Shown here one piece after another: positions 1 through 64,000 of a stretch of 64,000 nt of DNA; position 1 is the stretch's first letter; every line of letters begins with the position of its first letter. The DNA is taken from positions 19,179 to 83,178 of the forward strand of contig CAYJMC010000004.1 in assembly GCA_964371335.1 (NCBI GenBank), written 5' to 3'. The notes beneath the pieces are model-generated. The model saw only the letters and a list, made by a program, of their open reading frames with translations. It made no database searches and was not told the origin of the DNA. The position numbers were made by a program, and so were the translations under genes. The DNA comes from an uncultured Anaerolineaceae bacterium (GTDB lineage: Bacteria > Chloroflexota > Anaerolineae > Anaerolineales > UBA11579).

Positions 1-606
1 ACGCGCCGCGCGGTCATAAGGAACGCCCACCTGGCGGAAGCCCACCCAAGCAGACATACCCCGCAGAAAGCGGTGATGCTCGCGCATCTGGTTGAGCACG
101 TCCACCACGCGGCGATCCATCAAACGGAAGTCGCCGGTATCTAAAGGAATATCGATTTCGGTGATGCGGTTGATCAAGCGGTAGAAAAAAGAAGCCGTGA
201 TGCGCTTGAAAAAAGATTCGCCCTTGCGCTGGCGGCGTACCGCATATACCACTTCATAACCATCGCGCCAGTTGGCGATCAATTCGGGGATCACTTCAGG
301 TGGATCCTGCAAATCGCCGTCGATCAGGATCACTGCTTGCCCGCGGGCATGGTCCATCCCCGCGGTCACCGCAATCTGGTGCCCAAAATTGCGCGCGAAT
401 AGCAATGGCTGGATGTGCTTGTCATTGGCCGCATGCAGTTGGATGATTTCGCTTGTGCGATCTTTGGAGCCATCATCTACGATGACCAACTCCCAAGGTT
501 CGCCCAGTTTCTTCATCACCGCGGTGGTGCGGGCGATGAACTCAGGCATGGTTTCAGCCTCGTTATAGGCCGGAGCGACTACAGAAAAAACCGGTGGCTT
601 GCTCAA
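1..606 (-). CDS. Glycosyltransferase family 2 (GtrB/polyprenol-phosphate glycosyltransferase-like), runs off window start
   Basis: Read manually, not in ORF track: TTG start overlapping the upstream stop, then SKPPVFSVVAPAYNEAETMPE, VVDDGS, RNFGHQIAVTAG, IDGDLQDPPE, DTGDFRL. Confidence 0.9.
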   Translation of the reverse strand, partial: MSKPPVFSVVAPAYNEAETMPEFIARTTAVMKKLGEPWELVIVDDGSKDRTSEIIQLHAANDKHIQPLLFARNFGHQIAVTAGMDHARGQAVILIDGDLQDPPEVIPELIANWRDGYEVVYAVRRQRKGESFFKRITASFFYRLINRITEIDIPLDTGDFRLMDRRVVDVLNQMREHHRFLRGMSAWVGFRQVGVPYDRAAR

Positions 607-1853
607 TGCTGCACCTCGAGGGCGCGTTTCAGCGCCGCCAGGCTGGGCTCTATGACGGGCGCTTCGCCCGCTGCCTTACGCGCCGCAGCCACATCTTTAA
701 GGCCGCTGCCCGTGTTGAGTACCAGCACAGGATCTCGCGCCTTGATTAAACCCGATTCAAGGGCTTTGCGCAGCCCGGCAAAGGCTGCAGCGCCTGCCGG
801 CTCTGCAAAGATTCCATATTTGCCAAGCTGTGCGATAGCGGAAAGAATCGATTGGTCGCTAACTTTGACGTACGCCCCGCGCGTTTCTGTAACAGCTCTG
901 AGGGCACGTAAGCCATCACTGGGCAGATCCACAGAAATGCTGTCGGCGATCGTCTTGGCTTGCACCGCCTCAATCTTTTCTTTCCCAGCTTCGAAGGCAT
1001 TGGCAATGGCGGCCGAACCCTCGGCTTGCACACCAAAAATGCGTGGAACTTTTTCGATCCAGCCCAAGGCGAGTAGGTCTTTGAACCCCTTATGGATCCC
1101 AGAAATGATGTTGCCATCTCCCACGGAAACAAATACTGACAGTGGGATATCTAGTTTCTGTGTGGCTATAACTTGCTCCCAAATTTCCAGAGCAGCTGTT
1201 TTCTTTCCCTCTGCCGTGAACGGGTTATAGCCGGTGTTGCGGCAGTACCAACCGAATTCATCGGCTGCTTGCCGCGATAGTTCCACAGCGTCATCATAAG
1301 TGCCGTCAACCAGGAAGACGCTGGCGCCAAAGATGAGCAATTGAGCCACTTTTGCAGGCGGGGCCGTCTTCGGCGCAAAGATCACTGCACGGGCGCCTGC
1401 GGCTGCCGCCATGCCTGCCAGGGCGGCCCCCGCGTTGCCAGTCGAAGCGGTGACAATCACGCTGGCTTTGATCTCTTGCGCCCGAGCCACTAGGACCGCG
1501 CTGGCGCGGTCCTTGAAGGAAGCCGTCGGATTGCTGCTTTCGTCTTTGATCCAAAGTTGAGCCAGGTTGAGTGATTTGGTTAATTCGGGAAGTGAATAAA
1601 TCCGTGTCCAGCCAACTGATCGCAGCGGAGTGCCCTGGTGCCCCGGATCGCTGACCGGCAACAAGGGCAGATAGCGCCAGATCGAAAATTCCGTGGAGGT
1701 CTGGATGTCACGAGGTCCAGTTGCTTTCTTGATCGAATCGAAATCCAGAGCTACATCGAGCACGCCGGCGTCTTTAGGACAGACATAGGTCACTTCGTCA
1801 GGTTTATATTCCTGCCCGCAAACACTGCACTTGTAACCCAGGAATTTGTTCAT
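603..1853 (-). CDS. Threonine synthase-like PLP enzyme (fold type II)
   Basis: N-terminal CSVC..CPKD, NPTASFKDR (PLP lysine), ASTGNA, VSVGDGNII, AEPAGAA, LNTGSGLKD. The operon context argues against confidently calling it thrC. Confidence 0.85.
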   Translation of the reverse strand: MNKFLGYKCSVCGQEYKPDEVTYVCPKDAGVLDVALDFDSIKKATGPRDIQTSTEFSIWRYLPLLPVSDPGHQGTPLRSVGWTRIYSLPELTKSLNLAQLWIKDESSNPTASFKDRASAVLVARAQEIKASVIVTASTGNAGAALAGMAAAAGARAVIFAPKTAPPAKVAQLLIFGASVFLVDGTYDDAVELSRQAADEFGWYCRNTGYNPFTAEGKKTAALEIWEQVIATQKLDIPLSVFVSVGDGNIISGIHKGFKDLLALGWIEKVPRIFGVQAEGSAAIANAFEAGKEKIEAVQAKTIADSISVDLPSDGLRALRAVTETRGAYVKVSDQSILSAIAQLGKYGIFAEPAGAAAFAGLRKALESGLIKARDPVLVLNTGSGLKDVAAARKAAGEAPVIEPSLAALKRALEVQH

Positions 1854-1865
1854 CTAACTGTTTTC

Positions 1866-1922
1866 AACCTTGCGAAGGGTTGTATCCAGATCAGAAATAT
1901 GCAAGCCAACCTTCGCAAGGTT
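1866..1922. repeat. REP-doublet-like palindromic element, copy 1
   Basis: AACCTTGCGAAGGGTTG-spacer-CAACCTTCGCAAGGTT, intergenic. Confidence 0.85.
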
Positions 1923-1926
1923 TTTC

Positions 1927-2871
1927 TTATGGAACGATCCATGTCCCGGTCTTTCCAGCTAATGCGTTGGTGATGTTGGGCGGATCGGTGATCAGTGCCT
2001 GTTTGCCGCCACCCTTCAAGAAAAGGATCGCCGCTTGCACTTTCGGGAGCATGCTGCCTTTGGCAAAATGACCCTCGGCGATGTACTTCTCGGCTTCAGC
2101 AATCGTCATCCGATCCAGGTTCTTCTGGTCTGGTTTGTTGAAGTTGATAGCAATCTTTTCCACCGCGGTCGAGATCAAGAGCAAGTCAGCTTTGATTTCG
2201 CGCGCCAGCAAACTGGAAGCGAAGTCTTTATCGATCACGGCGGCAGTACCAACAAGATCGCCGGCCTCGTCTTCAACTACGGGGATGCCACCACCGCCCA
2301 CACCGATGACAGTGAAATCATGTTCGATGAGCTTCTTGATGGCGGCTGCTTCAACTATCTCTTGAGGGATCGGTGAGGCAACGACTTCGCGCCAACCACG
2401 CCCGGCATCCTCGATAAAATGTTTGCCTTCTTCAGCCATGCGTTTCTTAGCTGAAGCTTCATCCAGGAAGGATCCGATGGGTTTGGTGGGATTTTTGAAA
2501 GCGTCATCGTTCTTATCCACCAAACACTGGGTCACAACGGTGACCGCGTGCTTCTTCATGCCGCGGCGCTTGAACTCGTTGTGCAGCGACTGCTGGAACA
2601 TATAGCCAATGGCGCCTTGGGTGTCTGCGCCGCAGTAATCCAGTGGTACAGGATGCAGTTCATGCAGCGACAACTCCGAGCGGCGCAGGATGAAGCCAAC
2701 CTGTGGCCCATTACCGTGGGTAACAACCACATCCCAGCCTTCTGCGATCATGCCAGCGATGTAACCCATGGTTTCACTGGCAGCGGCAAACTGGTCGGGG
2801 ACTGACTGTTTCCCCTTTTCTTTGATAAGTGCGTTGCCCCCCACAGCAACGACAGCAACTTTCTTAGCCAT
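1927..2871 (-). CDS. arcC: Carbamate kinase
   Basis: VAVGGNAL, THGNGPQVG, DTQGAIGY, NPTKPIG, EDAGRGWR, AVIDKD, GSMLPKV. Confidence 0.95.
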   Translation of the reverse strand: MAKKVAVVAVGGNALIKEKGKQSVPDQFAAASETMGYIAGMIAEGWDVVVTHGNGPQVGFILRRSELSLHELHPVPLDYCGADTQGAIGYMFQQSLHNEFKRRGMKKHAVTVVTQCLVDKNDDAFKNPTKPIGSFLDEASAKKRMAEEGKHFIEDAGRGWREVVASPIPQEIVEAAAIKKLIEHDFTVIGVGGGGIPVVEDEAGDLVGTAAVIDKDFASSLLAREIKADLLLISTAVEKIAINFNKPDQKNLDRMTIAEAEKYIAEGHFAKGSMLPKVQAAILFLKGGGKQALITDPPNITNALAGKTGTWIVP

Positions 2872-2893
2872 TAGGCGATCTCTCCTTTTCCCT

Positions 2894-3877
2894 TTAAGCC
2901 ATGGTGAGCGCCATCACGGCTTTTTGCGCATGAAGGCGATTTTCAGCTTCGTCGATCACAGCCGATTGCGGGCCATCCAGCACGTCGCTGGTGATTTCTA
3001 CATCACGGTCCGCCGGAAGTGGGTGCATGTAGATGGCATCGTTGTGTGCAGCGGCCATCTTCTTGGCATCGGTGATCCAATCTTTGTTGGCGTCCTGCAA
3101 CTCTTTGCCTTTGTCGGCATCCGAGGTGGTCAGCAGCGGTCCCCAGGATTTCGCGTACACCACGTCGGCCTCCTTGAAGCCTTCCTTCATGTCGTGGACC
3201 ACATCGAAGCCAGTCTTGTATTGCTTGGAAAGCGACTTGGCTTGATCCATGATCTCAGGCATCAGCTCAAAGCCCTTGGGGTGTGAAAGTACAACATCCG
3301 CGCCAAAACGAGGTAGCTGCAAAATCAGCGATTGAGGCACCGAGATCGGCTTGAGGTAGCTGGACGCATATGCCCAGGAAACAACCACGCGCTTGCCGCG
3401 CAAGCTGCGAGCGCTGAATTTCTCCATCATGGTCATGAGGTCTGCAAGGCATTGGTGCGGGTGATAGATCTCGCATTGCATATTGAGCACCGGGACGCGG
3501 GAAGCTTCGGCCACCAGGTTCAGGTACCGGTTGCCGACACCCCACTCCACGTGACGGATGGCAATGCCGTCGAAATATCGGCCGAAAATATGGCCCATTT
3601 CCTTTTCGGTATCGCCATGCGAAATCTGTGTGGTGCGCGACTCAATGAAGGCGGCGTGGCCGCCCAGTTGAGCCATGCCCGCTTCGAACGAGCCGCGGGT
3701 GCGCGTACTCGAGAAGAAAAACAGCATGGCCAGCACCTTGTCGCGCAACAGGGCATGTGGCTCTCCCAGGGCACGTTTGCGTTTCAGGTCCCAGGCGACG
3801 TCTAAAACAGTTTCAACTTCTTCTTTACTAAAGTCCAGGTCGCTGATGAAATCGCGGCCGCGTAGATCGGTCTGCAT
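2894..3877 (-). CDS. Carbamoyltransferase, YgeW/knotted-type-like
   Basis: SSTRTR, HPHQ, SWAYASSYLKPISVPQS, YAKSWG, MHPLPAD, EAENRLH. Lacks the OTCase DxxxSMG motif. Confidence 0.85.
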   Translation of the reverse strand: MQTDLRGRDFISDLDFSKEEVETVLDVAWDLKRKRALGEPHALLRDKVLAMLFFFSSTRTRGSFEAGMAQLGGHAAFIESRTTQISHGDTEKEMGHIFGRYFDGIAIRHVEWGVGNRYLNLVAEASRVPVLNMQCEIYHPHQCLADLMTMMEKFSARSLRGKRVVVSWAYASSYLKPISVPQSLILQLPRFGADVVLSHPKGFELMPEIMDQAKSLSKQYKTGFDVVHDMKEGFKEADVVYAKSWGPLLTTSDADKGKELQDANKDWITDAKKMAAAHNDAIYMHPLPADRDVEITSDVLDGPQSAVIDEAENRLHAQKAVMALTMA

Positions 3878-3885
3878 ATTTCTCC

Positions 3886-4842
3886 TTATTCCGTGGCACC
3901 CATCACCAAAGCCAACAACGCCATGCGCATTACCACGCCGTTGAAGGCTTCCTGCCAGTAACGCGACCAGCGGGTGATATCCACATCGGGCGGGATCTCA
4001 TCCATGCGCGGCAGGGAGTGCAGCAGAATGGCATCGGACTTAGCCTTGGTCGAAAGGAGTTCCCGAGTGATCTTGTAATTGGCCGGTGTCAAATTCACGT
4101 CCCCGTTGCGTTCGTCACGGGACTTTGTGTAATCCGGTTGGACCACCGGCTCAACCAAAATGACATCCGCTTCAGCAATCGCTTGTTCGACATGTTCGGC
4201 TTCTTTGAAATTAAGGCTGTATTGCTTTAGTTCATCCTTGAATTCCTTGGTCAGGGACATGTCGGGCGGAGCCACAAAGGTGATCGGGCAGTCGAATTGG
4301 GTCAGCCCATAAGCCAAGGAGTGCATGGTGCGCATACGCATATCCCCCACGGCAAGCCATTTGAGCCCATCGATAGTGCCCTTTTCCTTCCAGACTGTGT
4401 AGAGATCGGTCAGGATTTGGGTCGGGTGCTCACCCCAGCCATCCCCGCCGTTGATGATGGGGATGCTGGCCCATTTGGCCGCCTCATGCGGGGCGCCTTG
4501 CTGGAAGTGGCGCATCACGATCACGTCGCCGTAGAATTCCAGCATCTTCACTGTGTCCTTGATGGACTCCTGGTAGAAGTCGCCGGCGCGGGTCATCTTG
4601 GCATCGGCAAAGCCGGTCACTTGCCCGCCCAAGCGGATCATGGCCGCTTCGTGGGCCAAGCGGGTGCGGGTGCTGGGCTGGTAGAACGCGGTGACCAGCG
4701 TTTTTTCCTTCAGCAAGTCCGTGTTCTGGCGGTCACGGGCGAAATGCTCCAGGTCTTCCGCGATCTCAAAGACGCGGAAAAATTCCTGTCGTTCAAAATC
4801 TTTCAATGAGAGAATGTCTCGTCCTGCAAAACTGCGCATCAC
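3886..4842 (-). CDS. Aspartate-carbamoyltransferase-like enzyme with altered acceptor site
   Basis: PSTRTR, IVMRH, GEHPTQ and HSLPR present. The KGE and TRxQxER aspartate-binding motifs are replaced. Confidence 0.85.
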   Translation of the reverse strand: MMRSFAGRDILSLKDFERQEFFRVFEIAEDLEHFARDRQNTDLLKEKTLVTAFYQPSTRTRLAHEAAMIRLGGQVTGFADAKMTRAGDFYQESIKDTVKMLEFYGDVIVMRHFQQGAPHEAAKWASIPIINGGDGWGEHPTQILTDLYTVWKEKGTIDGLKWLAVGDMRMRTMHSLAYGLTQFDCPITFVAPPDMSLTKEFKDELKQYSLNFKEAEHVEQAIAEADVILVEPVVQPDYTKSRDERNGDVNLTPANYKITRELLSTKAKSDAILLHSLPRMDEIPPDVDITRWSRYWQEAFNGVVMRMALLALVMGATE

Positions 4843-4868
4843 AACCTCCGTGGTTTGGGGATTAAGGA

Positions 4869-5603
4869 TTAGCTCGTTGGGCGCCGCGGTTCGACGCGGC
4901 GGATCACATGGAAGCGGAAATAGCCAGGAAGGAAATACGAGCGAGAGAGATCGATCACCGAGCCGTCCATTGAAAACAAGGTGGATTTGAAATGCAGCAC
5001 CACATCACCGCGCTGCATGTGCAGCGCCCGCGCCTCATTCGATTCCGCGGCCGCGGCATGGATCTCCGTATCCGCGCTGGTCACTCTTGAGTTGCCTTGC
5101 TTGAGCAGTAAATCCAAAACGGAACCGCTAAATTCGCGGCGGAACTCGGTTTCTTTAAATAGCTTATCTGGCAGCACATCGACCAGATAAGCAATCGGGC
5201 GACCCTCGGCTTCCATTACACGAGATACATGGAGAACGTGAGAATCTTTTAGCATCTCGCGTTCTTCGGGTTCGGCTGCGCGGCGCTCGATCTCATAGTC
5301 CCCCATGCGCACCGGCAACCCGACGCGTTGCGCCATGCTCTCGATGCTTTCGAGCAATTCGAGCCCAGTATCAATCACACTGGACGGATGCACTACGAAG
5401 GTGCCTACACCCTGCCGCCGTTGGATCAAACCCTGCGTCTCGAAAGTGCGCATCGCTTCGCGCAGTGTGGCGCGCGAAACTCCGAGCATCTCCGCCAACT
5501 TTGGCTCGGTGGGCAAGCGCTCCCCCGGGCTGGTCTTGGCGATCAATTCGCCAAGCTGGGCATGAAGTCGATTTGAAAGTATTCCTGTCTTAAGCATTCT
5601 CAA
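4869..5603 (-). CDS. GntR family regulator (HutC type, UTRA domain)
   Basis: LPTEPKLAEMLGVSRATLREA..RRQGVGTFV helix-turn-helix plus UTRA-like C-terminus. Confidence 0.92.
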   Translation of the reverse strand: MRMLKTGILSNRLHAQLGELIAKTSPGERLPTEPKLAEMLGVSRATLREAMRTFETQGLIQRRQGVGTFVVHPSSVIDTGLELLESIESMAQRVGLPVRMGDYEIERRAAEPEEREMLKDSHVLHVSRVMEAEGRPIAYLVDVLPDKLFKETEFRREFSGSVLDLLLKQGNSRVTSADTEIHAAAAESNEARALHMQRGDVVLHFKSTLFSMDGSVIDLSRSYFLPGYFRFHVIRRVEPRRPTS

Positions 5604-6985
5604 TTTGCCAGCAAACGTTTCGCGGCTCGATTGTGCTTTTCTACCAATCGCGGCAGTTCCACGGTTTGCATCTGGCCCTCCTTAACTATAAATTTTCCGC
5701 CGACCACGGTGTAATCCGCCTTGGTCGGCGCGCAAAAAACCAACGCAGCAAGTGGATCGTGCAATCCACCTGCGTAATCAATTTGATTGAGATTGATTGC
5801 AAAGAAATCGCCACACTTCCCAACTTCCAGGGAGCCGATATCGCTGCGTCCCAACACCGCGGCTCCACCGCGCGTGGCGAGCTCCAGCGCTTGACGAGCA
5901 GTCGTCAGTTCCGGGGCTTCGCCAGTCGAAAGTGAGGCGCCGCGCAACCCTGCATCCAATCGCGAAAGCAACATCGCCTGCCGGGCTTCAGCCAACATGT
6001 GCGAGGAGTCGTTGCTGGCTGAGCCATCCACACCCAACCCCACCTTCACGCCAGCAGTCAGCATCCTGGCGATCGGCGCGATCCCCGAGGCCAAGCGCAT
6101 GTTAGAAGACGGGCAGTGCGCTACGCCACAGCCTCTTTCCGCGTAGATGGCAATCTCTTCATCGTTCACGTGCACCGAGTGCGCGTACCAAACATCCTCG
6201 CCCACCCATCCCAGTGTTTCCATCCAGGCCACTGGGCGAGATCCGAAATTTCCTTGCGTGTACTGCTCCTCGTCTTGTGTCTCAGCCAAATGAGTGTGGA
6301 GGTGAACCTTATAGTGCCGCGCCAATTTGGCGGTCTCTTTCATCAAATCTTGTGAAACGCTGAATGGCGAACAAGGCGCCAATACGACCTGTGTCATCGA
6401 GCCAGCCGTGTCTTCATGATAGCTCTCGATCAAGCGCCTACTTTCAGCCAGGATAGCGTCTTCGTTCTCAACCACGCTATCAGGTGGCAGGCCGCCCTGA
6501 CTCTCTCCCACGCTCATTGACCCGCGCGACGCATGGAGGCGTACGCCAACCTCGCGAGCCGCCTCGATTTCATCATCTAATCGTGAGCCGTTGGGAAAAA
6601 TGTAAAGATGGTCAGAGGCTGTGGTGCAGCCTGAAAGGGCGAGTTCGGATAGCGCAGTCTGCGAAGAAATGAAGATGTCTTCAGGCGTCAGTCTGGCCCA
6701 AATGGGATACAGGGTCTTAAGCCAATTGAAGAGGTTGGCATTCTGCGCTGCGGGTACCGCCCGGGTCAGGGTTTGATAAAAGTGATGATGGGTATTGATC
6801 AGGCCCGGAAGGATGACATGGCCGCTCAGGTCCAGGACTTCGTCGGCTGTATCCGGTAGTTCGGACGAGGGGCCTACTTGCTCAATAAAGCCATTACGAA
6901 TAAATAGACCAGCATCTGCAATCTCTCGACGCTGGTCATCAAAGGCGGCCAAAAGGGCCGCGTGCCGGACAAGTAGGGTAGACAT
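5600..6985 (-). CDS. 8-oxoguanine deaminase-like amidohydrolase
   Basis: NTHHHFYQTLTR, PCSPFS, HLAET, HCPSSNMRL, DGSASND. Confidence 0.85.
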   Translation of the reverse strand: MSTLLVRHAALLAAFDDQRREIADAGLFIRNGFIEQVGPSSELPDTADEVLDLSGHVILPGLINTHHHFYQTLTRAVPAAQNANLFNWLKTLYPIWARLTPEDIFISSQTALSELALSGCTTASDHLYIFPNGSRLDDEIEAAREVGVRLHASRGSMSVGESQGGLPPDSVVENEDAILAESRRLIESYHEDTAGSMTQVVLAPCSPFSVSQDLMKETAKLARHYKVHLHTHLAETQDEEQYTQGNFGSRPVAWMETLGWVGEDVWYAHSVHVNDEEIAIYAERGCGVAHCPSSNMRLASGIAPIARMLTAGVKVGLGVDGSASNDSSHMLAEARQAMLLSRLDAGLRGASLSTGEAPELTTARQALELATRGGAAVLGRSDIGSLEVGKCGDFFAINLNQIDYAGGLHDPLAALVFCAPTKADYTVVGGKFIVKEGQMQTVELPRLVEKHNRAAKRLLAN

Positions 6986-6991
6986 AGTCTA

Positions 6992-7004
6992 GTTGTCTGA
7001 CAAC
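6992..7004. promoter_or_regulatory. Palindromic operator, probable GntR site
   Basis: GTTGTC-T-GACAAC lies between the -10 box and the ATG of an operon that encodes a GntR regulator. Confidence 0.7.
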
Positions 7005-7005
7005 C

Positions 7006-7034
7006 AGTGTAACTGAGAGGGGGCGGGCTGTCAA
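7006..7034 (-). promoter_or_regulatory. Sigma70-type promoter of the deaminase/carbamoyltransferase operon
   Basis: Minus strand TTGACA (7034-7029), 17 bp spacer, TACACT (7011-7006). Confidence 0.75.
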
Positions 7035-7084
7035 ACAGCCAAATGCCCTTTTTAGACCCCCGTCCACCGGGTCAAATGCCCCTA

Positions 7085-7960
7085 TTAGTCGGACAACTCG
7101 GCTGCGCGCAGCGTGTTTTCCAACAACATAGCGATGGTCATCGGACCCACGCCGCCGGGCACCGGAGTGATCGCCGACGCCACCTGGCTGGCTTCCTCGT
7201 AGGCAACATCACCCACCAATCGGTAGCCGCGCTTGGCACTAGCATCCTCTACGCGATTCACGCCCACGTCGATCACTACCGCACCAGGCTTGACCCAGTC
7301 GCCGCGCACCATCTGGGGCTTGCCTACAGCAGCCACCAACACATCGGCCTTGCGACATACACCAGGAAGATCTCGTGTGCGAGAGTGCGCAATAGTAACT
7401 GTGGCATCTGCCTTAGTCAGTAACAGAGCAATCGGCATTCCGACAATATTCGAGCGGCCTAATACAACTGCATTGGCGCCCGAAAGTTTGACCCCAGCCT
7501 CAGCCAGCATGCGCATAATGCCTGCCGGTGTGCAGGAAACAAAACGGGGCTCGCGGCCTTTTTGTGCAAGATAACCGATATTTTCTGGATGCAAACAGTC
7601 GACATCTTTATGAGGGGAAATTGCCGATTGGATCGCAGCGGCTTCGATTTGTTTCGGCAGCGGTACCTGAACCAAGATGCCATGCACCTCGGAGCGAGCA
7701 TTGAGCTCGGCAATTACTCTAAGGAGTTCTTCCTGGCTGGTTTCGGCAGGCATTTCATAGCCAAAGGAAACCATGCCCACTTCCTCGCTGGATTTGCGCT
7801 TGTTACGAACATAAGTCTCCGAGGCGGGGTCATTTCCGACCAAAACGGTTGCAAGCCCCGGGGGAGTTTTTCCGGCAGCCGTTCGAGCAGCCACCTTGGC
7901 CGTTGTTTCGGCACGTACTTTGGCAGCAAGAGCCTTCCCATCAAGAATCGCAGCGGTCAT
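7085..7960 (-). CDS. folD: Methylenetetrahydrofolate dehydrogenase/cyclohydrolase
   Basis: YVRNK, HGILVQVPLP, KDVD, GRSNIVGMP, ITPVPGGVGPMT. Confidence 0.97.
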   Translation of the reverse strand: MTAAILDGKALAAKVRAETTAKVAARTAAGKTPPGLATVLVGNDPASETYVRNKRKSSEEVGMVSFGYEMPAETSQEELLRVIAELNARSEVHGILVQVPLPKQIEAAAIQSAISPHKDVDCLHPENIGYLAQKGREPRFVSCTPAGIMRMLAEAGVKLSGANAVVLGRSNIVGMPIALLLTKADATVTIAHSRTRDLPGVCRKADVLVAAVGKPQMVRGDWVKPGAVVIDVGVNRVEDASAKRGYRLVGDVAYEEASQVASAITPVPGGVGPMTIAMLLENTLRAAELSD

Positions 7961-8062
7961 TGAGCCTCCAGATTGCGATTATAAATGTGAATTAACACAC
8001 AAATATAGAGGCGTATGACCCTCTTATTATTGGCAAACCTACTTTTATGCAGCCGGAGTTGC

Positions 8063-10006
<1,944 letters not shown>

Positions 10007-10189
10007 TTACCAAAGAATTCTGCATCTTTTTCCCCATAGCATACCTATTCGATTGAGCCGGTGCTTGATCTTAGAAACACAAATCTCGAACGAATTCTCG
10101 TATGTTTGTTCTATTTTACCATACCCGTATTGAGCACGCCACGAAGCCAGTCCTCATAATTAGGCAATTCCTGAACCAATTATTGAACC

Positions 10190-10217
10190 TTGACTAGGCT
10201 ATAGAGTTATGTAAAAT
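10190..10217 (+). promoter_or_regulatory. Putative sigma70 promoter of ABC transporter operon
   Basis: TTGACT-16 bp-TAAAAT. Confidence 0.45.
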
Positions 10218-10424
10218 GGAGGATTACTAGAGCTTCTTCACAGTTTTTGGCACAAAAAATAAGTTTTCCCAGCATGCAGAGGTGCGCGCCGTGCACCTCT
10301 ACCTATAGGTATCATCAGAAGCTCAGTGGAAAGGAGGTGGACCATCTCAGCAGCCATTCGCCAATAGCAGCTTTCACTTCCTATGGAAGAAACTTCAACT
10401 TGCAAGTTTTTCGGAGGAGTAAGA

Positions 10425-11711
10425 ATGTCTAAAAAAGTCTTTTCTTTGCTGGCGCTTTTGACCGTTGCCAGCTTGTTATTGGCGGCCTGTGGCGCCCCCG
10501 CGCCGACTGAAGCCCCGGCCGAAGAGCCGGCGGCTGAAGAACCGGCAGCCGAAGAGCCCGCTGCGGAAGAACCAGCCTTCGAGTGTACGGACGCTATCGG
10601 CTGTGTGGAAGTCGCCGCTGGTGATCCAATTCGGATTGCTTCTGCGCTGGTCATCTCCGGCGCCAATGCCGACTTGGGCCTTGACTCTCAGTACGGCGTC
10701 GAGATCGCTATCCAGTTCAAGGGCGAAGTGCTCGGCCACCCGGTTGAGCTCCAGGCTGAAGACGACGGCTGCAACGCTGAAGGCGGCCAGGCTGCCGGAC
10801 AGAAGATCGTTTCTGATCCCACCATTGTGGGCGTCGTTGGTACTAGCTGCTCCGGTGCCGGTGTGCCTATGTCCCAAGTCATCTCTGACGCTGGATACTT
10901 CATGATTTCCCCATCCAACACGGCTCCCTCCCTAACCGACCCCGATCAGGCCTGGAGACCTGGCTACCTGCGCACAGCCCACAACGACAAAGTTCAGGGC
11001 GCTGCCATGGCTGAATACGCGTTTACCGAACTCGGTTTGACTACCGCCGCTGCAATTCACGACGGCGATCCTTATACCGAAGGTTTGGCCAATGCGTTCC
11101 GCGAGGCCTTTGAGGCTTTGGGCGGCTCTGTGATCGCCTTCACCGCGGTCAACGTGGGTGAAACGCAAATGGGCACTGTGCTTACCTCTGTTGCTGAAGC
11201 CGAAGGTGGCCCGCCGCAGTTCCTGTTTTTCCCGGTGTTCACCGCTGAATGTGCTTTCCTAGCCGTTCAGGCCCAGGATGTTGCCGGCTTGGAAAACACC
11301 GTCCGCGCTGCAGCCGACGGCTGCTTCTCAGATGCAGCTGCTGACGCCATCGGCGCCGCTGAAGAAGGAATGTTCTTCTCCGGTCCCGATCTGGCTTACA
11401 CCAGCGATGTGTACGAGCAGTTCAAGGCCGCTTACCTGGAGAACTACGGAACTGCTCCTCTCTCCGTATTCCATGCGCATGCTTTCGATGCCACCAACTT
11501 GATCTTCGGCTGCATTGAGACCACTGCGCAGCAGGATGCCGACGGCGCTCTGCTCATTGGCCGCCAGGCCATGCGCGACTGCCTGTATGCCACATCCGGT
11601 TACGAGGGCATCACCGGTTCGCTGACCTGCAATGAGTTCGGTGACTGCGCTGATCCCAAGATCGCGGTTTATGAGATCCAGGACGGCGCGTACGTTGCCA
11701 TCTGGCCATAA
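10425..11711 (+). CDS. Branched-chain-amino-acid-type ABC transporter substrate-binding lipoprotein (LivK family)
   Basis: Start moved to ATG 10425 after GGAGGA. Lipobox LLAAC, EDDGC, GTSCS, ISPSNT, LRTAHND. Confidence 0.92.
   Translation: MSKKVFSLLALLTVASLLLAACGAPAPTEAPAEEPAAEEPAAEEPAAEEPAFECTDAIGCVEVAAGDPIRIASALVISGANADLGLDSQYGVEIAIQFKGEVLGHPVELQAEDDGCNAEGGQAAGQKIVSDPTIVGVVGTSCSGAGVPMSQVISDAGYFMISPSNTAPSLTDPDQAWRPGYLRTAHNDKVQGAAMAEYAFTELGLTTAAAIHDGDPYTEGLANAFREAFEALGGSVIAFTAVNVGETQMGTVLTSVAEAEGGPPQFLFFPVFTAECAFLAVQAQDVAGLENTVRAAADGCFSDAAADAIGAAEEGMFFSGPDLAYTSDVYEQFKAAYLENYGTAPLSVFHAHAFDATNLIFGCIETTAQQDADGALLIGRQAMRDCLYATSGYEGITGSLTCNEFGDCADPKIAVYEIQDGAYVAIWP
10521..10577 (+). repeat. 15-bp coding tandem repeat (EEPAA linker)
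   Basis: About four units encoding EEPAA after the lipobox. Confidence 0.85.
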
Positions 11712-11743
11712 ATTCCTGATCGAAAACTAAGTATGTGATCTAC

Positions 11744-11776
11744 GGTTAGGCCCAGGGCTGCACCCTGGGCCTAACC
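11744..11776 (+). other. 14-bp perfect stem-loop after binding-protein gene (mRNA stabiliser/attenuator)
   Basis: GGTTAGGCCCAGGG-CTGCA-CCCTGGGCCTAACC, no U-tract. Confidence 0.7.
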
Positions 11777-11800
11777 TAGAACCGAGGGAGAACCCCGGAT

Positions 11801-12859
11801 ATGGATCGTCTTAGGTCTTTTTCAGTTATCAACGCATTTTTGTGGCTGATGCGCGCTGCAATTATTGCCGTCGTCGTATGGGGGACGATTCAAACCATTC
11901 TTCACAACCCCTACTCCACCCGCGCCTGGGAGGATTTCATCATTTTCGGCATCGCGCAGGGAAGTATGTATGCGCTGATCGCCATTGGTTACACACTGGT
12001 CTATGGCGTTCTGAAAATGATCAATTTCGCCCACAGTGAATTTTTTATGTCGGGTATCTTTACTGCCACCTCAGTGGTTGCTCTTCCGCTTTCAGAATCA
12101 GGGTTTATGGCGGAGAATCCTCTGATCACTATTTTTGCGGTTGGCATCGTCGCCATCATTGTGTCCGTGGTGATCGCACTGGTAACCGAACGAATCGCTT
12201 ATCGACCGTTGCGTAAAGCGCCTCGCTTGATGGCGCTGATTACAGCAATCGGGGCTTCATTTTTTTGGCAGTATTATTTTCGCGGGCTCTTCGGCTCACA
12301 AGTAAGGCCGTTTCCCATCACCGAAGCTCTGCAAGGCTCGGTTCCTTTCCTCGGTACCGAGATATTGAAAACACATATCCTGGTGGTGGTCGTCACCATA
12401 GTATCTCTGCTCGCCCTTAACTTTTTCATCACCAAGACCAAGGCCGGCATGGCTATCCGCGCTGTCGCAGAAAACAAAGACGTTGCTGCACTGATGGGCA
12501 TCAATGTCGATCGCACCATTAGCCTGACCTTCGCCACCTGTGCAGCCATGGCTGGCATTGCCGGCTTGCTATTTGCCATGGTCTACCAACAAGTTCACTT
12601 TTTCATGGGCTTTATTCCCGGCATCAAAGCTTTCACTGCGGCTGTTTTGGGGGGCATCGGCAACATTCCAGGAGCTGCGGTCGGCGGCCTCTTCCTGGGT
12701 TTGTTCGAATCCGTCGGGCCCAGCTTGTTCCTGCAGAGCCTGGGCATCCCCGCCGCAAATCAGTTGAAGGATGTGATTGCCTTTACCATGCTGGTCCTCG
12801 TGCTCATCTTCCGCCCGCAAGGTATTTTAGGCGAGCGCCTGGCCGAAAAGAAAGCCTGA
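11801..12859 (+). CDS. livH: Liv-type ABC permease
   Basis: YALIAIGYTLVYGVLKMINFAHSE, KAFTAAVLGGIG. Confidence 0.9.
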   Translation: MDRLRSFSVINAFLWLMRAAIIAVVVWGTIQTILHNPYSTRAWEDFIIFGIAQGSMYALIAIGYTLVYGVLKMINFAHSEFFMSGIFTATSVVALPLSESGFMAENPLITIFAVGIVAIIVSVVIALVTERIAYRPLRKAPRLMALITAIGASFFWQYYFRGLFGSQVRPFPITEALQGSVPFLGTEILKTHILVVVVTIVSLLALNFFITKTKAGMAIRAVAENKDVAALMGINVDRTISLTFATCAAMAGIAGLLFAMVYQQVHFFMGFIPGIKAFTAAVLGGIGNIPGAAVGGLFLGLFESVGPSLFLQSLGIPAANQLKDVIAFTMLVLVLIFRPQGILGERLAEKKA

Positions 12860-12865
12860 GGAGCC

Positions 12866-14533
12866 ATGAGCAACGGTTTCAATCTGGATTGGCGCCGCAC
12901 TCTGCAGCAGGCAGCTATCGCAGGGTTCATTTCACTTAGCGTTTCGGCCATTGGCATGGTGGAACTCTTTGGTGAGCGATTCCTGCTAGCCGGACTGATC
13001 ACCATGGGCCAAATAGCATTCCTGGCAGCCCCAGTCATGTTCTCCTACACCTCTGCAAGTTCAACTCTGGGTAAGGGAAGGGTATTGGCCAGTCTGGCAA
13101 AGGCGGCCGTGATTGGCGTGGTCAGCTCCCTATTCTTGATATTTTTAATTTGGGCGGCTCAGACCTTCGACGTGCGCTCAGTGCTTCCAAATGTGTCACC
13201 GAAATTGATCAGCTTGCTTACCTTTGAAGGTGGACCCGTCCAGGGCTCGCTTACTTTGTTGGGGATCACGGTCGCCACTTGCCTCCTTGCCGCAAGCTCT
13301 ACCTTCCTGCCAGAAAAGGTTCGCAAAACCCTTTTCTTTGGCCTGGGCTTGACCATGCTGGTCGGATTGTTTTCTCCAATCCTTGTGGAGCGCGTCCGCA
13401 ATTTCTTCGGACAGGATACGGTGAGATTGCTGTTTGCTTCAAACGCCTTGCAGCTTTGGCCCGCGATCATTTTGGCAATCGCCTCTACTGCCCTTTACTC
13501 CGCCTATCAACTGACAGCCTCTCGCCGGAAACCCGCAGGTCCACCCAAGAACGACCTCACAAGTAGAGTTGTGCGCCAAGCTCCCCTCTTCCTTCTTTTA
13601 TTGACCCTACCCTTTTTCCTGGGCACCTACCTGACTGAAGTCACAAACAACGTTGGTATATATCTGCTCATGGGGCTGGGATTGAACATTGTCGTCGGCC
13701 TGGCAGGTCTTTTGGACCTGGGTTACGTTGCTTTTTTTGCTATCGGCGCCTACACCATGGGCGTGTTAACTTCCACAGGTCACCTTGGTTTGGGTCTGTC
13801 ATTCTGGATAGCTCTTCCCATCTGTGTGGCCGTAGCTGCTTTCGCCGGCATTGTGTTGGGCATCCCGGTTCTCAAGATGCGTGGCGACTACTTGGCTATA
13901 GTCACTCTCGGCTTTGGCGAGATCATTCGCCTGCTGGCCTTGTCCGACATGTTGAAGCCATTCCTTGGGGGCGCCCAAGGTATTCTGAACATTCCGAAAC
14001 CTTCGATCGGCACCTTTGTTCTGGATGACCCCGAGCGCCTCTACTACGTAGTGTTGGCGGGAGCACTCCTGGCCGCGTTCATTTCTAACCGGCTGCGCGA
14101 ATCGCGCATCGGCCGTTCCTGGATCGCCGTGCGCGAAGATGAGGACGTGGCCGAGGCCATGGGCATCAATCTAGTACGAACCAAGTTGCTGGCATTCGCT
14201 ATTGGCGCAGGGTTTTCCGGTTTGGCGGGCGCCATCTTTGCTCCAAAACTGACCTCGATATTCCCGCATAGTTTCAACTTTCTCATCTCGATCAATGTAC
14301 TCAGCCTTATCATCGTCGGTGGGCTGGGTAGCATCCCGGGGACGGTGGTAGGCGCCATTATTTTGGTGGGATTGCCAGAGCTCCTGCGCGAGTTTGCCGA
14401 ATTCCGCTGGCTGATTTATGGCGCTTTATTGGTGCTAATGATGCTTAACCGCCCTGAAGGATTTATCCCCTCCGACATTATCCGTCGAGAGATGCACGCG
14501 GCGGAATCTGAAAATCCGGCGCCTACATCCTGA
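12866..14533 (+). CDS. livM: Liv-type ABC permease with N-terminal membrane extension
   Basis: GLNIVVGLAGLLDLGYVAFFAIGAY, RGDYLAIVTLGFGEI. Confidence 0.9.
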   Translation: MSNGFNLDWRRTLQQAAIAGFISLSVSAIGMVELFGERFLLAGLITMGQIAFLAAPVMFSYTSASSTLGKGRVLASLAKAAVIGVVSSLFLIFLIWAAQTFDVRSVLPNVSPKLISLLTFEGGPVQGSLTLLGITVATCLLAASSTFLPEKVRKTLFFGLGLTMLVGLFSPILVERVRNFFGQDTVRLLFASNALQLWPAIILAIASTALYSAYQLTASRRKPAGPPKNDLTSRVVRQAPLFLLLLTLPFFLGTYLTEVTNNVGIYLLMGLGLNIVVGLAGLLDLGYVAFFAIGAYTMGVLTSTGHLGLGLSFWIALPICVAVAAFAGIVLGIPVLKMRGDYLAIVTLGFGEIIRLLALSDMLKPFLGGAQGILNIPKPSIGTFVLDDPERLYYVVLAGALLAAFISNRLRESRIGRSWIAVREDEDVAEAMGINLVRTKLLAFAIGAGFSGLAGAIFAPKLTSIFPHSFNFLISINVLSLIIVGGLGSIPGTVVGAIILVGLPELLREFAEFRWLIYGALLVLMMLNRPEGFIPSDIIRREMHAAESENPAPTS

Positions 14534-14545
14534 TGGAACCCTAAC

Positions 14546-15340
14546 ATGACACTATTGACAGCCTCCAAAGTAACGAAGACCTTCGGCGGTTTGGTCGCCG
14601 TAAAGGATTTCGATCTTAATATCAAAGAACACAGCATAACCTCCGTAATTGGTCCCAATGGGGCCGGCAAGACAACTTTCTTCAACTGTGTCACCGGTTT
14701 TTACAAGTTAGACAGCGGCGAAATCCTATTCAATGGGCAAGCCATCCAGAACCACCGGCCCGACCAGATCTGTCAGATTGGGATTTCGCGCACTTACCAA
14801 AACATTCGCTTGTTCAGCGCCACGACGGCCATTGAAAATATCCTAGTGGGCGAACAACCGCACCTGAAAACGAATGTGGTGGATGCGGTTTTCCACACAC
14901 CTCGCTTCCACGAGGACGAAAAGCATGCGGTCGAAGAAGCGCGGCGCCTGTTGCAATTCGTAGGTCTGCGCGGCATGGGTGATCACCTGGCGCTCAACCT
15001 CCCTTACGGGGCTCAGCGCCGCTTGGAGATTGCCCGCGCCCTGGCCAGCAAGCCAAAGCTTCTGCTGCTGGATGAACCCACCGCGGGCATGAACACTCGC
15101 GAGACTGTTGAATTGACCCATTTCATCCGCAACCTGCGGGATGAACTTGGCCTCACGATCCTGCTTATCGAGCATCATATGCGCGTGGTGATGGACATCA
15201 GCGAACAGATTTCCGTCATGGACTATGGCTCCAAGATTGCAGAAGGTAAGCCGCGCGATATCCAGAACGATCCCAAGGTGATTGAAGCCTATCTCGGGCG
15301 TGGGGCTGCCTCTGGTCTTAAAGCTGCTACCGCACACTAG
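14546..15340 (+). CDS. livG: Liv-type ABC ATPase
   Basis: GPNGAGKTT, LPYGAQRRLEIARAL, LLLDEP, VIEAYLG. Confidence 0.93.
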   Translation: MTLLTASKVTKTFGGLVAVKDFDLNIKEHSITSVIGPNGAGKTTFFNCVTGFYKLDSGEILFNGQAIQNHRPDQICQIGISRTYQNIRLFSATTAIENILVGEQPHLKTNVVDAVFHTPRFHEDEKHAVEEARRLLQFVGLRGMGDHLALNLPYGAQRRLEIARALASKPKLLLLDEPTAGMNTRETVELTHFIRNLRDELGLTILLIEHHMRVVMDISEQISVMDYGSKIAEGKPRDIQNDPKVIEAYLGRGAASGLKAATAH

Positions 15341-15349
15341 GAAAACAAT

Positions 15350-16063
15350 ATGGCACTGCTCGAAGTCAACAGTATTCATACTTACTACGGCAATATTCAC
15401 GCCCTCAAAGGCATTTCTCTTGAAGTGAACGAAGGAGAAATCGTCACTTTGATCGGGGCCAATGGCGCCGGAAAAACCACCACCCTGCGAACGATCAGCG
15501 GTTTGCTTAGGCCACGGGAAGGCCACGTAAAATTTAACGGCGAGGACCTGATTAAGTATCCGGCCCATGAGATAGTTTTTCAAGGCATTACCATGGTGCC
15601 CGAAGGTCGTGGCGTCTTCGCTCAGCTCACGGTTGATGAAAACCTGGAGATGGGCGCCTTCAGCCGCAGCGATAGGGCAGCAATTTCCACAGATGCCGAC
15701 CGCGTCTTTACGCTGTTCCCGCGTCTTAAGGAGCGCCGGCACCAGGTGGCGGGCACCCTCTCGGGGGGCGAGCAGCAAATGCTAGCCACCGGCCGGGCGC
15801 TGATGGCAAGTCCTAAACTGATACTCATGGACGAGCCTTCAATGGGTCTGGCCCCGATGTTGGTGGAAGGCATTTTCGACACCATTCAAAGCATCAACAA
15901 GGAAGGCACCACGGTCCTGTTGGTCGAGCAGAACGCGCTGATGGCGCTCTCTATTGCTCACCGCGGTTATGTGCTGCAGACTGGCGAAATCGTGCTCAGC
16001 GATACCGCCAAGAACCTAGCCGACAATAAGATGGTCCAAAAAGCATACTTGGGCGTGGAGTGA
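15350..16063 (+). CDS. livF: Liv-type ABC ATPase
   Basis: GANGAGKTT, VPEGR, LSGGEQQML, DEPSMGLAP. Confidence 0.93.
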   Translation: MALLEVNSIHTYYGNIHALKGISLEVNEGEIVTLIGANGAGKTTTLRTISGLLRPREGHVKFNGEDLIKYPAHEIVFQGITMVPEGRGVFAQLTVDENLEMGAFSRSDRAAISTDADRVFTLFPRLKERRHQVAGTLSGGEQQMLATGRALMASPKLILMDEPSMGLAPMLVEGIFDTIQSINKEGTTVLLVEQNALMALSIAHRGYVLQTGEIVLSDTAKNLADNKMVQKAYLGVE

Positions 16064-16081
16064 TTCTTATTGCTAAAAGAT

Positions 16082-16118
16082 ACGCGCGGTACAGAGACTT
16101 GTACCGCGCGTTTTGTTT
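16082..16118 (+). terminator. Rho-independent terminator
   Basis: ACGCGCGGTACA/TGTACCGCGCGT stem followed by TTTGTTT. Confidence 0.8.
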
Positions 16119-16136
16119 AAGAATTAAAATGCCGCC

Positions 16137-17123
16137 ATGCTAATCCTCAACGCCAGCGAAGTACGTCAGGCCTTGACCATGGCCGAATGCATTGAAGCGA
16201 TGAAGCGAGCCTACGCCGCGCTCTCGGACGGCAAAGCCGAGGTGCCGTTGCGACTGCGGCTGCCCGTAAAGCCCAACGAGGGTTTGAGCATCTTTATGCC
16301 CGCCTTCGTAGATGACGAAGCCGGACAGGCTCTCGCCGTCAAAATTGTCTCCCTCTTCGACAGGAATCCGGCCCGCGGGCTGCCATTCATCCACGCAGCC
16401 GTCCTGGTGCTAAATGCGGAAAACGGCGCCGTGGAGGCCCTGCTCGAAGGCGGCAGCCTCACTGCCATCCGCACCGGCGCCGGTTGCGGCGCCGCCACTG
16501 ATGTGCTGGCTCGTCAAGATGCCCGCACGTTGGCTATTTTTGGCGCCGGCGTCCAGGCGCGCACCCAATTAGCGGCTGCTTGCGAGGTCCGCGACATCGA
16601 GACTGCTTGGGTCTTCGATCCGAACGCTAAACAGGTGCGGGATTTCATATCTGCCATGGCAGGCCGCGGCCGCATTCCGAATGTTTTACGGGCCGCGAAG
16701 GATCCCGCCGAAGCCGTGAACAATGCCGACATAATAAGCACGGCGACCACCAGCACCACGCCTGTATTCTCGGACACCGACTTGAAACCCGGCGTGCACA
16801 TTAACGGAGTGGGTTCGTACACTCTCGAGATGCAGGAAATTCCAGCCGAAACGGTTTGCCGCGCCCGCGTCACCGTCGACAGTCGCAGCGCCGCTCAGGT
16901 TGAATCAGGTGATATTGCCATTCCTCTGGAAAAGAGGTTGATTGAGGAATCCGACATTGCCGAAATCGGCGAGGTTATCTCCGGCAAACTACCTGGGCGC
17001 AGTGCGGCGGAGCAAATCACAATATTTAAATCCGTGGGTGTCGCAGTGCAAGACGCGGTGGCCGCACGCCTGGCAGTTGAGAATGCGCGTGGGATGGGAC
17101 TGGGAACGGAAATCAATTGGTGA
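16137..17123 (+). CDS. Ornithine cyclodeaminase/mu-crystallin family (ketimine reductase-like)
   Basis: FMPA, LTAIRTGA, IFGAGVQA, HINGVGS, FKSVGVAVQD. Confidence 0.9.
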   Translation: MLILNASEVRQALTMAECIEAMKRAYAALSDGKAEVPLRLRLPVKPNEGLSIFMPAFVDDEAGQALAVKIVSLFDRNPARGLPFIHAAVLVLNAENGAVEALLEGGSLTAIRTGAGCGAATDVLARQDARTLAIFGAGVQARTQLAAACEVRDIETAWVFDPNAKQVRDFISAMAGRGRIPNVLRAAKDPAEAVNNADIISTATTSTTPVFSDTDLKPGVHINGVGSYTLEMQEIPAETVCRARVTVDSRSAAQVESGDIAIPLEKRLIEESDIAEIGEVISGKLPGRSAAEQITIFKSVGVAVQDAVAARLAVENARGMGLGTEINW

Positions 17124-17138
17124 GCGGAAAGGAGGATG

Positions 17139-17230
17139 AAGTTAAAAGTTAAGGTTTAAAGTTTAAGGTACTTGGTTGCATGCCAAATATTTCGGGCTTA
17201 CCTAAACACTAAACTTTAAACATTCAACCA
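17139..17230. repeat. Inverted pair of heptamer tandem arrays
   Basis: AAGTTAA AAGTTAA GGTTTAA AGTTTAA ... TAAACAC TAAACTT TAAACAT TCAACCA. Confidence 0.7.
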
Positions 17231-17234
17231 GCTT

Positions 17235-18392
17235 ATGGACAATTTACCCAAATCAGCAGGGATTGTTGTTATCGGCGGCGGCGTCATGGGGGCTTCGACT
17301 GCATATCATCTTGCTGCTCGCGGCATCAAAGATATTGTCCTGCTTGAAAAAGAAGAATTTTTCGGGCAGGGCGCCACGGGGCGCTGCGCCGGAGGCGTTC
17401 GTTACCAGTTTGCCACCGAGGCCAACATCCGTCTCTCCCTCGCCAGCCTGCCCATGCTCGAACGGATTCCCGAAGAACTGGGTCAGGAGGTCGACTATCG
17501 CAAATGCGGATATCTTTTTTTGCTGAATAATGATAAAGACATCGCGACCTTTAAACGCAATGTGGCTTTGCAGAACCGGCTAGGCGTGCAGACCGCATGG
17601 CTCAGCGGAGACGAAATTCGGAAACGGTTGCCCCTAATGCGCTTGGAGGATATTCAGGCTGGGACATTCAATGCCAAAGATGGGCTTTGCGATCCCAACG
17701 GCGTTGTCATGGCCTATATCAATGCGGCAACTAAGTTGGGCGTGCAATGCATTGCCGGCGTCGAAGTTGTTGATCTCAAAATCCAAAACGGAAAAATTTC
17801 GGAAGTAAAAACAAACAAAGGCAATATGGCTGCTCCCGTTGTCGTTAACGCTGCTGGACCTTGGGCGGGTTTGCTTGGAACTATGGCCGGACTCGAAATA
17901 CCTATTACCCCCATACGCCGCCAGATGCTCACCACCACGCCACTGCCGCAGCTCCCCGCTGATTTTCCTTTCGTCATCGACTTTGCCCAATCGTTATATT
18001 TCCACCGCGAGGGCGATGGTGTGCTCACCGGCATGTCCAATCCCAACGAACGACCAGGCCTCGACCAAAATGTAGATCCCGACTTCGAGTTGGTCAACCT
18101 GGAAGCAGCCGCCGCGCGTTTGCCGCTCTTAGAAAAAGCTGGCCTGGCTTCCCATTGGGCCGGTCTCTATGAAGTGACCCCCGACGCACACCCCATCTTC
18201 GGCAGGACTCCCATCGAGGGGTTCTATCTCGTCGCTGGCTTCTCCGGGCATGGTTTCATGCACGGGCCGGTCGCAGGCAAGCTGATGTCCGAAATAATTC
18301 TGGACGGGTCTGCCAAAACCGTTGATGTCTCGATGCTCGACTTAGCGCGCTTCGATGAAGGCCGGGAAATCGTAGAATACAATGTTGTCTAA
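17235..18392 (+). CDS. FAD-dependent amino/imino-acid oxidoreductase (DAO/sarcosine oxidase beta family)
   Basis: IGGGVMG, GATGRCAGG, NAAGPW, TPDAHP, GFSGHGFM. Confidence 0.9.
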   Translation: MDNLPKSAGIVVIGGGVMGASTAYHLAARGIKDIVLLEKEEFFGQGATGRCAGGVRYQFATEANIRLSLASLPMLERIPEELGQEVDYRKCGYLFLLNNDKDIATFKRNVALQNRLGVQTAWLSGDEIRKRLPLMRLEDIQAGTFNAKDGLCDPNGVVMAYINAATKLGVQCIAGVEVVDLKIQNGKISEVKTNKGNMAAPVVVNAAGPWAGLLGTMAGLEIPITPIRRQMLTTTPLPQLPADFPFVIDFAQSLYFHREGDGVLTGMSNPNERPGLDQNVDPDFELVNLEAAAARLPLLEKAGLASHWAGLYEVTPDAHPIFGRTPIEGFYLVAGFSGHGFMHGPVAGKLMSEIILDGSAKTVDVSMLDLARFDEGREIVEYNVV

Positions 18393-18408
18393 ATAATTTA
18401 GATGGCGT

Positions 18409-19563
18409 ATGCCTTCCGCAGAAATCCTCACCATAGGTACCGAACTCCTTCTAGGTGAAATCGTCGACACGAATACCCAATATCTTGCGCGCCAACTCCG
18501 TGAAGCGGGTATCGACTTGTATTACACCTCCACCGTGGGTGACAATGAAACCCGCATCGCCGAAGCCGTGCGTCACGCACTCACCCGGTCTCAAATCTTG
18601 ATCTGCACCGGCGGCCTTGGTCCCACGGTTGACGATGTCACCCGCGAAGGGATTGCTCGCGCCATGGGTGTGGATCTCGAATTCAAAGAGGAGCTCTGGA
18701 AGCAAATCCAAGAGCGCTTCTCCCGCTTCAACCGCATACCTACCGAGAACAACAAGCGCCAGGCCTACCTGCCAGTCGGCGCTCAGGTATTGGAGAATGC
18801 GGTTGGCACTGCGCCCGCTTTCCTCATCGAACGTGCTGATCGTGTTGTCCTGGCTCTTCCCGGCGTCCCAGGCGAAATGACCTACATCCTTGAGCATGAC
18901 GTAATTCCTTACCTGGAAAAGCACTTCGGGCGCGGCGCAGTCATCCGCACCCGCATCCTGCATATCGCCGGCGTTGGTGAATCACAGATCGATGAAAGGG
19001 TTGCCGATCTCGAAAAACTTTCCAATCCAACGGTCGGCTTGGCCGCCCACCCCGGTGTCGTGGATGTGCGCCTCACCGCCAAAGCGGAGAGCGCCGAGCG
19101 CGCCAAGGAAATGCTGGCCGAGCTGGAAGAGCAGGCCCGCCAGCGCCTGGGGGACTGGGTATATGGAGCCGATGAAGAAACCCTGAGCCGCGTTGTGCTC
19201 GGTCTTGTAGCCGCCCGCAATAAAACTCTCGCGGTCATCGAAAAAGGGTTGGACGGCACTGTGATCAAATTATTGACCGGTCAAGGGAATGCCTTCGTGG
19301 GTGGCGAGATCTTGAATAGCAACGTACAAACCAAGCCGTTAAAAGAACTCAGCTTCCAATACGCCAAGGAAGTAAAGGCTGACCTGGTTCTAGGTGTCGA
19401 GTTGCATGCCGGCGGAAAAAAACACGAACTCGAAGTTGCCATCGTTGGCTCAGCCCGTGAACGTCATTACTCACTCTCGTATGGTGGCCATATCCTGCAG
19501 GCTCCCGATTGGGCAGCCAACCTGGCACTCAGCATTCTTCGGCGCGAACTCTTGAAAGAATAA
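18409..19563 (+). CDS. cinA: CinA family protein (MoCF-like domain plus degenerate PncC domain)
   Basis: IGTELLLGEIVDTN, TGGLGPTVDD, GTAP, LPGVP. C-terminus lacks AESCTGG. Confidence 0.88.
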   Translation: MPSAEILTIGTELLLGEIVDTNTQYLARQLREAGIDLYYTSTVGDNETRIAEAVRHALTRSQILICTGGLGPTVDDVTREGIARAMGVDLEFKEELWKQIQERFSRFNRIPTENNKRQAYLPVGAQVLENAVGTAPAFLIERADRVVLALPGVPGEMTYILEHDVIPYLEKHFGRGAVIRTRILHIAGVGESQIDERVADLEKLSNPTVGLAAHPGVVDVRLTAKAESAERAKEMLAELEEQARQRLGDWVYGADEETLSRVVLGLVAARNKTLAVIEKGLDGTVIKLLTGQGNAFVGGEILNSNVQTKPLKELSFQYAKEVKADLVLGVELHAGGKKHELEVAIVGSARERHYSLSYGGHILQAPDWAANLALSILRRELLKE

Positions 19564-19649
19564 ACAAAAATCTCGGTCGGGAGTGGTTTCCTGACTTTAG
19601 GCCCAACCCCGACACGTTTGGCGGTAAACTAGGAAATTAAAGGATCAAA

Positions 19650-21629
19650 ATGTCTCAAAAGGTTGATCTCCTTTTCGCCAATGCCATCGTCCTCACCATG
19701 GACGAGGCCCTGAGCCAATACGAACATGGCGCCGTTGCGGTCTCTGGCAACGCCATCGTTGCTGCCGGCCCCGAAGCCGAGCTGCGCAAACAATTCGAAG
19801 CAAAGGAGACGGTAGATTGCGGCGGCAAAGTGTTGATGCCCGGCCTGGTCAATGCGCACACGCACGTGCCCATGACCCTGTTGCGCGGCCTGGCCGACGA
19901 TCTGCGCCTGGACGTGTGGCTGATGGGTTACATCATGCCCGTAGAGCGCGAATTCGTGAACCCGGAGTTTGTGCGCCTGGGCGCTTCTATTGGCTGTGCC
20001 GAATTCATTCGCTCCGGCGTCACGAGCTTTGCTGACATGTATTACTTCGAGTCTGCAGTGGCCGAGGCTACAGCCGCGGCTGGTTTGCGCGCCGTGTGTG
20101 GGCAAACCGTCATGCGTTTCCCGACGCCCGACGCGCAATCCTATGAAGATTCTCTCGCTGCCACGCGCGATTTTATTGAAAAGTGGCTGGGCCATCCGCT
20201 CATCGTTCCGGCGGTTTCGCCTCACGCGCCGTACAGCTGCACTGAAGAAATCTTGCGCGCCACCGCGGCGCTTGCCGCGGAGTTCGACGTGCCCTTGCAC
20301 ACCCATCTCGCCGAGACCTCCTTCGAAGTAGAAAACGCCCGCCGAGATTGGGGCATGCCTGTGGTTCCATACGTCAAAAAGCAGAATCTCTTCGATGCCA
20401 AAGTCCTTGCCGCTCACTGCGTCCATGTGGATACTGGCGAAATCAATACACTCAAGCACCACGGCGCTGGGATCGCTCACAACCCCTCCTCGAATCTCAA
20501 GTTGGCTTCTGGCGCCGCGCCCGTGGTCGAAATGCTCAAGGCGGGACTGAATGTTGGTATCGGCACCGACGGCCCCGCATCCAACAATGATTTGGATATG
20601 TTCGAAGAAATGAGGCTGGCAGCCCTGTTGGCGAAATTCCACAGCGGAAACCCCACCTCGCTGCCTGCACAGACTGCCGTAGAGATGGCAACTCGCCTGG
20701 GTGCTCAGGCTATGCACCTCGGACATCTGACGGGTTCACTGGATCCCGGCAAGCGCGCCGATCTGATTTTGGTGGACATTAATCAGCTGCATAACTCTCC
20801 GCATTACCGCCGTGACCCAAACAGCGTGTACGCCCAACTGGTCTACGCTACCAAGTCCACCGATGTAAGCGACGTGATGGTGAACGGCAAGTGGTTAATG
20901 CGCGACCACCAACTGCTGACTTTGAACGAGCGCGAAATGCTGGCCCAGGCCGCTGACCTCGCCAAAGAAGTGGATCGCTTCCTCATTGCTCGCGAGTCCT
21001 CAGTCCTTTCTAAACTGATTGCCATCGGCGGAACCACGCAAGAAGAAAGTTTCGAAATCCAGGTCAAGGTCAAGGTGGAAGATCCCAAACCCATTCTTGA
21101 GGCGCTGGCCAAGCCCGGAATCAAGATTATTTACAATCGTCACTACCGCGAATACGACACGTATTTCAAATTCAAACCCGAGCAAGGCATCCTGCGCTAC
21201 CGTGAAGACGAATTCATCGATGAGCGCGGTGAGGTCGATCATGTTCGCTACCGCCTTACGCTCGTCGGCGATCCCCACGAGCGCGAGTTCCCCAGCGACG
21301 TCATGCTTTCGCGCAGCCGCTTCCTGGCGCCGGCCAACCAGAGCCTGCGCTTCTATCGCGAATACTTCCAGCCCAGCGAAGAAATCCACATCGTGAAAGA
21401 TCGTCGCCGCTGGCTAGTGCGCTTCAGGGACACCGAGTTCTACGTGAACCTCGACCGCATGGATGAGCCCGCCCTCGGATATTTCCTCGAAGTGAAGAGC
21501 CGCACCTGGAGCCGCCGTGACGCCGAGCACAAATCCACACTTGTGCTTGAGCTGGCCAAATTCCTCGGTGTTTCCACCCAAAAAACCGAAGGAAGAGAGT
21601 ACGTAAAAATCGTCGAAGAAAAAAGTTAA
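19650..21629 (+). CDS. MTA/SAH-deaminase-family amidohydrolase fused to C-terminal CYTH domain
   Basis: NAHTH, SPHAPYS, HLAET, GTDGPASNN. From about 21051: EIQVK, DTYF, LRYR, KDRR, GYFLEVK. Confidence 0.85.
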   Translation: MSQKVDLLFANAIVLTMDEALSQYEHGAVAVSGNAIVAAGPEAELRKQFEAKETVDCGGKVLMPGLVNAHTHVPMTLLRGLADDLRLDVWLMGYIMPVEREFVNPEFVRLGASIGCAEFIRSGVTSFADMYYFESAVAEATAAAGLRAVCGQTVMRFPTPDAQSYEDSLAATRDFIEKWLGHPLIVPAVSPHAPYSCTEEILRATAALAAEFDVPLHTHLAETSFEVENARRDWGMPVVPYVKKQNLFDAKVLAAHCVHVDTGEINTLKHHGAGIAHNPSSNLKLASGAAPVVEMLKAGLNVGIGTDGPASNNDLDMFEEMRLAALLAKFHSGNPTSLPAQTAVEMATRLGAQAMHLGHLTGSLDPGKRADLILVDINQLHNSPHYRRDPNSVYAQLVYATKSTDVSDVMVNGKWLMRDHQLLTLNEREMLAQAADLAKEVDRFLIARESSVLSKLIAIGGTTQEESFEIQVKVKVEDPKPILEALAKPGIKIIYNRHYREYDTYFKFKPEQGILRYREDEFIDERGEVDHVRYRLTLVGDPHEREFPSDVMLSRSRFLAPANQSLRFYREYFQPSEEIHIVKDRRRWLVRFRDTEFYVNLDRMDEPALGYFLEVKSRTWSRRDAEHKSTLVLELAKFLGVSTQKTEGREYVKIVEEKS

Positions 21630-21645
21630 GCCATTGCCCCTTGCT

Positions 21646-21674
21646 TTGCGCCGTTCTGGCCTGAAGGCTATAAT
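21646..21674 (+). promoter_or_regulatory. Putative sigma70 promoter of kinase module
   Basis: TTGCGC-17 bp-TATAAT. Confidence 0.55.
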
Positions 21675-21712
21675 CGCCTCCAGGCCATTTTCTTTAATGG
21701 CGGGAGTCTTTT

Positions 21713-23602
21713 CTGAGCGACGATCAATCCACGCGCAACCTGGATTTCAAAGAAGGGGGGACCAAATTCACCCAACTTAGGAAGGGTGATCTGCTCCAAG
21801 ACCGCTTCGAAATCCAGGAAATCGTTGGCATGGGAGGAATGGGGGCAGTCTATCGCGCCCGGGACAAGAATTTTAAGGCCATTCGCCTGGTTGCGATCAA
21901 AGAGATGATCAGTCAGGTCACCGACCCCATCGTGCGCAAGAACATCTTCCAGATTTTCGAGCGGGAAGCCAACATCCTGGCTACCCTGCGCCACCCCTCC
22001 ATCCCCCGTATCTACGACTACTTCACCATCGGCGAACGAGCCTATCTGGTGCTGGAATTCATCCACGGCAAGAATCTCGAACAACTCCTTTCCGAAACCC
22101 AGTCCTTTTTCCCTGAAGAACAAATCCTGTCCTGGGCCGTGGAATTATGCGATGTACTGGATTACCTTCACGGCCATAAGCCAGAGCCCATCATCTTCCG
22201 CGACGTCAAGCCTTCCAACATCATGAATACTTTGCAGAACCACATTGCCCTGGTAGATTTTGGCATTGCGAAAGTTTTCGAATCGGGTCAAAAGAACACC
22301 ATGGTGGGCACCCAGGGCTACTCTCCTCCCGACCAGTACCGCGGCGAAGCCACACCCAAAGTGGATATCTATGCCCTCGGCGCCACTTTGCACCACCTGC
22401 TCACCTTGCGCGATCCCCAGCTAGAGGCGCCTTTCTCGTTTGGCGAGCGCCTGATTAGCGAAATCAACCCCAACGTCAGCAAAGAATTCTCTGCGGTGGT
22501 CGAGCGAGCCCTGGAGTACAAACCCGAAGATCGCTACGAAAGCGCCGATGAAATGAAGGAAGCCCTCATAAACGTGGCGCGCAAAACCGGCACCTTGCTC
22601 CACTTGAGCATCCCAACAGCCGCAGCTCCTTCCACGCGCGGCGTTGGAGTCAAGCCGCTGTGGACCTTCGACTGCGAAGATGAATTACGCGGCTCACCGA
22701 ATTACCACGACGGCACACTCTATATTGGTTGCTACGACAACAACCTTTACGCGCTGGATGCCGCCAACGGACAATTCAAATGGAAATACCCCACCGATGG
22801 TGGCATCGCCAGTAGACCCGCGATTTTTGAAGGAAATGTCTATTTCGGCTCTGAGGACAAGCGGCTCCACGTCATCTCTACCCGTTCGGGCAAAGTCACG
22901 TGGACCTATTACACTGACGGGCCGGTGCGTTCTTCACCTCGCATCGCCGAGGGTCACGTATTCATCGGCTCGGATGACGGTTGCCTCCATGCGATAAGCA
23001 CCACCAATGGCCGCCTGTCCTGGAAGACAGAAGCTGGGTCTCCCGTCCGTTCAACCCCATTCGTCAGTGACGAATATGTATATTTCGGCTCCGAGGCGGG
23101 CGATTTCACCTGTGTGGATTTCCGCGGCGACCCGCGCTGGCGCTTCAAGGCCAAGCGCGCCATCACTTCCTCGCCGGTCGTAGCTGATGGCGCCGTCTAC
23201 TTCGGTTCGATGGATAACACTTTGTACGCTCTGGACGCCAATACAGGCTGGGTGGTCTGGCGCTTCCGCCTGGGTAAAGGCAGTATTTCCACACCGGCCA
23301 TCCAGAATAATTCCCTCTATACTGGCGCTGCCGATCACATCATCTATTGCATCGACGTCCGCTCTGCAAAAGAAATGTGGCGTTATACCACTGATCATCA
23401 GGTGACCGGTTCGCCTATCGTCCATCGTGACGCCGTTTACTGTGGCTCAGTGGATGGGGGCTTCTACTGCCTGGATGCAACTAGCGGCCACCTGCGCTGG
23501 CGTTTCCAGACGGGGGGGCCGATCACCGGGACTCCTATCGCCCATGAAGACATTATTTTCATCGGCTCCACCGACAAGCGCGTTTACTCTTTCCTGGCTT
23601 AA
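21713..23602 (+). CDS. Ser/Thr protein kinase with C-terminal PQQ/BamB-like beta-propeller repeats (ORF-track start 21830 is probably too short)
   Basis: DRFEIQEIVGMGGMGAVY, AIKE, FRDVKPSN, DFG, then repeated SSP..VYFGS.D..LYALD..TG..W units. Confidence 0.9.
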   Translation: MSDDQSTRNLDFKEGGTKFTQLRKGDLLQDRFEIQEIVGMGGMGAVYRARDKNFKAIRLVAIKEMISQVTDPIVRKNIFQIFEREANILATLRHPSIPRIYDYFTIGERAYLVLEFIHGKNLEQLLSETQSFFPEEQILSWAVELCDVLDYLHGHKPEPIIFRDVKPSNIMNTLQNHIALVDFGIAKVFESGQKNTMVGTQGYSPPDQYRGEATPKVDIYALGATLHHLLTLRDPQLEAPFSFGERLISEINPNVSKEFSAVVERALEYKPEDRYESADEMKEALINVARKTGTLLHLSIPTAAAPSTRGVGVKPLWTFDCEDELRGSPNYHDGTLYIGCYDNNLYALDAANGQFKWKYPTDGGIASRPAIFEGNVYFGSEDKRLHVISTRSGKVTWTYYTDGPVRSSPRIAEGHVFIGSDDGCLHAISTTNGRLSWKTEAGSPVRSTPFVSDEYVYFGSEAGDFTCVDFRGDPRWRFKAKRAITSSPVVADGAVYFGSMDNTLYALDANTGWVVWRFRLGKGSISTPAIQNNSLYTGAADHIIYCIDVRSAKEMWRYTTDHQVTGSPIVHRDAVYCGSVDGGFYCLDATSGHLRWRFQTGGPITGTPIAHEDIIFIGSTDKRVYSFLA

Positions 23603-23615
23603 GGACAGCCGCATC

Positions 23616-24524
23616 ATGAAAAAATTTTTAAAGCGCATTCGACGTAAGAAACCGAAATCGAAAAAAGACAAACATGGCACTGCGGCCACTGCGCCCCTGC
23701 TCGATGAGGCGCAGGTTTGGGATATGGTGGGCACGAAACCGGGCGCCAAACTCAACCATTTGGTGGCCGGCTCTGCCTTAGATTTGGGCCAACGCCGCGA
23801 AAATAACGAAGATGCGCTGCTCTGCCTCAACGGCTCTCTGGGCAGCGGCGCTGATAGCCAGTCACTTGGTATCTACGTCATCGCCGACGGCATGGGCGGC
23901 CATCGCAATGGCGAAATAGCCTCCGAAACAGCTGTACGCGCTCTTGGAAACCATTTAATTAGCAGGCTCTATAAACCGCTCTTTGGGCCGGACCCTCAAT
24001 CGACTAACGAATCCCTTCGCGAAATCATGGAGTCCGCAGTGCGCGAGGCTCACAGGGCGGTGAAAAGAGCGGCACCGGGCGGCGGCTGCACATTGACCGC
24101 CGCGCTGGTGATTGGCTCCCAATTAGTCATCGCCCATCTGGGAGATAGCCGCGCCTACGCCATCACACGGGATGGGCGCATCGATGCACTCACCAAAGAC
24201 CATTCCTTGGTGAAGCGTCTCCAGGAAATGGGACAACTAACCCAAGAAGAAGCGGCTACTCACCCGCAGAAATCGGTGCTTTATCGCGCCCTTGGCCAGG
24301 GAGAAGTGGTGCAGGCGGACATCTTCACCAGCAGCCTGCCCAATCCGGGTTTCCTTTTGATTTGCTCTGATGGCCTCTGGGGCGTAGTTGACGAAGACGA
24401 TATCCAGCGTATCGTGAACTCCACCTCCAGCCCTTATCTAGCCTGCCAACATCTGGTCGAAGCCGCCAACGCTGCAGGCGGCCCGGACAATATTTCTGTG
24501 GTCCTAGTTCGCCTGGTCAGCTGA
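23616..24524 (+). CDS. PP2C-family Ser/Thr phosphatase
   Basis: RENNEDA, IADGMGGH, HLGDSRAY, CSDGLW, GGPDNIS. Start set at MKKFLKR after AAGGA. Confidence 0.93.
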   Translation: MKKFLKRIRRKKPKSKKDKHGTAATAPLLDEAQVWDMVGTKPGAKLNHLVAGSALDLGQRRENNEDALLCLNGSLGSGADSQSLGIYVIADGMGGHRNGEIASETAVRALGNHLISRLYKPLFGPDPQSTNESLREIMESAVREAHRAVKRAAPGGGCTLTAALVIGSQLVIAHLGDSRAYAITRDGRIDALTKDHSLVKRLQEMGQLTQEEAATHPQKSVLYRALGQGEVVQADIFTSSLPNPGFLLICSDGLWGVVDEDDIQRIVNSTSSPYLACQHLVEAANAAGGPDNISVVLVRLVS

Positions 24525-24530
24525 TCCCAG

Positions 24531-26012
24531 ATGAGAGCCACCAACTATCTGGATAATTATTATGCGCGTTTAGGAATTTCCCGGACGGCAACCCTGGCGG
24601 AGATTCACCAGGCCTATCGCAACGCCGCCCAGCGCTTCCACCCGGATGCCAATAAAAAAACGGGGGCGCACGAACTTTTCCTGCTGGTACAGGAAGCTTA
24701 CGACACGCTTTCCGATCGCGATAAACGTTGGGCGTATGACGCCAGTCTGCCACCCGACATCGACGCGCCGCCGCCCATAATGGTGAACGCACTCTATAGC
24801 CGTGGGCAAATCACACCCGGCGAAACCAACCAGGTCGTTTATGTACTGCTGGACCTGATGGCCACCGACCCCAGCGACCTCGACGGTCACCCCCCGCTCA
24901 ACGTCTGCCTGGTGCTGGATAGCTCCACTTCCATGGCTGGCAGCCGCCTGGGCCAAGTAGTCAAAGCCGCCAACCATTTCCTCGAACAGCTCCAGTCGCA
25001 TGACATCCTTTCCGTGGTGACCTTCAATGACCACGCAGACCTCGTCATCCCAGCGCAATCGGGCCGCGACATCCGCCGCCTGCAGTCGCGCGTCAGCACC
25101 CTGCAAACGCGAGGTGGCACTGAGATTTTGCAAGGCCTGCAGTTGGGTTTACGGGAGGTCCAGCGTAATTTGCGACCCAGCTACATCAACCACCTGGTAT
25201 TGATTACCGATGGCCGCACCTACGGCGACGAGGAAGGCTGCCTGCGACTCGCCGAGCAGGCCTCCGACTTGGGTATACACATTAGCGCCATTGGTATCGG
25301 CGAGGAATGGAACGAGGCATTTATCGACCAACTTGTTGCCAAAGGAGGCGGCAGCAGCCTGTATGCAGATCGCAGCGCGGAAATCCACAAGTTGCTGGAA
25401 CGGCGACTCAATACGCTCAGCCAATGCTTTGCGAACAACGTAAAACTGCATTTTGAGGCGGGGGCCCATAGCCGGCTACACTATGCCTTTCGCCTTTCTC
25501 CGGACCTGGGCGCTCTCCCAATTGAGTCGCCCTTATTTCTGGGCGCCATCCCATTGGAGACCAGCCTAAGCGTATTACTGGAATTCGAACTAAATGCAGA
25601 TCGCCAGAGTCAGGGAGACCTGGTATTAGCCGAAGGCGACCTCCGCCTGGATATTCCCACGCGAGCCATTCCTTCAACCAAGGCGCGCTTCCGCTTGAGT
25701 CGGCCGGTGCAGGAACTCCAAGAAGCCGAAGCGCCTCCGCAAACCCTTATTGACGCCATCGGCAAGTTGTCGCTATATCGCATGCAGGAGCAAGCCCGCC
25801 AGGATATCGATGCGGGCGATTTGGTGGGAGCCGCAAAACGCATGCGCATGCTTGCCACCCATTTGCTTTCGACCGGTCAAAAGAATCTTGCGAAAACGGT
25901 GCTGCTCGCGGCAGACGACATAAAAGAAGGTGGCGCACTTGGTGAGAAAACGGGAAAACAGATAAAATACGGAACCAGGGCGCTAATAGCAAAACACGAA
26001 ACGAGAAGATGA
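24531..26012 (+). CDS. J-domain (DnaJ) plus von Willebrand A domain protein
   Basis: YYARLG..FHPD..EAYDTLSD J-domain, then LDSSTSM MIDAS, GGT, ITDG. Confidence 0.9.
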   Translation: MRATNYLDNYYARLGISRTATLAEIHQAYRNAAQRFHPDANKKTGAHELFLLVQEAYDTLSDRDKRWAYDASLPPDIDAPPPIMVNALYSRGQITPGETNQVVYVLLDLMATDPSDLDGHPPLNVCLVLDSSTSMAGSRLGQVVKAANHFLEQLQSHDILSVVTFNDHADLVIPAQSGRDIRRLQSRVSTLQTRGGTEILQGLQLGLREVQRNLRPSYINHLVLITDGRTYGDEEGCLRLAEQASDLGIHISAIGIGEEWNEAFIDQLVAKGGGSSLYADRSAEIHKLLERRLNTLSQCFANNVKLHFEAGAHSRLHYAFRLSPDLGALPIESPLFLGAIPLETSLSVLLEFELNADRQSQGDLVLAEGDLRLDIPTRAIPSTKARFRLSRPVQELQEAEAPPQTLIDAIGKLSLYRMQEQARQDIDAGDLVGAAKRMRMLATHLLSTGQKNLAKTVLLAADDIKEGGALGEKTGKQIKYGTRALIAKHETRR

Positions 26013-26031
26013 CTCAGCGACGAGGCCAACG

Positions 26032-26547
26032 GTGAGAATCAATTGCCCGAATTGCGGCTTGGAGCAGGAACAAAATGATTTGTTCTGTTCCAATTGTGGT
26101 GCCAGGCTGGTGGGGACCGACAAACTGCGCACCATGCCCATGGATTTCTCCAACATGGGCGGCTCCGTCACCAACAAATTAGAGGGACCCGGGACAATAC
26201 CTGTACCGTCGGCCAACGCCCGCCTCAACCTGCACATCATCCGAAGTGGCCAAATCTTGCCCTTGAATGGACCCGGGGAGTACATCGTCGGCCGGGTGAG
26301 CGAAGGTCAATCCATTCTCCCTGACATCGATTTGGAACCGTATGCTGCCTATGAATCGGGTGTCTCTCGGCTGCACGCCCGCATCCGTATTGAGGAAAAG
26401 GATATTTGGATTACCGACTTGGGCTCAGCGAATGGCACCCGGGTTAACAACGAAAAACTGACCCCCAACCAGGATTATCCGTTGAGCAACAAAGATGTCT
26501 TGCGCCTTGGGCGTTTGAGCATCCAGGCGTTAATCGGCCAAGAATAA
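26032..26547 (+). CDS. Zinc-ribbon plus FHA domain protein
   Basis: CPNCG..CSNCG, VGR, VSRLHA, DLGSANGT. Confidence 0.9.
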   Translation: MRINCPNCGLEQEQNDLFCSNCGARLVGTDKLRTMPMDFSNMGGSVTNKLEGPGTIPVPSANARLNLHIIRSGQILPLNGPGEYIVGRVSEGQSILPDIDLEPYAAYESGVSRLHARIRIEEKDIWITDLGSANGTRVNNEKLTPNQDYPLSNKDVLRLGRLSIQALIGQE

Positions 26548-26553
26548 GTCGCC

Positions 26554-26796
26554 ATGCCTTACACAGTCCTCATCCACATCCAGAACGAAGACCCTGTGAT
26601 CGGCGAAATCGATGAACTTCCTGCCGCAGGCGACCTCAACATCCGTGTACAGAACCCGCGTAAGCGCGATGGCAAGGATCTGCATTATTTGCAAAACGAC
26701 GTAACCACCGTCATCTGGCCCTGGAGCCGCATCAGCTTCATAGAAGTTCTGCCGAGCGGTGCTGAGGATGCGATCATCGGCTTCGTTCGCGAATAG
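26554..26796 (+). CDS. Small hypothetical protein (beta-rich)
   Basis: 80-aa ORF tightly packed in the operon with plausible composition. No family recognised. Confidence 0.75.
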
Positions 26797-26800
26797 CAAA

Positions 26801-26859
26801 AACCTTGCGAAGGTTGACCTTGAAATCAGCATTTTGGCAAGTCCAACCTTCGCAAGGTT
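26801..26859. repeat. REP-doublet-like palindromic element, copy 2
   Basis: AACCTTGCGAAGGTTG-spacer-CAACCTTCGCAAGGTT, perfect 16-bp inverted ends. Confidence 0.9.
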
Positions 26860-26869
26860 GGTGATAACC

Positions 26870-27610
26870 ATGACCGACACATCCCTTGCAAACAAACGCA
26901 TCCTTGTAGTCGACGATGAAGAACGCATCGTGCGCTTCATCCGCCTCAACCTGGAGCAGGACGGCTTCCAGGTGGTCGAAGCCTTTAGCGGAAAGCAGGC
27001 CATGGAGAAATTGCGCCAGACACTCCCGGACCTCGTTTTGCTCGATGTCATGCTTCCCGACCTGGACGGCTTCGAAGTCCTGCGCATGGTCCGCGAGAAT
27101 CACGACGTGCCCATCATCATGCTTACTGCCAAGACCGAGGAGGATGACCGGGTACGCGGCCTGGAACTAGGCGCCGATGATTACGTCACCAAGCCGTTCA
27201 GCCCACGCGAGTTGGTAAGCCGCGTGCGCGCGGTGCTCCGTCGCACCGAGAAGTCCCGCGAAGGCAAGGAAGGGGCCATCCAGGTGGACGACCGCCTAAA
27301 GATTGATTTCGATCGGCGCGAAGTCTGGGTCGATGGCAAATTGGTAAAGTTGCGCCCCACCGAATATAGGCTGCTATACCATCTAGTGCAGAACGCAGGT
27401 TGGGTGGTCACTCACGACCAGATCCTCGCCAAAGTCTGGGGGTACGAATATCGTGACGAGCCTCATTATGTTCGCTTATATGTGAACTATCTTAGGGAAA
27501 AATTAGAAGAAGATCCTGCAAACCCCAAATACATACTCACCGAACGTGGGGTTGGTTATCGTTTTGTGGATTACAAACGCCAGCAGGAAGAAACTAAGCC
27601 AAAAAAGTAA
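26870..27610 (+). CDS. OmpR-family response regulator
   Basis: [24 protein letters not shown], winged helix ending TERGVGY. Start moved to 26870 because the upstream extension is the repeat. Confidence 0.93.
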
Positions 27611-27722
27611 TACTCCAGCCCTTTTTACGTTTTTCATATAAAGCGTTTGCGCGTTTTTAATTCACGCGCGCTAAGTTAAAGACGCTCGAAAGAAGAGCAG
27701 AATTTGGATCAAGGAGGCTGAA

Positions 27723-28169
27723 ATGGCTAATATAACTAGATGGGAACCCTTCCGCGAACTGATGGAGATGCGTCGAGATTGGGATCGTGTGTTCGACGAT
27801 AATTTCTTCCGACCCTTATGGTCGTCCGAAAACGGACAGCGCACTCCGCTGGTTGACGTCTACCAGACGGCGGACGAAGTTCACGTGAAGGCTGCCATGC
27901 CTGGCGTCAAAGCTGAGGATGTGGACATCCAGGTGAATGGCGACATGCTCACTATTCGTGCCGAAATGAAGCATGAAGAAGAACACAAGGATGCCAGCTA
28001 CATGGTACGCGAACGGCGCTATCACTCTTACGCCCGCTCGCTGTCTCTGCCGGTCCCGGTGAAAGCCGACAAGGCTGAAGCCGAGGTGAAAGACGGCATC
28101 CTGCACGTTACTTTGCCGAAGGCGGAGGAGGCCAAGCCGAAGGTAATCACCGTCAAGGCTTCGAAGTAG
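27723..28169 (+). CDS. Hsp20/alpha-crystallin small heat-shock protein
   Basis: WEPFREL, PLVDVYQ, MPGV, DGILHVTLPK. Confidence 0.95.
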   Translation: MANITRWEPFRELMEMRRDWDRVFDDNFFRPLWSSENGQRTPLVDVYQTADEVHVKAAMPGVKAEDVDIQVNGDMLTIRAEMKHEEEHKDASYMVRERRYHSYARSLSLPVPVKADKAEAEVKDGILHVTLPKAEEAKPKVITVKASK

Positions 28170-28187
28170 CCTCCCGCCATCCCTTTG

Positions 28188-28219
28188 CAAGAGCCCGCCT
28201 ATGCGGGCTCTTGATTTTT
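28188..28219. terminator. Terminator between convergent genes
   Basis: CAAGAGCCCGC-CTAT-GCGGGCTCTTG then ATTTTT. Confidence 0.8.
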
Positions 28220-28565
28220 AACCGTCCTTATTTCTTGACTTCATCTCTTCGTGAAGCGCTCGCAAATAATGCCAATCGTAGATCCCATATTTGTGTCCAT
28301 CCTCCCATTCGAGATTAATCGCATAATTGCCCACCGCCTCGATATTTTGAAGCCTTGAAGCTGCCGCGCTCATCAGCGGGATGATGAACATGGTCGGATC
28401 CGGTTCCGGCTTCATGTTTTCATGGCCGCCGCGGCACTGGGCGCAGGGGCAGGCATTCCGCAGTAGATCAAACGGAAACGCGCTCTTCTCCCCGTCGTTC
28501 CAATCCACGTAAAGCCGTGCTCCTTTACGATTGGCAGTAATGCTTGTTGGTCGAATTTCGCTCAT
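28218..28565 (-). CDS. DUF971/GBBH-N-like metal-binding protein
   Basis: LRNACPCAQC, VGNYAI, WEDGH, GIYDW. Confidence 0.85.
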   Translation of the reverse strand: MSEIRPTSITANRKGARLYVDWNDGEKSAFPFDLLRNACPCAQCRGGHENMKPEPDPTMFIIPLMSAAASRLQNIEAVGNYAINLEWEDGHKYGIYDWHYLRALHEEMKSRNKDG

Positions 28566-28585
28566 TCCCGTTCCTTAATATTTCT

Positions 28586-28636
28586 ATCCTTGCGAAGGTT
28601 GTACTTGCGGCATTTCAAGGTAAGCCTTCGCAAGTT
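28586..28636. repeat. REP-doublet-like palindromic element, copy 3
   Basis: ATCCTTGCGAAGGTTG-spacer-AGCCTTCGCAAGTT. Its reversed spacer resembles that of copy 2. Confidence 0.8.
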
Positions 28637-28643
28637 TTTATCA

Positions 28644-29132
28644 TTATGGATTGGCGACCACTGATAGATAGTCCGCCGCTGCCCAGCCGGCGCGGCTTTC
28701 GTCCACTGGAGTGACCAGGTACCACCAGGTTAGTCCATCGGCCTCCACCGGACCGTCGCGTACCTCGAAGACCTCGGCGTCGTAGCCCAGGAACTGCACA
28801 TCATTACTCAGTCCAGGGCCGCTGCGGATGTTGAGACCCACGCCTCCGGTGCCCGTGATCTGCACAAAACTGCCGATGCCCATCTCGCCCGATTGCAGCG
28901 GCACAAAAGTCGGGGTCATTGTCGAGGTTGGTACCTGGGTCGCGGTCGGCGGCTGCGGCGTATTCGACGGACCTGGTATCCAAGTAAGAGCCGCCTGCGG
29001 TGCTTCGCTGGCGCCAGCCGGCAGATACCAAAACAAGGCAAAGGCAGCCGCTCCTGTAAGAAGAATGCCCAATCCAATTGCAGAAAGCACAACTCCGCGA
29101 GTGAACAAAGTCCGTAGGGCTTCCCAATTCAT
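28644..29132 (-). CDS. Membrane-anchored SH3b-domain protein
   Basis: N-terminal TM helix, P/T linker, GLNIRSGPG..WW..GWAAADYL. Confidence 0.85.
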   Translation of the reverse strand: MNWEALRTLFTRGVVLSAIGLGILLTGAAAFALFWYLPAGASEAPQAALTWIPGPSNTPQPPTATQVPTSTMTPTFVPLQSGEMGIGSFVQITGTGGVGLNIRSGPGLSNDVQFLGYDAEVFEVRDGPVEADGLTWWYLVTPVDESRAGWAAADYLSVVANP

Positions 29133-29162
29133 ATCCGTTAAGCATACCCCAGCCCATTAAAC

Positions 29163-29295
29163 CATTGCGAGCCAAGGAAAGCTTTGCTTTCCGCAGTTGC
29201 GAGGAGGCCGAAGGCCGACGAAGCAACCTCCACGGCGTGGCAATCCCCTAGGTCCAGCTTGAGGATTGCTTCGGGCGCGATGCACCCTCGCGATA
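29163..29295. repeat. Composite palindromic repeat element
   Basis: CATTGCGAG...GAGGAGGCCGAAGGCCGACGAAGCAA...GTGGCAATCC...GGATTGCTTCG...CTCGCGATA. 29184-29226 matches recG 34532-34574 in reverse. Confidence 0.85.
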
Positions 29296-29300
29296 GTTTA

Positions 29301-29349
29301 AATCTCCAATCTCTAATCCCAAATAATTAATAACAAATAACCATTGCCA
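29301..29349 (+). repeat. Heptamer tandem array
   Basis: AATCTCC AATCTCT AATCCCA AATAATT AATAACA AATAACC ATTGCCA. Confidence 0.7.
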
Positions 29350-29377
29350 GTTTCCCTCTCACGGTACAATCCCTTCG

Positions 29378-30421
29378 ATGTCCCCCACCAAAGCCGCCAA
29401 AAAGCATCTGCTCAACAAGCGGTATCAACTCGAGAACTACGTCGAGAAGGGCGGCATGGCCACTGTCTACCGCGGCCGCGACCTGATGCTGGAGCGCGAT
29501 GTAGCCATCAAAGTCCTGCGCGAGGATTATTCGCGCGACCCCGCCTTCCGCGAACGTTTCCGCCAGGAAGCTAAGGCCGCCGCCAATCTCTCGCATAGCA
29601 ACATTGTCACGGTTCACGACTTCGGTTTCGATGAGGATCACCTCTTCATCGTCATGGAGTACGTACCCGGCACCGACCTCAACACGTTGATCAAGCAAAA
29701 AAGCCGCTATTCGCTGGAAGAAGGCATTCCGCTGGTAATCCAGGCATGCAAAGGTCTGGGCTATGCCCACCGCGCGGGTCTGGTACATTGCGATATTAAG
29801 CCGCACAATTTCCTTGTGACGCCTGATAAACGCCTCAAGGTAACCGATTTCGGCATTGCCCGCGCCTTGGCTTCGATCCATCCCGATGAAGAGGCCGATG
29901 TCGTCTGGGGATCCCCGCAATATTTCGCTCCCGAGCAGGCCGCTGGCGGCGCGCCTTCCCCCGCGTCGGACGTGTACTCATTGGGTGTCATCATGTACCA
30001 GATGTTCACCGGCCAGTTGCCATTCACTTCGAAGAGCGCCGCTGACCTGGCCCAGGAACATCGTTACAAGGCCGTCAAACCTCCCATCGAACTGAATCCG
30101 GAAATCCCACCGGCTCTCAACGAGATCATGCTCAAGGTGCTTTCCAAGGAACCCTCCGCCCGCTACCGCACTGCTGACCAGCTAGGTCGAGTGCTGCTGA
30201 CTTTTGCCGCCCCTGCCGAGGTTGCCGAAGCCGAGGCTTACAGCAAACCGGCCGACAAAGCGCGCCGCACCGGTCCACAGGACAAAGCCGCCGGTGAAGA
30301 GACTGTGATCGAAACCGACTGGCTGGCTGTTGGTTTGGGCCTGCTTGCCGCGCTCTTAGTTGGCGGCCTGTTGCCTTTTTGGATGTGGGTGTATCTCATT
30401 TTTAATCCTCCGCTTCGTTGA
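29378..30421 (+). CDS. PknB-like Ser/Thr kinase with C-terminal TM helix, no PASTA domains
   Basis: GGMATVY, VAIKVL, HCDIKPHN, TDFGIAR, YFAPEQ. Confidence 0.93.
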   Translation: MSPTKAAKKHLLNKRYQLENYVEKGGMATVYRGRDLMLERDVAIKVLREDYSRDPAFRERFRQEAKAAANLSHSNIVTVHDFGFDEDHLFIVMEYVPGTDLNTLIKQKSRYSLEEGIPLVIQACKGLGYAHRAGLVHCDIKPHNFLVTPDKRLKVTDFGIARALASIHPDEEADVVWGSPQYFAPEQAAGGAPSPASDVYSLGVIMYQMFTGQLPFTSKSAADLAQEHRYKAVKPPIELNPEIPPALNEIMLKVLSKEPSARYRTADQLGRVLLTFAAPAEVAEAEAYSKPADKARRTGPQDKAAGEETVIETDWLAVGLGLLAALLVGGLLPFWMWVYLIFNPPLR

Positions 30422-30448
30422 ATTCTTCCCCTCAGTTATAATTTTGCA

Positions 30449-31129
30449 ATGGCTCCCAAGCCGCTGATCGCTCCATCGATTCTGAGCGCCGATTTCGCCC
30501 GCCTGGGTGAGCAGATCGCCGAAGCCGAACGGGCCGGCGCCGATTGGATTCATATCGACGTGATGGACGGACATTTCGTGCCGCCGATCACCATGGGGCA
30601 AGTCGTGGTCGAAGCCTGTCGCCGGGTCACCGAACTCCCGCTGGACGTGCATCTGATGGTCGAGAATCCCGACACGAGGCTGCAATCCTTTGCCGATGCT
30701 GGCGCGGATCATATCCACGTGCACATCGAGGCCAGTCCTGACATCGAAAAGAGCCTACAAACTATCCGCGGCCTGGGTTGCAAGGCCGGGTTGGCCATCA
30801 ATCCAGAGACTCCGCCTGCGGCGGCCCTGCCACATCTAAAGGCTGCCGACATCGTCTTGGTTATGAGCGTGCATCCCGGTTATTCCGGGCAGGATTTCAT
30901 CCCGGAGGTATTACCGAAGGTGGCTGAATTCAGCCGCGCAATCAAGGCCAAAGGGCTTGAAACCCTCATCCAGCTCGACGGCGGTGTGGACGCGGAAAGC
31001 TTGCCCGCCGCACTCGAGGCTGGCGGCCAGGTTTTTGTGGCGGCCAGCGCGGTTTACAAGCATCCGCAAGGAGTGGCCGCGGGCATCCAGGCGCTACGCT
31101 CAGCCTCGCTCGCAGCTCTCAAAAATTGA
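30449..31129 (+). CDS. rpe: Ribulose-phosphate 3-epimerase
   Basis: APSILSADF, HIDVMDGHFVP, DVHLM, DGGV. Confidence 0.96.
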   Translation: MAPKPLIAPSILSADFARLGEQIAEAERAGADWIHIDVMDGHFVPPITMGQVVVEACRRVTELPLDVHLMVENPDTRLQSFADAGADHIHVHIEASPDIEKSLQTIRGLGCKAGLAINPETPPAAALPHLKAADIVLVMSVHPGYSGQDFIPEVLPKVAEFSRAIKAKGLETLIQLDGGVDAESLPAALEAGGQVFVAASAVYKHPQGVAAGIQALRSASLAALKN

Positions 31130-31139
31130 TCGAGGAATA

Positions 31140-31496
31140 ATGACAACTAATAACGTTCCCCGTGGCAGCATCCATATTGCCCCGCGCGCCATCGCTGCTA
31201 TCGCGTACCAAGCCACGGTGGAATCTTATGGCGTGGTTGGTTTGGCATCCAAGAATGTATTCGATGGGCTTAGCAATTTCATTGTCAAAGACCCCGCGCA
31301 CGGGATCGAAGTCCGTTACGAAGAAGAATCCATCCTCATTGATCTGTATGTCGTTGTCGAATACGGCACCAACATCAAAGCGGTTGCCGACAGTGTTGCC
31401 AGCACGGTGCGCTTTCACGTGGAAAAAGCCCTGGGCGTCCCCATCCAAGAAGTCAATGTGCACGTCCAGGGGCTGCGAGTGAACTCCACAGAATAA
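31140..31496 (+). CDS. Asp23/Gls24 family protein
   Basis: ESYGVVGL, IDLYVVVEYG, VNVHVQG. Start 31140 after GAGGA, upstream of DAK2. Confidence 0.92.
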   Translation: MTTNNVPRGSIHIAPRAIAAIAYQATVESYGVVGLASKNVFDGLSNFIVKDPAHGIEVRYEEESILIDLYVVVEYGTNIKAVADSVASTVRFHVEKALGVPIQEVNVHVQGLRVNSTE

Positions 31497-31502
31497 AAAT
31501 CA

Positions 31503-33200
31503 ATGTTGGATCAATCGATGAAAACCGAATCTCCTCCAGCTCGTCTACGGGTCGCCGTATTGCAGCAATACCCGGTGAACGGGAAGGCGGTTAAGAATCT
31601 GGCCGAGGCGGCTTACGCCTGGCTGGAAGCCAACAAGCAAACAGTCAATGCGCTGAATGTCTTTCCCGTCCCAGACGGCGACACGGGTACCAACATGGTG
31701 CTCACGATGAAGTCGGCGATCGATGAACTTAACAAAATTCCCGAGAGCAAAGCAGGAGAAATGCTGGCCGCCCTCGCACAGGGCGCGTTGATGGGCGCCC
31801 GAGGTAATTCCGGCGTCATCCTCTCGCAGCTTTGGCGCGGCTTTGCCCGTTCGGTGGATGGCAAGGATTCCCTGAGTTCGCAAGACCTGGCGCAAGCTTT
31901 TATCGCCGCCCGCGATACAGCCTACAAAGGCGTTGTTCGTCCGGTGGAAGGCACCATCCTCACCGTTGCCAAAGACATGGCCGCAGCCGCCGAAGCCGCG
32001 GCCAGTGAAGGCGCCGACCCCATTCGACTTCTGCGCCGTGTGATGCAGGCCGCTAAGGACTCCGTCCAGCGGACGCCGGAGTTGCTGCCCATATTGAAGC
32101 AAGCCGGGGTAGTTGATTCCGGCGGCAAAGGGCTTAGCCTTCTGATGGAAGGTATGCTGCGCTGGGTGGAAGGCCAGCAACTCCACACCGCTGAGACCAT
32201 CGCGCCACCCCTCGCGGCTATGAAACTGGAGACCTCCCTGGAATCTGTCGAAGAGGGCCAGGACTACGAAGTGGTGGTGGATTTCCGTCCCCATCAAACA
32301 CTAGACCTGCCGCGCTTCTACAGCGACCTGGAAAAGATAGGCACCTCCATCCAGGTCGGTGAAGGGCAAGACATATATCGCATGCATATCCATGTCCCTG
32401 CCGACAAACGGAACGAGCCTATCGATTACATCGAATCCATCGGTACTTGGACAAACGTGAAGATGGAAAACCTGATGTCTCAGATGGACGAAATCAGGAG
32501 CAAGGCCGGCGGACCGCCGCTCAAATTGGCAACAGTGGCTCCGGGCCAGATTGCCGTGGTCGCCGTCGCCTCGGGCTCCGGAATTGCCCGCCACTTCGGC
32601 GAGCTAGGCGCCGCCGCAATCGTCGAAGGCGGCCAGACTATGAATCCCAGCACTGCGGACCTTTTGGCCGCGTTTGAAAATCTGCCCACCGATAAAATCA
32701 TCATCCTCCCCAACAACAAGAACATTCTCATGGCCGCCAACTCGGCGGCCGAGCTCACCGCCAAGAAAGCCATCGTCATCCCAAGCACCAGCATCCCCGA
32801 AGGGATGGCCGCCATGCTGCGCCTCAAGCCCCTGGGCGAGTTGGACGCGATGGCCAAAGACATGAAAGACGCGCTATCCGGCGTGCAGACTGGCGAAATC
32901 ACTACCGCCACTCGCGATGTAGAGATCGATGGCGTCAAGGTCAAGGTGGGGCAAATTATCGGCTTGCACAATGACAAACTGGTGATCGCTGCGGACGATG
33001 TAGAGAAGGCCTGCTTGCAATTACTCAAACAGATGAACGCCAAAGATTATGAAGCCATTACCCTCTTTTATGGCGAAGACCTCCACGCGGAACAAGCCTC
33101 AGCGATTGCCGAGTCCATTCGCAAAGCCTATCCCAAAAAAGAAGTGGATGTCCACGAAGGCGGGCAGCCCCATTACCCATTCATCCTGTCCGTCGAATAG
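31503..33200 (+). CDS. DAK2-domain fatty acid kinase catalytic subunit (FakA/YloV-like)
   Basis: NALNVFPVPDGDTGTNM, GARGNSGVIL, GGQTMNPS, GGQPHY. Confidence 0.93.
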   Translation: MLDQSMKTESPPARLRVAVLQQYPVNGKAVKNLAEAAYAWLEANKQTVNALNVFPVPDGDTGTNMVLTMKSAIDELNKIPESKAGEMLAALAQGALMGARGNSGVILSQLWRGFARSVDGKDSLSSQDLAQAFIAARDTAYKGVVRPVEGTILTVAKDMAAAAEAAASEGADPIRLLRRVMQAAKDSVQRTPELLPILKQAGVVDSGGKGLSLLMEGMLRWVEGQQLHTAETIAPPLAAMKLETSLESVEEGQDYEVVVDFRPHQTLDLPRFYSDLEKIGTSIQVGEGQDIYRMHIHVPADKRNEPIDYIESIGTWTNVKMENLMSQMDEIRSKAGGPPLKLATVAPGQIAVVAVASGSGIARHFGELGAAAIVEGGQTMNPSTADLLAAFENLPTDKIIILPNNKNILMAANSAAELTAKKAIVIPSTSIPEGMAAMLRLKPLGELDAMAKDMKDALSGVQTGEITTATRDVEIDGVKVKVGQIIGLHNDKLVIAADDVEKACLQLLKQMNAKDYEAITLFYGEDLHAEQASAIAESIRKAYPKKEVDVHEGGQPHYPFILSVE

Positions 33201-33209
33201 CCCCCATTT

Positions 33210-34046
33210 ATGCCCTCAGTTTGCATAGTAAGCGATTGCACCGCGCTGTTCCCGAATCCCGTCTTTAAAGGGCGCAGCCAGGTTCAACTGTTGCCTGCCG
33301 CTTGGCAGGACGATCAGCCATCAGTGGAGCGATTGAAGGCTGCCGATTTCCCTGTGTCGCTCAAGGGTGCCGAAGCCCCTGCCCTGGCGACTCCCAGCCA
33401 GGCGGAATTCGAAGACCTCTTCCGCTCTGCCGGCGGAAAATACGATGGCGTGCTGGCCATTTTGCACTCCTCCAAATTCAGCCCTGCTGCCGAACGGGCG
33501 CAAGAGGCCGCTCAGGTGCTGAATGGCACCGTGCCTGTGCGCGTCATTGACAGTCACACAGTTTCGCTTGGATTGGGCCTCATCGTGCAAGCCGCAGCTG
33601 CTGCCGCCGAAGGCGGCATGCCACTACCCGAACTGGACCTCTACGCCCGCAGCCTGATCCCTAAGAATTATGGCATGCTCTGCATTCCAGGTCTGACCTA
33701 TTTGCAGCGCGCGGGCCAGGTGAATCCCTCGCAAGCAATAGTGGGCGAATACCTGGATATATTGCAGGTCTTCACTCTCGATAATGGAGAGTTGGTGCCC
33801 ACTCAAAAAGCCCGCAACGCCCGCCACTTGGTGGATATCCTGGTCGAATTCCTCTCTGAGTTCTTTAACTTGGAGCACATCGCCATCATGCAAGGGGCGC
33901 CCAGCTTCGAGCAGGAGACCCGCGGCCTGCGCGAGCGCCTGAATGAAGAACGCCCGGGAATCCCTATCAGCGAGCAGATTATCAACGCCCCTTTCGCCAG
34001 TCTCATCGGCCCCCACAGCCTGGGAGTGTTCGCTCTGGCAAATTAA
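33210..34046 (+). CDS. DegV family fatty-acid-binding protein (divergent)
   Basis: IVSDCTA, TPS, HSSKFS, VIDSHTVSLGLG, LTYL. Follows DAK2. Confidence 0.85.
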   Translation: MPSVCIVSDCTALFPNPVFKGRSQVQLLPAAWQDDQPSVERLKAADFPVSLKGAEAPALATPSQAEFEDLFRSAGGKYDGVLAILHSSKFSPAAERAQEAAQVLNGTVPVRVIDSHTVSLGLGLIVQAAAAAAEGGMPLPELDLYARSLIPKNYGMLCIPGLTYLQRAGQVNPSQAIVGEYLDILQVFTLDNGELVPTQKARNARHLVDILVEFLSEFFNLEHIAIMQGAPSFEQETRGLRERLNEERPGIPISEQIINAPFASLIGPHSLGVFALAN

Positions 34047-34052
34047 AAACCG

Positions 34053-34113
34053 ACCACGGAGACACTGAGTCACGAAGTTTGTTTCTCTATTTAATTCTCC
34101 GTGCCTCCGTGGT
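34053..34113. repeat. Small inverted-repeat element with 9-nt periodicity
   Basis: ACCACGGAGACACTGAGTCACGAAG ... CTCCGTGCCTCCGTGGT. Confidence 0.7.
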
Positions 34114-34150
34114 GAATTATTTGCGAACCCACCTTTGCTACAATAGATCA

Positions 34151-36649
34151 ATGAAGCCTTCGCTCAGCAAGCTTCAGAAGTTCTTTCGGCTCGAAGCGCA
34201 ACGCAGTTACGATAATCGCGCCGTGTTTGGAGGATTGCAGCGCAGCCTGCAAAACTGGGACGCGGAGGCTCGCGCCGATGGCCTGGGGGAAGAGCTGGTG
34301 AATAGTATCACCGCCGAATTGCGAGACTACGAAAAGCTATCTCCTAAAGAACGCGGAAAGACACTGGTCGACATCTGGTTGCGCGTCGAACGCGAAACCG
34401 GGATGCATACCGATGGGACTAGGCCAAAGAGGAAAACCGCAACGAAAAAACCAACTAAAGCCTCGAGTCCAAAGCGAACTGCAAAAACACCCTCATCCCC
34501 ATCCCCCAAGACCAACAAAAAAGAAGGGGGATTGCTTCGTCGGCCTTCGGCCTCCTCGCAACTGCGGAAAGCAAGCTTTCCTGGACCCGCCGCGCTGGAG
34601 GCGCCTACCACGGTTCTAAATGGCGTGGGACCAGTGAACGCGGAGCGTCTGGAGAAGCTGGGCATCTTCACGCTGAGGGACATGCTCTATCATTTCCCAC
34701 GCCGCTATGACGACTACAGCCAGCAGGTGCGCATCCGCAACCTGCGCTACGGCATGGAAGTGACTGTCATCGGCGAAGTCAAACGAATTTCCAAACGTCA
34801 GGGCAAGGGTCGTCGCTTTATGACCGAAGCCATCGTGCAAGACGAGTCAGGTGCGTTACGCGCGAATTGGTTCAACCAACCCTGGATGATCCGTAACCTG
34901 GACATTGGTAACCAGATTGTGCTCTCCGGCAAAGTAGACCAATACCTGGGACGCCTGACGATGAACAATCCCGAATGGGAATTGCTTGACAAGGAGCAGC
35001 TGCACACAAACCGCATCGTACCGGTATATCCATTGACGGCGGATCTCGGCCAGCGCTGGCTGCGCGGGCTGATGAACCGGGTAGTCACCCATTGGGCGCC
35101 GCGGATCCCGGACCCGTTGCCAACTGCAGTCATCGATTCTGCCGGATTAGAGCCACTTTCCGAAGCGTTGCTGCAAGCGCACTTTCCTGATTCTCAAGAA
35201 GAGATTCAGGCAGCCCGCCAACGGTTGGCATTCGATGAATTGTTCCTGCTGCAATTGGCAGTGCTGCAGCAAAAGCAAATCTGGCAAGGCCAGGCCGCCC
35301 AACGCTTCGATGCGCCGCAAGACTGGCTGGAGGCTCAAATTGCCCGACTACCCTACCAACTGACCGGCGCGCAGAGGCGAGCACTGGCTGATTTACTGAA
35401 GGATCTAGACTCCGGACGGCCAATGAACCGACTGCTGCAAGGCGATGTGGGTTCCGGCAAAACTGTGGTGGCGGCTCTTTGCATGGCCGCGGTGACGCGC
35501 GCCGGCGCTCAGGCAGCCCTGATGGTGCCCACCAGCATCCTCGCCGAGCAGCACTATGCAAGCCTGCAGGAATTGCTGGTTAGCGAAAGGAATATGCGGC
35601 CAGCCGAGTTGCGCCTGATCGTCGGTTCGACACCTGAAGCGGAGAAAGAAGAGATCCGCGCTGGTTTGAAAGACGGCGCCATCAAAGTCGTGGTCGGAAC
35701 GCACACACTCATCGAAGATCCCGTCCTGTTTTCGCAATTGGAGCTGGTCGTTATCGATGAGCAACACCGCTTCGGCGTTGGGCAGCGCGCCGCGTTGCGC
35801 GCCAAGGGCACCAATCCCCATTTGCTGGTGATGACTGCCACACCCATACCGCGCTCGCTCTCCCTCACCATCTATGGCGACCTGGAACTAAGTGTCATCG
35901 ACGAGATGCCGCCAGGTCGTCAGGAAGTAAGCACTCATCTCTTGCTGCCCCGCGAACGCGATCGGGCATACAAGTTGATTCGCAAAGAAGTCCAGGCGGG
36001 CCGACAGGCTTTCATAATTTATCCCCTTATCGAAGGGAGCGAAAATAGCGAAACCGGGGCCGCCGTCGATGAACAAAAACGCTTGAAAAAAGAAGTCTTC
36101 CCCGACCTCAAGGTAGAGCTTCTGCACGGGCGCCTGGGCGCCGAGGGGAAAGACAAGGCCATGGCCGCTTTCCGGGACGGCAAAGCTCAGATTATGGTCT
36201 CCACCACCGTAATCGAAGTGGGCGTTGACATCCCCAGCGCTACGGTCATGCTCATCGAGGGCGCCAACCGCTTCGGCTTGGCGCAATTGCACCAGTTGCG
36301 CGGCCGGGTAGGCCGCGGCGCCGAGAAATCCTATTGCATCCTCATCCCCGACCACGAGGATGCCGCTGAAAACAGGCGTCTTCAGGCCTTGCTGGAAACG
36401 AACGACGGCTTTATCCTTGCGGAGAAGGACCTGGAGCAACGCGGCCCAGGCCAATTCCTGGGCCGCCAGCAATCCGGCTTCCTCGATTTCCGCCTGGCTT
36501 CGCTCAGCGACGCCCGCCTCATCGACAAAGCCCGCCGCCTTGCCGAACAGTTGCTGGCAGTGGACCCGGCATTGAGTCAGCCAGAACACCATGCACTAGC
36601 CGCCGCTGTGAAAAACTACCTCCGCGACGGCAAGGGAGATCTCAGCTAA
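34151..36649 (+). CDS. recG: ATP-dependent DNA helicase RecG with N-terminal extension
   Basis: QGDVGSGKT, DEQHRFG, MTATPIPR, QLRGRVGRG. Start 34151 follows TGcTACAAT. Confidence 0.96.
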   Translation: MKPSLSKLQKFFRLEAQRSYDNRAVFGGLQRSLQNWDAEARADGLGEELVNSITAELRDYEKLSPKERGKTLVDIWLRVERETGMHTDGTRPKRKTATKKPTKASSPKRTAKTPSSPSPKTNKKEGGLLRRPSASSQLRKASFPGPAALEAPTTVLNGVGPVNAERLEKLGIFTLRDMLYHFPRRYDDYSQQVRIRNLRYGMEVTVIGEVKRISKRQGKGRRFMTEAIVQDESGALRANWFNQPWMIRNLDIGNQIVLSGKVDQYLGRLTMNNPEWELLDKEQLHTNRIVPVYPLTADLGQRWLRGLMNRVVTHWAPRIPDPLPTAVIDSAGLEPLSEALLQAHFPDSQEEIQAARQRLAFDELFLLQLAVLQQKQIWQGQAAQRFDAPQDWLEAQIARLPYQLTGAQRRALADLLKDLDSGRPMNRLLQGDVGSGKTVVAALCMAAVTRAGAQAALMVPTSILAEQHYASLQELLVSERNMRPAELRLIVGSTPEAEKEEIRAGLKDGAIKVVVGTHTLIEDPVLFSQLELVVIDEQHRFGVGQRAALRAKGTNPHLLVMTATPIPRSLSLTIYGDLELSVIDEMPPGRQEVSTHLLLPRERDRAYKLIRKEVQAGRQAFIIYPLIEGSENSETGAAVDEQKRLKKEVFPDLKVELLHGRLGAEGKDKAMAAFRDGKAQIMVSTTVIEVGVDIPSATVMLIEGANRFGLAQLHQLRGRVGRGAEKSYCILIPDHEDAAENRRLQALLETNDGFILAEKDLEQRGPGQFLGRQQSGFLDFRLASLSDARLIDKARRLAEQLLAVDPALSQPEHHALAAAVKNYLRDGKGDLS
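34526..34583. repeat. Palindromic repeat copy in frame within recG
   Basis: 43-nt exact reverse-complement match to 29184-29226. Encodes GLLRRPSASSQLRKASF. Confidence 0.9.
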
Positions 36650-37176
36650 TGATACGAGCCCTGTTCCCCGCAACTTTCGACCCCATTCACAATGGGCACA
36701 TCGACATCGCCCTGCGCGCCGTGAGATTGTTCGATGAAGTGGTGGTGGCCGTGTACGAGACGCCGCTGAAGAGCTTGTTGCTTCCCACCGATACCCGTTT
36801 CGCCCTGGTGAAAGAAGTCTTCAAGAAGGAACCGCGCATCAAGGTCACCACTTATCATGGCCTGACCGTCAATTATTGCCGTGACATCGGCGCCCAGGTG
36901 GTCGTGCGCGGCCTGCGTGTGCTCTCCGATTTCGAGTACGAGTTCCGCATGGCGCTGGCCAACCGCCAACTGGCGCCCGATATCGAAACGGTGTCGCTGA
37001 TTACTAGCAAGGAACACTCGTTCCTGGCTTCAACCACGGTGCGCGAGGTGGCCTCGCTGGGCGGAGATGTAAGCGCCATGGTGCCGCCATTCGTGATGGA
37101 AGCGCTGACCAAACGCTTCGCTGAGATCAAAAAGAACGGCGAAGCCGAGTTTGTCGCCAGCCCGCCCAGGGACTAA
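36649..37176 (+). CDS. coaD: Phosphopantetheine adenylyltransferase
   Basis: FPATFDPIHNGH, RGLR..SDFEYE, ASTTVREVA. Confidence 0.95.
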   Translation: MIRALFPATFDPIHNGHIDIALRAVRLFDEVVVAVYETPLKSLLLPTDTRFALVKEVFKKEPRIKVTTYHGLTVNYCRDIGAQVVVRGLRVLSDFEYEFRMALANRQLAPDIETVSLITSKEHSFLASTTVREVASLGGDVSAMVPPFVMEALTKRFAEIKKNGEAEFVASPPRD

Positions 37177-37197
37177 TATTTGAGGATCAATATTGGG

Positions 37198-37227
37198 AGT
37201 CCCTTCGAGTTGACTAGGGGGCTTTTT
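37198..37227 (+). terminator. Possible terminator after coaD
   Basis: AGTCCCTT/AGGGGGCT stem with G-U pairs, then TTTT. Confidence 0.5.
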
Positions 37228-37296
37228 GCGTATAAGCTTTGTACCAATGCGTTCTGGTATTAATCTTGCATCATAAGGGCTGCAGATTACTTAACT

Positions 37297-37800
37297 ATGG
37301 ATATCCTCCAACTTGTAGACCGCCTCGAAGAGCTCTTCAACCAGAGCCGTCCCATCCCGCTCACCAATAACGTGATCGTGGATGAGGACAAAATGCTGGA
37401 CCTGATCGACCAGATGCGCGTCGCCATCCCCGATGAGGTGAAGAAGGCGCAAAAGCTGATCGCCGAGCGCGACCGCACCATGGCACAAGCCACTGAAGAG
37501 GCCAAGCGCACCCTGCAACTGGCGCAGGAAAAGAGCCAGGGCATGGTGCAGCGCGACTCCATCGTGGCCTCCGCTGAGGCGCGCGCCAACGAGATCCTGC
37601 ACCAGGCGCAGCTGGATGCCGAAGCCACCCGCGACGAAGCCGATAACTACGTAATCGAATCGCTAACCAATCTCGAAATGGAACTGGAACGCGTGCTGAA
37701 CCAGGTGCGCAATGGGATCCGCGCCGTCATCCAGACGCAGGATGAAAAGAAGGCTGCCAAGCAAGCGCAGGCGCCGGAACAAACCCCAGCAGAGCAATAA
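37297..37800 (+). CDS. Coiled-coil protein typical downstream of coaD (SepIVA/DivIVA-like)
   Basis: LVDRLEE..RPIPL..IVD..LDLIDQMRVAIP plus coiled coil. Confidence 0.8.
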   Translation: MDILQLVDRLEELFNQSRPIPLTNNVIVDEDKMLDLIDQMRVAIPDEVKKAQKLIAERDRTMAQATEEAKRTLQLAQEKSQGMVQRDSIVASAEARANEILHQAQLDAEATRDEADNYVIESLTNLEMELERVLNQVRNGIRAVIQTQDEKKAAKQAQAPEQTPAEQ

Positions 37801-37805
37801 ACCTT

Positions 37806-37835
37806 AAGAGCCGCAAAATGCGGCTCTTTTCTTTT
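37806..37835. terminator. Terminator between convergent genes
   Basis: AAGAGCCGCA-AAA-TGCGGCTCTT then TTCTTTT. Confidence 0.85.
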
Positions 37836-37837
37836 CG

Positions 37838-38638
37838 CTACAACCCGCGTTCCGGCCGCGTAAAGTATTTTTCCTGCAGCCAGTCATTGATTCCAGGAAG
37901 GGTGGTAGCAAACCATATCGCCACGCGCGAAATGCCGGGAAGAATTCGCGCCCGCACCGGATGTTGCGCCGCAGAGAACACTGCAGCGGCGACATCTTCC
38001 GGCCTGAGTTGCAGGAACTTGGGCGTTGTGATCCCGGTCTTGCGCTTGGCTTGGGTGTGTTGCCCGAACTCGGTCGCCACGCCGCCGGGATAAATCACGG
38101 ATACCTTGATGCCCCATACGCCAACCTCTCGGCGCAGCGCGTCACTGAAACCGCGCAAGCCAAACTTCGTTGCAGCATAGACCGTGTAAGTGGGTGTAGC
38201 CACGTATGCCGCCTGCGAGCCCATATTGATGATGTGCCCCGATTTGCGTGCAATCATATGGGGCAGCACGGCGCGAGTGGCCTGGATCACACCAGTCAGG
38301 TTTACCTGCACCTGCGCGGCAATATCTTTTTCGGGATCCAGTTCCTCCAACCACTTGGTGCGCCCGAAACCAGCGTTATTAAAGAGGATGTCGACCTGGC
38401 CGTATGATGCCAGCGTTTTGTCAACCATCGCCTGAATAGAGGCCGAGGAGCTAACGTCAGTCTCCACGGTCAGCGCTTGCCCGCCCTGGGCTTCAATTTC
38501 ACCCTTGACCGCCTCCAGACGGTCAAGGCGGCGGGCAGCCAACGCCACTCGGTAGCCGCGGCTGCCGAAGAGGCGGGCGGTGGCCTCACCAATTCCAGAG
38601 GACGCGCCGGTAACAAGTATTACGGGCTTGCTAGCCAT
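37838..38638 (-). CDS. Short-chain dehydrogenase/reductase
   Basis: TGASSGIG, NNAG, YAATK. Confidence 0.95.
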   Translation of the reverse strand: MASKPVILVTGASSGIGEATARLFGSRGYRVALAARRLDRLEAVKGEIEAQGGQALTVETDVSSSASIQAMVDKTLASYGQVDILFNNAGFGRTKWLEELDPEKDIAAQVQVNLTGVIQATRAVLPHMIARKSGHIINMGSQAAYVATPTYTVYAATKFGLRGFSDALRREVGVWGIKVSVIYPGGVATEFGQHTQAKRKTGITTPKFLQLRPEDVAAAVFSAAQHPVRARILPGISRVAIWFATTLPGINDWLQEKYFTRPERGL

Positions 38639-38661
38639 GGAACCTCACTCCAATTTCTAAC

Positions 38662-38721
38662 AATCTTGCGCCGGTTTGCCTTGAGGGTCTGGTCTGAAAT
38701 TAGGCCAAGCTTCGCAAGATT
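38662..38721. repeat. REP-doublet-like palindromic element, copy 4 (degenerate)
   Basis: AATCTTGCGCCGGTTTG-spacer-CAAGCTTCGCAAGATT. Confidence 0.65.
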
Positions 38722-38725
38722 CGAT

Positions 38726-39601
38726 TTAAGGCGAAAGCAGGATAGGGACGCTGCTCACATGCAGCCAACCGCCGTCGCGCGGGGATGCAGCAAAGACCAT
38801 TATACGGGCAGGGGTTGGTTCTGTGATTGAGTAGGTTAGTTCACCGCTGAATGGGCCAGGTTGGCCCATATCAGGCGAGTCGATAAAGGTGTTTCCACTG
38901 GCGAGGATGTTGTCCTCGGTACCGCATAAGTCGTTGGGCGCACCGCTGCCGAAAGTACCGCAGAGCATCAGGCCCAAATTGGATTCGAAGTAATAGTCCG
39001 AATATCCGCTGACCCGAACCGTCCCGCCGCTGATCTCCGCCATGGGAAGGGGAGATTGGATGTCGATGGATTCAAAACCTAGCATCGGCGGTGCGATCAC
39101 ATTCATGCCCGTCCATAAAGTAACTTCAACGCTGGAAAGATGAATGATGCCACCATCCATGGCGCTGGTCTCGTAAACCGAAATGCGGCCCGGCTGTTCG
39201 GAGGAGACGGAAAAAGGAATCTCTACGCTGTAATTGCCCGGCTCCCCCATGGGCGAGTCCAGCGTGACCGGTTGCTGCGCCAGCAGGCTGCCATCCTCGC
39301 CATAAACATCCACCACAAGGGTTTGCTCGAAAGTCGGGCGCGATTGCCCTTGAACAGTCACCGGCGAAGCCGCGGATGAATTCGGACCAGGTTGCAAAAT
39401 GACAATGGCCTCAAGACCGGGACCGGTATCGGCAACGGTTGCCGTTGGCTCACCTGGGGAGACGGTGGAGATTTCAGTCGCGGGCGGAAGTGTGGCAGCG
39501 CCGGGCTCGGTAGGAACAGGCTGCGTAGGCGCTGGAAAGCCGGGTAGATTGCAGGACGCAAGGAAAAGAACGACGATCGAGGTAAAGATTCTCTTGAGCA
39601 T
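38726..39601 (-). CDS. Lipoprotein with two Gmad2-like immunoglobulin domains
   Basis: Lipobox FLASC, P/T linker, duplicated V.G....FE and S..DGG motifs. Confidence 0.75.
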   Translation of the reverse strand: MLKRIFTSIVVLFLASCNLPGFPAPTQPVPTEPGAATLPPATEISTVSPGEPTATVADTGPGLEAIVILQPGPNSSAASPVTVQGQSRPTFEQTLVVDVYGEDGSLLAQQPVTLDSPMGEPGNYSVEIPFSVSSEQPGRISVYETSAMDGGIIHLSSVEVTLWTGMNVIAPPMLGFESIDIQSPLPMAEISGGTVRVSGYSDYYFESNLGLMLCGTFGSGAPNDLCGTEDNILASGNTFIDSPDMGQPGPFSGELTYSITEPTPARIMVFAASPRDGGWLHVSSVPILLSP

Positions 39602-39759
39602 AACCCCATTATCGCATTGAATGATGTTCGCAGGCAACAAGCAAGTGCCTTCGAACAGGCGAGGTTATTTATACGATCCCGGTTTATTTATTAAGTCGGG
39701 CAGGCAGTGACTGGGCTTCAAAGAAATCGTAGTCCGGATATAGTCAAAAGACAACAATT

Positions 39760-41055
39760 TCAATAGCCCAGTTGGCCTGAGATCAACTCGACAAGGAAAA
39801 CCGATCCACAGACAAGTAGCAGAGAATCTTTATCCTCAAATTCCATTCCCTTATTAACCGCCGATTTTGGGTCCGGCTCGGAAGTCGATCTGATACCGAG
39901 ACTCCCCAGCCTCTCCTGGAGTTCGACAGCGGGCATGGCTCGCAGGTGAGTGGATTGTGTTGCAATCACGCCGACAATGCGCGGACGCAATGGTTCGATG
40001 ATTCCCGCTAGATCTTTGTCGGCCGAGACTCCTATCACCATGACGATTGGACGATCAGGAAAATACTCGTCCAGCGCAGCGCGCAGCGCCCGGGCCGCCG
40101 CCGGCGAATGAGCCGCATCCAGCACCACAGGCGGGTCCGATCGCAGCACCTCAAATCGTCCGGGCCAGCGCGCGGCAGCAAATCCACACCGGATAGCATC
40201 TTCGCCCACTGCCAGCCCGCGGTCATTGGCAAGCTGCAAAGCGGCAAATGCTGTCACCGCGTTCTCGACCTGGTGTCTACCCAAAATTCCAATTTCAAGC
40301 CGAACCTTCTGCCGGTCTCGCTGGCTTATCTCGAAGATCTGCCCATTCAAATCAGAATGGATGCGCTCAAAACGCACATCCTGGCCTACTTCAATTGCCT
40401 GGGCGCGTTTTTCCTTTGCGACACGCAAAATGCTGGTTCTGGCTTCTTCGGGCTGCGGAGACACCACGACCGGCATACCCGGTTTGATAATGCCAGCCTT
40501 CTCTGCGGCGATTTCAGCGAGTGTAATTCCCAAGATGGGGGTGTGATCATAATCAATCGGCGTAATTACCGAGACCAGCGGCATAAGCACATTAGTTGCA
40601 TCCAGGCGGCCGCCCAAGCCCACTTCGATGACAGCTGCGTCCACTTTTTGGCGAGCGAAATGCACAAAGGCAAGCGCAGTCACGACTTCGAATTGTGTCC
40701 AATCTTGCCGAGGCACTAATAGTGGGAGCATCCTCTCGAAAGAATTCTGCAAGTCGGCATCCGCAATCTGCAGTTGGTCTATGGTGATTCCCGCCACGGG
40801 CCCAGCCAAATGCGGTGAGGTGAATCGGCCCACCCGGTAGCCCTGCGCCTGCAGTGCCGCGGTGCAGAACGCGCTCACTGAACCCTTGCCATTCGTACCT
40901 GCGATATGCAGACTTGGGAAGCCGCGTTCCGGGTGCCCCAATGTTTCGACAAGGATTTGCATTCGCTCCAACGTGAAATTCGCAGCGCGCATTCCGCTTT
41001 GCGGACGGGCGCCCAGATCGGGCAGAGAGGTTAGATATTCCTGAAAAGTCGGCAT
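39760..41055 (-). CDS. folC: Folylpolyglutamate/dihydrofolate synthase family ligase
   Basis: HIAGTNGKGS, TSPHL, EVGLGGRLDATN, EKAGIIK, WPGRFE, LDAAH. Confidence 0.9.
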   Translation of the reverse strand: MPTFQEYLTSLPDLGARPQSGMRAANFTLERMQILVETLGHPERGFPSLHIAGTNGKGSVSAFCTAALQAQGYRVGRFTSPHLAGPVAGITIDQLQIADADLQNSFERMLPLLVPRQDWTQFEVVTALAFVHFARQKVDAAVIEVGLGGRLDATNVLMPLVSVITPIDYDHTPILGITLAEIAAEKAGIIKPGMPVVVSPQPEEARTSILRVAKEKRAQAIEVGQDVRFERIHSDLNGQIFEISQRDRQKVRLEIGILGRHQVENAVTAFAALQLANDRGLAVGEDAIRCGFAAARWPGRFEVLRSDPPVVLDAAHSPAAARALRAALDEYFPDRPIVMVIGVSADKDLAGIIEPLRPRIVGVIATQSTHLRAMPAVELQERLGSLGIRSTSEPDPKSAVNKGMEFEDKDSLLLVCGSVFLVELISGQLGY

Positions 41056-41244
41056 TGCACAAGGATTGTAACCAGCTTGTAGCTAATAGCTACCGGTAGT
41101 CGTTAAAGGCTGCACACATTTCATTAAAACCCGCAGGAAGCCAATTCTTTAAGGTGGTTGGTCTATCTTCTGGTGTTATGATGAAGTAAGCCGGCCGGGG
41201 TGCCGGTCAAAGACCCCAATCTAATTTCTTAAAGGAGAAGATCT

Positions 41245-42132
41245 ATGAAGAACCGTATCATTCTGCTGGCTGCGATTGCGGTGGTGGGGCTGCTAGTAGC
41301 AGCCTGCGCACCCAAAGTCGGGTCAGCGGACAAACCCATCGTCTGGGCGCTGGTCCCCTCCCAGGACGTGGATGCAGTTCTCACGGGCGCCGAAGAAATC
41401 GCCGCGCACATCGAAGAGGAAACCGGCCTCATTGTTGAGCCGGTGGTAACCACCGACTTCACTGCAGCCGTGGAAGCCATGTGCAATGGCGAAGCTCAAA
41501 TGGGTGCCCTCAACACGTTCAACTATGTAGTTGCCAAGCAGCGCGGCTGCGCCGATGTGGGCTTGGTTTCCGTACGCTTCGGAACCAACTTCTATGCCGG
41601 GCAAGTCATCACTCGCCCTGACACCGGCATCGCCTCCGTTGCCGACCTGGCTGGCCATACCTTCTGCCGACCTGACCCCACCTCCACCTCCGGCTGGATT
41701 ATCCCCAGCATTGCCATGCGCGCTGAAGGGCTTGACCCCGAAGCCGACCTGACTGAGATCGTGGACGCTGGCGGTCACGACGGCGTAGTCATCGCCGTGT
41801 ACAACGGCGACTGCGATGCCGGTTCCACCTTTGTGGACGCTCGCACCAACGTGGAAGAGGATTTCCCAGATGTGATGGACAAGGTGATCGTTGTTGCCGA
41901 ATCCGCCCCCATCCCGAACGATACCATCAGCTTTGCTTCCGATCTGCCGGACGATGTTCGCGAACAGATCATTACCGCCCTGCTCAGCCTGACTGAGACT
42001 GAGGAGGGCCTGGCTGTGCTCAATACCGTGTACAGCTGGAGCGGTTTGGAGCGCGTGGAAGATAGCTTCTACGATGGCTTCCGCCAGCAGCTCGATGCTG
42101 CCGGCATGAGCATCGAAGACCTGCTCAACTAG
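41245..42132 (+). CDS. Phosphate/phosphite/phosphonate ABC substrate-binding lipoprotein (PhnD family)
   Basis: Lipobox VAAC, DPTSTSGWIIP, GGHD, IPND. Confidence 0.9.
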   Translation: MKNRIILLAAIAVVGLLVAACAPKVGSADKPIVWALVPSQDVDAVLTGAEEIAAHIEEETGLIVEPVVTTDFTAAVEAMCNGEAQMGALNTFNYVVAKQRGCADVGLVSVRFGTNFYAGQVITRPDTGIASVADLAGHTFCRPDPTSTSGWIIPSIAMRAEGLDPEADLTEIVDAGGHDGVVIAVYNGDCDAGSTFVDARTNVEEDFPDVMDKVIVVAESAPIPNDTISFASDLPDDVREQIITALLSLTETEEGLAVLNTVYSWSGLERVEDSFYDGFRQQLDAAGMSIEDLLN

Positions 42133-42150
42133 CCTCCGATCGACCCAAGT

Positions 42151-42196
42151 GAAGGGAAGGGCGAGGCGCGAACCTTGCGTCACCCTTCCCTTCTTT
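42151..42196 (+). terminator. Stem-loop after binding-protein gene
   Basis: GAAGGGAAGGG...CCCTTCCCTTC then TTT. Confidence 0.6.
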
Positions 42197-42229
42197 GTAA
42201 AATCTAAAAGTACAATTCCACCGGCGATC

Positions 42230-42997
42230 ATGCTAAAAGTAGAACATCTCACCATGGTTTACCCGGATGGCACAATCGCCCTTCGGGATGTTAGTTTCGA
42301 AGTTCGCGAAGGGGAATTCATGGGAGTCATCGGCCTTAGCGGCTCGGGGAAATCCACTTTATTGCGCTGCATCAACAGATTGCTGGAACCCACCGAAGGA
42401 AAAATCATTTGGCTGGGACGGGACATCACCCACGTGGAAGAGGCCGAATTGCGCGCCGTGCGCCGTGAAATAGGCATGGTGTTCCAGCAATTCAACCTGG
42501 TTAAGCGCTCCTCGGTGATGACCAATGTTCTATCCGGCCGACTTGGCTACACACCGCCTAGTTGGAGCCTGATCAATCGCTTCAGCCGCAAAGACCGCGA
42601 GAGGGCTGTGACCGCGTTGAAACGCGTTGGCATCCCCGACAAGGCTAATAACCGTGCCGATGAATTGAGCGGCGGCCAGCAGCAGCGCGTGGGAATCGCC
42701 CGTGCCCTGATGCAGGAACCTAAAATCATCCTGGCCGACGAACCGGTGGCCAGTCTGGACCCCGTGCTGGCCCATTCCATCCTTGGACATTTGGAAGACC
42801 TGAACAAAGAAGACAAGATCACTGTGCTCTGCAGCCTGCACTTCCTGGATTTGGTGCAACGCTATTGCACACGCGTGATCGGTCTGCGCGAAGGGCGCCT
42901 GGTTTTCGAAGGCGGCAAGGAAGATATTGGCCAGTTGAGCGATAAGCGCTTCAAGGAAATCTATGGCGAAGAAGCCCAGCGGCTTGGCGCCCGATAG
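42230..42997 (+). CDS. phnC: Phosphonate-type ABC ATPase
   Basis: GLSGSGKST, NVLSGRLG, LSGGQQQRV, ADEPVASLDP. Confidence 0.9.
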   Translation: MLKVEHLTMVYPDGTIALRDVSFEVREGEFMGVIGLSGSGKSTLLRCINRLLEPTEGKIIWLGRDITHVEEAELRAVRREIGMVFQQFNLVKRSSVMTNVLSGRLGYTPPSWSLINRFSRKDRERAVTALKRVGIPDKANNRADELSGGQQQRVGIARALMQEPKIILADEPVASLDPVLAHSILGHLEDLNKEDKITVLCSLHFLDLVQRYCTRVIGLREGRLVFEGGKEDIGQLSDKRFKEIYGEEAQRLGAR

Positions 42998-43011
42998 GTA
43001 AGCAGGAACTA

Positions 43012-45162
43012 GTGGCAAACCATCTACCGGCTGCTCCAAAAGGCTCTCCCCTCCACGCGATACTTTCATTAATCGTCCCCGGCCTGGGCCAATTTGTCGC
43101 CCGCGCCCGATCGCGCGGCATCACTATTTTCGCCAGCGTTCTTATATTGGCCGGTCTCAGCGTCTGGACCCTTGCCCAGCAGGCCCGCTTCCCGAATTTC
43201 GGGGTAAGTCTTTCAATATATGTCAAGTTGGTGCTGGAAACCGGCTTCCTGCTTGTGTTCCTTTTTGCATTACGTCATCTTCTCACCCGATTTATTTTCC
43301 GCGATCCCGCCATAGAGGTTTTCGCGACTTATGCCATTGCCATCCTGTTCTTCCTGGCGTTGGTCATTGCCGGAGAACCGATATTAAGCATGGCCGGGAG
43401 CCCCGATCAGCTTGCCCAAATCTACACGGGAACGGCTCTGTACTCGGCGGCCGCATTAGCCGGGCTGTGGCTGTGGCAGGTGGTCGATGCAGGGCGCGTG
43501 GGCGCGTTGAGCGCCGAAAACAAATTGCCATCCATGGCGGGCGCTATCCTCATAATGTGCCTGCTCATCTTCACCCTCGGATACAACATTACAGATTTCG
43601 ATTTGCCAAAAGCCATACGGGAATATAAAGATGTTTCGATATTATTCCCCCGAATTCTTTGGCCGTGGAAAGAGGCGTTTGCCTACGATCAGGAAGTTGT
43701 TGAGGAGACTCAGCTAATCCAGGCCCCATGCCCAGAAGGGGAAAGCGGGCCGCCATCCAACGAACCTGATCCGGATGAACCGTGGATCTCAGCTACTCCC
43801 ACCTGCGGGGAAATTGGCGTCCGGGATCTGAGTGGAGGTTTTGCCCCCGGAACGGAATTGACCATCACGGGCGGCAATTTCACGCCGGGGATGGAAGTGC
43901 ACATCCTTTGGAAGAATCCCATTGGCAATCCTTTCGTTCCTCGGGGTGTAGGGGAAACGGATATTACTATTGACGAAAATGGCGGGTTCACTACAAAGCT
44001 AAACATCCCTTCGGTCGTGATTCCGGAAAGCACAGCAGCAGGGGAACAGATCCATACCCTGGTCGTGCGCGAGGAAAGCGAAGAAGTTTTCTCGCTGCGA
44101 CTTAGCGACGAAATGAAACTGGCCCTTGTCGGAATTCTCGAAACCATCATGATCGGCCTGATGGCGACATTCTTCGGGATTCTGTTGGCGTTTCCACTTT
44201 CATTTTTAGCCGCCCGAAACTTGATGGCCCCAATTGTTCTTCCGTTGCAGGATCTGGTGGGCAGCATTGCCGGCTTGGTTATCGGAATTCTCCTTGGGGC
44301 TTTTGTTACCGGTCAGATTGCGCCAATCCTCGGCGGACTTGAACAGGCCCCTATACCCATTTTCCTTATAGCGCTTCTTTTAGTTATTACCTTGGGAACT
44401 TTAGGTTTTCAATGGGGCGGGCGTTTATTAGGGTCACTGCTAAAGGATTTGGGAACTAATGCCAGCAGGATCATCTCCGCATTAATATTGGGTGCCATGC
44501 TGGCTGTTCCCGGATATTACCTCGGGCAGGCATTTAGTCGCGGAGTCCTTAACATCGTGGTAGGCGAAGAAAGGGCTGCGGCTTCAGAAGTTCTGCTCGC
44601 TTATGCTGGGGCAGTGGTCGTTGCACTATTGGGTATCAGCTTTGGTTTGCTTAATAGGAATCCACGTGGAATACCGTTTGGTTCGCTGATATATGCAATC
44701 ACCAGAACCATACTCAACATTGTGCGCGCTATTGAGGCTATCGTATACGTAGTCATTTTCGTCATCTGGGTCGGACTCGGGCCTTTTGCGGGCACCATCG
44801 CGCTGACCCTGCACACCATTGCCTCTTTGGCCAAACAATACTCTGAAGCCATTGAGAGCATTGATCCCGGCCCATTGGAAGCGGTTGATGCTACTGGAGC
44901 CACACGTTTACAGACAATTGTCTATGCGGTTGTCCCGCAAGTAGTCCCTTACTTCATTTCATTCACCATATATCGATGGGACATTAATGTTCGCATGTCG
45001 ACCGTGCTGGGTTTGGTAGGCGGTGGCGGTATCGGCTTTCTGCTCATTCAATGGCAACGGCTTTACCAATGGGAACTGGTGGGTATCTCGTTATGGTTAA
45101 TCGCTATAACCGTTGCCACACTAGATTACGTGAGCTCGGAAATCCGAAAACGGTATGTCTAA
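43012..45162 (+). CDS. PhnE-family permease with large insertions
   Basis: C-terminal GLGPFAG, YSEAIESIDPGPLEA, YRWDINVRMSTVLGLVGGGGIG. Confidence 0.88.
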   Translation: MANHLPAAPKGSPLHAILSLIVPGLGQFVARARSRGITIFASVLILAGLSVWTLAQQARFPNFGVSLSIYVKLVLETGFLLVFLFALRHLLTRFIFRDPAIEVFATYAIAILFFLALVIAGEPILSMAGSPDQLAQIYTGTALYSAAALAGLWLWQVVDAGRVGALSAENKLPSMAGAILIMCLLIFTLGYNITDFDLPKAIREYKDVSILFPRILWPWKEAFAYDQEVVEETQLIQAPCPEGESGPPSNEPDPDEPWISATPTCGEIGVRDLSGGFAPGTELTITGGNFTPGMEVHILWKNPIGNPFVPRGVGETDITIDENGGFTTKLNIPSVVIPESTAAGEQIHTLVVREESEEVFSLRLSDEMKLALVGILETIMIGLMATFFGILLAFPLSFLAARNLMAPIVLPLQDLVGSIAGLVIGILLGAFVTGQIAPILGGLEQAPIPIFLIALLLVITLGTLGFQWGGRLLGSLLKDLGTNASRIISALILGAMLAVPGYYLGQAFSRGVLNIVVGEERAAASEVLLAYAGAVVVALLGISFGLLNRNPRGIPFGSLIYAITRTILNIVRAIEAIVYVVIFVIWVGLGPFAGTIALTLHTIASLAKQYSEAIESIDPGPLEAVDATGATRLQTIVYAVVPQVVPYFISFTIYRWDINVRMSTVLGLVGGGGIGFLLIQWQRLYQWELVGISLWLIAITVATLDYVSSEIRKRYV

Positions 45163-45194
45163 AGAGTTCTGTCAAATCGCTTGATTTTTCTCAC

Positions 45195-45224
45195 AACACC
45201 GGCCCGCAATTGCGGGCCGGTGTT
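45195..45224. other. Perfect 30-bp palindrome after phnE
   Basis: AACACCGGCCCGCAATTGCGGGCCGGTGTT. Confidence 0.75.
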
Positions 45225-45249
45225 AGAATGCTGCGATCCCGCAAAAACC

Positions 45250-45825
45250 ATGACTACTCGTCAAGAAGCCCTCGATATTGTCCGCGAACACGTCAAGAAC
45301 GAAAATCTCGTACGCCACATGTTGGCTGTAGAGACCGCCATGCGTCACTATGCCCGCCTATACGGCGAAGACGAGGAAATCTGGGGGCTGGCTGGGCTCT
45401 TGCATGACTTCGATTGGGAGATCCACCCCACCCTGGAGCAGCATCCTCAGGCGGGTGCCCCCATCCTGCGCCAGCGCGGCGTGCCCGATGTCGTTGTCGA
45501 CGCCATACTCAGCCATGCCGACCATACCGGCATCCCGCGCACGACCCGCATGCAGAAAGCGCTGTACGCCTGCGATGAGATCACCGGCTTGATCACCGCG
45601 GTGACGCTTGTCCGCCCGTCGAAGGCCATTGCTGATGTCACCGTGAAATCGATCAAAAACAAGTGGAAAGACAAAGCCTTCGCGTCTGGGGCTAAGAGGC
45701 CTGAAATTGAGGCCGCTGCCCAGGAATTCGGCGTAGATCTCTGGGATCACGCCGGCCAGGTGCTGGCAGCCATGCAGAGCGAGGCAAAAGCCCTGGGGTT
45801 GGAAGGTAGTCCGGCGACTGGATAG
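45250..45825 (+). CDS. HDIG-type HD-domain phosphohydrolase
   Basis: LVRHMLAVE, GLLHDFD, ILSHA, ACDEITG. Confidence 0.9.
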   Translation: MTTRQEALDIVREHVKNENLVRHMLAVETAMRHYARLYGEDEEIWGLAGLLHDFDWEIHPTLEQHPQAGAPILRQRGVPDVVVDAILSHADHTGIPRTTRMQKALYACDEITGLITAVTLVRPSKAIADVTVKSIKNKWKDKAFASGAKRPEIEAAAQEFGVDLWDHAGQVLAAMQSEAKALGLEGSPATG

Positions 45826-45848
45826 AGCTTATACGACGGGGGATAGTT

Positions 45849-46694
45849 ATGGCACAAAATTTGCAACAGATAAACCGTATCAGGAGACCCCAAGCTAAGG
45901 CTATGAGATACGCACGTCTGCTGCACGACTACCACTGGATGAAATATAAGTCACGTACGGTTACGCCGGGTTGGGCCGGCCTTTCTTCCACACCGGAGAC
46001 TGTTCCGTTATTTGTGAGTGCTGGCACCCGCAGCTCCAAGGACGATCTCAAACTGAACAGCGCCTGGCTGCAATACCTAAAGGGCTTGAACTCACCAATT
46101 GGCTATAAATTCATCATGAATCCGCCTGCGGGCTGGTTCAACAAGAACAGGAACGCCGACACACTGGGTTTTGGCGGCAACATCGTTGGGGTCAAAGAGA
46201 TCGTCAAAGGATCCGCGAAGGTGGATACTTTGACACTTGAAGACCAACCGCCGGACGCGACGAGGTTCAACTTCGAATCCCGGCCCGATCTGGTGCACAA
46301 GTTCACCGTTATTACTCGTCACGGCAACATCATCAACCCTGCCCGAGGAATGGATGTCTACAACTTCATCATTGGGCGCAAACCGATGTACATACCGCTC
46401 AACCGCCTCGAGTTCTTTCCGCGGCTGCCGGTAGATATCACCATCAAGACCACCACTGTTCCCTGGTTGCTGGTCAAAGATGCGCCCGGCTCCGTGGGCA
46501 AGGCTGTCGGTCGAATGCTGCCGCTGCAAAAATTCACGGTCTACGAATATGCGCCGCGCGGCACTTACGTGTGGGGCCGCACCGCTAAAGGGTGGATTGC
46601 ATTGTGCTGGTATCCAAAGATAGGCACAGTGCGTTATTTCACTTCGTGGCAGATGAAAACCATTCCTCCTGTGCCACCGAAAACGGTGAATTGA
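45849..46694 (+). CDS. Hypothetical basic protein with C-terminal SH3-like segment
   Basis: LLVKDAPG....VG...WGRTAKGWIAL. Confidence 0.65.
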   Translation: MAQNLQQINRIRRPQAKAMRYARLLHDYHWMKYKSRTVTPGWAGLSSTPETVPLFVSAGTRSSKDDLKLNSAWLQYLKGLNSPIGYKFIMNPPAGWFNKNRNADTLGFGGNIVGVKEIVKGSAKVDTLTLEDQPPDATRFNFESRPDLVHKFTVITRHGNIINPARGMDVYNFIIGRKPMYIPLNRLEFFPRLPVDITIKTTTVPWLLVKDAPGSVGKAVGRMLPLQKFTVYEYAPRGTYVWGRTAKGWIALCWYPKIGTVRYFTSWQMKTIPPVPPKTVN

Positions 46695-46695
46695 G

Positions 46696-47862
46696 ATGCT
46701 GCAAGGTAAAGGCATGTACTTATGGCGCATCCACCGGGTGGAAGGCGGAAACCCGGCTGCCATCGCCGAAGCCGCGCACCAAGCCGGTCTATCTCATGTC
46801 CTCATCAAGATCGCAGATGGACGCGGCACATACAACACCTACAAAGTGGAGGACGGCCGCGAAATGTACAATTACCAGGGCGGAGAAGACCATGTGCCCG
46901 CGCTGGTGGCGGCGCTGCGCGCCAAAGGCATCCAGCCTTGGGGCTGGCAATATATCTATGGCGAGTATCCTGTTCAGGAAGCGCGTATGGCCGTTCAGCG
47001 CGTCAAGCAATTCAATCTGCCTGGTTTTGTGGTGAACGCCGAAATCGAATTCCAGGCACGCGGGATGGATGTGAAGGCCGGGGCATACATGGAGGAACTG
47101 CGCGCCGGTTTGCCCAATACAACCATCGCGTTAAGCAGTTTTCGTTATCCAAATATGCATCCCATTCCTTGGGATACATTTTTGGAATACTGTGACCTGA
47201 ATATGCCGCAGGTTTATTGGGTCGGAGCCAACAACCCGGGGCAACAGTTGCTCAAATCGATTCGCGAATTCCAATCCCGCAAAGTTTGGCGGCCCTATTT
47301 CCCCACCGGCGCGGCTTATGGAGAGCACGGCTGGCGCGCCACGCCTGAACAAGTCAGCGCCTTTCTGCAGGCCGTGAAAGAGAACGGACTGCCTGGCGCC
47401 AATTTCTGGGAATGGTATTACGCGCGCCAATATGACCACCAGCTCTGGAATCCCATCGAGAAATTCGAGTGGCCGGCACAAATCAGCCAGCCAGAGGACA
47501 TAAGCATTCGCTTCATCGAAGCGCTGAATTCCAGCGATCCCGTTAAGGTAGCATCGCTGTATTCCGCGGACAGCGTGTATATCAATGCGCAAAGTACCGC
47601 GCAAGGCTCAGAGTCAATCCTGAGATGGTATAACACCCTATTACAACAGACATTGCCCAACGCTCGCTTCGAACTCACCGGACAATCGCAATTGGGCAAT
47701 CCCTCGTCGCCGCAGAGCGGCTCGCTCGGGACAGGCCTGCGCATATTAACCTGGGCAGCGGAATCTGCCACGGGACGCGTGCTGGATGGCAAGGACACCT
47801 TGGGGGTCAAGAACGGCCAAATCGCCTACCACTACAGCTATTTCACAGTACAAAAGGCTTAA
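46696..47862 (+). CDS. Glycoside-hydrolase-like TIM-barrel domain plus SnoaL/NTF2-like domain
   Basis: HVLIKIADG, WGWQYIYG, VVNAE, NMPQVYW, then FIEALNS..VASLYSADSV. Confidence 0.65.
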   Translation: MLQGKGMYLWRIHRVEGGNPAAIAEAAHQAGLSHVLIKIADGRGTYNTYKVEDGREMYNYQGGEDHVPALVAALRAKGIQPWGWQYIYGEYPVQEARMAVQRVKQFNLPGFVVNAEIEFQARGMDVKAGAYMEELRAGLPNTTIALSSFRYPNMHPIPWDTFLEYCDLNMPQVYWVGANNPGQQLLKSIREFQSRKVWRPYFPTGAAYGEHGWRATPEQVSAFLQAVKENGLPGANFWEWYYARQYDHQLWNPIEKFEWPAQISQPEDISIRFIEALNSSDPVKVASLYSADSVYINAQSTAQGSESILRWYNTLLQQTLPNARFELTGQSQLGNPSSPQSGSLGTGLRILTWAAESATGRVLDGKDTLGVKNGQIAYHYSYFTVQKA

Positions 47863-47896
47863 AAACAAAAAGGGGGGCAACTTGTATAATGCTGCG

Positions 47897-49045
47897 ATGC
47901 TATTGCGGAACCAAGTTCTGCGTTCATCCCAGTGCCTAATAATATTTCTCCTTGTACTGGCAAGTTTGGTAGCTTGTGGCGCGAATCCAAGTCAATCAAC
48001 ACAATCGCACTTGACTAGTACTCCGTTCATGCCTGCGACTAACACTGCATCTGCCCAGCAAACCGAACCGCCTGAAGCCAGCCCTTCACCCAATCTGCCG
48101 TTCCCAGATCGTTTTGAAAGCGACTTACTGAGACCCAACATTGAGCCCGTGATTTACCTCGAGGACAGCTGCCGATATTTGCATCTCCGCTGGGACCCTC
48201 ACGGCAGTTTACCCGGTACCGTGGTTGCGCCGGTCATGTTCCATAGCATCTTGGAGGGCAACTCGAAGCCCAGCGACGCCTCGGCCATCAATTTTGTCGA
48301 GTTCGAAGCGATTATCCGTCAAGCCGAGAAGCTTGGGTTCGAAACCATTACCACCGAAGAATTATTGGCGTTCCTGCGGGAAAATGCAAAGATCCCCAGG
48401 CGCTCGATGATTCTGATCCTGGATGATCGCAAGCCCGGCACTGCCGAAGACTATTTCCTCCCCGTGAACGAGGAACACAATTGGACCACCACCCTGGCGT
48501 GGATTGCGCTCAGCGATACCGACCAGCGGCCCGGCCGCCTGGCAGGTGAAAGTCTCTGGGATTGGATCGAACGCATTAACGATACGGGTTTTTTCGACGT
48601 CCAATCCCATGGATTGAATCACATTTATTTAAACGAAGATATGCCCGAGGAAACCGTCCGCGAGGAAATCGAAGAGTCACTTCCCATCCTCAAGGAACAT
48701 TTTGGCAATACCCCTATCGCTTATATCTGGCCCGGGGGGAATTACACGGCATTTGGGATCCAGGTTGCTCGCGAAGCTGGCTTTGAACTAGGATTTACGA
48801 TCTGGGCGCGCGGTCCACTGCAGTTCAACTGGATCCCACAAGGCGAAGACGAACGCACTTTCAATGAGCCGTTGATGCTGCTGCCGCGTTTTTGGGATAC
48901 GGCCGCGGTGCTCAATCTCGAACAGACCGCTGAGATCGGCGACGCGGCTCAAGACTTCGCCAAAGAAAATTACGGAGCGGAAGCGGCCTGGTACCGACAA
49001 AATTGCGGCGGTGAATTGCCGCCATTGGACGAGATTCTCAAATAA
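47897..49045 (+). CDS. Polysaccharide deacetylase-family lipoprotein
   Basis: Lipobox LVAC, VMFHSI, LILDD, VQSHGLNH, IWPGG. Confidence 0.8.
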   Translation: MLLRNQVLRSSQCLIIFLLVLASLVACGANPSQSTQSHLTSTPFMPATNTASAQQTEPPEASPSPNLPFPDRFESDLLRPNIEPVIYLEDSCRYLHLRWDPHGSLPGTVVAPVMFHSILEGNSKPSDASAINFVEFEAIIRQAEKLGFETITTEELLAFLRENAKIPRRSMILILDDRKPGTAEDYFLPVNEEHNWTTTLAWIALSDTDQRPGRLAGESLWDWIERINDTGFFDVQSHGLNHIYLNEDMPEETVREEIEESLPILKEHFGNTPIAYIWPGGNYTAFGIQVAREAGFELGFTIWARGPLQFNWIPQGEDERTFNEPLMLLPRFWDTAAVLNLEQTAEIGDAAQDFAKENYGAEAAWYRQNCGGELPPLDEILK

Positions 49046-49078
49046 CAAGAGACCCGCGCGCTTGCGGGTCTTTTGTTT
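49044..49078. terminator. Bidirectional terminator
   Basis: AACAAGAGACCCGC-loop-GCGGGTCTTTTGTT between convergent genes. Confidence 0.85.
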
Positions 49079-49085
49079 ACTTTGA

Positions 49086-53375
<4,290 letters not shown>

Positions 53376-53603
53376 AAATAAGGCCTCCTACAGAATGATT
53401 CCGAACAAGTCGCTGCTTGGCCATTCTCGAAACAGCAGACTGCCCCAAATGAACCGTGCTTGTTTTCCGAGTGCGAACCAAACAAACAACCAGATATGAG
53501 TTTTCGAACAAACGTGCTAGTGAGCAGACAAACGAAAACAAGCGCTTGAGAGTTTTTTTCTCGAGCGCTCGCCGTGCAAGCAGCCTATTCGATTCACCCG
53601 AGA

Positions 53604-53631
53604 ATTATACCAAGCGCGTCTAGGGTGTCAA
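53604..53631 (-). promoter_or_regulatory. Consensus sigma70 promoter of rpoC
   Basis: Minus strand TTGACA (53631-53626), 16 bp, TATAAT (53609-53604) with extended TG. Confidence 0.75.
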
Positions 53632-53655
53632 GGAAGATCGCAAAACATTCCGGTT

Positions 53656-56600
53656 TCAGGACTGTTTTAACGGCAGTTCGCAGTGGAAGGTGCTCCCCGT
53701 ACCTAGTTCGCTATCTGCTCGTACAAGGCCGCCATGCCGTTCCATCACCGATTTTACAATGGTAAGGCCTGCGGTTCGTTTGCGGCTACCCTGACCACTC
53801 TCGAAGATCTTCGGCAAATCTACTGGAGCGATACCGGGGCCGTGATCGGTGATCGAAACCGTGGCCGTATCCTTCGAATAGGCTATCTTGACTTCGATCT
53901 GCCCTTCCCGCGGGCTGACCCGAATCGCGTTGTCCAGCAGGTTGTAGAAAGCCCGCTGAAGCAAGGTCGCATCGGCTTCGATCGCCGGCGCAGTCTTGTC
54001 GGCCTTCGGCAGCACGAATTCGACTTTCTTCTGTCGGGCACGCGGTTCAAGCTCGCGGGCAACCTCCAAGAGTAAGGGTTGCAGCGAGGTCTTTTCGAGG
54101 TGCAAGCCACGACTGCTGGCCAAACGTTCCAGATCCAACATGTCACCGGCCAGCCGTGACATATTGTCGATGTTGTGCTCGATCTTTTCAATGTAGCTGG
54201 TCTGTTGTTCGTTGAGATCCCCAACCATGCTCAGCATGCTCAAGTATCCCTTGGTAAGCTCCAACGGGTCGCGTAAATCGTGGCTGAGCGTGGATAACGA
54301 CTCCGTGCGCGCAGTTTCGGCTTGCTTGCTTTTGCTTACATCACGCAAAATCAGCGCATGCCCGAGCGCTTTTCCATTTTCAACGATGGCCGAGTAGTTT
54401 GCCATATAGGCTCGTTCCCCAAACACTACTTCTGCGGAACGAGCCTCCTTTTCGGCACGCACTAAATCCGTCAACTCCGGCTGATTCAGAACTTCCGCCA
54501 ATGGAGTTCCGATGAGATTTCCATCTCCTCGAGCAAACAAATTCGTGGCGGCCGGGTTGGCAAAAACGATTTGCCCATCCTCATCGACTAGCACTACCAT
54601 ATCTGTGCTCGCCTTCAGCAGTGCTTCCAGCCGTCGGCGCGCCCCGCTGGCATCCACGTAAAGCCGCGCGTTTGCCGCCGCTTTGGCTGCCTGCTCCGCC
54701 AGGGTTTCCAGATATCGAACCTGCTCGGGCTCGAAGGTTTGGGCTTGTTCAAATTCCAACCACAAAACTCCAAGATGTTGATCTCCATGCCGCAGCGCAA
54801 ACGCGGCTAGCGCTGCAGGTAAGACAGCCCCCTTATCCACTTTCAACCTCGCCCGCGCCGGGTTGGTCAGCAGCACCCGGTTTTGTTTTTCAGTGAGCGC
54901 CATCATCTGCGCGTCCAGATCCTTGTGCAGCAACCTCTCCTCGCCGCGCCCAAAGCTGGCCGGCTTCTGCCGACCTTCGCCGCGAAACACCAATCGCGCT
55001 GCCTTTGCCCCGCCTGCCAATGCCGCGTCGAGTATCGGGTCAATTTGGGAGCGGATATCCAACGTCGTACTGACGCCCTGGCTGACAGTAAGCAGGCGCT
55101 GAATCTCTTCCATACGCGCCTGCAGAGCCTGGCGCATTTTCTCAAATGCCGAACCCAAACGGCCGATCTCGTCGGTACTCTTAGCCGCTAACGGCACCTG
55201 GAGGTCGCCAGCGGCGATGCGTTTGGTATCCGCCACAAGTTCTTGTAAAGAACCGGTGACGGCTCGCAGGCTGTAGCGCATTGCTAAGTAAGCAACTATG
55301 GCCAGGACGATCAAAACTCCTAACATGGGCAACGCGATGGTCAAGGCCAATTGTTGGGTGAGGCGTGCTGGCCATTGCACCACCACCGCCCAGTTGCTAC
55401 CAGTCACCGGTTCGTAGCGCACCTGGCGGCGGGCGCCATCCGGTCCGGCTTCGTCGTACGTGAGAGCAACATCTCCTCCGCGTCCGTTGTATGGCTGCAA
55501 CAGCGCAGCGGTCTGCGGTGACATCGCAATCCGTCTTTCACCATCCAGTAGCAGACCCTGCCCGCCGAGCGCATTGATGCCTTGCAAACTTTGCACAATA
55601 GGTTGCGCAAAGGGATTGGACTCAAGGTTGGTACGCCCGATTAAAACCGCGCGCACCTGGTTATTGCTATTGCGCACAGGCGCCACGAAAGAAAGTTGCG
55701 CAGCCTGGCCGCTTTTGCTTGCGGGCGGGACAGTGAAATACTGCAGGGCCAAACCCTGCAGCGCCAGACCCACCGCTTCGATTTCCTGCGGGTCAGATTC
55801 GTCGCCAAATGTTTCAGGTATAGGGAAGGAAACAATTATATTGCCACCGGTATCCAGCAATACCAGCTGCTCGAAATAGGGAACCGCGCGCAGATGGCTC
55901 TGCAAGACCACCAGGGCTTCCTCCCGCGAGGCATCTGCCAGTCGCGTATCCCCGGCCAGTTGCAGCATTAAATTTTGACCAGTCTCCAGCAAGAAGGGAA
56001 CGGAATCGGCGGCCAGTTCCACGCTGGCAGAGATGCGTTCAGAATAGAGTTGATCCGCCGCCCGCCCCGCCACCCACCATCCGAGCGCGGCCAATGCAAG
56101 GAAGGCTAACGACACCACCGGCCCCAAAGTGAACAGGAACCGCGCCTCCAGGCTGCGTTCTGTTGGAGCGGGTCGGCTGGCGATTGGTTCGATCTCAAAT
56201 TGGGGAACTCGCCGAGTGATGATTTGCAAAACGGCCACTCCTACCAAAAGCTGTCCGGCGAACCCAACAGCTACCCAAGCTACCCTCGACAGTGCGAAAT
56301 CCAGACTGGCAACTGGGTCGCTCGCTGACCAAAAGAAACTTGTGGCTATGTACAACATCGGAAATAGGGCCGAGACGACTATCCCAGCAGCCAACGGCTT
56401 ACGCAGCCAATCAAATAAACGAGACCGATATCCTTGGCTTAATAACACGCCCAGTACTGCCGCCATCAAGGCAAACTCCACCGGGGTAAAAGCGCTGCGC
56501 GTATCCCAAAGTCCAAAAAACAACCCGGAAAGCAAGGCTAGCAGCACACCGGGCAGCGTGCCCAGCCTTGCCAGCGACAACACCCAGGGGATGGCGGCCA

Positions 56601-56916
56601 GCACTGGCAGCAACGGCCCCAGGGCTAGAGAGCCGAGTGCTGGAATGGGGAGCGCGCCGTCGGTCGGGAGGCGTGCCGTAATTGCCACAATTGAGATTGG
56701 CGTTGCGATCATGAGCGCCAGCAGCCAGATCAAATCGGTGCGCTTCCAGGCAATCTTACGGCCGGGAAAACGCTTGGCCAAACCAATGGAGATCAAAATC
56801 AATAAAACCCAAACCAACCACCCGACAATTCCATCGGGAAGGAGTAAACGCTGAAGAGGGTGTAGCTCAAAAAACGAAATGACCATCGGATTCAGATTGG
56901 TTGGTACAAGCCCCAA
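53656..56916 (-). CDS. Multi-TM sensor histidine kinase (Cache-like, HAMP, GAF, PAS, HisKA, HATPase)
   Basis: DEIGRLG HAMP, LSHDLRDPL H-box, NLLDNA, DHGPGI, GTGSTF. True start may be 56886. Confidence 0.88.
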   Translation of the reverse strand: MGLVPTNLNPMVISFFELHPLQRLLLPDGIVGWLVWVLLILISIGLAKRFPGRKIAWKRTDLIWLLALMIATPISIVAITARLPTDGALPIPALGSLALGPLLPVLAAIPWVLSLARLGTLPGVLLALLSGLFFGLWDTRSAFTPVEFALMAAVLGVLLSQGYRSRLFDWLRKPLAAGIVVSALFPMLYIATSFFWSASDPVASLDFALSRVAWVAVGFAGQLLVGVAVLQIITRRVPQFEIEPIASRPAPTERSLEARFLFTLGPVVSLAFLALAALGWWVAGRAADQLYSERISASVELAADSVPFLLETGQNLMLQLAGDTRLADASREEALVVLQSHLRAVPYFEQLVLLDTGGNIIVSFPIPETFGDESDPQEIEAVGLALQGLALQYFTVPPASKSGQAAQLSFVAPVRNSNNQVRAVLIGRTNLESNPFAQPIVQSLQGINALGGQGLLLDGERRIAMSPQTAALLQPYNGRGGDVALTYDEAGPDGARRQVRYEPVTGSNWAVVVQWPARLTQQLALTIALPMLGVLIVLAIVAYLAMRYSLRAVTGSLQELVADTKRIAAGDLQVPLAAKSTDEIGRLGSAFEKMRQALQARMEEIQRLLTVSQGVSTTLDIRSQIDPILDAALAGGAKAARLVFRGEGRQKPASFGRGEERLLHKDLDAQMMALTEKQNRVLLTNPARARLKVDKGAVLPAALAAFALRHGDQHLGVLWLEFEQAQTFEPEQVRYLETLAEQAAKAAANARLYVDASGARRRLEALLKASTDMVVLVDEDGQIVFANPAATNLFARGDGNLIGTPLAEVLNQPELTDLVRAEKEARSAEVVFGERAYMANYSAIVENGKALGHALILRDVSKSKQAETARTESLSTLSHDLRDPLELTKGYLSMLSMVGDLNEQQTSYIEKIEHNIDNMSRLAGDMLDLERLASSRGLHLEKTSLQPLLLEVARELEPRARQKKVEFVLPKADKTAPAIEADATLLQRAFYNLLDNAIRVSPREGQIEVKIAYSKDTATVSITDHGPGIAPVDLPKIFESGQGSRKRTAGLTIVKSVMERHGGLVRADSELGTGSTFHCELPLKQS

Positions 56917-58268
56917 TATTCTTCGGGCAACTGGGCGGCGATATGCCGCATCACCAAATCGGCGTTCGCCTGCCTGGCGGCACGGCGTTCTTCACCGCTG
57001 CCCTCGATTGGCGGCAGGCGGAATGGCTTGCCGATGCGAATGCGCAGCTCGGGCCGCTGGCCCCTGAATGCACGCTTCAACATATCGTCGCTGGTTCCCG
57101 CGATTCCCACAGGGAGCACCGGCACGCGAGCGCGGTCCATCAGGTAGGCAACGCCGGCAAAACCCCGGCGCAAACCGGGTTTGTGGCCGCGGCCGCCTTC
57201 GGGGGCAATCAACAAGGGTCTATCTGCAGCCAACACTCTTAGCATGTCGTGGATTACCTGGCGATCATATTCTCCGCGATGAACGGGGATCGCGCCATAG
57301 CCGCGTACCAGCATCTTTTGGCCGGGTCGATCAAATACATCTGCCCCGGCGACAGCCTCGGGAAAGATTGGCCAAAACGCCAACAGCAGCGGGGGTTCAA
57401 ACAGAGAAATATGGTTGTAGGCAATGATGTAAGGACCGGGCTTTGGAATATTTTCCAAGCCCTCCATCCTCACTCGACACAGGATGCGGAACGCGATTCG
57501 AAATATGGGCGCAACAGTGAAGCGGAATAAACGCACCCCGAATGGGACGTGATAACCCTGGGGTCGGCTGCCATCACTGTTCGAGTTTTGTCGCTCTCTG
57601 GCTAGCTGGAGTACCTGATCAAGCACCTGTTCGCGACTCAAGCCATCAGATTTCAGCCGCACCGCGTCTTCCGCGGGTCGGAGGGGCGCCACTGCGCGCC
57701 CGGAATCGATCTTGTCGCGCTCGCGCAGGTTCTCCATGATTTGCTCATAGGACGGTTTGATCCCGCGCTCAAGCAATTCGGCATGCCGCCGTCGGGCTCG
57801 TTCTGCCAACGTCGCATCCAGATAGATTTTCAATTTCGCATTTGGCAATACCACGGTGCCGATATCGCGGCCGGCCATCACAACTCCACCTCGTTCCCCT
57901 ACCGCGCGTTGTTTCTCGGTTAACGCCTTGCGCACGCGCGGGAAGGCAGACACTGCCGATACATTATTGTCCACCTGCTTGCTTCGGATAGCAAAGGTCG
58001 AGTCCACGCCGTCGATGAACACGTCGCTGAGCCGGCCGTCTTTCTCACTGGTCGGTTTGAGTTCGATGTCGATTTCCCTCGCCAGCTTTTCCAGGGCATC
58101 TTCATCCTCGAGGTTCACCCCGCGGTTCAAGGCAACCAAAGTCACGGCGCGGTACATGGCGCCCGTGTCGAAATACAAATAGCCCAGGCGTTCGGCCAGG
58201 GCATGCGCTAACGTGGATTTCCCCGACGCGGCAGGCCCGTCAATCGCGATAGCAAAGGGCTTGGACAT
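56892..58268 (-). CDS. cmk: Cytidylate kinase fused to PlsC-family acyltransferase
   Basis: IAIDGPAASGKST, DTGAMYR, GRDIGTVV, then NHISLFE, APEGGR. Confidence 0.92.
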   Translation of the reverse strand: MSKPFAIAIDGPAASGKSTLAHALAERLGYLYFDTGAMYRAVTLVALNRGVNLEDEDALEKLAREIDIELKPTSEKDGRLSDVFIDGVDSTFAIRSKQVDNNVSAVSAFPRVRKALTEKQRAVGERGGVVMAGRDIGTVVLPNAKLKIYLDATLAERARRRHAELLERGIKPSYEQIMENLRERDKIDSGRAVAPLRPAEDAVRLKSDGLSREQVLDQVLQLARERQNSNSDGSRPQGYHVPFGVRLFRFTVAPIFRIAFRILCRVRMEGLENIPKPGPYIIAYNHISLFEPPLLLAFWPIFPEAVAGADVFDRPGQKMLVRGYGAIPVHRGEYDRQVIHDMLRVLAADRPLLIAPEGGRGHKPGLRRGFAGVAYLMDRARVPVLPVGIAGTSDDMLKRAFRGQRPELRIRIGKPFRLPPIEGSGEERRAARQANADLVMRHIAAQLPEEYWGLYQPI

Positions 58269-58274
58269 TGTTCG

Positions 58275-59954
58275 CTAAGGATTCGCTTCAGGTGCGGTTG
58301 TATTTGCCGGTTGGGCGTCGGGGAACAAATCGGCCCGCGCCCAAAGAATAATTTCCTCGTGTTCAGTCGGCGCCTGCCGATAGAAGAGCCAGGCGAAGAA
58401 ATTCGGCGGCCAGCCAGACCAGGCGCGTTGGACCCGCGCCGCAAAACTCTGGCCGCGATAAGCGACGAACTCTTCGGGTTGCGCGTCTGCCGCCGGGGTA
58501 ACGATCAACGGCGGGGTAACGCCAACTCCAGAATCCGCGTCCTGCAGTTTGCGGAGTTGCCAGGCCAGCGCGGCGCTATCGATACGTAACTCAACCGCCA
58601 ACTCATTAAGTTGGCCCTGGTCGAGCATCGAGAGATCATGCAGACTTTCTGCAAACGTTCGGCTGCTTCCCGTTACCGGACCAGGCGCCCAAAGATCATT
58701 GGCGTCCGTAATCTCGATACGCGAAAAACGGATGCTGGCTGACAGCATGAACAAGGCAGAAAAAAGCAGCACGGCCCACACAAAACCGCGTTCAGCCGCC
58801 GGGCGCGACCAGCCAAAGGCGATCAGGATGGTCGCCATCATTGCCAATATAAACGTGGCCAGACCGACGAAAAGGAAATCATTGTAGCCAGAAGCCAACT
58901 TGGTAAGTGCAATGCCAAAAAAGATTCCCAGCAATAGCATCAGCCCGAATTCCCCAAGCGTTACATTTAGATCTCGTTGGGGCAAGGAGATATAGTCAGC
59001 GACCTGAGTAGCCGCCAGCGCCCACAGCGCCACTACCACCCACAACAAATCGGCAACCTGGCGGCCCGGATAGACGAGAACGAGCAACAGGGGAAATACG
59101 GCAAACAGCGACAGCAGCTTTCCGATAGATTGGTTGCGCCTCCACGCGTTTACCGCGCCCACGAGGCCAAAGGCCGTAGCCGGCAGTGCGTAAGCCAGTA
59201 AAGCCAATCCCAATTCGGCAATCGGGACCCCCGGCCGCAGAAATCCGCCCACAAAAGACGCTACAGTAGCTCCCAGGCCTCCAAGGCCCTCGGGAACGCT
59301 CAAAAACAAAGTACCTCCCAATACCAAAGTGAGCGCCATCGCAATAGTAAAAGTTCGCAGCCTATTTGAATCAGGGGTTTGCAACGGGCGAAAAGTAAGC
59401 CAGACCATAAGGGCAGGGATAACTCCAAAAAAGATCAAAGGCGAAGCCAGGAAAGCAATCGAAACCAATATACCGGCGGCGATTGGCCGCGAATATCGCC
59501 AGGCGGTCAGAGCCAGCAAACCGGCGCTGAGGGCAATCATGTGACCCGAAGCAAGTCGCGAGATGGCGACCATGCCCGGGTCTAGCGCCAGGGCAAGAGA
59601 AAGCACTAAGGCGATTTTCTGGCCAAGCAGGTCGCGCCAAAAATAAGGAAGCACAACCAGCGCTAGGCCGAAAATTGCCGGCAATAATCTGGCAAAGAAT
59701 TCTGTGCTCCCCAGCAATGAAAATACCGGCCCCGTTAGCAGAACGTAGGCCGGCTGATCGCCCAAATCAGGGGATCCGCCGTTGGCTAGAGAATATGCGG
59801 GGACCGCGACCCCTGCCTCGAATTCGGTGAGCGGCGGGACTCCCAAATCGGCAAAGCGCAGCGCGAAAGCCAGTAACAGAATGAGGATATAGAGGATGGT
59901 CTCGTAACTAATTGTTGTCCGTTGCGCCATGGTTGGGTGATTATAGTCTTTCAC
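58275..59954 (-). CDS. Polytopic membrane protein, GT-C/PMT-like
   Basis: LRFADLG..PLTEFE, FFARLLPA and more than 10 hydrophobic segments. Confidence 0.65.
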   Translation of the reverse strand: MKDYNHPTMAQRTTISYETILYILILLLAFALRFADLGVPPLTEFEAGVAVPAYSLANGGSPDLGDQPAYVLLTGPVFSLLGSTEFFARLLPAIFGLALVVLPYFWRDLLGQKIALVLSLALALDPGMVAISRLASGHMIALSAGLLALTAWRYSRPIAAGILVSIAFLASPLIFFGVIPALMVWLTFRPLQTPDSNRLRTFTIAMALTLVLGGTLFLSVPEGLGGLGATVASFVGGFLRPGVPIAELGLALLAYALPATAFGLVGAVNAWRRNQSIGKLLSLFAVFPLLLVLVYPGRQVADLLWVVVALWALAATQVADYISLPQRDLNVTLGEFGLMLLLGIFFGIALTKLASGYNDFLFVGLATFILAMMATILIAFGWSRPAAERGFVWAVLLFSALFMLSASIRFSRIEITDANDLWAPGPVTGSSRTFAESLHDLSMLDQGQLNELAVELRIDSAALAWQLRKLQDADSGVGVTPPLIVTPAADAQPEEFVAYRGQSFAARVQRAWSGWPPNFFAWLFYRQAPTEHEEIILWARADLFPDAQPANTTAPEANP

Positions 59955-59974
59955 CCGCCAATGCTTGGAAGCTA

Positions 59975-60034
59975 AGCCTTGGGAAGGTTAGGCTTGAGTG
60001 CCGATTTGACATCAAGTCCAACCTTCGCAAGGCT
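59975..60034. repeat. REP-doublet-like palindromic element, copy 5
   Basis: AGCCTTGGGAAGGTTAG-spacer-CAACCTTCGCAAGGCT. Confidence 0.8.
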
Positions 60035-60038
60035 GCTA

Positions 60039-62495
60039 CTATGGCACTTCGTAAATCGTTACCGTCTGATTTTGAAACGCGACGATCAAATTCTCTCTGA
60101 ATTTATCTTCATTGATCGTGGCCTCGCCGGCTTCATAGGCAAAACGTTCCCACTCACCCACCACGATGTACTTCACATCATATGTATCCATGATGCCCTG
60201 CGCCACGAACCAATCGGGGGTTGTATATAGGATGCGAATTTGATCGATGCGCCCCACGTCATAGTTGCCGCCCCGCCATTGCCCTTCGTGCCCCGGCCAG
60301 CCCATTAGCGCCGGCTGCCCGCTGTGTGCGGAATAGCGCGCAAAATTGGAATCGTAACTGCCGCCCACCGCTTCCACCAACGGGCCCAGCGGCGCCTCCC
60401 GCAGCCACTGGATCGCGGCCACCGTGTCCGCGGAGAGGTGGCTGGCGCCATCCAGATTCAGGGTGCTGTGTCGCGTGACATCCGAAAATGCAAAGACGGG
60501 GTAAACCAGTCCCGCAGCCAGCAGCAGGCTGAAGACAACGGCAGTCAAAATCCGGCCAATTCCTCTCAATTCGTGCAACAGGATCACAATGGCCACCGCC
60601 GCAACCACACCCCAGATCTGCCAGGTCTGGAAATAGAACTTGAAAACTGTGTTCATCCGCGTGCCAAATTGATCGCGCAGATAGATGAACTCAGGCGCCA
60701 GGACCAAAAACAGTCCAAGGAAGACCATGATCACCAGGAACGTACGAATCTGATCGGCCTGGATGCCAGTCTTCGGCTGATCGCGTTTTTGTCTGGTGGC
60801 AAACAGCAGTCCTAATAGCAAGCCAATCAAAAGACTCAGCGTAATCCACCCGCCCACAGAACTAAAACGGCGACGCAGCGATTCGTTTAGCAAGGCGCTC
60901 AGATCCGCAGTGCCCATCCCGGAAAGAATGGTTTGACCAACACCTGTGCCAGATAACCAAAAGGCATATATCCCGGTCAGCAGCAGGGAAAATCCCCACA
61001 ATGCGGCCACAAAGACAAATCCAAGTAGCAACACCTTCACCAGCCGCGCCCAGTCCCATCCGCGTTTCCACAAAAAGAGCAAATAGATGGAGATGGGAAT
61101 CAGTGGAACGGCGAACATGATCCAAAACTGAATACCGCGGGTTGGATTGAGCAGGTTGGGTAGAATTCCTCCGGCTTGAGAGGTGAAGCCCAGGTAGAAG
61201 GGCAGGTACAACGCAATTCCAGTGAAACCCAGTGTCAGTCCCAACAGGATGAAATCTTGCAGGCTCTTCCAGTTCCAGCCACTCAATTGGGCCTCGCGCA
61301 CAACATAAGCCAACGCAAAAAACCCAACATAAATGGGGAAATCCCAAATATTCAAGAACCCAAGCGAGCCGAGCAAGACTGCTGCAAATAAAAGCTCATC
61401 CCAGCGAATATGCAAACCCAAAAGCGGCGGCGGCCTTTGCCGCTCGCCTGCTCCCAAATACAAATTCAGCGCCAGCCCCATAGCCAACATAACAAACGGC
61501 ATGGATAAAACATGAGGATGCAGATCCCCCAATACGAACGAGAACGCGGGAAACTCATCGATCAATTCCTGTTCACCACCGCTGAATGTCTTGTCGTTGA
61601 TTACTCGCGAAGCGCGCCACCACCACCACGAATCCGTCCCGTAAAGCCGCGGCGTCCACTTCGGTCCATCGGTCGGCGGGTTGGTTAATTCCTTGATATC
61701 CATCCACGCCCAAAACCTTGAGGTCTGTGCTCCCGTTGCATCCGTGCTCCAGAACAGGTGTCGTGCGTGAAGGATCTCCAAAAACCCTTCCAAATTGCCT
61801 AGAATCAAAACGAAAATAGGTGCCAGGGCGGCCGCCCACAACATCGCTTTGCGAGCCTTCGGCAAATAAAGGACCAGCAGGTTATGCGCCAGCCCATAGG
61901 CACCTGTCGCCGCCATAGCAAAGATCGAAATAAATCCCAGATTGAATGCGACTGAACCAATCACACCTACCAGCTTGGCCAACATGGCCACCATCAAATA
62001 GCCGAAGTAATAATAAGAAATCGAATAGCCGGAAAGCCAAGGGTCGTGCGGCGGCATGATGGGTGAGCGCAAGATGGCGTTGATGAACGCCAATTCCATC
62101 GGCTGTTCCGTATGGAAGATGCCCGGCCGCGCCGCGCGCACGTAAGTCATGAAGAGAAAGGCTAGCAGGAAAACAATTTCCACCGCCAGAATGGTTGAAT
62201 AATTTTCGTTCAACCATTTACGTATTTCGCCTTTGGGTGTCTGCCGCCAGGCCAACCAGCTGAGGGCGGCCAAAAGAAAGATCGCCGTGATCAATCCGCC
62301 GGCATCATTGCGCAAAAATCCGTAACTACTCAAAACCCAAAAACCGGATCCCCATAACAGCAGTCCCAGAGGCCGCACAAAGGCGGCACCGCGATTGGGC
62401 AGGGCAGCCAAATAGCGATAAGCTATCGGGAAGCTCAGCCAGCCAATGGCGGCCACCAATAGATACCAAACAATTGCCGCGAATATCTGGCCCAT
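60039..62495 (-). CDS. DUF2298 (YYY-domain) membrane protein
   Basis: EQPME, PPHDPWLSG..SYYYFGY, WWWRASRVI, EFPAFSFVLGDLHPH, RMNTVFKFY. Confidence 0.88.
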   Translation of the reverse strand: MGQIFAAIVWYLLVAAIGWLSFPIAYRYLAALPNRGAAFVRPLGLLLWGSGFWVLSSYGFLRNDAGGLITAIFLLAALSWLAWRQTPKGEIRKWLNENYSTILAVEIVFLLAFLFMTYVRAARPGIFHTEQPMELAFINAILRSPIMPPHDPWLSGYSISYYYFGYLMVAMLAKLVGVIGSVAFNLGFISIFAMAATGAYGLAHNLLVLYLPKARKAMLWAAALAPIFVLILGNLEGFLEILHARHLFWSTDATGAQTSRFWAWMDIKELTNPPTDGPKWTPRLYGTDSWWWWRASRVINDKTFSGGEQELIDEFPAFSFVLGDLHPHVLSMPFVMLAMGLALNLYLGAGERQRPPPLLGLHIRWDELLFAAVLLGSLGFLNIWDFPIYVGFFALAYVVREAQLSGWNWKSLQDFILLGLTLGFTGIALYLPFYLGFTSQAGGILPNLLNPTRGIQFWIMFAVPLIPISIYLLFLWKRGWDWARLVKVLLLGFVFVAALWGFSLLLTGIYAFWLSGTGVGQTILSGMGTADLSALLNESLRRRFSSVGGWITLSLLIGLLLGLLFATRQKRDQPKTGIQADQIRTFLVIMVFLGLFLVLAPEFIYLRDQFGTRMNTVFKFYFQTWQIWGVVAAVAIVILLHELRGIGRILTAVVFSLLLAAGLVYPVFAFSDVTRHSTLNLDGASHLSADTVAAIQWLREAPLGPLVEAVGGSYDSNFARYSAHSGQPALMGWPGHEGQWRGGNYDVGRIDQIRILYTTPDWFVAQGIMDTYDVKYIVVGEWERFAYEAGEATINEDKFRENLIVAFQNQTVTIYEVP

Positions 62496-64000
62496 TAGTT
62501 AACGGTCAACACCGACTCACTGACTTCATATATTACTGTCCCCTCGTTTCGATACACTTCGTTCCATAACACCCCATCCTGCGCCTCGAACTTATCCAGA
62601 CCGGAACCAAAATAGTACGCCTGCTCCAATTGCCCAACCACGATGTAGCGCACCTGATATTTCTGCAGGAAATCCTGAACCAAGGCCAAATCAGTGGTCC
62701 CATAGAATGCCCTGACTTCGCCTTCACGCCCCCAAATATCGTTACCTGGCACAAACTCGCGCTGCTGACGCTGATGCCAGTTCCAACCCAGCACTGTGGG
62801 TAACCCCGTGTAGATTGCAAAGCGGGAGCCCCAACGGTACTCAGGAATCTGCGCTTCCAAAATCACCGGTGAACCCTCTACATTTTCCTGCATCCAGCGG
62901 ATGGCCTCGTGATCAAAATTCAAATCGATCCTTTGATCCTGATCAAAAGTGACCGCGGTATCCATGTACGCCATGCCATCCAGTGACCAGGGCGCGTTTT
63001 CAGTCATTCGATCGCGCATCTTGGCCGTCACGCCAAAAAACATGAATAGCATCCCACAGATAACAAGGAGTGCAGAGCCAAATTGCCACGCTCCGCGCCA
63101 AGACGGCGACCATTGTCGCAGCGCGTCTAGCGTCCAGCCCAGGGCGAAAGCCGCGCCCAAAGCCAGCAGCACCCAGGCTTGCATATAGAACTTGAACACC
63201 GTGTTCATTCTCGAGACATCCCCCTGTAGCACGATCACTTCGACGAACAGCGTGAGAAAAAGTCCGGTGCCGATGATGAATAACGCCAACCGCTTGCTCT
63301 CATCTTGCCCCGGGCGAATCAATAGCAGACCCACCCACACCAGCAGAGGCAACACCAGCCAGGTGATGGCCACTCCGATAAGGAACAGCCACGCCGCCAC
63401 TGCAATAAAGAGCACAACGCCCACGTAAATCAGGAACGCGGATCTTTCCAATTTGCGTACCGACGACAAAGGAGTGCTTGCCAGCCATTGGCGTGTCTCC
63501 CACAGCATCCACGCAATGATAAAGAACAGGAAAATCGTCCAGTGCACCAAATACGACGCGCTGGGCGTCTGCGTCCCATCCCACAACCGGATGCTCGCAT
63601 AGCCCTGGCGATACCAATCCATAAATGGCTTGTAAACCAGCACGCTTAATAACGCCAGCGCAGCCGGCGCCGCCAACACCCAGCCCCACACCGGGTGCAG
63701 CCTGCCATCCTCCCCTTTGGCACGTGGCCCATAGCGCCGGATCGCATACCCGGTTGCCAGCATCCCGATCACCAGGTAGGTTGGTAAATCCCATGTATTC
63801 ATCGGCCGCAAGCTGCCGAAAACGAGCGCGCCAAGCATCAAGGATGCAGCTAGCTGCCACTTATTTTTCAGCCCGTTCCACGCGCGGCTGAGCACCGCAG
63901 ACAGCGCCCAACCCAGCCCAAGCACAGTCACCGGCAGGGCGATCATGTGCGCGTGCAAGTCGGCGTAAGTAAAGGTGAATAGGGGGAACTCAGTGATCGG
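62495..64000 (-). CDS. Second DUF2298 membrane protein, 5-prime part outside window
   Basis: ITEFPLFTFTYADLHAH at the window edge, NTWDLP, RMNTVFKFY, GWNWHQRQQR. Confidence 0.88.
   Translation of the reverse strand, partial: PITEFPLFTFTYADLHAHMIALPVTVLGLGWALSAVLSRAWNGLKNKWQLAASLMLGALVFGSLRPMNTWDLPTYLVIGMLATGYAIRRYGPRAKGEDGRLHPVWGWVLAAPAALALLSVLVYKPFMDWYRQGYASIRLWDGTQTPSASYLVHWTIFLFFIIAWMLWETRQWLASTPLSSVRKLERSAFLIYVGVVLFIAVAAWLFLIGVAITWLVLPLLVWVGLLLIRPGQDESKRLALFIIGTGLFLTLFVEVIVLQGDVSRMNTVFKFYMQAWVLLALGAAFALGWTLDALRQWSPSWRGAWQFGSALLVICGMLFMFFGVTAKMRDRMTENAPWSLDGMAYMDTAVTFDQDQRIDLNFDHEAIRWMQENVEGSPVILEAQIPEYRWGSRFAIYTGLPTVLGWNWHQRQQREFVPGNDIWGREGEVRAFYGTTDLALVQDFLQKYQVRYIVVGQLEQAYYFGSGLDKFEAQDGVLWNEVYRNEGTVIYEVSESVLTVN

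Follow-up and report, generated by a model that had tools for sequence, protein, structure and literature searches.

A putative purine-ureide operon with two carbamoyltransferases, one of them an altered aspartate transcarbamoylase-like enzyme, in an uncultured Anaerolineaceae bacterium

The window, a stretch of 64,000 nucleotides of contig CAYJMC010000004.1, opens with a string of minus-strand genes encoding a deaminase, a regulator, two carbamoyltransferases (termed ctA and ctB), a carbamate kinase (ck) and a PLP enzyme (plpT). The genes, their upstream elements and their continuation beyond the window edge are listed below.

7006..7034, minus strand: sigma-70-like promoter TTGACA-17-TACACT, 10 of 12 matches, upstream of the deaminase gene
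6989..7007, no strand: palindrome GTTGTC-N-GACAAC, an inverted repeat, candidate operator of a GntR/HutC-type regulator
5600..6985, minus strand: deaminase gene, amidohydrolase of the 8-oxoguanine deaminase family, 461 aa (PF01979, NF006055)
4869..5603, minus strand: GntR/HutC-family regulator gene with UTRA effector domain, 244 aa (PF00392 and PF07702)
3886..4842, minus strand: ctA, ATCase-like (PyrB-like) carbamoyltransferase gene, 318 aa
2894..3877, minus strand: ctB, carbamoyltransferase gene of the OTC/AOTC/YgeW superfamily, 327 aa
1927..2871, minus strand: ck, carbamate kinase gene, 314 aa (TIGR00746, arcC)
603..1853, minus strand: plpT, ThrC-like fold-type-II PLP enzyme gene, 416 aa
1..606, minus strand: GT2 glycosyltransferase gene, N-terminal 202 aa inside the window, start overlapping the plpT stop
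17372-18937, same contig beyond the window (locus L039), same strand as the operon: CysK-like PALP gene
16733-17314, same contig beyond the window (L039), same strand as the operon: 193-aa open reading frame
15315-16730, beyond the window (L039), same strand as the operon: HyuA-type hydantoinase gene (TIGR02033, 522 bits, cut-off 393)

The sequence-only reading had described six genes in this order, separated by short gaps or overlaps, and the open reading frame and family calls confirm all of it. The regulator gene starts with TTG and overlaps the deaminase stop codon by 4 nt (TTGA); the GntR/ctA, ctA/ctB, ctB/ck and ck/plpT junctions leave gaps of 26, 8, 22 and 73 nt; and plpT overlaps the GT2 gene by another 4 nt (TTGA). 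Position 603 is not the end of the operon, as the minus-strand string runs on through the GT2 gene, the CysK-like PLP gene and the 193-aa frame to the HyuA gene, 2.5 kb past the window edge. Relatives were compared at 41 loci, chosen partly for having or lacking ctA, so that proportions among them are not frequencies. In most of these the deaminase gene is the first of the operon, and the order that follows is gntR-[ygeY]-[ctA]-ctB-ck. The place of the regulator ahead of the ygeY/ctA slot is conserved, as is that of the GT2 gene between plpT and the CysK-like gene.

A single promoter was thought to precede the operon. A promoter-like site is present, but a match of this kind is not by itself above chance, since shuffled sequences would give 4.4 sigma-70-like sites in the 8.2 kb and 4 are seen; as the operon promoter the site is no more than suggestive. 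Support comes from the palindrome at 6989-7007, which overlaps the -10 hexamer and is unique, at one mismatch or fewer, in the 2.43-Mb genome. In 14 of 18 loci, the 200 nt ahead of the deaminase ortholog contain a similar palindrome. The GntR/HutC regulator may repress the operon by way of this putative operator over the -10 hexamer.

The deaminase scores 679 bits in a profile search with the 8-oxoguanine deaminase model NF006055 (cut-off 532) and is predicted to channel guanine-type bases, whether oxidised or ordinary, towards urate or xanthine. The carbamate kinase (383 bits with TIGR00746, cut-off 358) is the only copy in the assembly and is predicted to form ATP from carbamoyl phosphate and ADP. 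Its gene adjoins ctB in 36 of the 41 loci.

ctA belongs to the fold family of the ATCase catalytic chain, PyrB of E. coli and Pyrococcus abyssi (PF02729 and PF00185), and its best solved structure is the P. abyssi enzyme (1ml4, 238 bits). It passes TIGR00670 (256 bits, cut-off 237) and falls below the cut-off of NF002032 (225.5 bits, cut-off 263). The STRTR and HPxQ motifs, R105 and R167 of ATCase are also found in ctA, and residues S52, T53, R54, T55, R105, H134, Q137 and R167 are retained in 26 of 26 orthologs. In contrast, five ATCase residues are replaced in all 26 (S80R, K84Y, R229P, Q231T/V and P266S), among them K84, R229 and Q231, which we take from the E. coli literature to be ligands of the aspartate carboxylates. 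Judged by these residues, the carbamoyl-phosphate site is intact and the second-substrate site is altered. The ctA clade, with a support of 1.0, falls outside the clade of canonical ATCases, which bears out the atypical nature first ascribed to the enzyme. A separate PyrB, canonical and complete in its aspartate-site residues, is encoded on another contig (C1) with a dihydroorotase-like match directly upstream; ctA shares a catabolic operon with carbamate kinase. Neither pyrI nor pyrC is among the annotated genes of the operon, and a search of seven extra loci with E. coli PyrI gave no pyrI match. By its sequence, ctA is not an ordinary ATCase.

The second carbamoyltransferase, ctB, falls below every family cut-off (OTC, 247 bits against 306; AOTC, 245 against 288; YgeW, 194 against 453), and among solved structures it comes closest to OTC, AOTC and YgeW. 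YgeW exceeds it in length by ~65 aa, and the OTC and AOTC models give it higher scores than the YgeW model does. At eight compared residue positions it matches E. coli YgeW; seven of these are invariant in 41 of 41 ctB orthologs and the remaining one, position 165, in 40. The cluster is conserved, with ctB orthologs in 218 of the 401 class genomes sampled; their identity is 64-82% among the matches listed, with 82 weaker ones left out. In the 41 loci the gene always stands beside ck, ygeY or ctA. ctB is a candidate for the functional counterpart of YgeW.

plpT passes the threonine synthase model TIGR00260 (183 bits, cut-off 167), falls below NF006050 (286 bits, cut-off 303), and has threonine synthases as its best solved matches (Aquifex 2zsj and Thermus 1uim, 150-168 bits). 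It shares the PLP-lysine motif SFKDR with class I threonine synthases, but it carries a Cys-rich N-terminal extension and has lost the arginine of the motif NS.NPYR.EGQKT; another residue stands there in all 21 orthologs. This arginine (Arg160 in Thermus numbering) is presumably a ligand of the substrate phosphate in ThrC, and a housekeeping ThrC fragment at another site (contig C37) keeps it. Within the genus, plpT is found only alongside the purine cluster, in exactly the 12 of 23 genomes with ctB; 11 of the 23 are without the cluster. plpT may act as a lyase on 2,3-diaminopropionate or a ureido-alanine. The proposal that it takes the place of YgeX is plausible, and none of the 41 loci holds a gene like E. 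coli ygeX; the CysK-like PLP enzyme of the operon is, however, an equal candidate. Two PLP enzymes for one proposed step count against the pathway set out below.

The main texts of two bioRxiv preprints of 2025 describe a reductive urate, or 2,8-dioxopurine, cluster in E. coli and Clostridium sporogenes composed of xdhD-ygfM, ygfK, ssnA, hyuA, ygeW, ygeY, ygeX and yqeA, in which YgeW and carbamate kinase form the ATP step (10.1101/2025.04.24.650524; 10.1101/2025.05.19.654654, also PMC12507026). SsnA, a HyuA-type hydantoinase and XDH-type enzymes with yqeB/yqeC are common to that system and the present one, a carbamoyltransferase stands beside carbamate kinase in both, with ATP by way of carbamoyl phosphate likewise predicted here, and Anaerolineae relatives, too, hold a bona fide YgeY. 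The window's genome, in contrast, is without YgeW, YgeY and YgeX above family cut-offs. It has the short OTC/AOTC-like ctB for YgeW, the ATCase-derived ctA in the YgeY slot, and ThrC-like and CysK-like PLP enzymes where YgeX would be. The operon adds the 8-oxoguanine-deaminase-family gene, a GntR/HutC regulator replaces YgeV, and the genes are split among several loci. Those main texts contain no mention (0 occurrences) of a component resembling ATCase or ThrC; that Chloroflexota clusters carry F420 luciferase-type genes is already noted (10.1101/2025.05.19.654654).

The purine/ureide assignment made from the operon is upheld by its surroundings. Neighbours of the core in relatives include adenine deaminase, bona fide YgeY (444-470 bits with TIGR03526, cut-off 321.5), HyuA and PnrA-type ABC transporters, and at one locus (L024) the core lies beside XDH subunits, an SsnA-like gene and an F420 LLM gene. 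The window's genome itself has, besides HyuA, SsnA (500 bits, cut-off 444) next to LLM, npdG, cofC and cofE on C25, XDH with yqeB/yqeC on C45, and adenine deaminase on C33.

The lack of YgeY and YgeX, claimed for the window, extends to the whole 86.9%-complete assembly, where together with the window the best scores are 46.7 bits for the YgeY family and 64 bits for the YgeX family, the latter from plpT itself. In one genome of the genus (G013), ctB has YgeY (471 bits) as its immediate neighbour. The same slot is occupied by ctA in the window's genome and four others of the genus, with the remaining operon genes unchanged, and those four (89-95% complete) give no YgeY-family match at E<=1e-30. 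The 218 genomes with ctB divide into 25 with ctA and no YgeY, 54 with both, 130 with YgeY and no ctA, and 9 with neither; 209 have one or both. ctA is thus present in 25 of 34 YgeY-less genomes, near-complete ones included (e.g., G169, 99% complete in 3 contigs), versus 54 of 184 with YgeY, an odds ratio of 0.15 with relatedness ignored. Nearly all genomes with ctA also have ctB (79 of 82), and in the other three ctA lies within ~2 kb of its contig's start. The shared slot, the swap within a genus and the negative association fit the idea that ctA is a candidate phosphorolytic stand-in for YgeY. Strict mutual exclusion of the two genes, raised in the sequence-only reading, does not hold, since ctA is found in those 54 genomes among the 184 with YgeY. 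In 5 of 5 checked ctA genomes with a weaker YgeY match (380-394 bits), the matching gene lies on a contig apart from the cluster.

On balance, the operon probably constitutes the ureide-cleaving, energy-conserving "lower" module of the Anaerolineae reductive urate (2,8-dioxopurine) pathway, with ctA doing the job of YgeY. XDH-type enzymes, an F420-dependent LLM reductase and SsnA, encoded elsewhere in the genome, would together with HyuA convert purines to 2,3-diureidopropionate, and the 8-oxoguanine-deaminase-family enzyme would bring in guanine-type bases. ctB would remove one ureido group by phosphorolysis. The other would be removed, likewise by phosphorolysis, by ctA, a presumed descendant of ATCase in which the carbamoyl-phosphate site and the arginine for the alpha-carboxylate persist but the ligands of the aspartate side-chain carboxylate are gone; in E. 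coli and many relatives this is the task of YgeY. The ThrC-like enzyme, the CysK-like enzyme or both may then stand in for YgeX and break 2,3-diaminopropionate down to pyruvate and ammonia. The double phosphorolysis proposed earlier is plausible and in part supported; its substrates, regiochemistry and extra ATP are what we infer. Homology does not tell which of ctA and ctB takes which ureido group, because the preprints, in their main texts, assign YgeW to different ureido groups (10.1101/2025.04.24.650524; 10.1101/2025.05.19.654654). Phosphorolysis of a ureido group is, as the authors remark for YgeW, thermodynamically uphill (10.1101/2025.05.19.654654).

The frequent co-occurrence of the two genes, in 54 of 79 genomes with ctA and ctB and, together with ctB and contiguous in most, in 8 of the 41 partly selected loci, means that ctA may have a task of its own rather than duplicate YgeY. 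The operon could thus be a purine-ureide module in which ctA acts on another N-carbamoyl compound, a stereoisomer or a side branch, an unrecognised hydrolase serving the YgeY-less genomes. We regard this as possible but unlikely. A distinct, constrained role would suit the higher conservation of ctA (67-92% identity) relative to ctB (64-82% among the matches listed), and two hydrolases, either of which could cleave a ureido group, are at hand: an M20 "dipeptidase" (PRK08201, 495 bits), whose gene lies divergently next to SsnA, and an Amidohydro_3 protein encoded ~5 kb outside the cluster on its hyuA side. However, the YgeY model gives the M20 protein no more than 46 bits. None of the other 40 loci has the Amidohydro_3 gene, and the solved structures that match its product include no D-aminoacylase. 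A different role for ctA also sits poorly with the same-slot exchange in one genus and with ctA in most YgeY-less genomes. That ctA is instead no independent enzyme, forming mixed oligomers with ctB or serving as a regulatory or scaffolding paralog, would explain why it nearly always accompanies ctB and why the genes are adjacent; it is improbable in view of the invariant carbamoyl-phosphate-binding and catalytic residues, unexpected for a non-catalytic subunit, the identity of only ~27% between the two proteins, and the 139 of 218 ctB genomes that manage without ctA.

Catabolic OTC or PTC and carbamate kinase of the arginine and agmatine deiminase pathways follow the same logic of ureido phosphorolysis to ATP, but act on citrulline or carbamoylputrescine, where the substrate here is probably purine-derived, and the present operon has two different carbamoyltransferases. 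The deaminase family includes enzymes that hydrolyse amidine- or guanidine-type C-N bonds, and the window's own operon is without an XDH or SsnA gene, so a deiminase-like route might be imagined in which the amidohydrolase makes a ureido compound from a non-purine guanidino or ureido precursor, carbamoyltransferase and kinase harvest ATP, and the purine link is incidental. This, too, is improbable: the deaminase exceeds the 8-oxoguanine deaminase cut-off, HyuA lies in the same gene string, and adenine deaminase, XDH, SsnA, the F420 LLM gene, HyuA and YgeY directly adjoin the core in relatives. Chance clustering of ordinary biosynthetic pyrB, argF and thrC is hardly credible. ctA and plpT do pass TIGR00670 and TIGR00260, and the only other OTC-type gene in the assembly is a 29-aa fragment at a contig edge. 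Nevertheless, ctA and plpT are not sole copies, given the canonical PyrB on C1 and the canonical ThrC fragment on C37; both have lost the residues described above; relatives hold a separate argF-like gene (~32% identity) besides ctB; about half of the genus (11 of 23 genomes) does without the cluster; and the genes are linked to a carbamate kinase and a catabolic regulator.

The preferred reading, the phosphorolytic ureide module, has a precedent for the exchange of hydrolytic and phosphorolytic enzymes at the same ureido-cleavage step: in Clostridioides difficile, the hydrolase UacY stands in place of YgeW and YqeA, as the main text of one preprint describes (10.1101/2025.05.19.654654). There the exchange is toward hydrolysis and ATP is lost, whereas here it would be toward phosphorolysis, by an ATCase-type enzyme, with ATP gained. 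Carbamate kinase would convert each carbamoyl phosphate to ATP, raising the yield per urate from 1 to as many as 2 ATP. If the reading is true, the cell would obtain a second ATP from each urate.

The six genes read as an operon from the sequence are packed tightly on the minus strand within the first 7 kb of the window, and they have further neighbors on both sides.

Genes of the operon and its flanks; positions are those of the window unless L039, the stretch of the same contig (C4) just outside the window, is named
7085-7960, minus strand: folD, directly upstream of the deaminase gene
5600-6985, minus strand: deaminase (amidohydrolase), 461 aa
4869-5603, minus strand: GntR/UTRA regulator, 244 aa
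3886-4842, minus strand: ctA, ATCase-like carbamoyltransferase, 318 aa
2894-3877, minus strand: ctB, OTC/AOTC/YgeW-like carbamoyltransferase, 327 aa
1927-2871, minus strand: carbamate kinase (ck), 314 aa
603-1853, minus strand: plpT, ThrC-like PLP enzyme, 416 aa
1-606 and the upstream part of L039, minus strand: GT2 glycosyltransferase gene (PgfS/ArnC-like), its start overlapping the plpT stop
L039:17372-18937, minus strand: CysK-like PALP enzyme, weak match, N-terminal extension
L039:16733-17314, minus strand: 193-aa ORF between the CysK-like gene and hyuA

The deaminase and regulator genes share a TTGA overlap, the gaps that follow are 26, 8, 22, and 73 nt, and the plpT stop shares a TTGA overlap with the start of the GT2 gene. 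ORF coordinates and family scans bear out the six-gene operon with its overlaps and short gaps. The boundary placed at position 603 does not hold, as the gene string continues past it through the GT2 gene, the CysK-like gene, the 193-aa ORF, and a hydantoinase gene. The deaminase exceeds the cut-off of the 8-oxoguanine deaminase model NF006055 (679.2 bits against 532), the kinase passes TIGR00746 (arcC; 382.8 bits, cut-off 358.25) and NF009007 (413, cut-off 266), and the hydantoinase, on the same strand just outside the window, passes TIGR02033 (522 bits, cut-off 393). The folD gene adjoins the deaminase gene also in 14 related loci (including L013-16, L019, L022, L023, L027, L029, L031, L066, L073, and L076). 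The GT2 gene, set between the plpT and CysK-like genes, is kept there in 10 further loci, and the CysK-like protein (485-521 aa) and the 193-aa ORF are conserved between GT2 and hyuA. In a protein atlas, the downstream 193-aa and 503-aa ORFs match only Chloroflexota hypotheticals, with a membrane-protein lead.

A candidate for the single promoter proposed for the operon is TTGACA-17-TACACT at 7034..7006, although such sites are no commoner than in shuffled sequence. A perfect palindrome of sequence GTTGTC-N-GACAAC, which overlaps the -10 hexamer, is unique genome-wide at ≤1 mismatch. Of 18 related loci, 14 have a similar palindrome (≤3 mismatches) within the 200 nt that precede the deaminase gene, where about 0.03 per locus is expected by chance on our own estimate. 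The palindrome fits a candidate operator for a HutC-type regulator; having no second copy at ≤1 mismatch, it does not link separate purine loci.

The reductive urate pathway is described in the main texts of two preprints. Urate is converted to 2,8-dioxopurine by XdhD and then reduced by YgfK or UacX, and ring openings by SsnA and HyuA lead to 2,3-diureidopropionate (10.1101/2025.04.24.650524, 10.1101/2025.05.19.654654). YgeW removes one ureido group with phosphate, YgeY hydrolyses the other, YgeX converts 2,3-diaminopropionate to pyruvate, and the carbamate kinase YqeA yields ATP (10.1101/2025.04.24.650524, 10.1101/2025.05.19.654654). In one main text the target of YgeW is the 3-ureido group and YgeY hydrolyses the 2-ureido group (10.1101/2025.04.24.650524); in the other YgeW acts on the 2-ureido group, giving albizziin, and in Chloroflexota clusters an F420 luciferase-type gene takes the place of YgfK (10.1101/2025.05.19.654654). 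The terms “aspartate carbamoyltransferase,” “PyrB,” and “threonine synthase” occur in neither main text. A literature search on carbamoyltransferases and diureidopropionate found nothing beyond this work, as two records of one paper. From gene context and comparison with the known pathway, the operon is probably the pathway's lower module in a Chloroflexota form, which differs from the described ones in three non-orthologous components, the candidates for YgeW, YgeY, and YgeX.

Forty loci around ctB orthologs of the order and class were labelled by tblastn and family scans and, with the own locus, make up 41; since 20 of them (L050-L069) were chosen for having or lacking ctA, the proportions that follow should not be read as frequencies. 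The genes recur in the order [folD]-deaminase-[adenine deaminase]-gntR-[ygeY]-[ctA]-ctB-ck, followed by plpT-GT2-CysK-like-193-aa ORF-hyuA or by a PnrA/Bmp-type ABC transporter. The kinase gene stands beside ctB in 36/41 loci, with ygeY in 20/41, plpT in 21/41, the CysK-like gene in 16/41, hyuA in 9/41, ssnA in 3/41, and a gene like E. coli ygeX in 0/41. The M20 genes in the ygeY slot are bona fide YgeY (TIGR03526, 444-470 bits, cut-off 321.5). A single locus, L024, joins XDH subunits, SsnA-like, ck, ctB, ctA, and ygeY with an F420-type LLM gene, plpT, the CysK-like gene, and a hydantoinase gene. The cluster is accessory: in the genus, the same 12 of 23 genomes (G015, flagged unpublished, being one) carry a ctB and a plpT ortholog, and the other 11 have neither. 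Class-wide, conservation of the cluster is upheld by ctB orthologs in 218 of 401 genomes (E<=1e-90). This is a real, conserved operon, probably of a pathway published in 2025.

Two side observations concern the genus. In G010 (L013) a TAA codon lies inside the plpT ortholog and the deaminase gene falls into two called ORFs; here the cluster may be in decay. Eight genomes (G001, G002, G005, G011, G014, G016, G017, and G018) are 92-96% complete, some in 1-3 contigs, and a ctB query finds in them no carbamoyltransferase match at E<=0.001, not even a pyrB- or argF-like one. Pyrimidine and arginine synthesis may be missing from part of the genus.

The ctA protein resembles ATCase with an altered substrate site. 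It scores 256.3 bits against TIGR00670 (cut-off 236.95) and 225.5 bits against NF002032 (cut-off 263). In an alignment of 26 ctA orthologs with the PyrB proteins of E. coli and of this genome, all 26 keep the carbamoyl-phosphate site (S52, T53, R54, T55, R105, H134, and Q137) unchanged, along with R167, L267, and R296. Changed in all 26 are S80R, K84Y, R229P, Q231T (V in a second alignment), and P266S. In E. coli ATCase, the carboxylates of aspartate are bound by K84, R229, and Q231, that of the side chain by R229 and Q231, and the alpha-carboxylate by R167. Of this aspartate-site set ctA keeps R167 only; none of the four residues is changed in the genome's other PyrB. The pattern fits a predicted substrate that is an alpha-amino acid without a beta-carboxylate, for example, 2,3-diaminopropionate or a ureido derivative.

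In a search for ATCase-like proteins across 1.84 billion representatives, the ctA signature is shared by just two full-length clusters, at 73% and 70% identity, and the canonical one is found in 40 of 93 full-length representatives. In a FastTree phylogeny of these 93 with references, support for the ctA clade is 1.0 (a single method with limited sampling), and its nearest neighbors are other non-canonical R80/Y84 proteins. Canonical ATCases lie in a separate clade in which 42 of 67 leaves carry the signature SKRRQPL; the proposed tree check thus places the PyrB-like enzyme outside the clade of canonical ATCases, within the same limits of sampling. The next-nearest ATCase-like proteins (P0128-P0170 and others; locus L072) share 37-49% identity with ctA and have R80 and Y/F84, with no R229 or Q231. 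Among the matches listed class-wide, ctA is the more conserved of the two transferases (67-92% identity versus 64-82% for ctB). A scan of genome contigs for non-canonical ATCase-likes met mostly canonical PyrB; informative were only L073-L076, which are the ctA cluster itself, and L078, an Actinomycetota-labelled MAG with ctB / ctA-ck-plpT-CysK-like. The context of L072, from the nearest other ATCase-like family, yielded permease matches only. Overall, ctA stands out as an ATCase derivative of narrow distribution. The non-canonical ATCase-likes are probably annotated as aspartate carbamoyltransferase, and K84Y/R229P/Q231T/V, the tight clade, and the non-canonical sister groups mark a set of mis-annotated enzymes of that name.

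The second transferase, ctB, falls below the cut-offs of the YgeW models (TIGR03316, 188 bits against 500; NF005538, 194 against 453). The YgeW-model match spans only residues 4-292 of a 327-aa protein that is ~65 residues shorter than the ~391-396 aa of YgeW. It also fails the arginine-pathway models NF001986 (247, cut-off 306), TIGR00658 (230, cut-off 281), and NF003384 (245, cut-off 288). At substrate-side positions, taken as alignment columns in E. coli PyrB numbering, Q80, H84, K165, P166, S167, V168, S229, and W230 are common to ctB and E. coli YgeW. The agreement extends to 41/41 orthologs at seven positions and 40/41 at position 165, and E. coli ArgI departs from ctB at 165-168 and 229. 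By context ctB is treated as the putative functional counterpart of YgeW and not as a member of its family.

The distribution of ctA relative to YgeY was followed in 401 class genomes searched for all three families (among them G384, flagged unpublished). Orthologs of ctA occur in 82 (E<=1e-85) and the YgeY family in 307 (E<=1e-85), 304 of these over the cut-off. The 218 ctB-bearing genomes divide as follows.

ctA and YgeY in the ctB-bearing genomes
ctA present: YgeY present 54, YgeY absent 25
ctA absent: YgeY present 130, YgeY absent 9

At least one of the two is present in 96% of ctB-bearing genomes, and ctA occurs in 25/34 that lack YgeY versus 54/184 that have it (odds ratio 0.15, Fisher p 3e-6, a significance that is overstated because relatedness is not corrected for). 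Just 3 of the 82 genomes have ctA without ctB, each time with ctA ~2 kb or less from a contig start. The presence of the YgeY family in 123 ctB-less genomes means that part of it serves other contexts, and in 5/5 ctA genomes checked a weaker YgeY match (380-394 bits) lies on a different contig from ctA-ctB. Strict mutual exclusivity of ctA and ygeY, proposed in the sequence-only reading, fails not only on the genomes with both but also on gene neighborhoods, as both stand with ctB in 8/41 loci, contiguous in most. The clearest comparison is within the genus. G013 has the order gntR-ygeY-ctB-ck-plpT-GT2-CysK-like-ORF-hyuA, its YgeY scoring 471 bits and adjoining ctB. In the window and four other genus genomes ctA fills that ygeY slot with the rest of the order unchanged, and the four (89-95% complete) have no match to the YgeY family at E<=1e-30. 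Such an in-place exchange of ygeY for the non-homologous ctA is a classical sign of equivalent function, short of proof.

For the final step, plpT passes one ThrC model (TIGR00260, 183 bits, cut-off 167), fails another (NF006050, 286, cut-off 303), and fails the YgeX model NF006058 (76 bits, cut-off 276). The PLP-lysine motif SFKDR is kept. Canonical ThrC, including the copy on contig C37, reads NS.NPYR.EGQKT, the Arg of which is assumed to bind the substrate phosphate; plpT reads RNTG.NP[FY][TM].EGKKT in 21/21 orthologs, with this Arg replaced. The final beta-elimination could be carried out by plpT, the CysK-like enzyme, or both.

The genome itself (2.43 Mb, 127 contigs, 86.9% complete, the window being C4:19179-83178) has close homologues labelled Anaerolineales, Anaerolineae, or Chloroflexota. 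The search for canonical copies succeeded for PyrB, found on contig C1 with 40% identity to ctA, every canonical residue kept and a dihydroorotase-like match directly upstream. It succeeded also for ThrC, a contig-end fragment on C37 (TIGR00260, 263 bits, cut-off 167), and a further ThrC paralog lies on C1. For the OTC type this assembly yielded nothing but a 29-aa fragment at the edge of a contig; relatives with ctB also carry a separate argF-like gene at ~32% identity.

The remaining pathway genes are scattered over other contigs. C25 carries SsnA (500 bits, cut-off 444) with npdG, cofC, cofE, a gene for a PPOX-type F420 enzyme, and one for an LLM F420 oxidoreductase that shares 75% identity with its L024 counterpart; this F420 LLM gene would stand for YgfK in the genome's pathway set. 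XDH-type enzymes are found on C45, with yqeB, yqeC/mocA, and xdhC, and on C85, and C33 has an adenine deaminase and a Bmp transporter. The 28 ORFs scanned at 12.9-49 kb of the window, housekeeping or unrelated genes, include no XDH, SsnA, or HyuA. The proposed genome search thus recovered XDH types, SsnA, and a HyuA type and did not find YgeY or YgeX, and the claim that YgeX is missing stands, as no gene of the assembly exceeds the NF006058 cut-off. The genome's candidates for YgeW, YgeY, and YgeX are all non-orthologous. Near the operon, at 10383-14533 and 16137-18392 (both plus strand), lie a Liv-type ABC transporter (binding protein, two permeases), an ornithine-cyclodeaminase-family gene, and a sarcosine-oxidase-beta-like FAD oxidase; no link of these genes to the operon was found. 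A 659-aa TRZ/ATZ-type amidohydrolase at 19650-21629 (plus strand) has 30% identity to the operon deaminase and a ~200-aa C-terminal extension.

The nitrogen on which ATCase acts is an alpha one, and for OTC/PTC-type enzymes it is a distal one. By this analogy ctA would be expected to attack the 2-ureido group and ctB to attack the 3-ureido group, a predicted split that agrees with one preprint on a point disputed between the two main texts (10.1101/2025.04.24.650524). In the proposed mechanism both enzymes would act by phosphorolysis, one on each ureido group, and the single carbamate kinase would use both carbamoyl phosphates. PLP lyases derived from ThrC or CysK would finish the pathway. The full proposal, in which ctA is an ATCase-derived “alpha-ureido phosphorylase” that with ctB phosphorolyses both ureido groups of 2,3-diureidopropionate for two ATP instead of one before such lyases complete it, is advanced tentatively, its chance of being right put slightly below even. 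The reading of ctA extends over an Anaerolineae clade (82/401 sampled genomes) and at least one Actinomycetota MAG.

One alternative is that another hydrolase removes the second ureido group. The weak points of double phosphorolysis are the frequent co-occurrence of ctA and YgeY, other hydrolases in the own genome, and the incomplete assembly. An M20 “dipeptidase” on C25 (L035:8940-10322, plus strand; PRK08201, 495 bits, cut-off 441), divergent from the SsnA/F420 gene string, is a possible alternative ureido hydrolase. An Amidohydro_3 protein at C4:8922-10520 was considered as a conserved UacY-type cluster member and rejected, being absent from the other 40 loci; its solved-structure matches are two uncharacterised hydrolases only, and it may still act as a local hydrolase. 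Double phosphorolysis, with its substrates predicted from sequence, survives the checks proposed with it except for strict mutual exclusivity.

These Anaerolineae genes are probably mislabelled as “threonine synthase” and “ornithine or N-acetylornithine carbamoyltransferase.” Elucidated only in 2025, the reductive urate pathway bears on gut purine turnover and the energy gain of anaerobes. If double phosphorolysis is true, the ATP from the ureide part of the pathway would double, and the ATCase fold would gain a new catalytic activity and a catabolic substrate. The hydrolase YgeY would have been displaced in place by an energy-conserving transferase, and hydrolytic and phosphorolytic solutions to one step would be swapped in place between close relatives.

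What the first reader, a model, noticed from the sequence alone, without database searches (positions are those of the whole stretch)
34526..34583. Intergenic palindromic repeat present in frame inside recG
Seen: TTGCTTCGTCGGCCTTCGGCCTCCTCGCAACTGCGGAAAGCAA (34532-34574) is the exact reverse complement of intergenic 29184-29226. Similarity continues through GCTTTCC with a 1-nt indel. It holds two mini-hairpins (GGCC-TTC-GGCC and GGAAAGC/GCTTTCC) and is translated as GLLRRPSASSQLRKASF in the K/P/S-rich linker before the RecG core. Known: Rickettsia palindromic elements insert in frame into housekeeping genes. Inference: a similar repeat-to-peptide process is recent or active in this lineage.
Basis: seen in the sequence. 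Interest (0 to 1): 0.7.

Follow-up and report, generated by a model that had tools for sequence, protein, structure and literature searches.

The report
Hairpin repeat translated inside recG
A 58-base two-hairpin repeat that is scattered through this uncultured Anaerolineales genome really does sit in frame in the floppy linker of the DNA-repair helicase RecG, one of at least six such in-gene copies, which makes it a new example of a kind of event already known from Rickettsia.

Summary
Window 34532-34574 is the exact reverse complement of 29184-29226. Both are copies of a two-hairpin repeat with about 40 full-length copies in this 2.4-Mb Anaerolineales MAG.

- **It is translated.** RecG is one ORF, and 21 orthologues share its layout of N-terminal helical domain, disordered linker and wedge/helicase core. 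The repeat encodes roughly residues 126-145, in a segment with pLDDT below 50.
- **The site is empty elsewhere.** One congener (G006) carries the same insertion. The other 22 of 24 orthologue loci carry a conserved RP+xEGEPAAL motif instead.
- **It is not an artefact.** Contigs from three independent metagenome studies reach into the repeat from both sides.
- **Other in-frame copies exist.** MutS, RecA, PepF and a PduO adenosyltransferase have in-frame copies with empty sites in relatives. GcvT probably does too. The scan had already found the mutS copy.
- **The recG insertion is old.** It predates about 21% nucleotide divergence. The repeat differs at only 3 of 56 bases, against 51 of 237 in its flanks.
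- **Origin.** Sister subfamilies flank small GIY-YIG (Ssn-like) nuclease genes. The recG subtype never does.

Verdict: a tolerated passenger insertion, a new member of the RPE/REP-in-gene phenomenon, with some unexplained nucleotide conservation.

The parts
34526..34584 (+). In-frame copy of the two-hairpin repeat inside recG. It consists of a G-run plus 5' module GATTGCTTCGTC (34530-34541), hairpin 1 GGCC-TTC-GGCC (34542-34552), the conserved spacer TCCTCGCAACTGC (34553-34565), hairpin 2 GGAAAGC-AA-GCTTTCC (34566-34581) and TGG. It is translated as GGLLRRPSASSQLRKASFPG.
   Evidence: (nhmmer E=1.7e-18)
29172..29231 (-). Intergenic copy of the same repeat, in opposite orientation. It lies between a divergently oriented SH3-domain ORF and a Ser/Thr kinase gene. 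An orthologous copy stands about 5 kb from recG in G009.
   Evidence: E=1.7e-19; G009:C2:41065-41116
29159..29297 (.). Cluster of related modules around the intergenic copy: AAACCATTGCGAG (29159-29171), CCACGGCGTGGCAATCCCC (29230-29248) and GGATTGCTTCGGGCGCGATGCACCCTCGCGAT (29263-29294).
   Evidence: Read.
34151..36649 (+). recG coding sequence, with ATG at 34151 (832 aa plus stop). Pfam finds RecG_wedge, DEAD, Helicase_C and RecG_dom3_C.
34151..34405 (+). N-terminal four-helix domain of RecG (residues 1-85). It has no Pfam match and is fused to RecG in relatives across the genus, family and order.
34406..34585 (+). K/P/S/T-rich linker (residues 86-145), predicted disordered: pLDDT below 50 and no secondary structure. 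The repeat fills its C-terminal third.

Best explanation
The stretch is one copy of a lineage-specific, roughly 55-65-nt two-hairpin dispersed repeat. It was inserted into the disordered linker between the N-terminal helical domain and the wedge domain of RecG. It replaced the ancestral C-terminal part of that linker, including a conserved RP+xEGEPAAL motif. It has since been carried and translated as a passenger peptide.

Shown:
- The insertion is real, in frame, absent from most orthologues and located in a predicted disordered segment.
- The family has other in-frame copies in linkers, loops and terminal tails of conserved proteins.
- The family consensus has no stop codon in any of the six frames.

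Inferred:
- The copies inside genes are survivors of a selection filter. Only insertions that keep the frame and fall in flexible, hydrophilic-tolerant sites persist.
- The repeat is a derived subtype of a hairpin superfamily of 146 elements in this genome. It has the tag CGCAG instead of CGTCA, plus an extra hairpin. Other subtypes of that superfamily flank small GIY-YIG (Ssn-like) nuclease genes in the arrangement repeat-gene-repeat.

How the repeat spreads, and which enzyme (if any) acts on the recG subtype, is not shown.
For: - **Identity and family:** (93 hits at E<0.01; 40 full-length copies; 146 superfamily elements; tags TGAC 36, CTGCG 31, AGAC 30, TGGTT 12).
- **Translation context:** there is one continuous ORF. 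The N-terminal domain and the core share one frame in 21 full-length orthologues.
- **Empty site:** 22 of 24 RecG loci read lack the repeat. G006 has it at the same place and in the same frame, with the same derived CCTGG end.
- **Disorder:** residues 86-145 have pLDDT below 50.
- **Independent DNA support:** contigs of runs from three other studies run from unique recG sequence into the repeat on both sides.
- **Other in-frame copies:**
  - MutS: 2 of 20 loci filled.
  - PduO adenosyltransferase: 1 of 15 filled, a clean 66-nt insertion.
  - PepF N-terminal tail: 2 of 5 filled.
  - RecA N-terminal tail: 1 of 5 orthologues filled.
  - GcvT: split matches in 3 relatives.
- **Six open frames:** only 68 of 5000 shuffles of the consensus share this property.
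- **Hairpins kept by compensatory change:** hairpin 2 has 8 different perfectly complementary 7-nt arm pairs. Mean folding energies are beyond all 20 shuffles.
- **Link to GIY-YIG genes:** 10 of 32 small GIY-YIG loci in G000 and five congeners are flanked on both sides by superfamily motifs.
Against: - The recG subtype (tag CTCGCAACTGCG) lies within 250 nt of none of the 32 GIY-YIG loci.
- The published SRM search motif is not enriched in this genome (12 hits against 13-19 in shuffles) and does not match the recG copy.
- The repeat is far better conserved between G000 and G006 than its flanks: 3 of 56 differences against 51 of 237, binomial P about 9e-4, with the region chosen after looking. 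A neutral passenger would not be expected to show this unless gene conversion homogenises the copies.
- The recG copy on its own does not fold better than shuffles (z = -0.01).
- No target-site duplication or terminal inverted repeat was seen.
- There is no expression or peptide evidence.
Confidence: 0.8

Rival explanations
1. The in-gene copy is kept for what its DNA does, not as a passenger. On this reading it is a recognition site for an Ssn-like single-strand nuclease or another hairpin-binding protein, and it delimits or biases homologous replacement of recombination and repair genes. This would resemble what NTS and DUS repeats do in Neisseria.
For: - The repeat is conserved at 53 of 56 bases between G000 and G006, while the flanks differ at 21.5%.
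- The G000 copy is still identical to the family consensus.
- A switch in relatedness lies at the 3' edge of the repeat. In the linker, G000 groups with G006 at 28 informative sites and with G009 at 8. From column 541 to 1440 it groups with G009 at 156 sites and with G006 at 18.
- Four of the seven hosts act in recombination or repair: RecG, MutS, RecA and an MrfA-like helicase that holds only a partial copy. GcvT rests on split matches alone.
- Chenal et al. 2025 (PMC11893778, sections 6, 7, 10, 12 and 17 read) show that NTS/Ssn pairs modulate transformation. They also note that DUS repeats are enriched in genome-maintenance genes.
Against: - This rests on one breakpoint and a count made after looking.
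- The G009 linker is not homologous in the repeat region, so part of the G006 signal there is trivial.
- Gene conversion among about 40 copies could give the same conservation.
- The recG subtype is not found next to any GIY-YIG gene.
- No further in-gene copies were found in other congeners with one peptide query. The two candidates turned out to be a 5' UTR and an intergenic site.
Confidence: 0.13
2. The family is an ordinary REP/REPIN family moved by a RAYT (Y1 tyrosine transposase), not related to GIY-YIG nucleases.
For: The genome has 6 matches to Pfam Y1_Tnp. Several of them are flanked by short palindromes.
Against: The palindromes next to the Y1 genes are other families: GTAG-headed GTAGGGACAGG.., ACCTTGCGAAGGTT and AGACCCTAAAGGTTT. 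None is the recG-type repeat. The recG-type repeat has no GTAG head.
Confidence: 0.08
3. The repeat is not translated. On this reading RecG starts at or after the repeat (for example at the TTG at 34532), and the upstream domain is a separate or decaying gene.
For: E. coli-type RecG begins about where the wedge domain begins here. A TTG lies inside the repeat.
Against: No stop separates the N-terminal domain from the core in G000 or in the 21 full-length orthologues aligned, including members of another genus and another family. The domain keeps 13 invariant residues in its first 60 positions.
Confidence: 0.04
4. Assembly artefact: a chimeric join at a repeated 55-mer.
For: The genome is a MAG of 127 contigs. 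Short-word contigs break inside the repeat.
Against: - The same join is present in the separately assembled G006.
- Orthologues without the repeat have the same domain order.
- Contigs from three other studies cover both junctions.
Confidence: 0.01

Closest known systems
Rickettsia palindromic elements (RPE; Ogata et al. 2000 and 2002, as described in PMC10969869 and PMC3733652; passages read)
   Same: Both are dispersed palindromic repeats found in intergenic DNA and in frame inside unrelated housekeeping genes. Orthologues lack the insert. The encoded peptides sit where the protein fold tolerates them.
   Different: The repeat here is about 58 nt, against roughly 100-150 bp for RPEs. The host is a free-living sediment or groundwater Chloroflexota, not an obligate intracellular alphaproteobacterium. 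The structure is a composite of two hairpins. All six frames are open, and two of them are used.
CGTC-tagged REPs, also called NTS/SRM hairpins, recognised by Ssn GIY-YIG single-strand nucleases (Di Nocera et al. 2013, PMC3733652; Chenal et al. 2025, PMC11893778)
   Same: Read in reverse complement, the sister subtype is CGTC-ATTGCGAGG-[hairpin]-CGAAGCAAT-CCCC, a CGTC head followed by a hairpin. These repeats flank small genes for single-domain GIY-YIG proteins of about 99 aa on both sides in inverted orientation. Di Nocera et al. assign RPE-4 and RPE-6 to the CGTC class.
   Different: The recG subtype has CGCAG in place of CGTCA and an added hairpin. The published SRM pattern does not match it. 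No GIY-YIG gene is flanked by this subtype. Membership of these proteins in cd10448 could not be tested.
REP/REPIN elements with RAYT transposases
   Same: Both are short palindromes in many copies. The stems are kept by compensatory change. The elements are clustered and nested, like BIMEs.
   Different: There is no GTAG head, and no Y1 transposase gene is flanked by this family.
MITEs that make in-frame fusions (ERIC, BOX, Nezha; review PMC10969869)
   Same: Both are small non-autonomous repeats that can lie inside ORFs.
   Different: No terminal inverted repeats or target-site duplications were seen here. The element is also shorter than typical MITEs (70-300 bp).

Membership tests
RPE-like in-frame palindromic repeat (the phenomenon) | Dispersed repeat family with many copies in the genome | tested here: met
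   93 nhmmer hits and 40 full-length copies. The superfamily has 146 elements.
RPE-like in-frame palindromic repeat (the phenomenon) | The copy lies inside an intact ORF, in frame, and orthologues lack it | tested here: met
   RecG: 2 of 24 loci filled and 22 empty. The same holds for MutS, the adenosyltransferase, PepF and RecA.
RPE-like in-frame palindromic repeat (the phenomenon) | The insert sits where the protein fold tolerates it | tested here: met
   The repeat peptide lies within residues 86-145, which have pLDDT below 50 and no secondary structure. This is a prediction only.
RPE-like in-frame palindromic repeat (the phenomenon) | The insert is actually translated | not testable with these tools
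   No RNA run is listed as holding the stretch, and there are no proteomics data.
RPE families of Rickettsia (sequence membership) | Sequence similarity to RPE-1 to RPE-10, with a length of about 100-150 bp | not tested
   No RPE sequences were compared. The length here is 55-65 nt.
SRM/NTS hairpins of Ssn nucleases | Matches the published degenerate SRM pattern | tested here: not met
   The recG copy does not match. The genome has 12 hits, against 13-19 in shuffles.
SRM/NTS hairpins of Ssn nucleases | The repeats flank a small single-domain GIY-YIG gene on both sides | tested here: inconclusive
   This is met for sister subtypes, in 10 of 32 loci. It is met in 0 of 32 loci for the recG subtype.
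SRM/NTS hairpins of Ssn nucleases | The protein belongs to cd10448 and cuts the hairpin as single-stranded DNA | not testable with these tools
   Pfam GIY-YIG scores 54-63 bits. The PDB match is 1ZG2 (UPF0213) at E=9e-5, and there is no NCBIfam match.
REP/REPIN-RAYT | GTAG head, and a RAYT gene flanked by the repeat | tested here: not met
   The six Y1_Tnp matches are flanked by other palindromes.
MITE | Terminal inverted repeats and a target-site duplication | tested here: not met
   Comparison of filled and empty sites in the adenosyltransferase, MutS and RecA shows neither.

The most novel reading that the evidence does not exclude
The copies inside genes are not neutral passengers. They would be hairpin sites kept at the nucleotide level, by selection or by directed conversion, and concentrated in recombination and repair genes (recG, mutS, recA and an mrfA-like helicase). 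There they would mark the ends of homologous-replacement tracts. That would make them a Chloroflexota counterpart of the NTS/Ssn and DUS systems of Neisseria, acting from within coding sequence.
Probability: 0.12. Interest if true: 0.75.

Novelty: new member of a known kind. Interest (0 to 1): 0.5.

Why it matters
Protein-coding palindromic repeats were long treated as a peculiarity of Rickettsia. This case shows the same process in a free-living, uncultured Chloroflexota lineage. There are at least six host proteins, and the insertion ages are datable, from copies shared between species to copies seen in one genome only.

Through sister subtypes, the case also ties such in-gene repeats to the hairpins that flank Ssn-type GIY-YIG nuclease genes. 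That suggests a testable source for them.

For annotation, it explains odd basic or serine-rich segments in otherwise conserved proteins of Anaerolineales MAGs. It also warns that such segments are repeat-derived rather than lineage-specific functional motifs.

Tried and rejected
- **Rfam:** a scan of window 28000-36000 at E up to 1 gave no family for either copy. It gave only weak, sub-threshold hits elsewhere.
- **Single-copy folding:** folding the recG copy alone as DNA gave z = -0.01 against shuffles, so this one copy shows no special stability.
- **RNAalifold:** on the MAFFT alignment it recovered only the outer TTGC/GCAA pairs and a 3-bp part of hairpin 1, because the hairpins differ in length. 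I therefore folded the hairpin segments copy by copy.
- **RAYT link:** not found.
- **Published SRM pattern:** no enrichment and no match.
- **NCBIfam on three small GIY-YIG proteins:** no family.
- **Expression:** no RNA holder was listed for the stretch.
- **Bridging contigs:** no single contig bridged the whole repeat with 31 letters on both sides. Only the two junctions are covered separately.
- **More in-gene copies in congeners:** a search of 23 genomes with the 24-aa MutS-frame peptide gave two candidates in long open frames. On reading them, one was a copy upstream of the start codon and the other was intergenic on the antisense strand of a real gene.
- **Exact 19-mer scan of 185,579 species genomes:** it found 27 stretches. 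Of these, 16 lie in two Chloroflexota/Anaerolineales MAGs, 4 in other Anaerolineales or Anaerolineaceae MAGs and 7 in unrelated taxa. My own estimate of the chance expectation is about 4, so the 7 are probably chance.
- **Literature:** six searches found no paper describing in-frame hairpin repeats in Anaerolineae or Chloroflexota.
- **Not seen:** the supplementary data of Chenal et al. (genome lists for SRM counts) were not opened. They could show whether Chloroflexota were already listed.
Full report
**1. The observation**

Window 34532-34574 on the + strand is identical to the reverse complement of 29184-29226 at 43 of 43 bases. The window holds exactly these two matches at up to 3 mismatches, and none of 100 dinucleotide shuffles gave any. 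blastn extends the similarity to 52 columns with one gap: the loop of the second hairpin is AA in recG and AAA in the intergenic copy. In the frame of the long ORF 34079-36649 the stretch reads GGLLRRPSASSQLRKASFPG.

**2. The gene and whether the stretch is translated**

- The ORF is RecG. Pfam finds RecG_wedge from residue 181 of the stop-to-stop frame, plus DEAD, Helicase_C and RecG_dom3_C.
- Upstream of the wedge there are an ATG at 34151 (MKPSLSKLQKFF...), about 85 residues with no Pfam match, and a K/P/S/T-rich stretch.
- A search of 40 relatives found RecG in all of them. I read 30 loci. In 24 my anchor motif found the RecG frame. In the other six (L024-L026, L028-L030) it did not, and they were not examined further.
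- In all 23 full-length cases the N-terminal domain, a variable linker and the core are in one frame. L014 is cut by a contig end.
- An alignment of G000 with 21 full-length orthologues has 13 invariant residues in the first 60 positions of the N-terminal domain. I left out G015, which is unpublished, and the cut L014. The domain is therefore a real, conserved part of the protein, and the linker has to be translated to join it to the core.
- AlphaFold2 on that alignment gave mean pLDDT 74.5. It predicts four helices for residues 3-83, then residues 86-145 with pLDDT below 50 and no secondary structure, then the wedge.
- The repeat codes for roughly residues 126-145, the C-terminal third of the disordered linker.

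**3. The empty site**

- Of the 24 RecG loci, only G000 and G006 (L003) have the repeat peptide. G006 reads GLFLRPSASSQLRKASFPGPAAL.
- The other 22 have a linker that ends in a conserved motif of the type RRAKIEGEPAAL or RPRVEGEPAAL directly before APTTVL. These include G009, the closest relative, and G015.
- At the DNA level, G000 and G006 carry the repeat at the same position, in the same orientation and frame. Both have the same departure from the family consensus at the 3' end: CCTGG instead of CCTTG. This argues for one insertion event.
- G009 has about 75 non-homologous bases in its place. These encode ...KRTSVSFRPHAEGESAAL.
- The event was therefore an insertion with replacement of the ancestral segment, not a clean insertion.

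**4. Not an artefact**

G006 is a separate assembly with the same join. Logan contigs of four runs were laid on 34150-35050. One run may be the source sample; the other three are from different studies.

- Contigs run from unique upstream recG sequence to 34557-34559, that is 26-33 bases into the repeat.
- In three of the four runs (X1, X5, X6) a contig also runs from 34545-34553 on into unique downstream sequence. In X8 the right junction is not shown.
- These contigs carry 0-4 differences.
- No single contig bridges the repeat, as expected for 31-mer graphs at a repeat.
- Summed depth rises from about 8 to 175-1490 over 34522-34583, which reflects the many other copies in those samples.

**5. 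The family**

- A profile built from 16 blastn hits finds 93 matches at E<0.01 in the 2.43-Mb genome, which has 127 contigs and is 87% complete. Forty matches are full length.
- The consensus is (G)GGATTGCTTCGTC-[hairpin 1]-(C)TCCTCGCAACTGCG-GAAAGC-AA(A)-GCTTTC-CTTG.
- Hairpin 1 varies in sequence and length, from GGCC/GGCC up to GGCGTTGC/GCAACGC, but stays self-complementary.
- Hairpin 2 occurs as 8 different perfectly complementary 7-nt arm pairs.
- Mean folding energies of the two segments are -3.7 and -4.6 kcal/mol, against -1.1 and -2.1 for shuffles. None of 20 shuffle sets reached the observed values.
- Its 12-mers are among the most frequent in the genome.
- A wider pattern (5' module, hairpin, CTCGCAA) finds 146 elements. 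They split by the bases that follow: TGAC 36, CTGCG 31 (the recG type), AGAC 30, TGGTT 12, others 37.
- The full recG-type element is abundant only in G000, G006 and G009, each with 23 matches listed and at most 22 candidates scored per genome. A few copies occur in G003, G004, G015, G020 and G022. Elsewhere in the order only the 5' module matches.
- An exact 19-mer scan of one genome per species found it mainly in two Chloroflexota/Anaerolineales MAGs. That scan also names the lineage.

**6. Other in-frame copies in G000**

I screened all hits for open frames extending at least 40-50 codons on both sides with positive codon-usage scores. I then compared the candidates with relatives.

| Host protein | In-frame copy | Filled / empty in relatives |
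|---|---|---|
| MutS | Residues 391-410, AKESLLSAVARRPKVDEAIP | Filled in G000 and G009; absent in 18 of 20 loci |
| PduO-type cobalamin adenosyltransferase | Clean 66-nt (22-codon) insertion in a loop | Filled in 1 of 15 orthologues |
| PepF | In a K-rich N-terminal tail whose MAKK start is kept in all five species | Filled in G000 and G009; empty in G006, G022 and G004 |
| RecA | In the N-terminal tail | Filled in G000 only; empty in G006, G004, G022 and G003 (G006: MARKVKLTEIKVAPEAPPSNGHNPEQD) |
| GcvT | Between its two Pfam domains | Matches in G006, G022 and G003 skip residues about 300-325; alignments not inspected |
| MrfA-like DEAD/HNH helicase | Partial copy inside a 45-residue insert | Insert absent in G022 and G004 |

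- In MutS, the G009 copy has a 39-nt longer hairpin 1 and is still in frame.
- G004 carries only an outer palindrome, GGAGTCGAGGCTTTAGCCGGT...ACCGGCTAAAGCCTCGACTCC, into which the repeat is nested. The same outer halves flank the PepF copy.
- Three further ORFs without Pfam matches also hold superfamily elements.
- The earlier scan note e1-3571625 had reported the mutS and recA copies. I reached them independently before reading it.

**7. Frames**

- The consensus has no stop in any of the six frames. Only 68 of 5000 shuffles share this property.
- Lengths of 32 delimited copies are spread evenly over the three classes modulo 3 (9, 10 and 13). The family as a whole is therefore not shaped for coding.
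- The five verified full-length in-gene copies use only two frames: GLLRRPSASSQLRKASFP (RecG, PepF) and KESLLSAVARRPKADEAI (MutS, the adenosyltransferase, RecA).
- These are the two frames that are hydrophilic and free of cysteine. That fits a filter by tolerance, but five events are few.

**8. Age and conservation**

- G009 is the closest relative overall. Its RecG core is 0.91-0.98 identical at the DNA level in columns 541-1440, MutS is 94% identical and PepF 95%.
- The repeat-bearing linker is nevertheless shared with G006, whose recG differs at 21.8% of bases.
- Informative sites switch at the repeat. In the linker (columns 271-387) G000 groups with G006 at 28 sites and with G009 at 8. From column 493, directly after the repeat, the sites favour G009, and in columns 541-1440 the count is 156 against 18.
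- G000 and G006 differ in the linker about as much as elsewhere. The simplest reading is that the insertion predates the split of the three species and that G009 later acquired a different linker by recombination, with one end at the position of the repeat. This is inference.
- Within the repeat, G000 and G006 differ at 3 of 56 bases, against 51 of 237 in the 120-base flanks (binomial P about 9e-4, with the region chosen after looking).
- The G000 copy is still identical to the consensus. Either gene conversion among copies or selection on the DNA motif is at work. I cannot tell which.

**9. Where the family comes from**

- No Y1 (RAYT-type) transposase gene is flanked by it. The six Y1_Tnp matches sit beside other palindromes, some of them GTAG-headed.
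- Following the lead of scan note e1-2332020, I looked at GIY-YIG genes. G000 has seven small ones plus UvrC.
- Four of the seven (C87:295-513, C18:257-475, C18:1725-1943, C104:222-440) are flanked on both sides, in inverted orientation, by superfamily elements of the TGAC/AGAC subtypes.
- Over G000 and five congeners, 10 of 32 small GIY-YIG loci are flanked on both sides and one on one side. None has the recG-type tag within 250 nt.
- Read in reverse complement, those flanking elements are CGTC-ATTGCGAGG-[hairpin]-CGAAGCAAT-CCCC. This is a CGTC-headed hairpin like the NTS of Neisseria (CGTCATTCCCGCG...CGGGAATCYRG), which Chenal et al. 2025 showed to be the site of the single-strand nuclease SsnA (PMC11893778; sections 6, 7, 10, 12 and 17 read).
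- Di Nocera et al. 2013 (PMC3733652, passages read) place dRS3 of Neisseria and RPE-4 and RPE-6 of Rickettsia in the same CGTC class. They also report such repeats inside coding regions of several bacteria.
- The resemblance has limits. The published SRM pattern is not enriched here and does not match the recG copy. The proteins match only Pfam GIY-YIG and PDB 1ZG2 (UPF0213). Their CDD class could not be tested.
- I therefore file the recG repeat as a derived subtype of a hairpin superfamily that is associated with Ssn-like genes, not as a proven SRM.

**10. Comparison and verdict**

- The event works like an RPE insertion. The features of the phenomenon that could be tested are met; translation itself could not be tested.
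- It is not a sequence member of any described RPE, REP or MITE family, as far as tested.
- In-frame palindromic repeats are known (reviews PMC10969869 and PMC3733652, passages read). Six full-text searches found nothing on them in Anaerolineae or Chloroflexota.
- Three things remain unexplained: the nucleotide conservation of the in-gene copy, the relatedness switch at its edge, and the share of recombination and repair genes among hosts (four of seven).

Counts that include the unpublished genome G015: the 22 empty RecG loci, the 18 MutS loci without the repeat and the 14 empty adenosyltransferase loci each contain one G015 row.

Noticed in passing
window 34151-34405: RecG here and throughout the order carries an extra N-terminal domain of about 85 residues, predicted as four helices, with no Pfam match. 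It is joined to the wedge by a linker of very variable length. In some orders the open frame reaches 930-956 aa.
   Followed up: partly
window 34151-36649 compared with L002 (G009) and L003 (G006): recG is a mosaic among three congeners. The N-terminal domain is star-like (20/27/21 informative sites). The linker is G006-like. Columns 541-1440 and 2071-2605 are G009-like, and columns 1441-2070 are star-like again. One switch lies at the 3' edge of the repeat.
   Followed up: partly
G000:C3:47090-47161 (mutS), L037 (G009), L038 (G004): There are nested palindromes in mutS. An outer 21-nt-arm palindrome is present alone in G004. The recG-type repeat is nested in its left arm in G000 and G009. The G009 copy has a 39-nt longer inner hairpin that keeps the frame. 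The same outer halves flank the in-frame copy in pepF (G000:C44:12363-12421).
   Followed up: partly
G000 contigs C3, C4, C16, C17, C44, C60: Four of the seven hosts of in-frame copies act in recombination or repair: RecG, MutS, RecA and an MrfA-like DEAD/HNH helicase (partial copy only). The other three are PepF, a PduO adenosyltransferase and GcvT (split matches only). The count was made after looking and has no proper background.
   Followed up: partly
G004:C11:93698-95467; G006:C73:9592-11117; G022:C27:20893-22271: A small GIY-YIG gene, or fragments of one, lies immediately downstream of recA in three congeners. The genus also has a second RecA paralogue, 77-79% identical.
   Followed up: no
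G000:C53:1505-1981 and C21:5010-5597: Y1 (RAYT-like) transposase genes are flanked by GTAG-headed palindromes. In C53 such a palindrome is itself in frame inside the transposase ORF (VGAGLRPAQSEREGLRPSPT).
   Followed up: no
window 29133-29377: The intergenic region between a divergently oriented SH3-domain ORF and a Ser/Thr kinase gene holds at least four superfamily modules in a row, a BIME-like cluster.
   Followed up: no
window 35376-35603 (-): There is an Rfam hit to Ysr141 at E=2.6e-8 but only 40 bits against a gathering score of 196. It lies inside the recG coding sequence and is probably spurious.
   Followed up: no
RecG and RecA filled and empty sites: At both sites the empty allele has a G-rich stretch resembling the repeat's GGGGATTGC end: GGGGGGATTCC in G009 recG, and the reverse complement of GCACCCCCT in G006 recA. 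This may indicate microhomology or a target preference, but there are only two cases.
   Followed up: no
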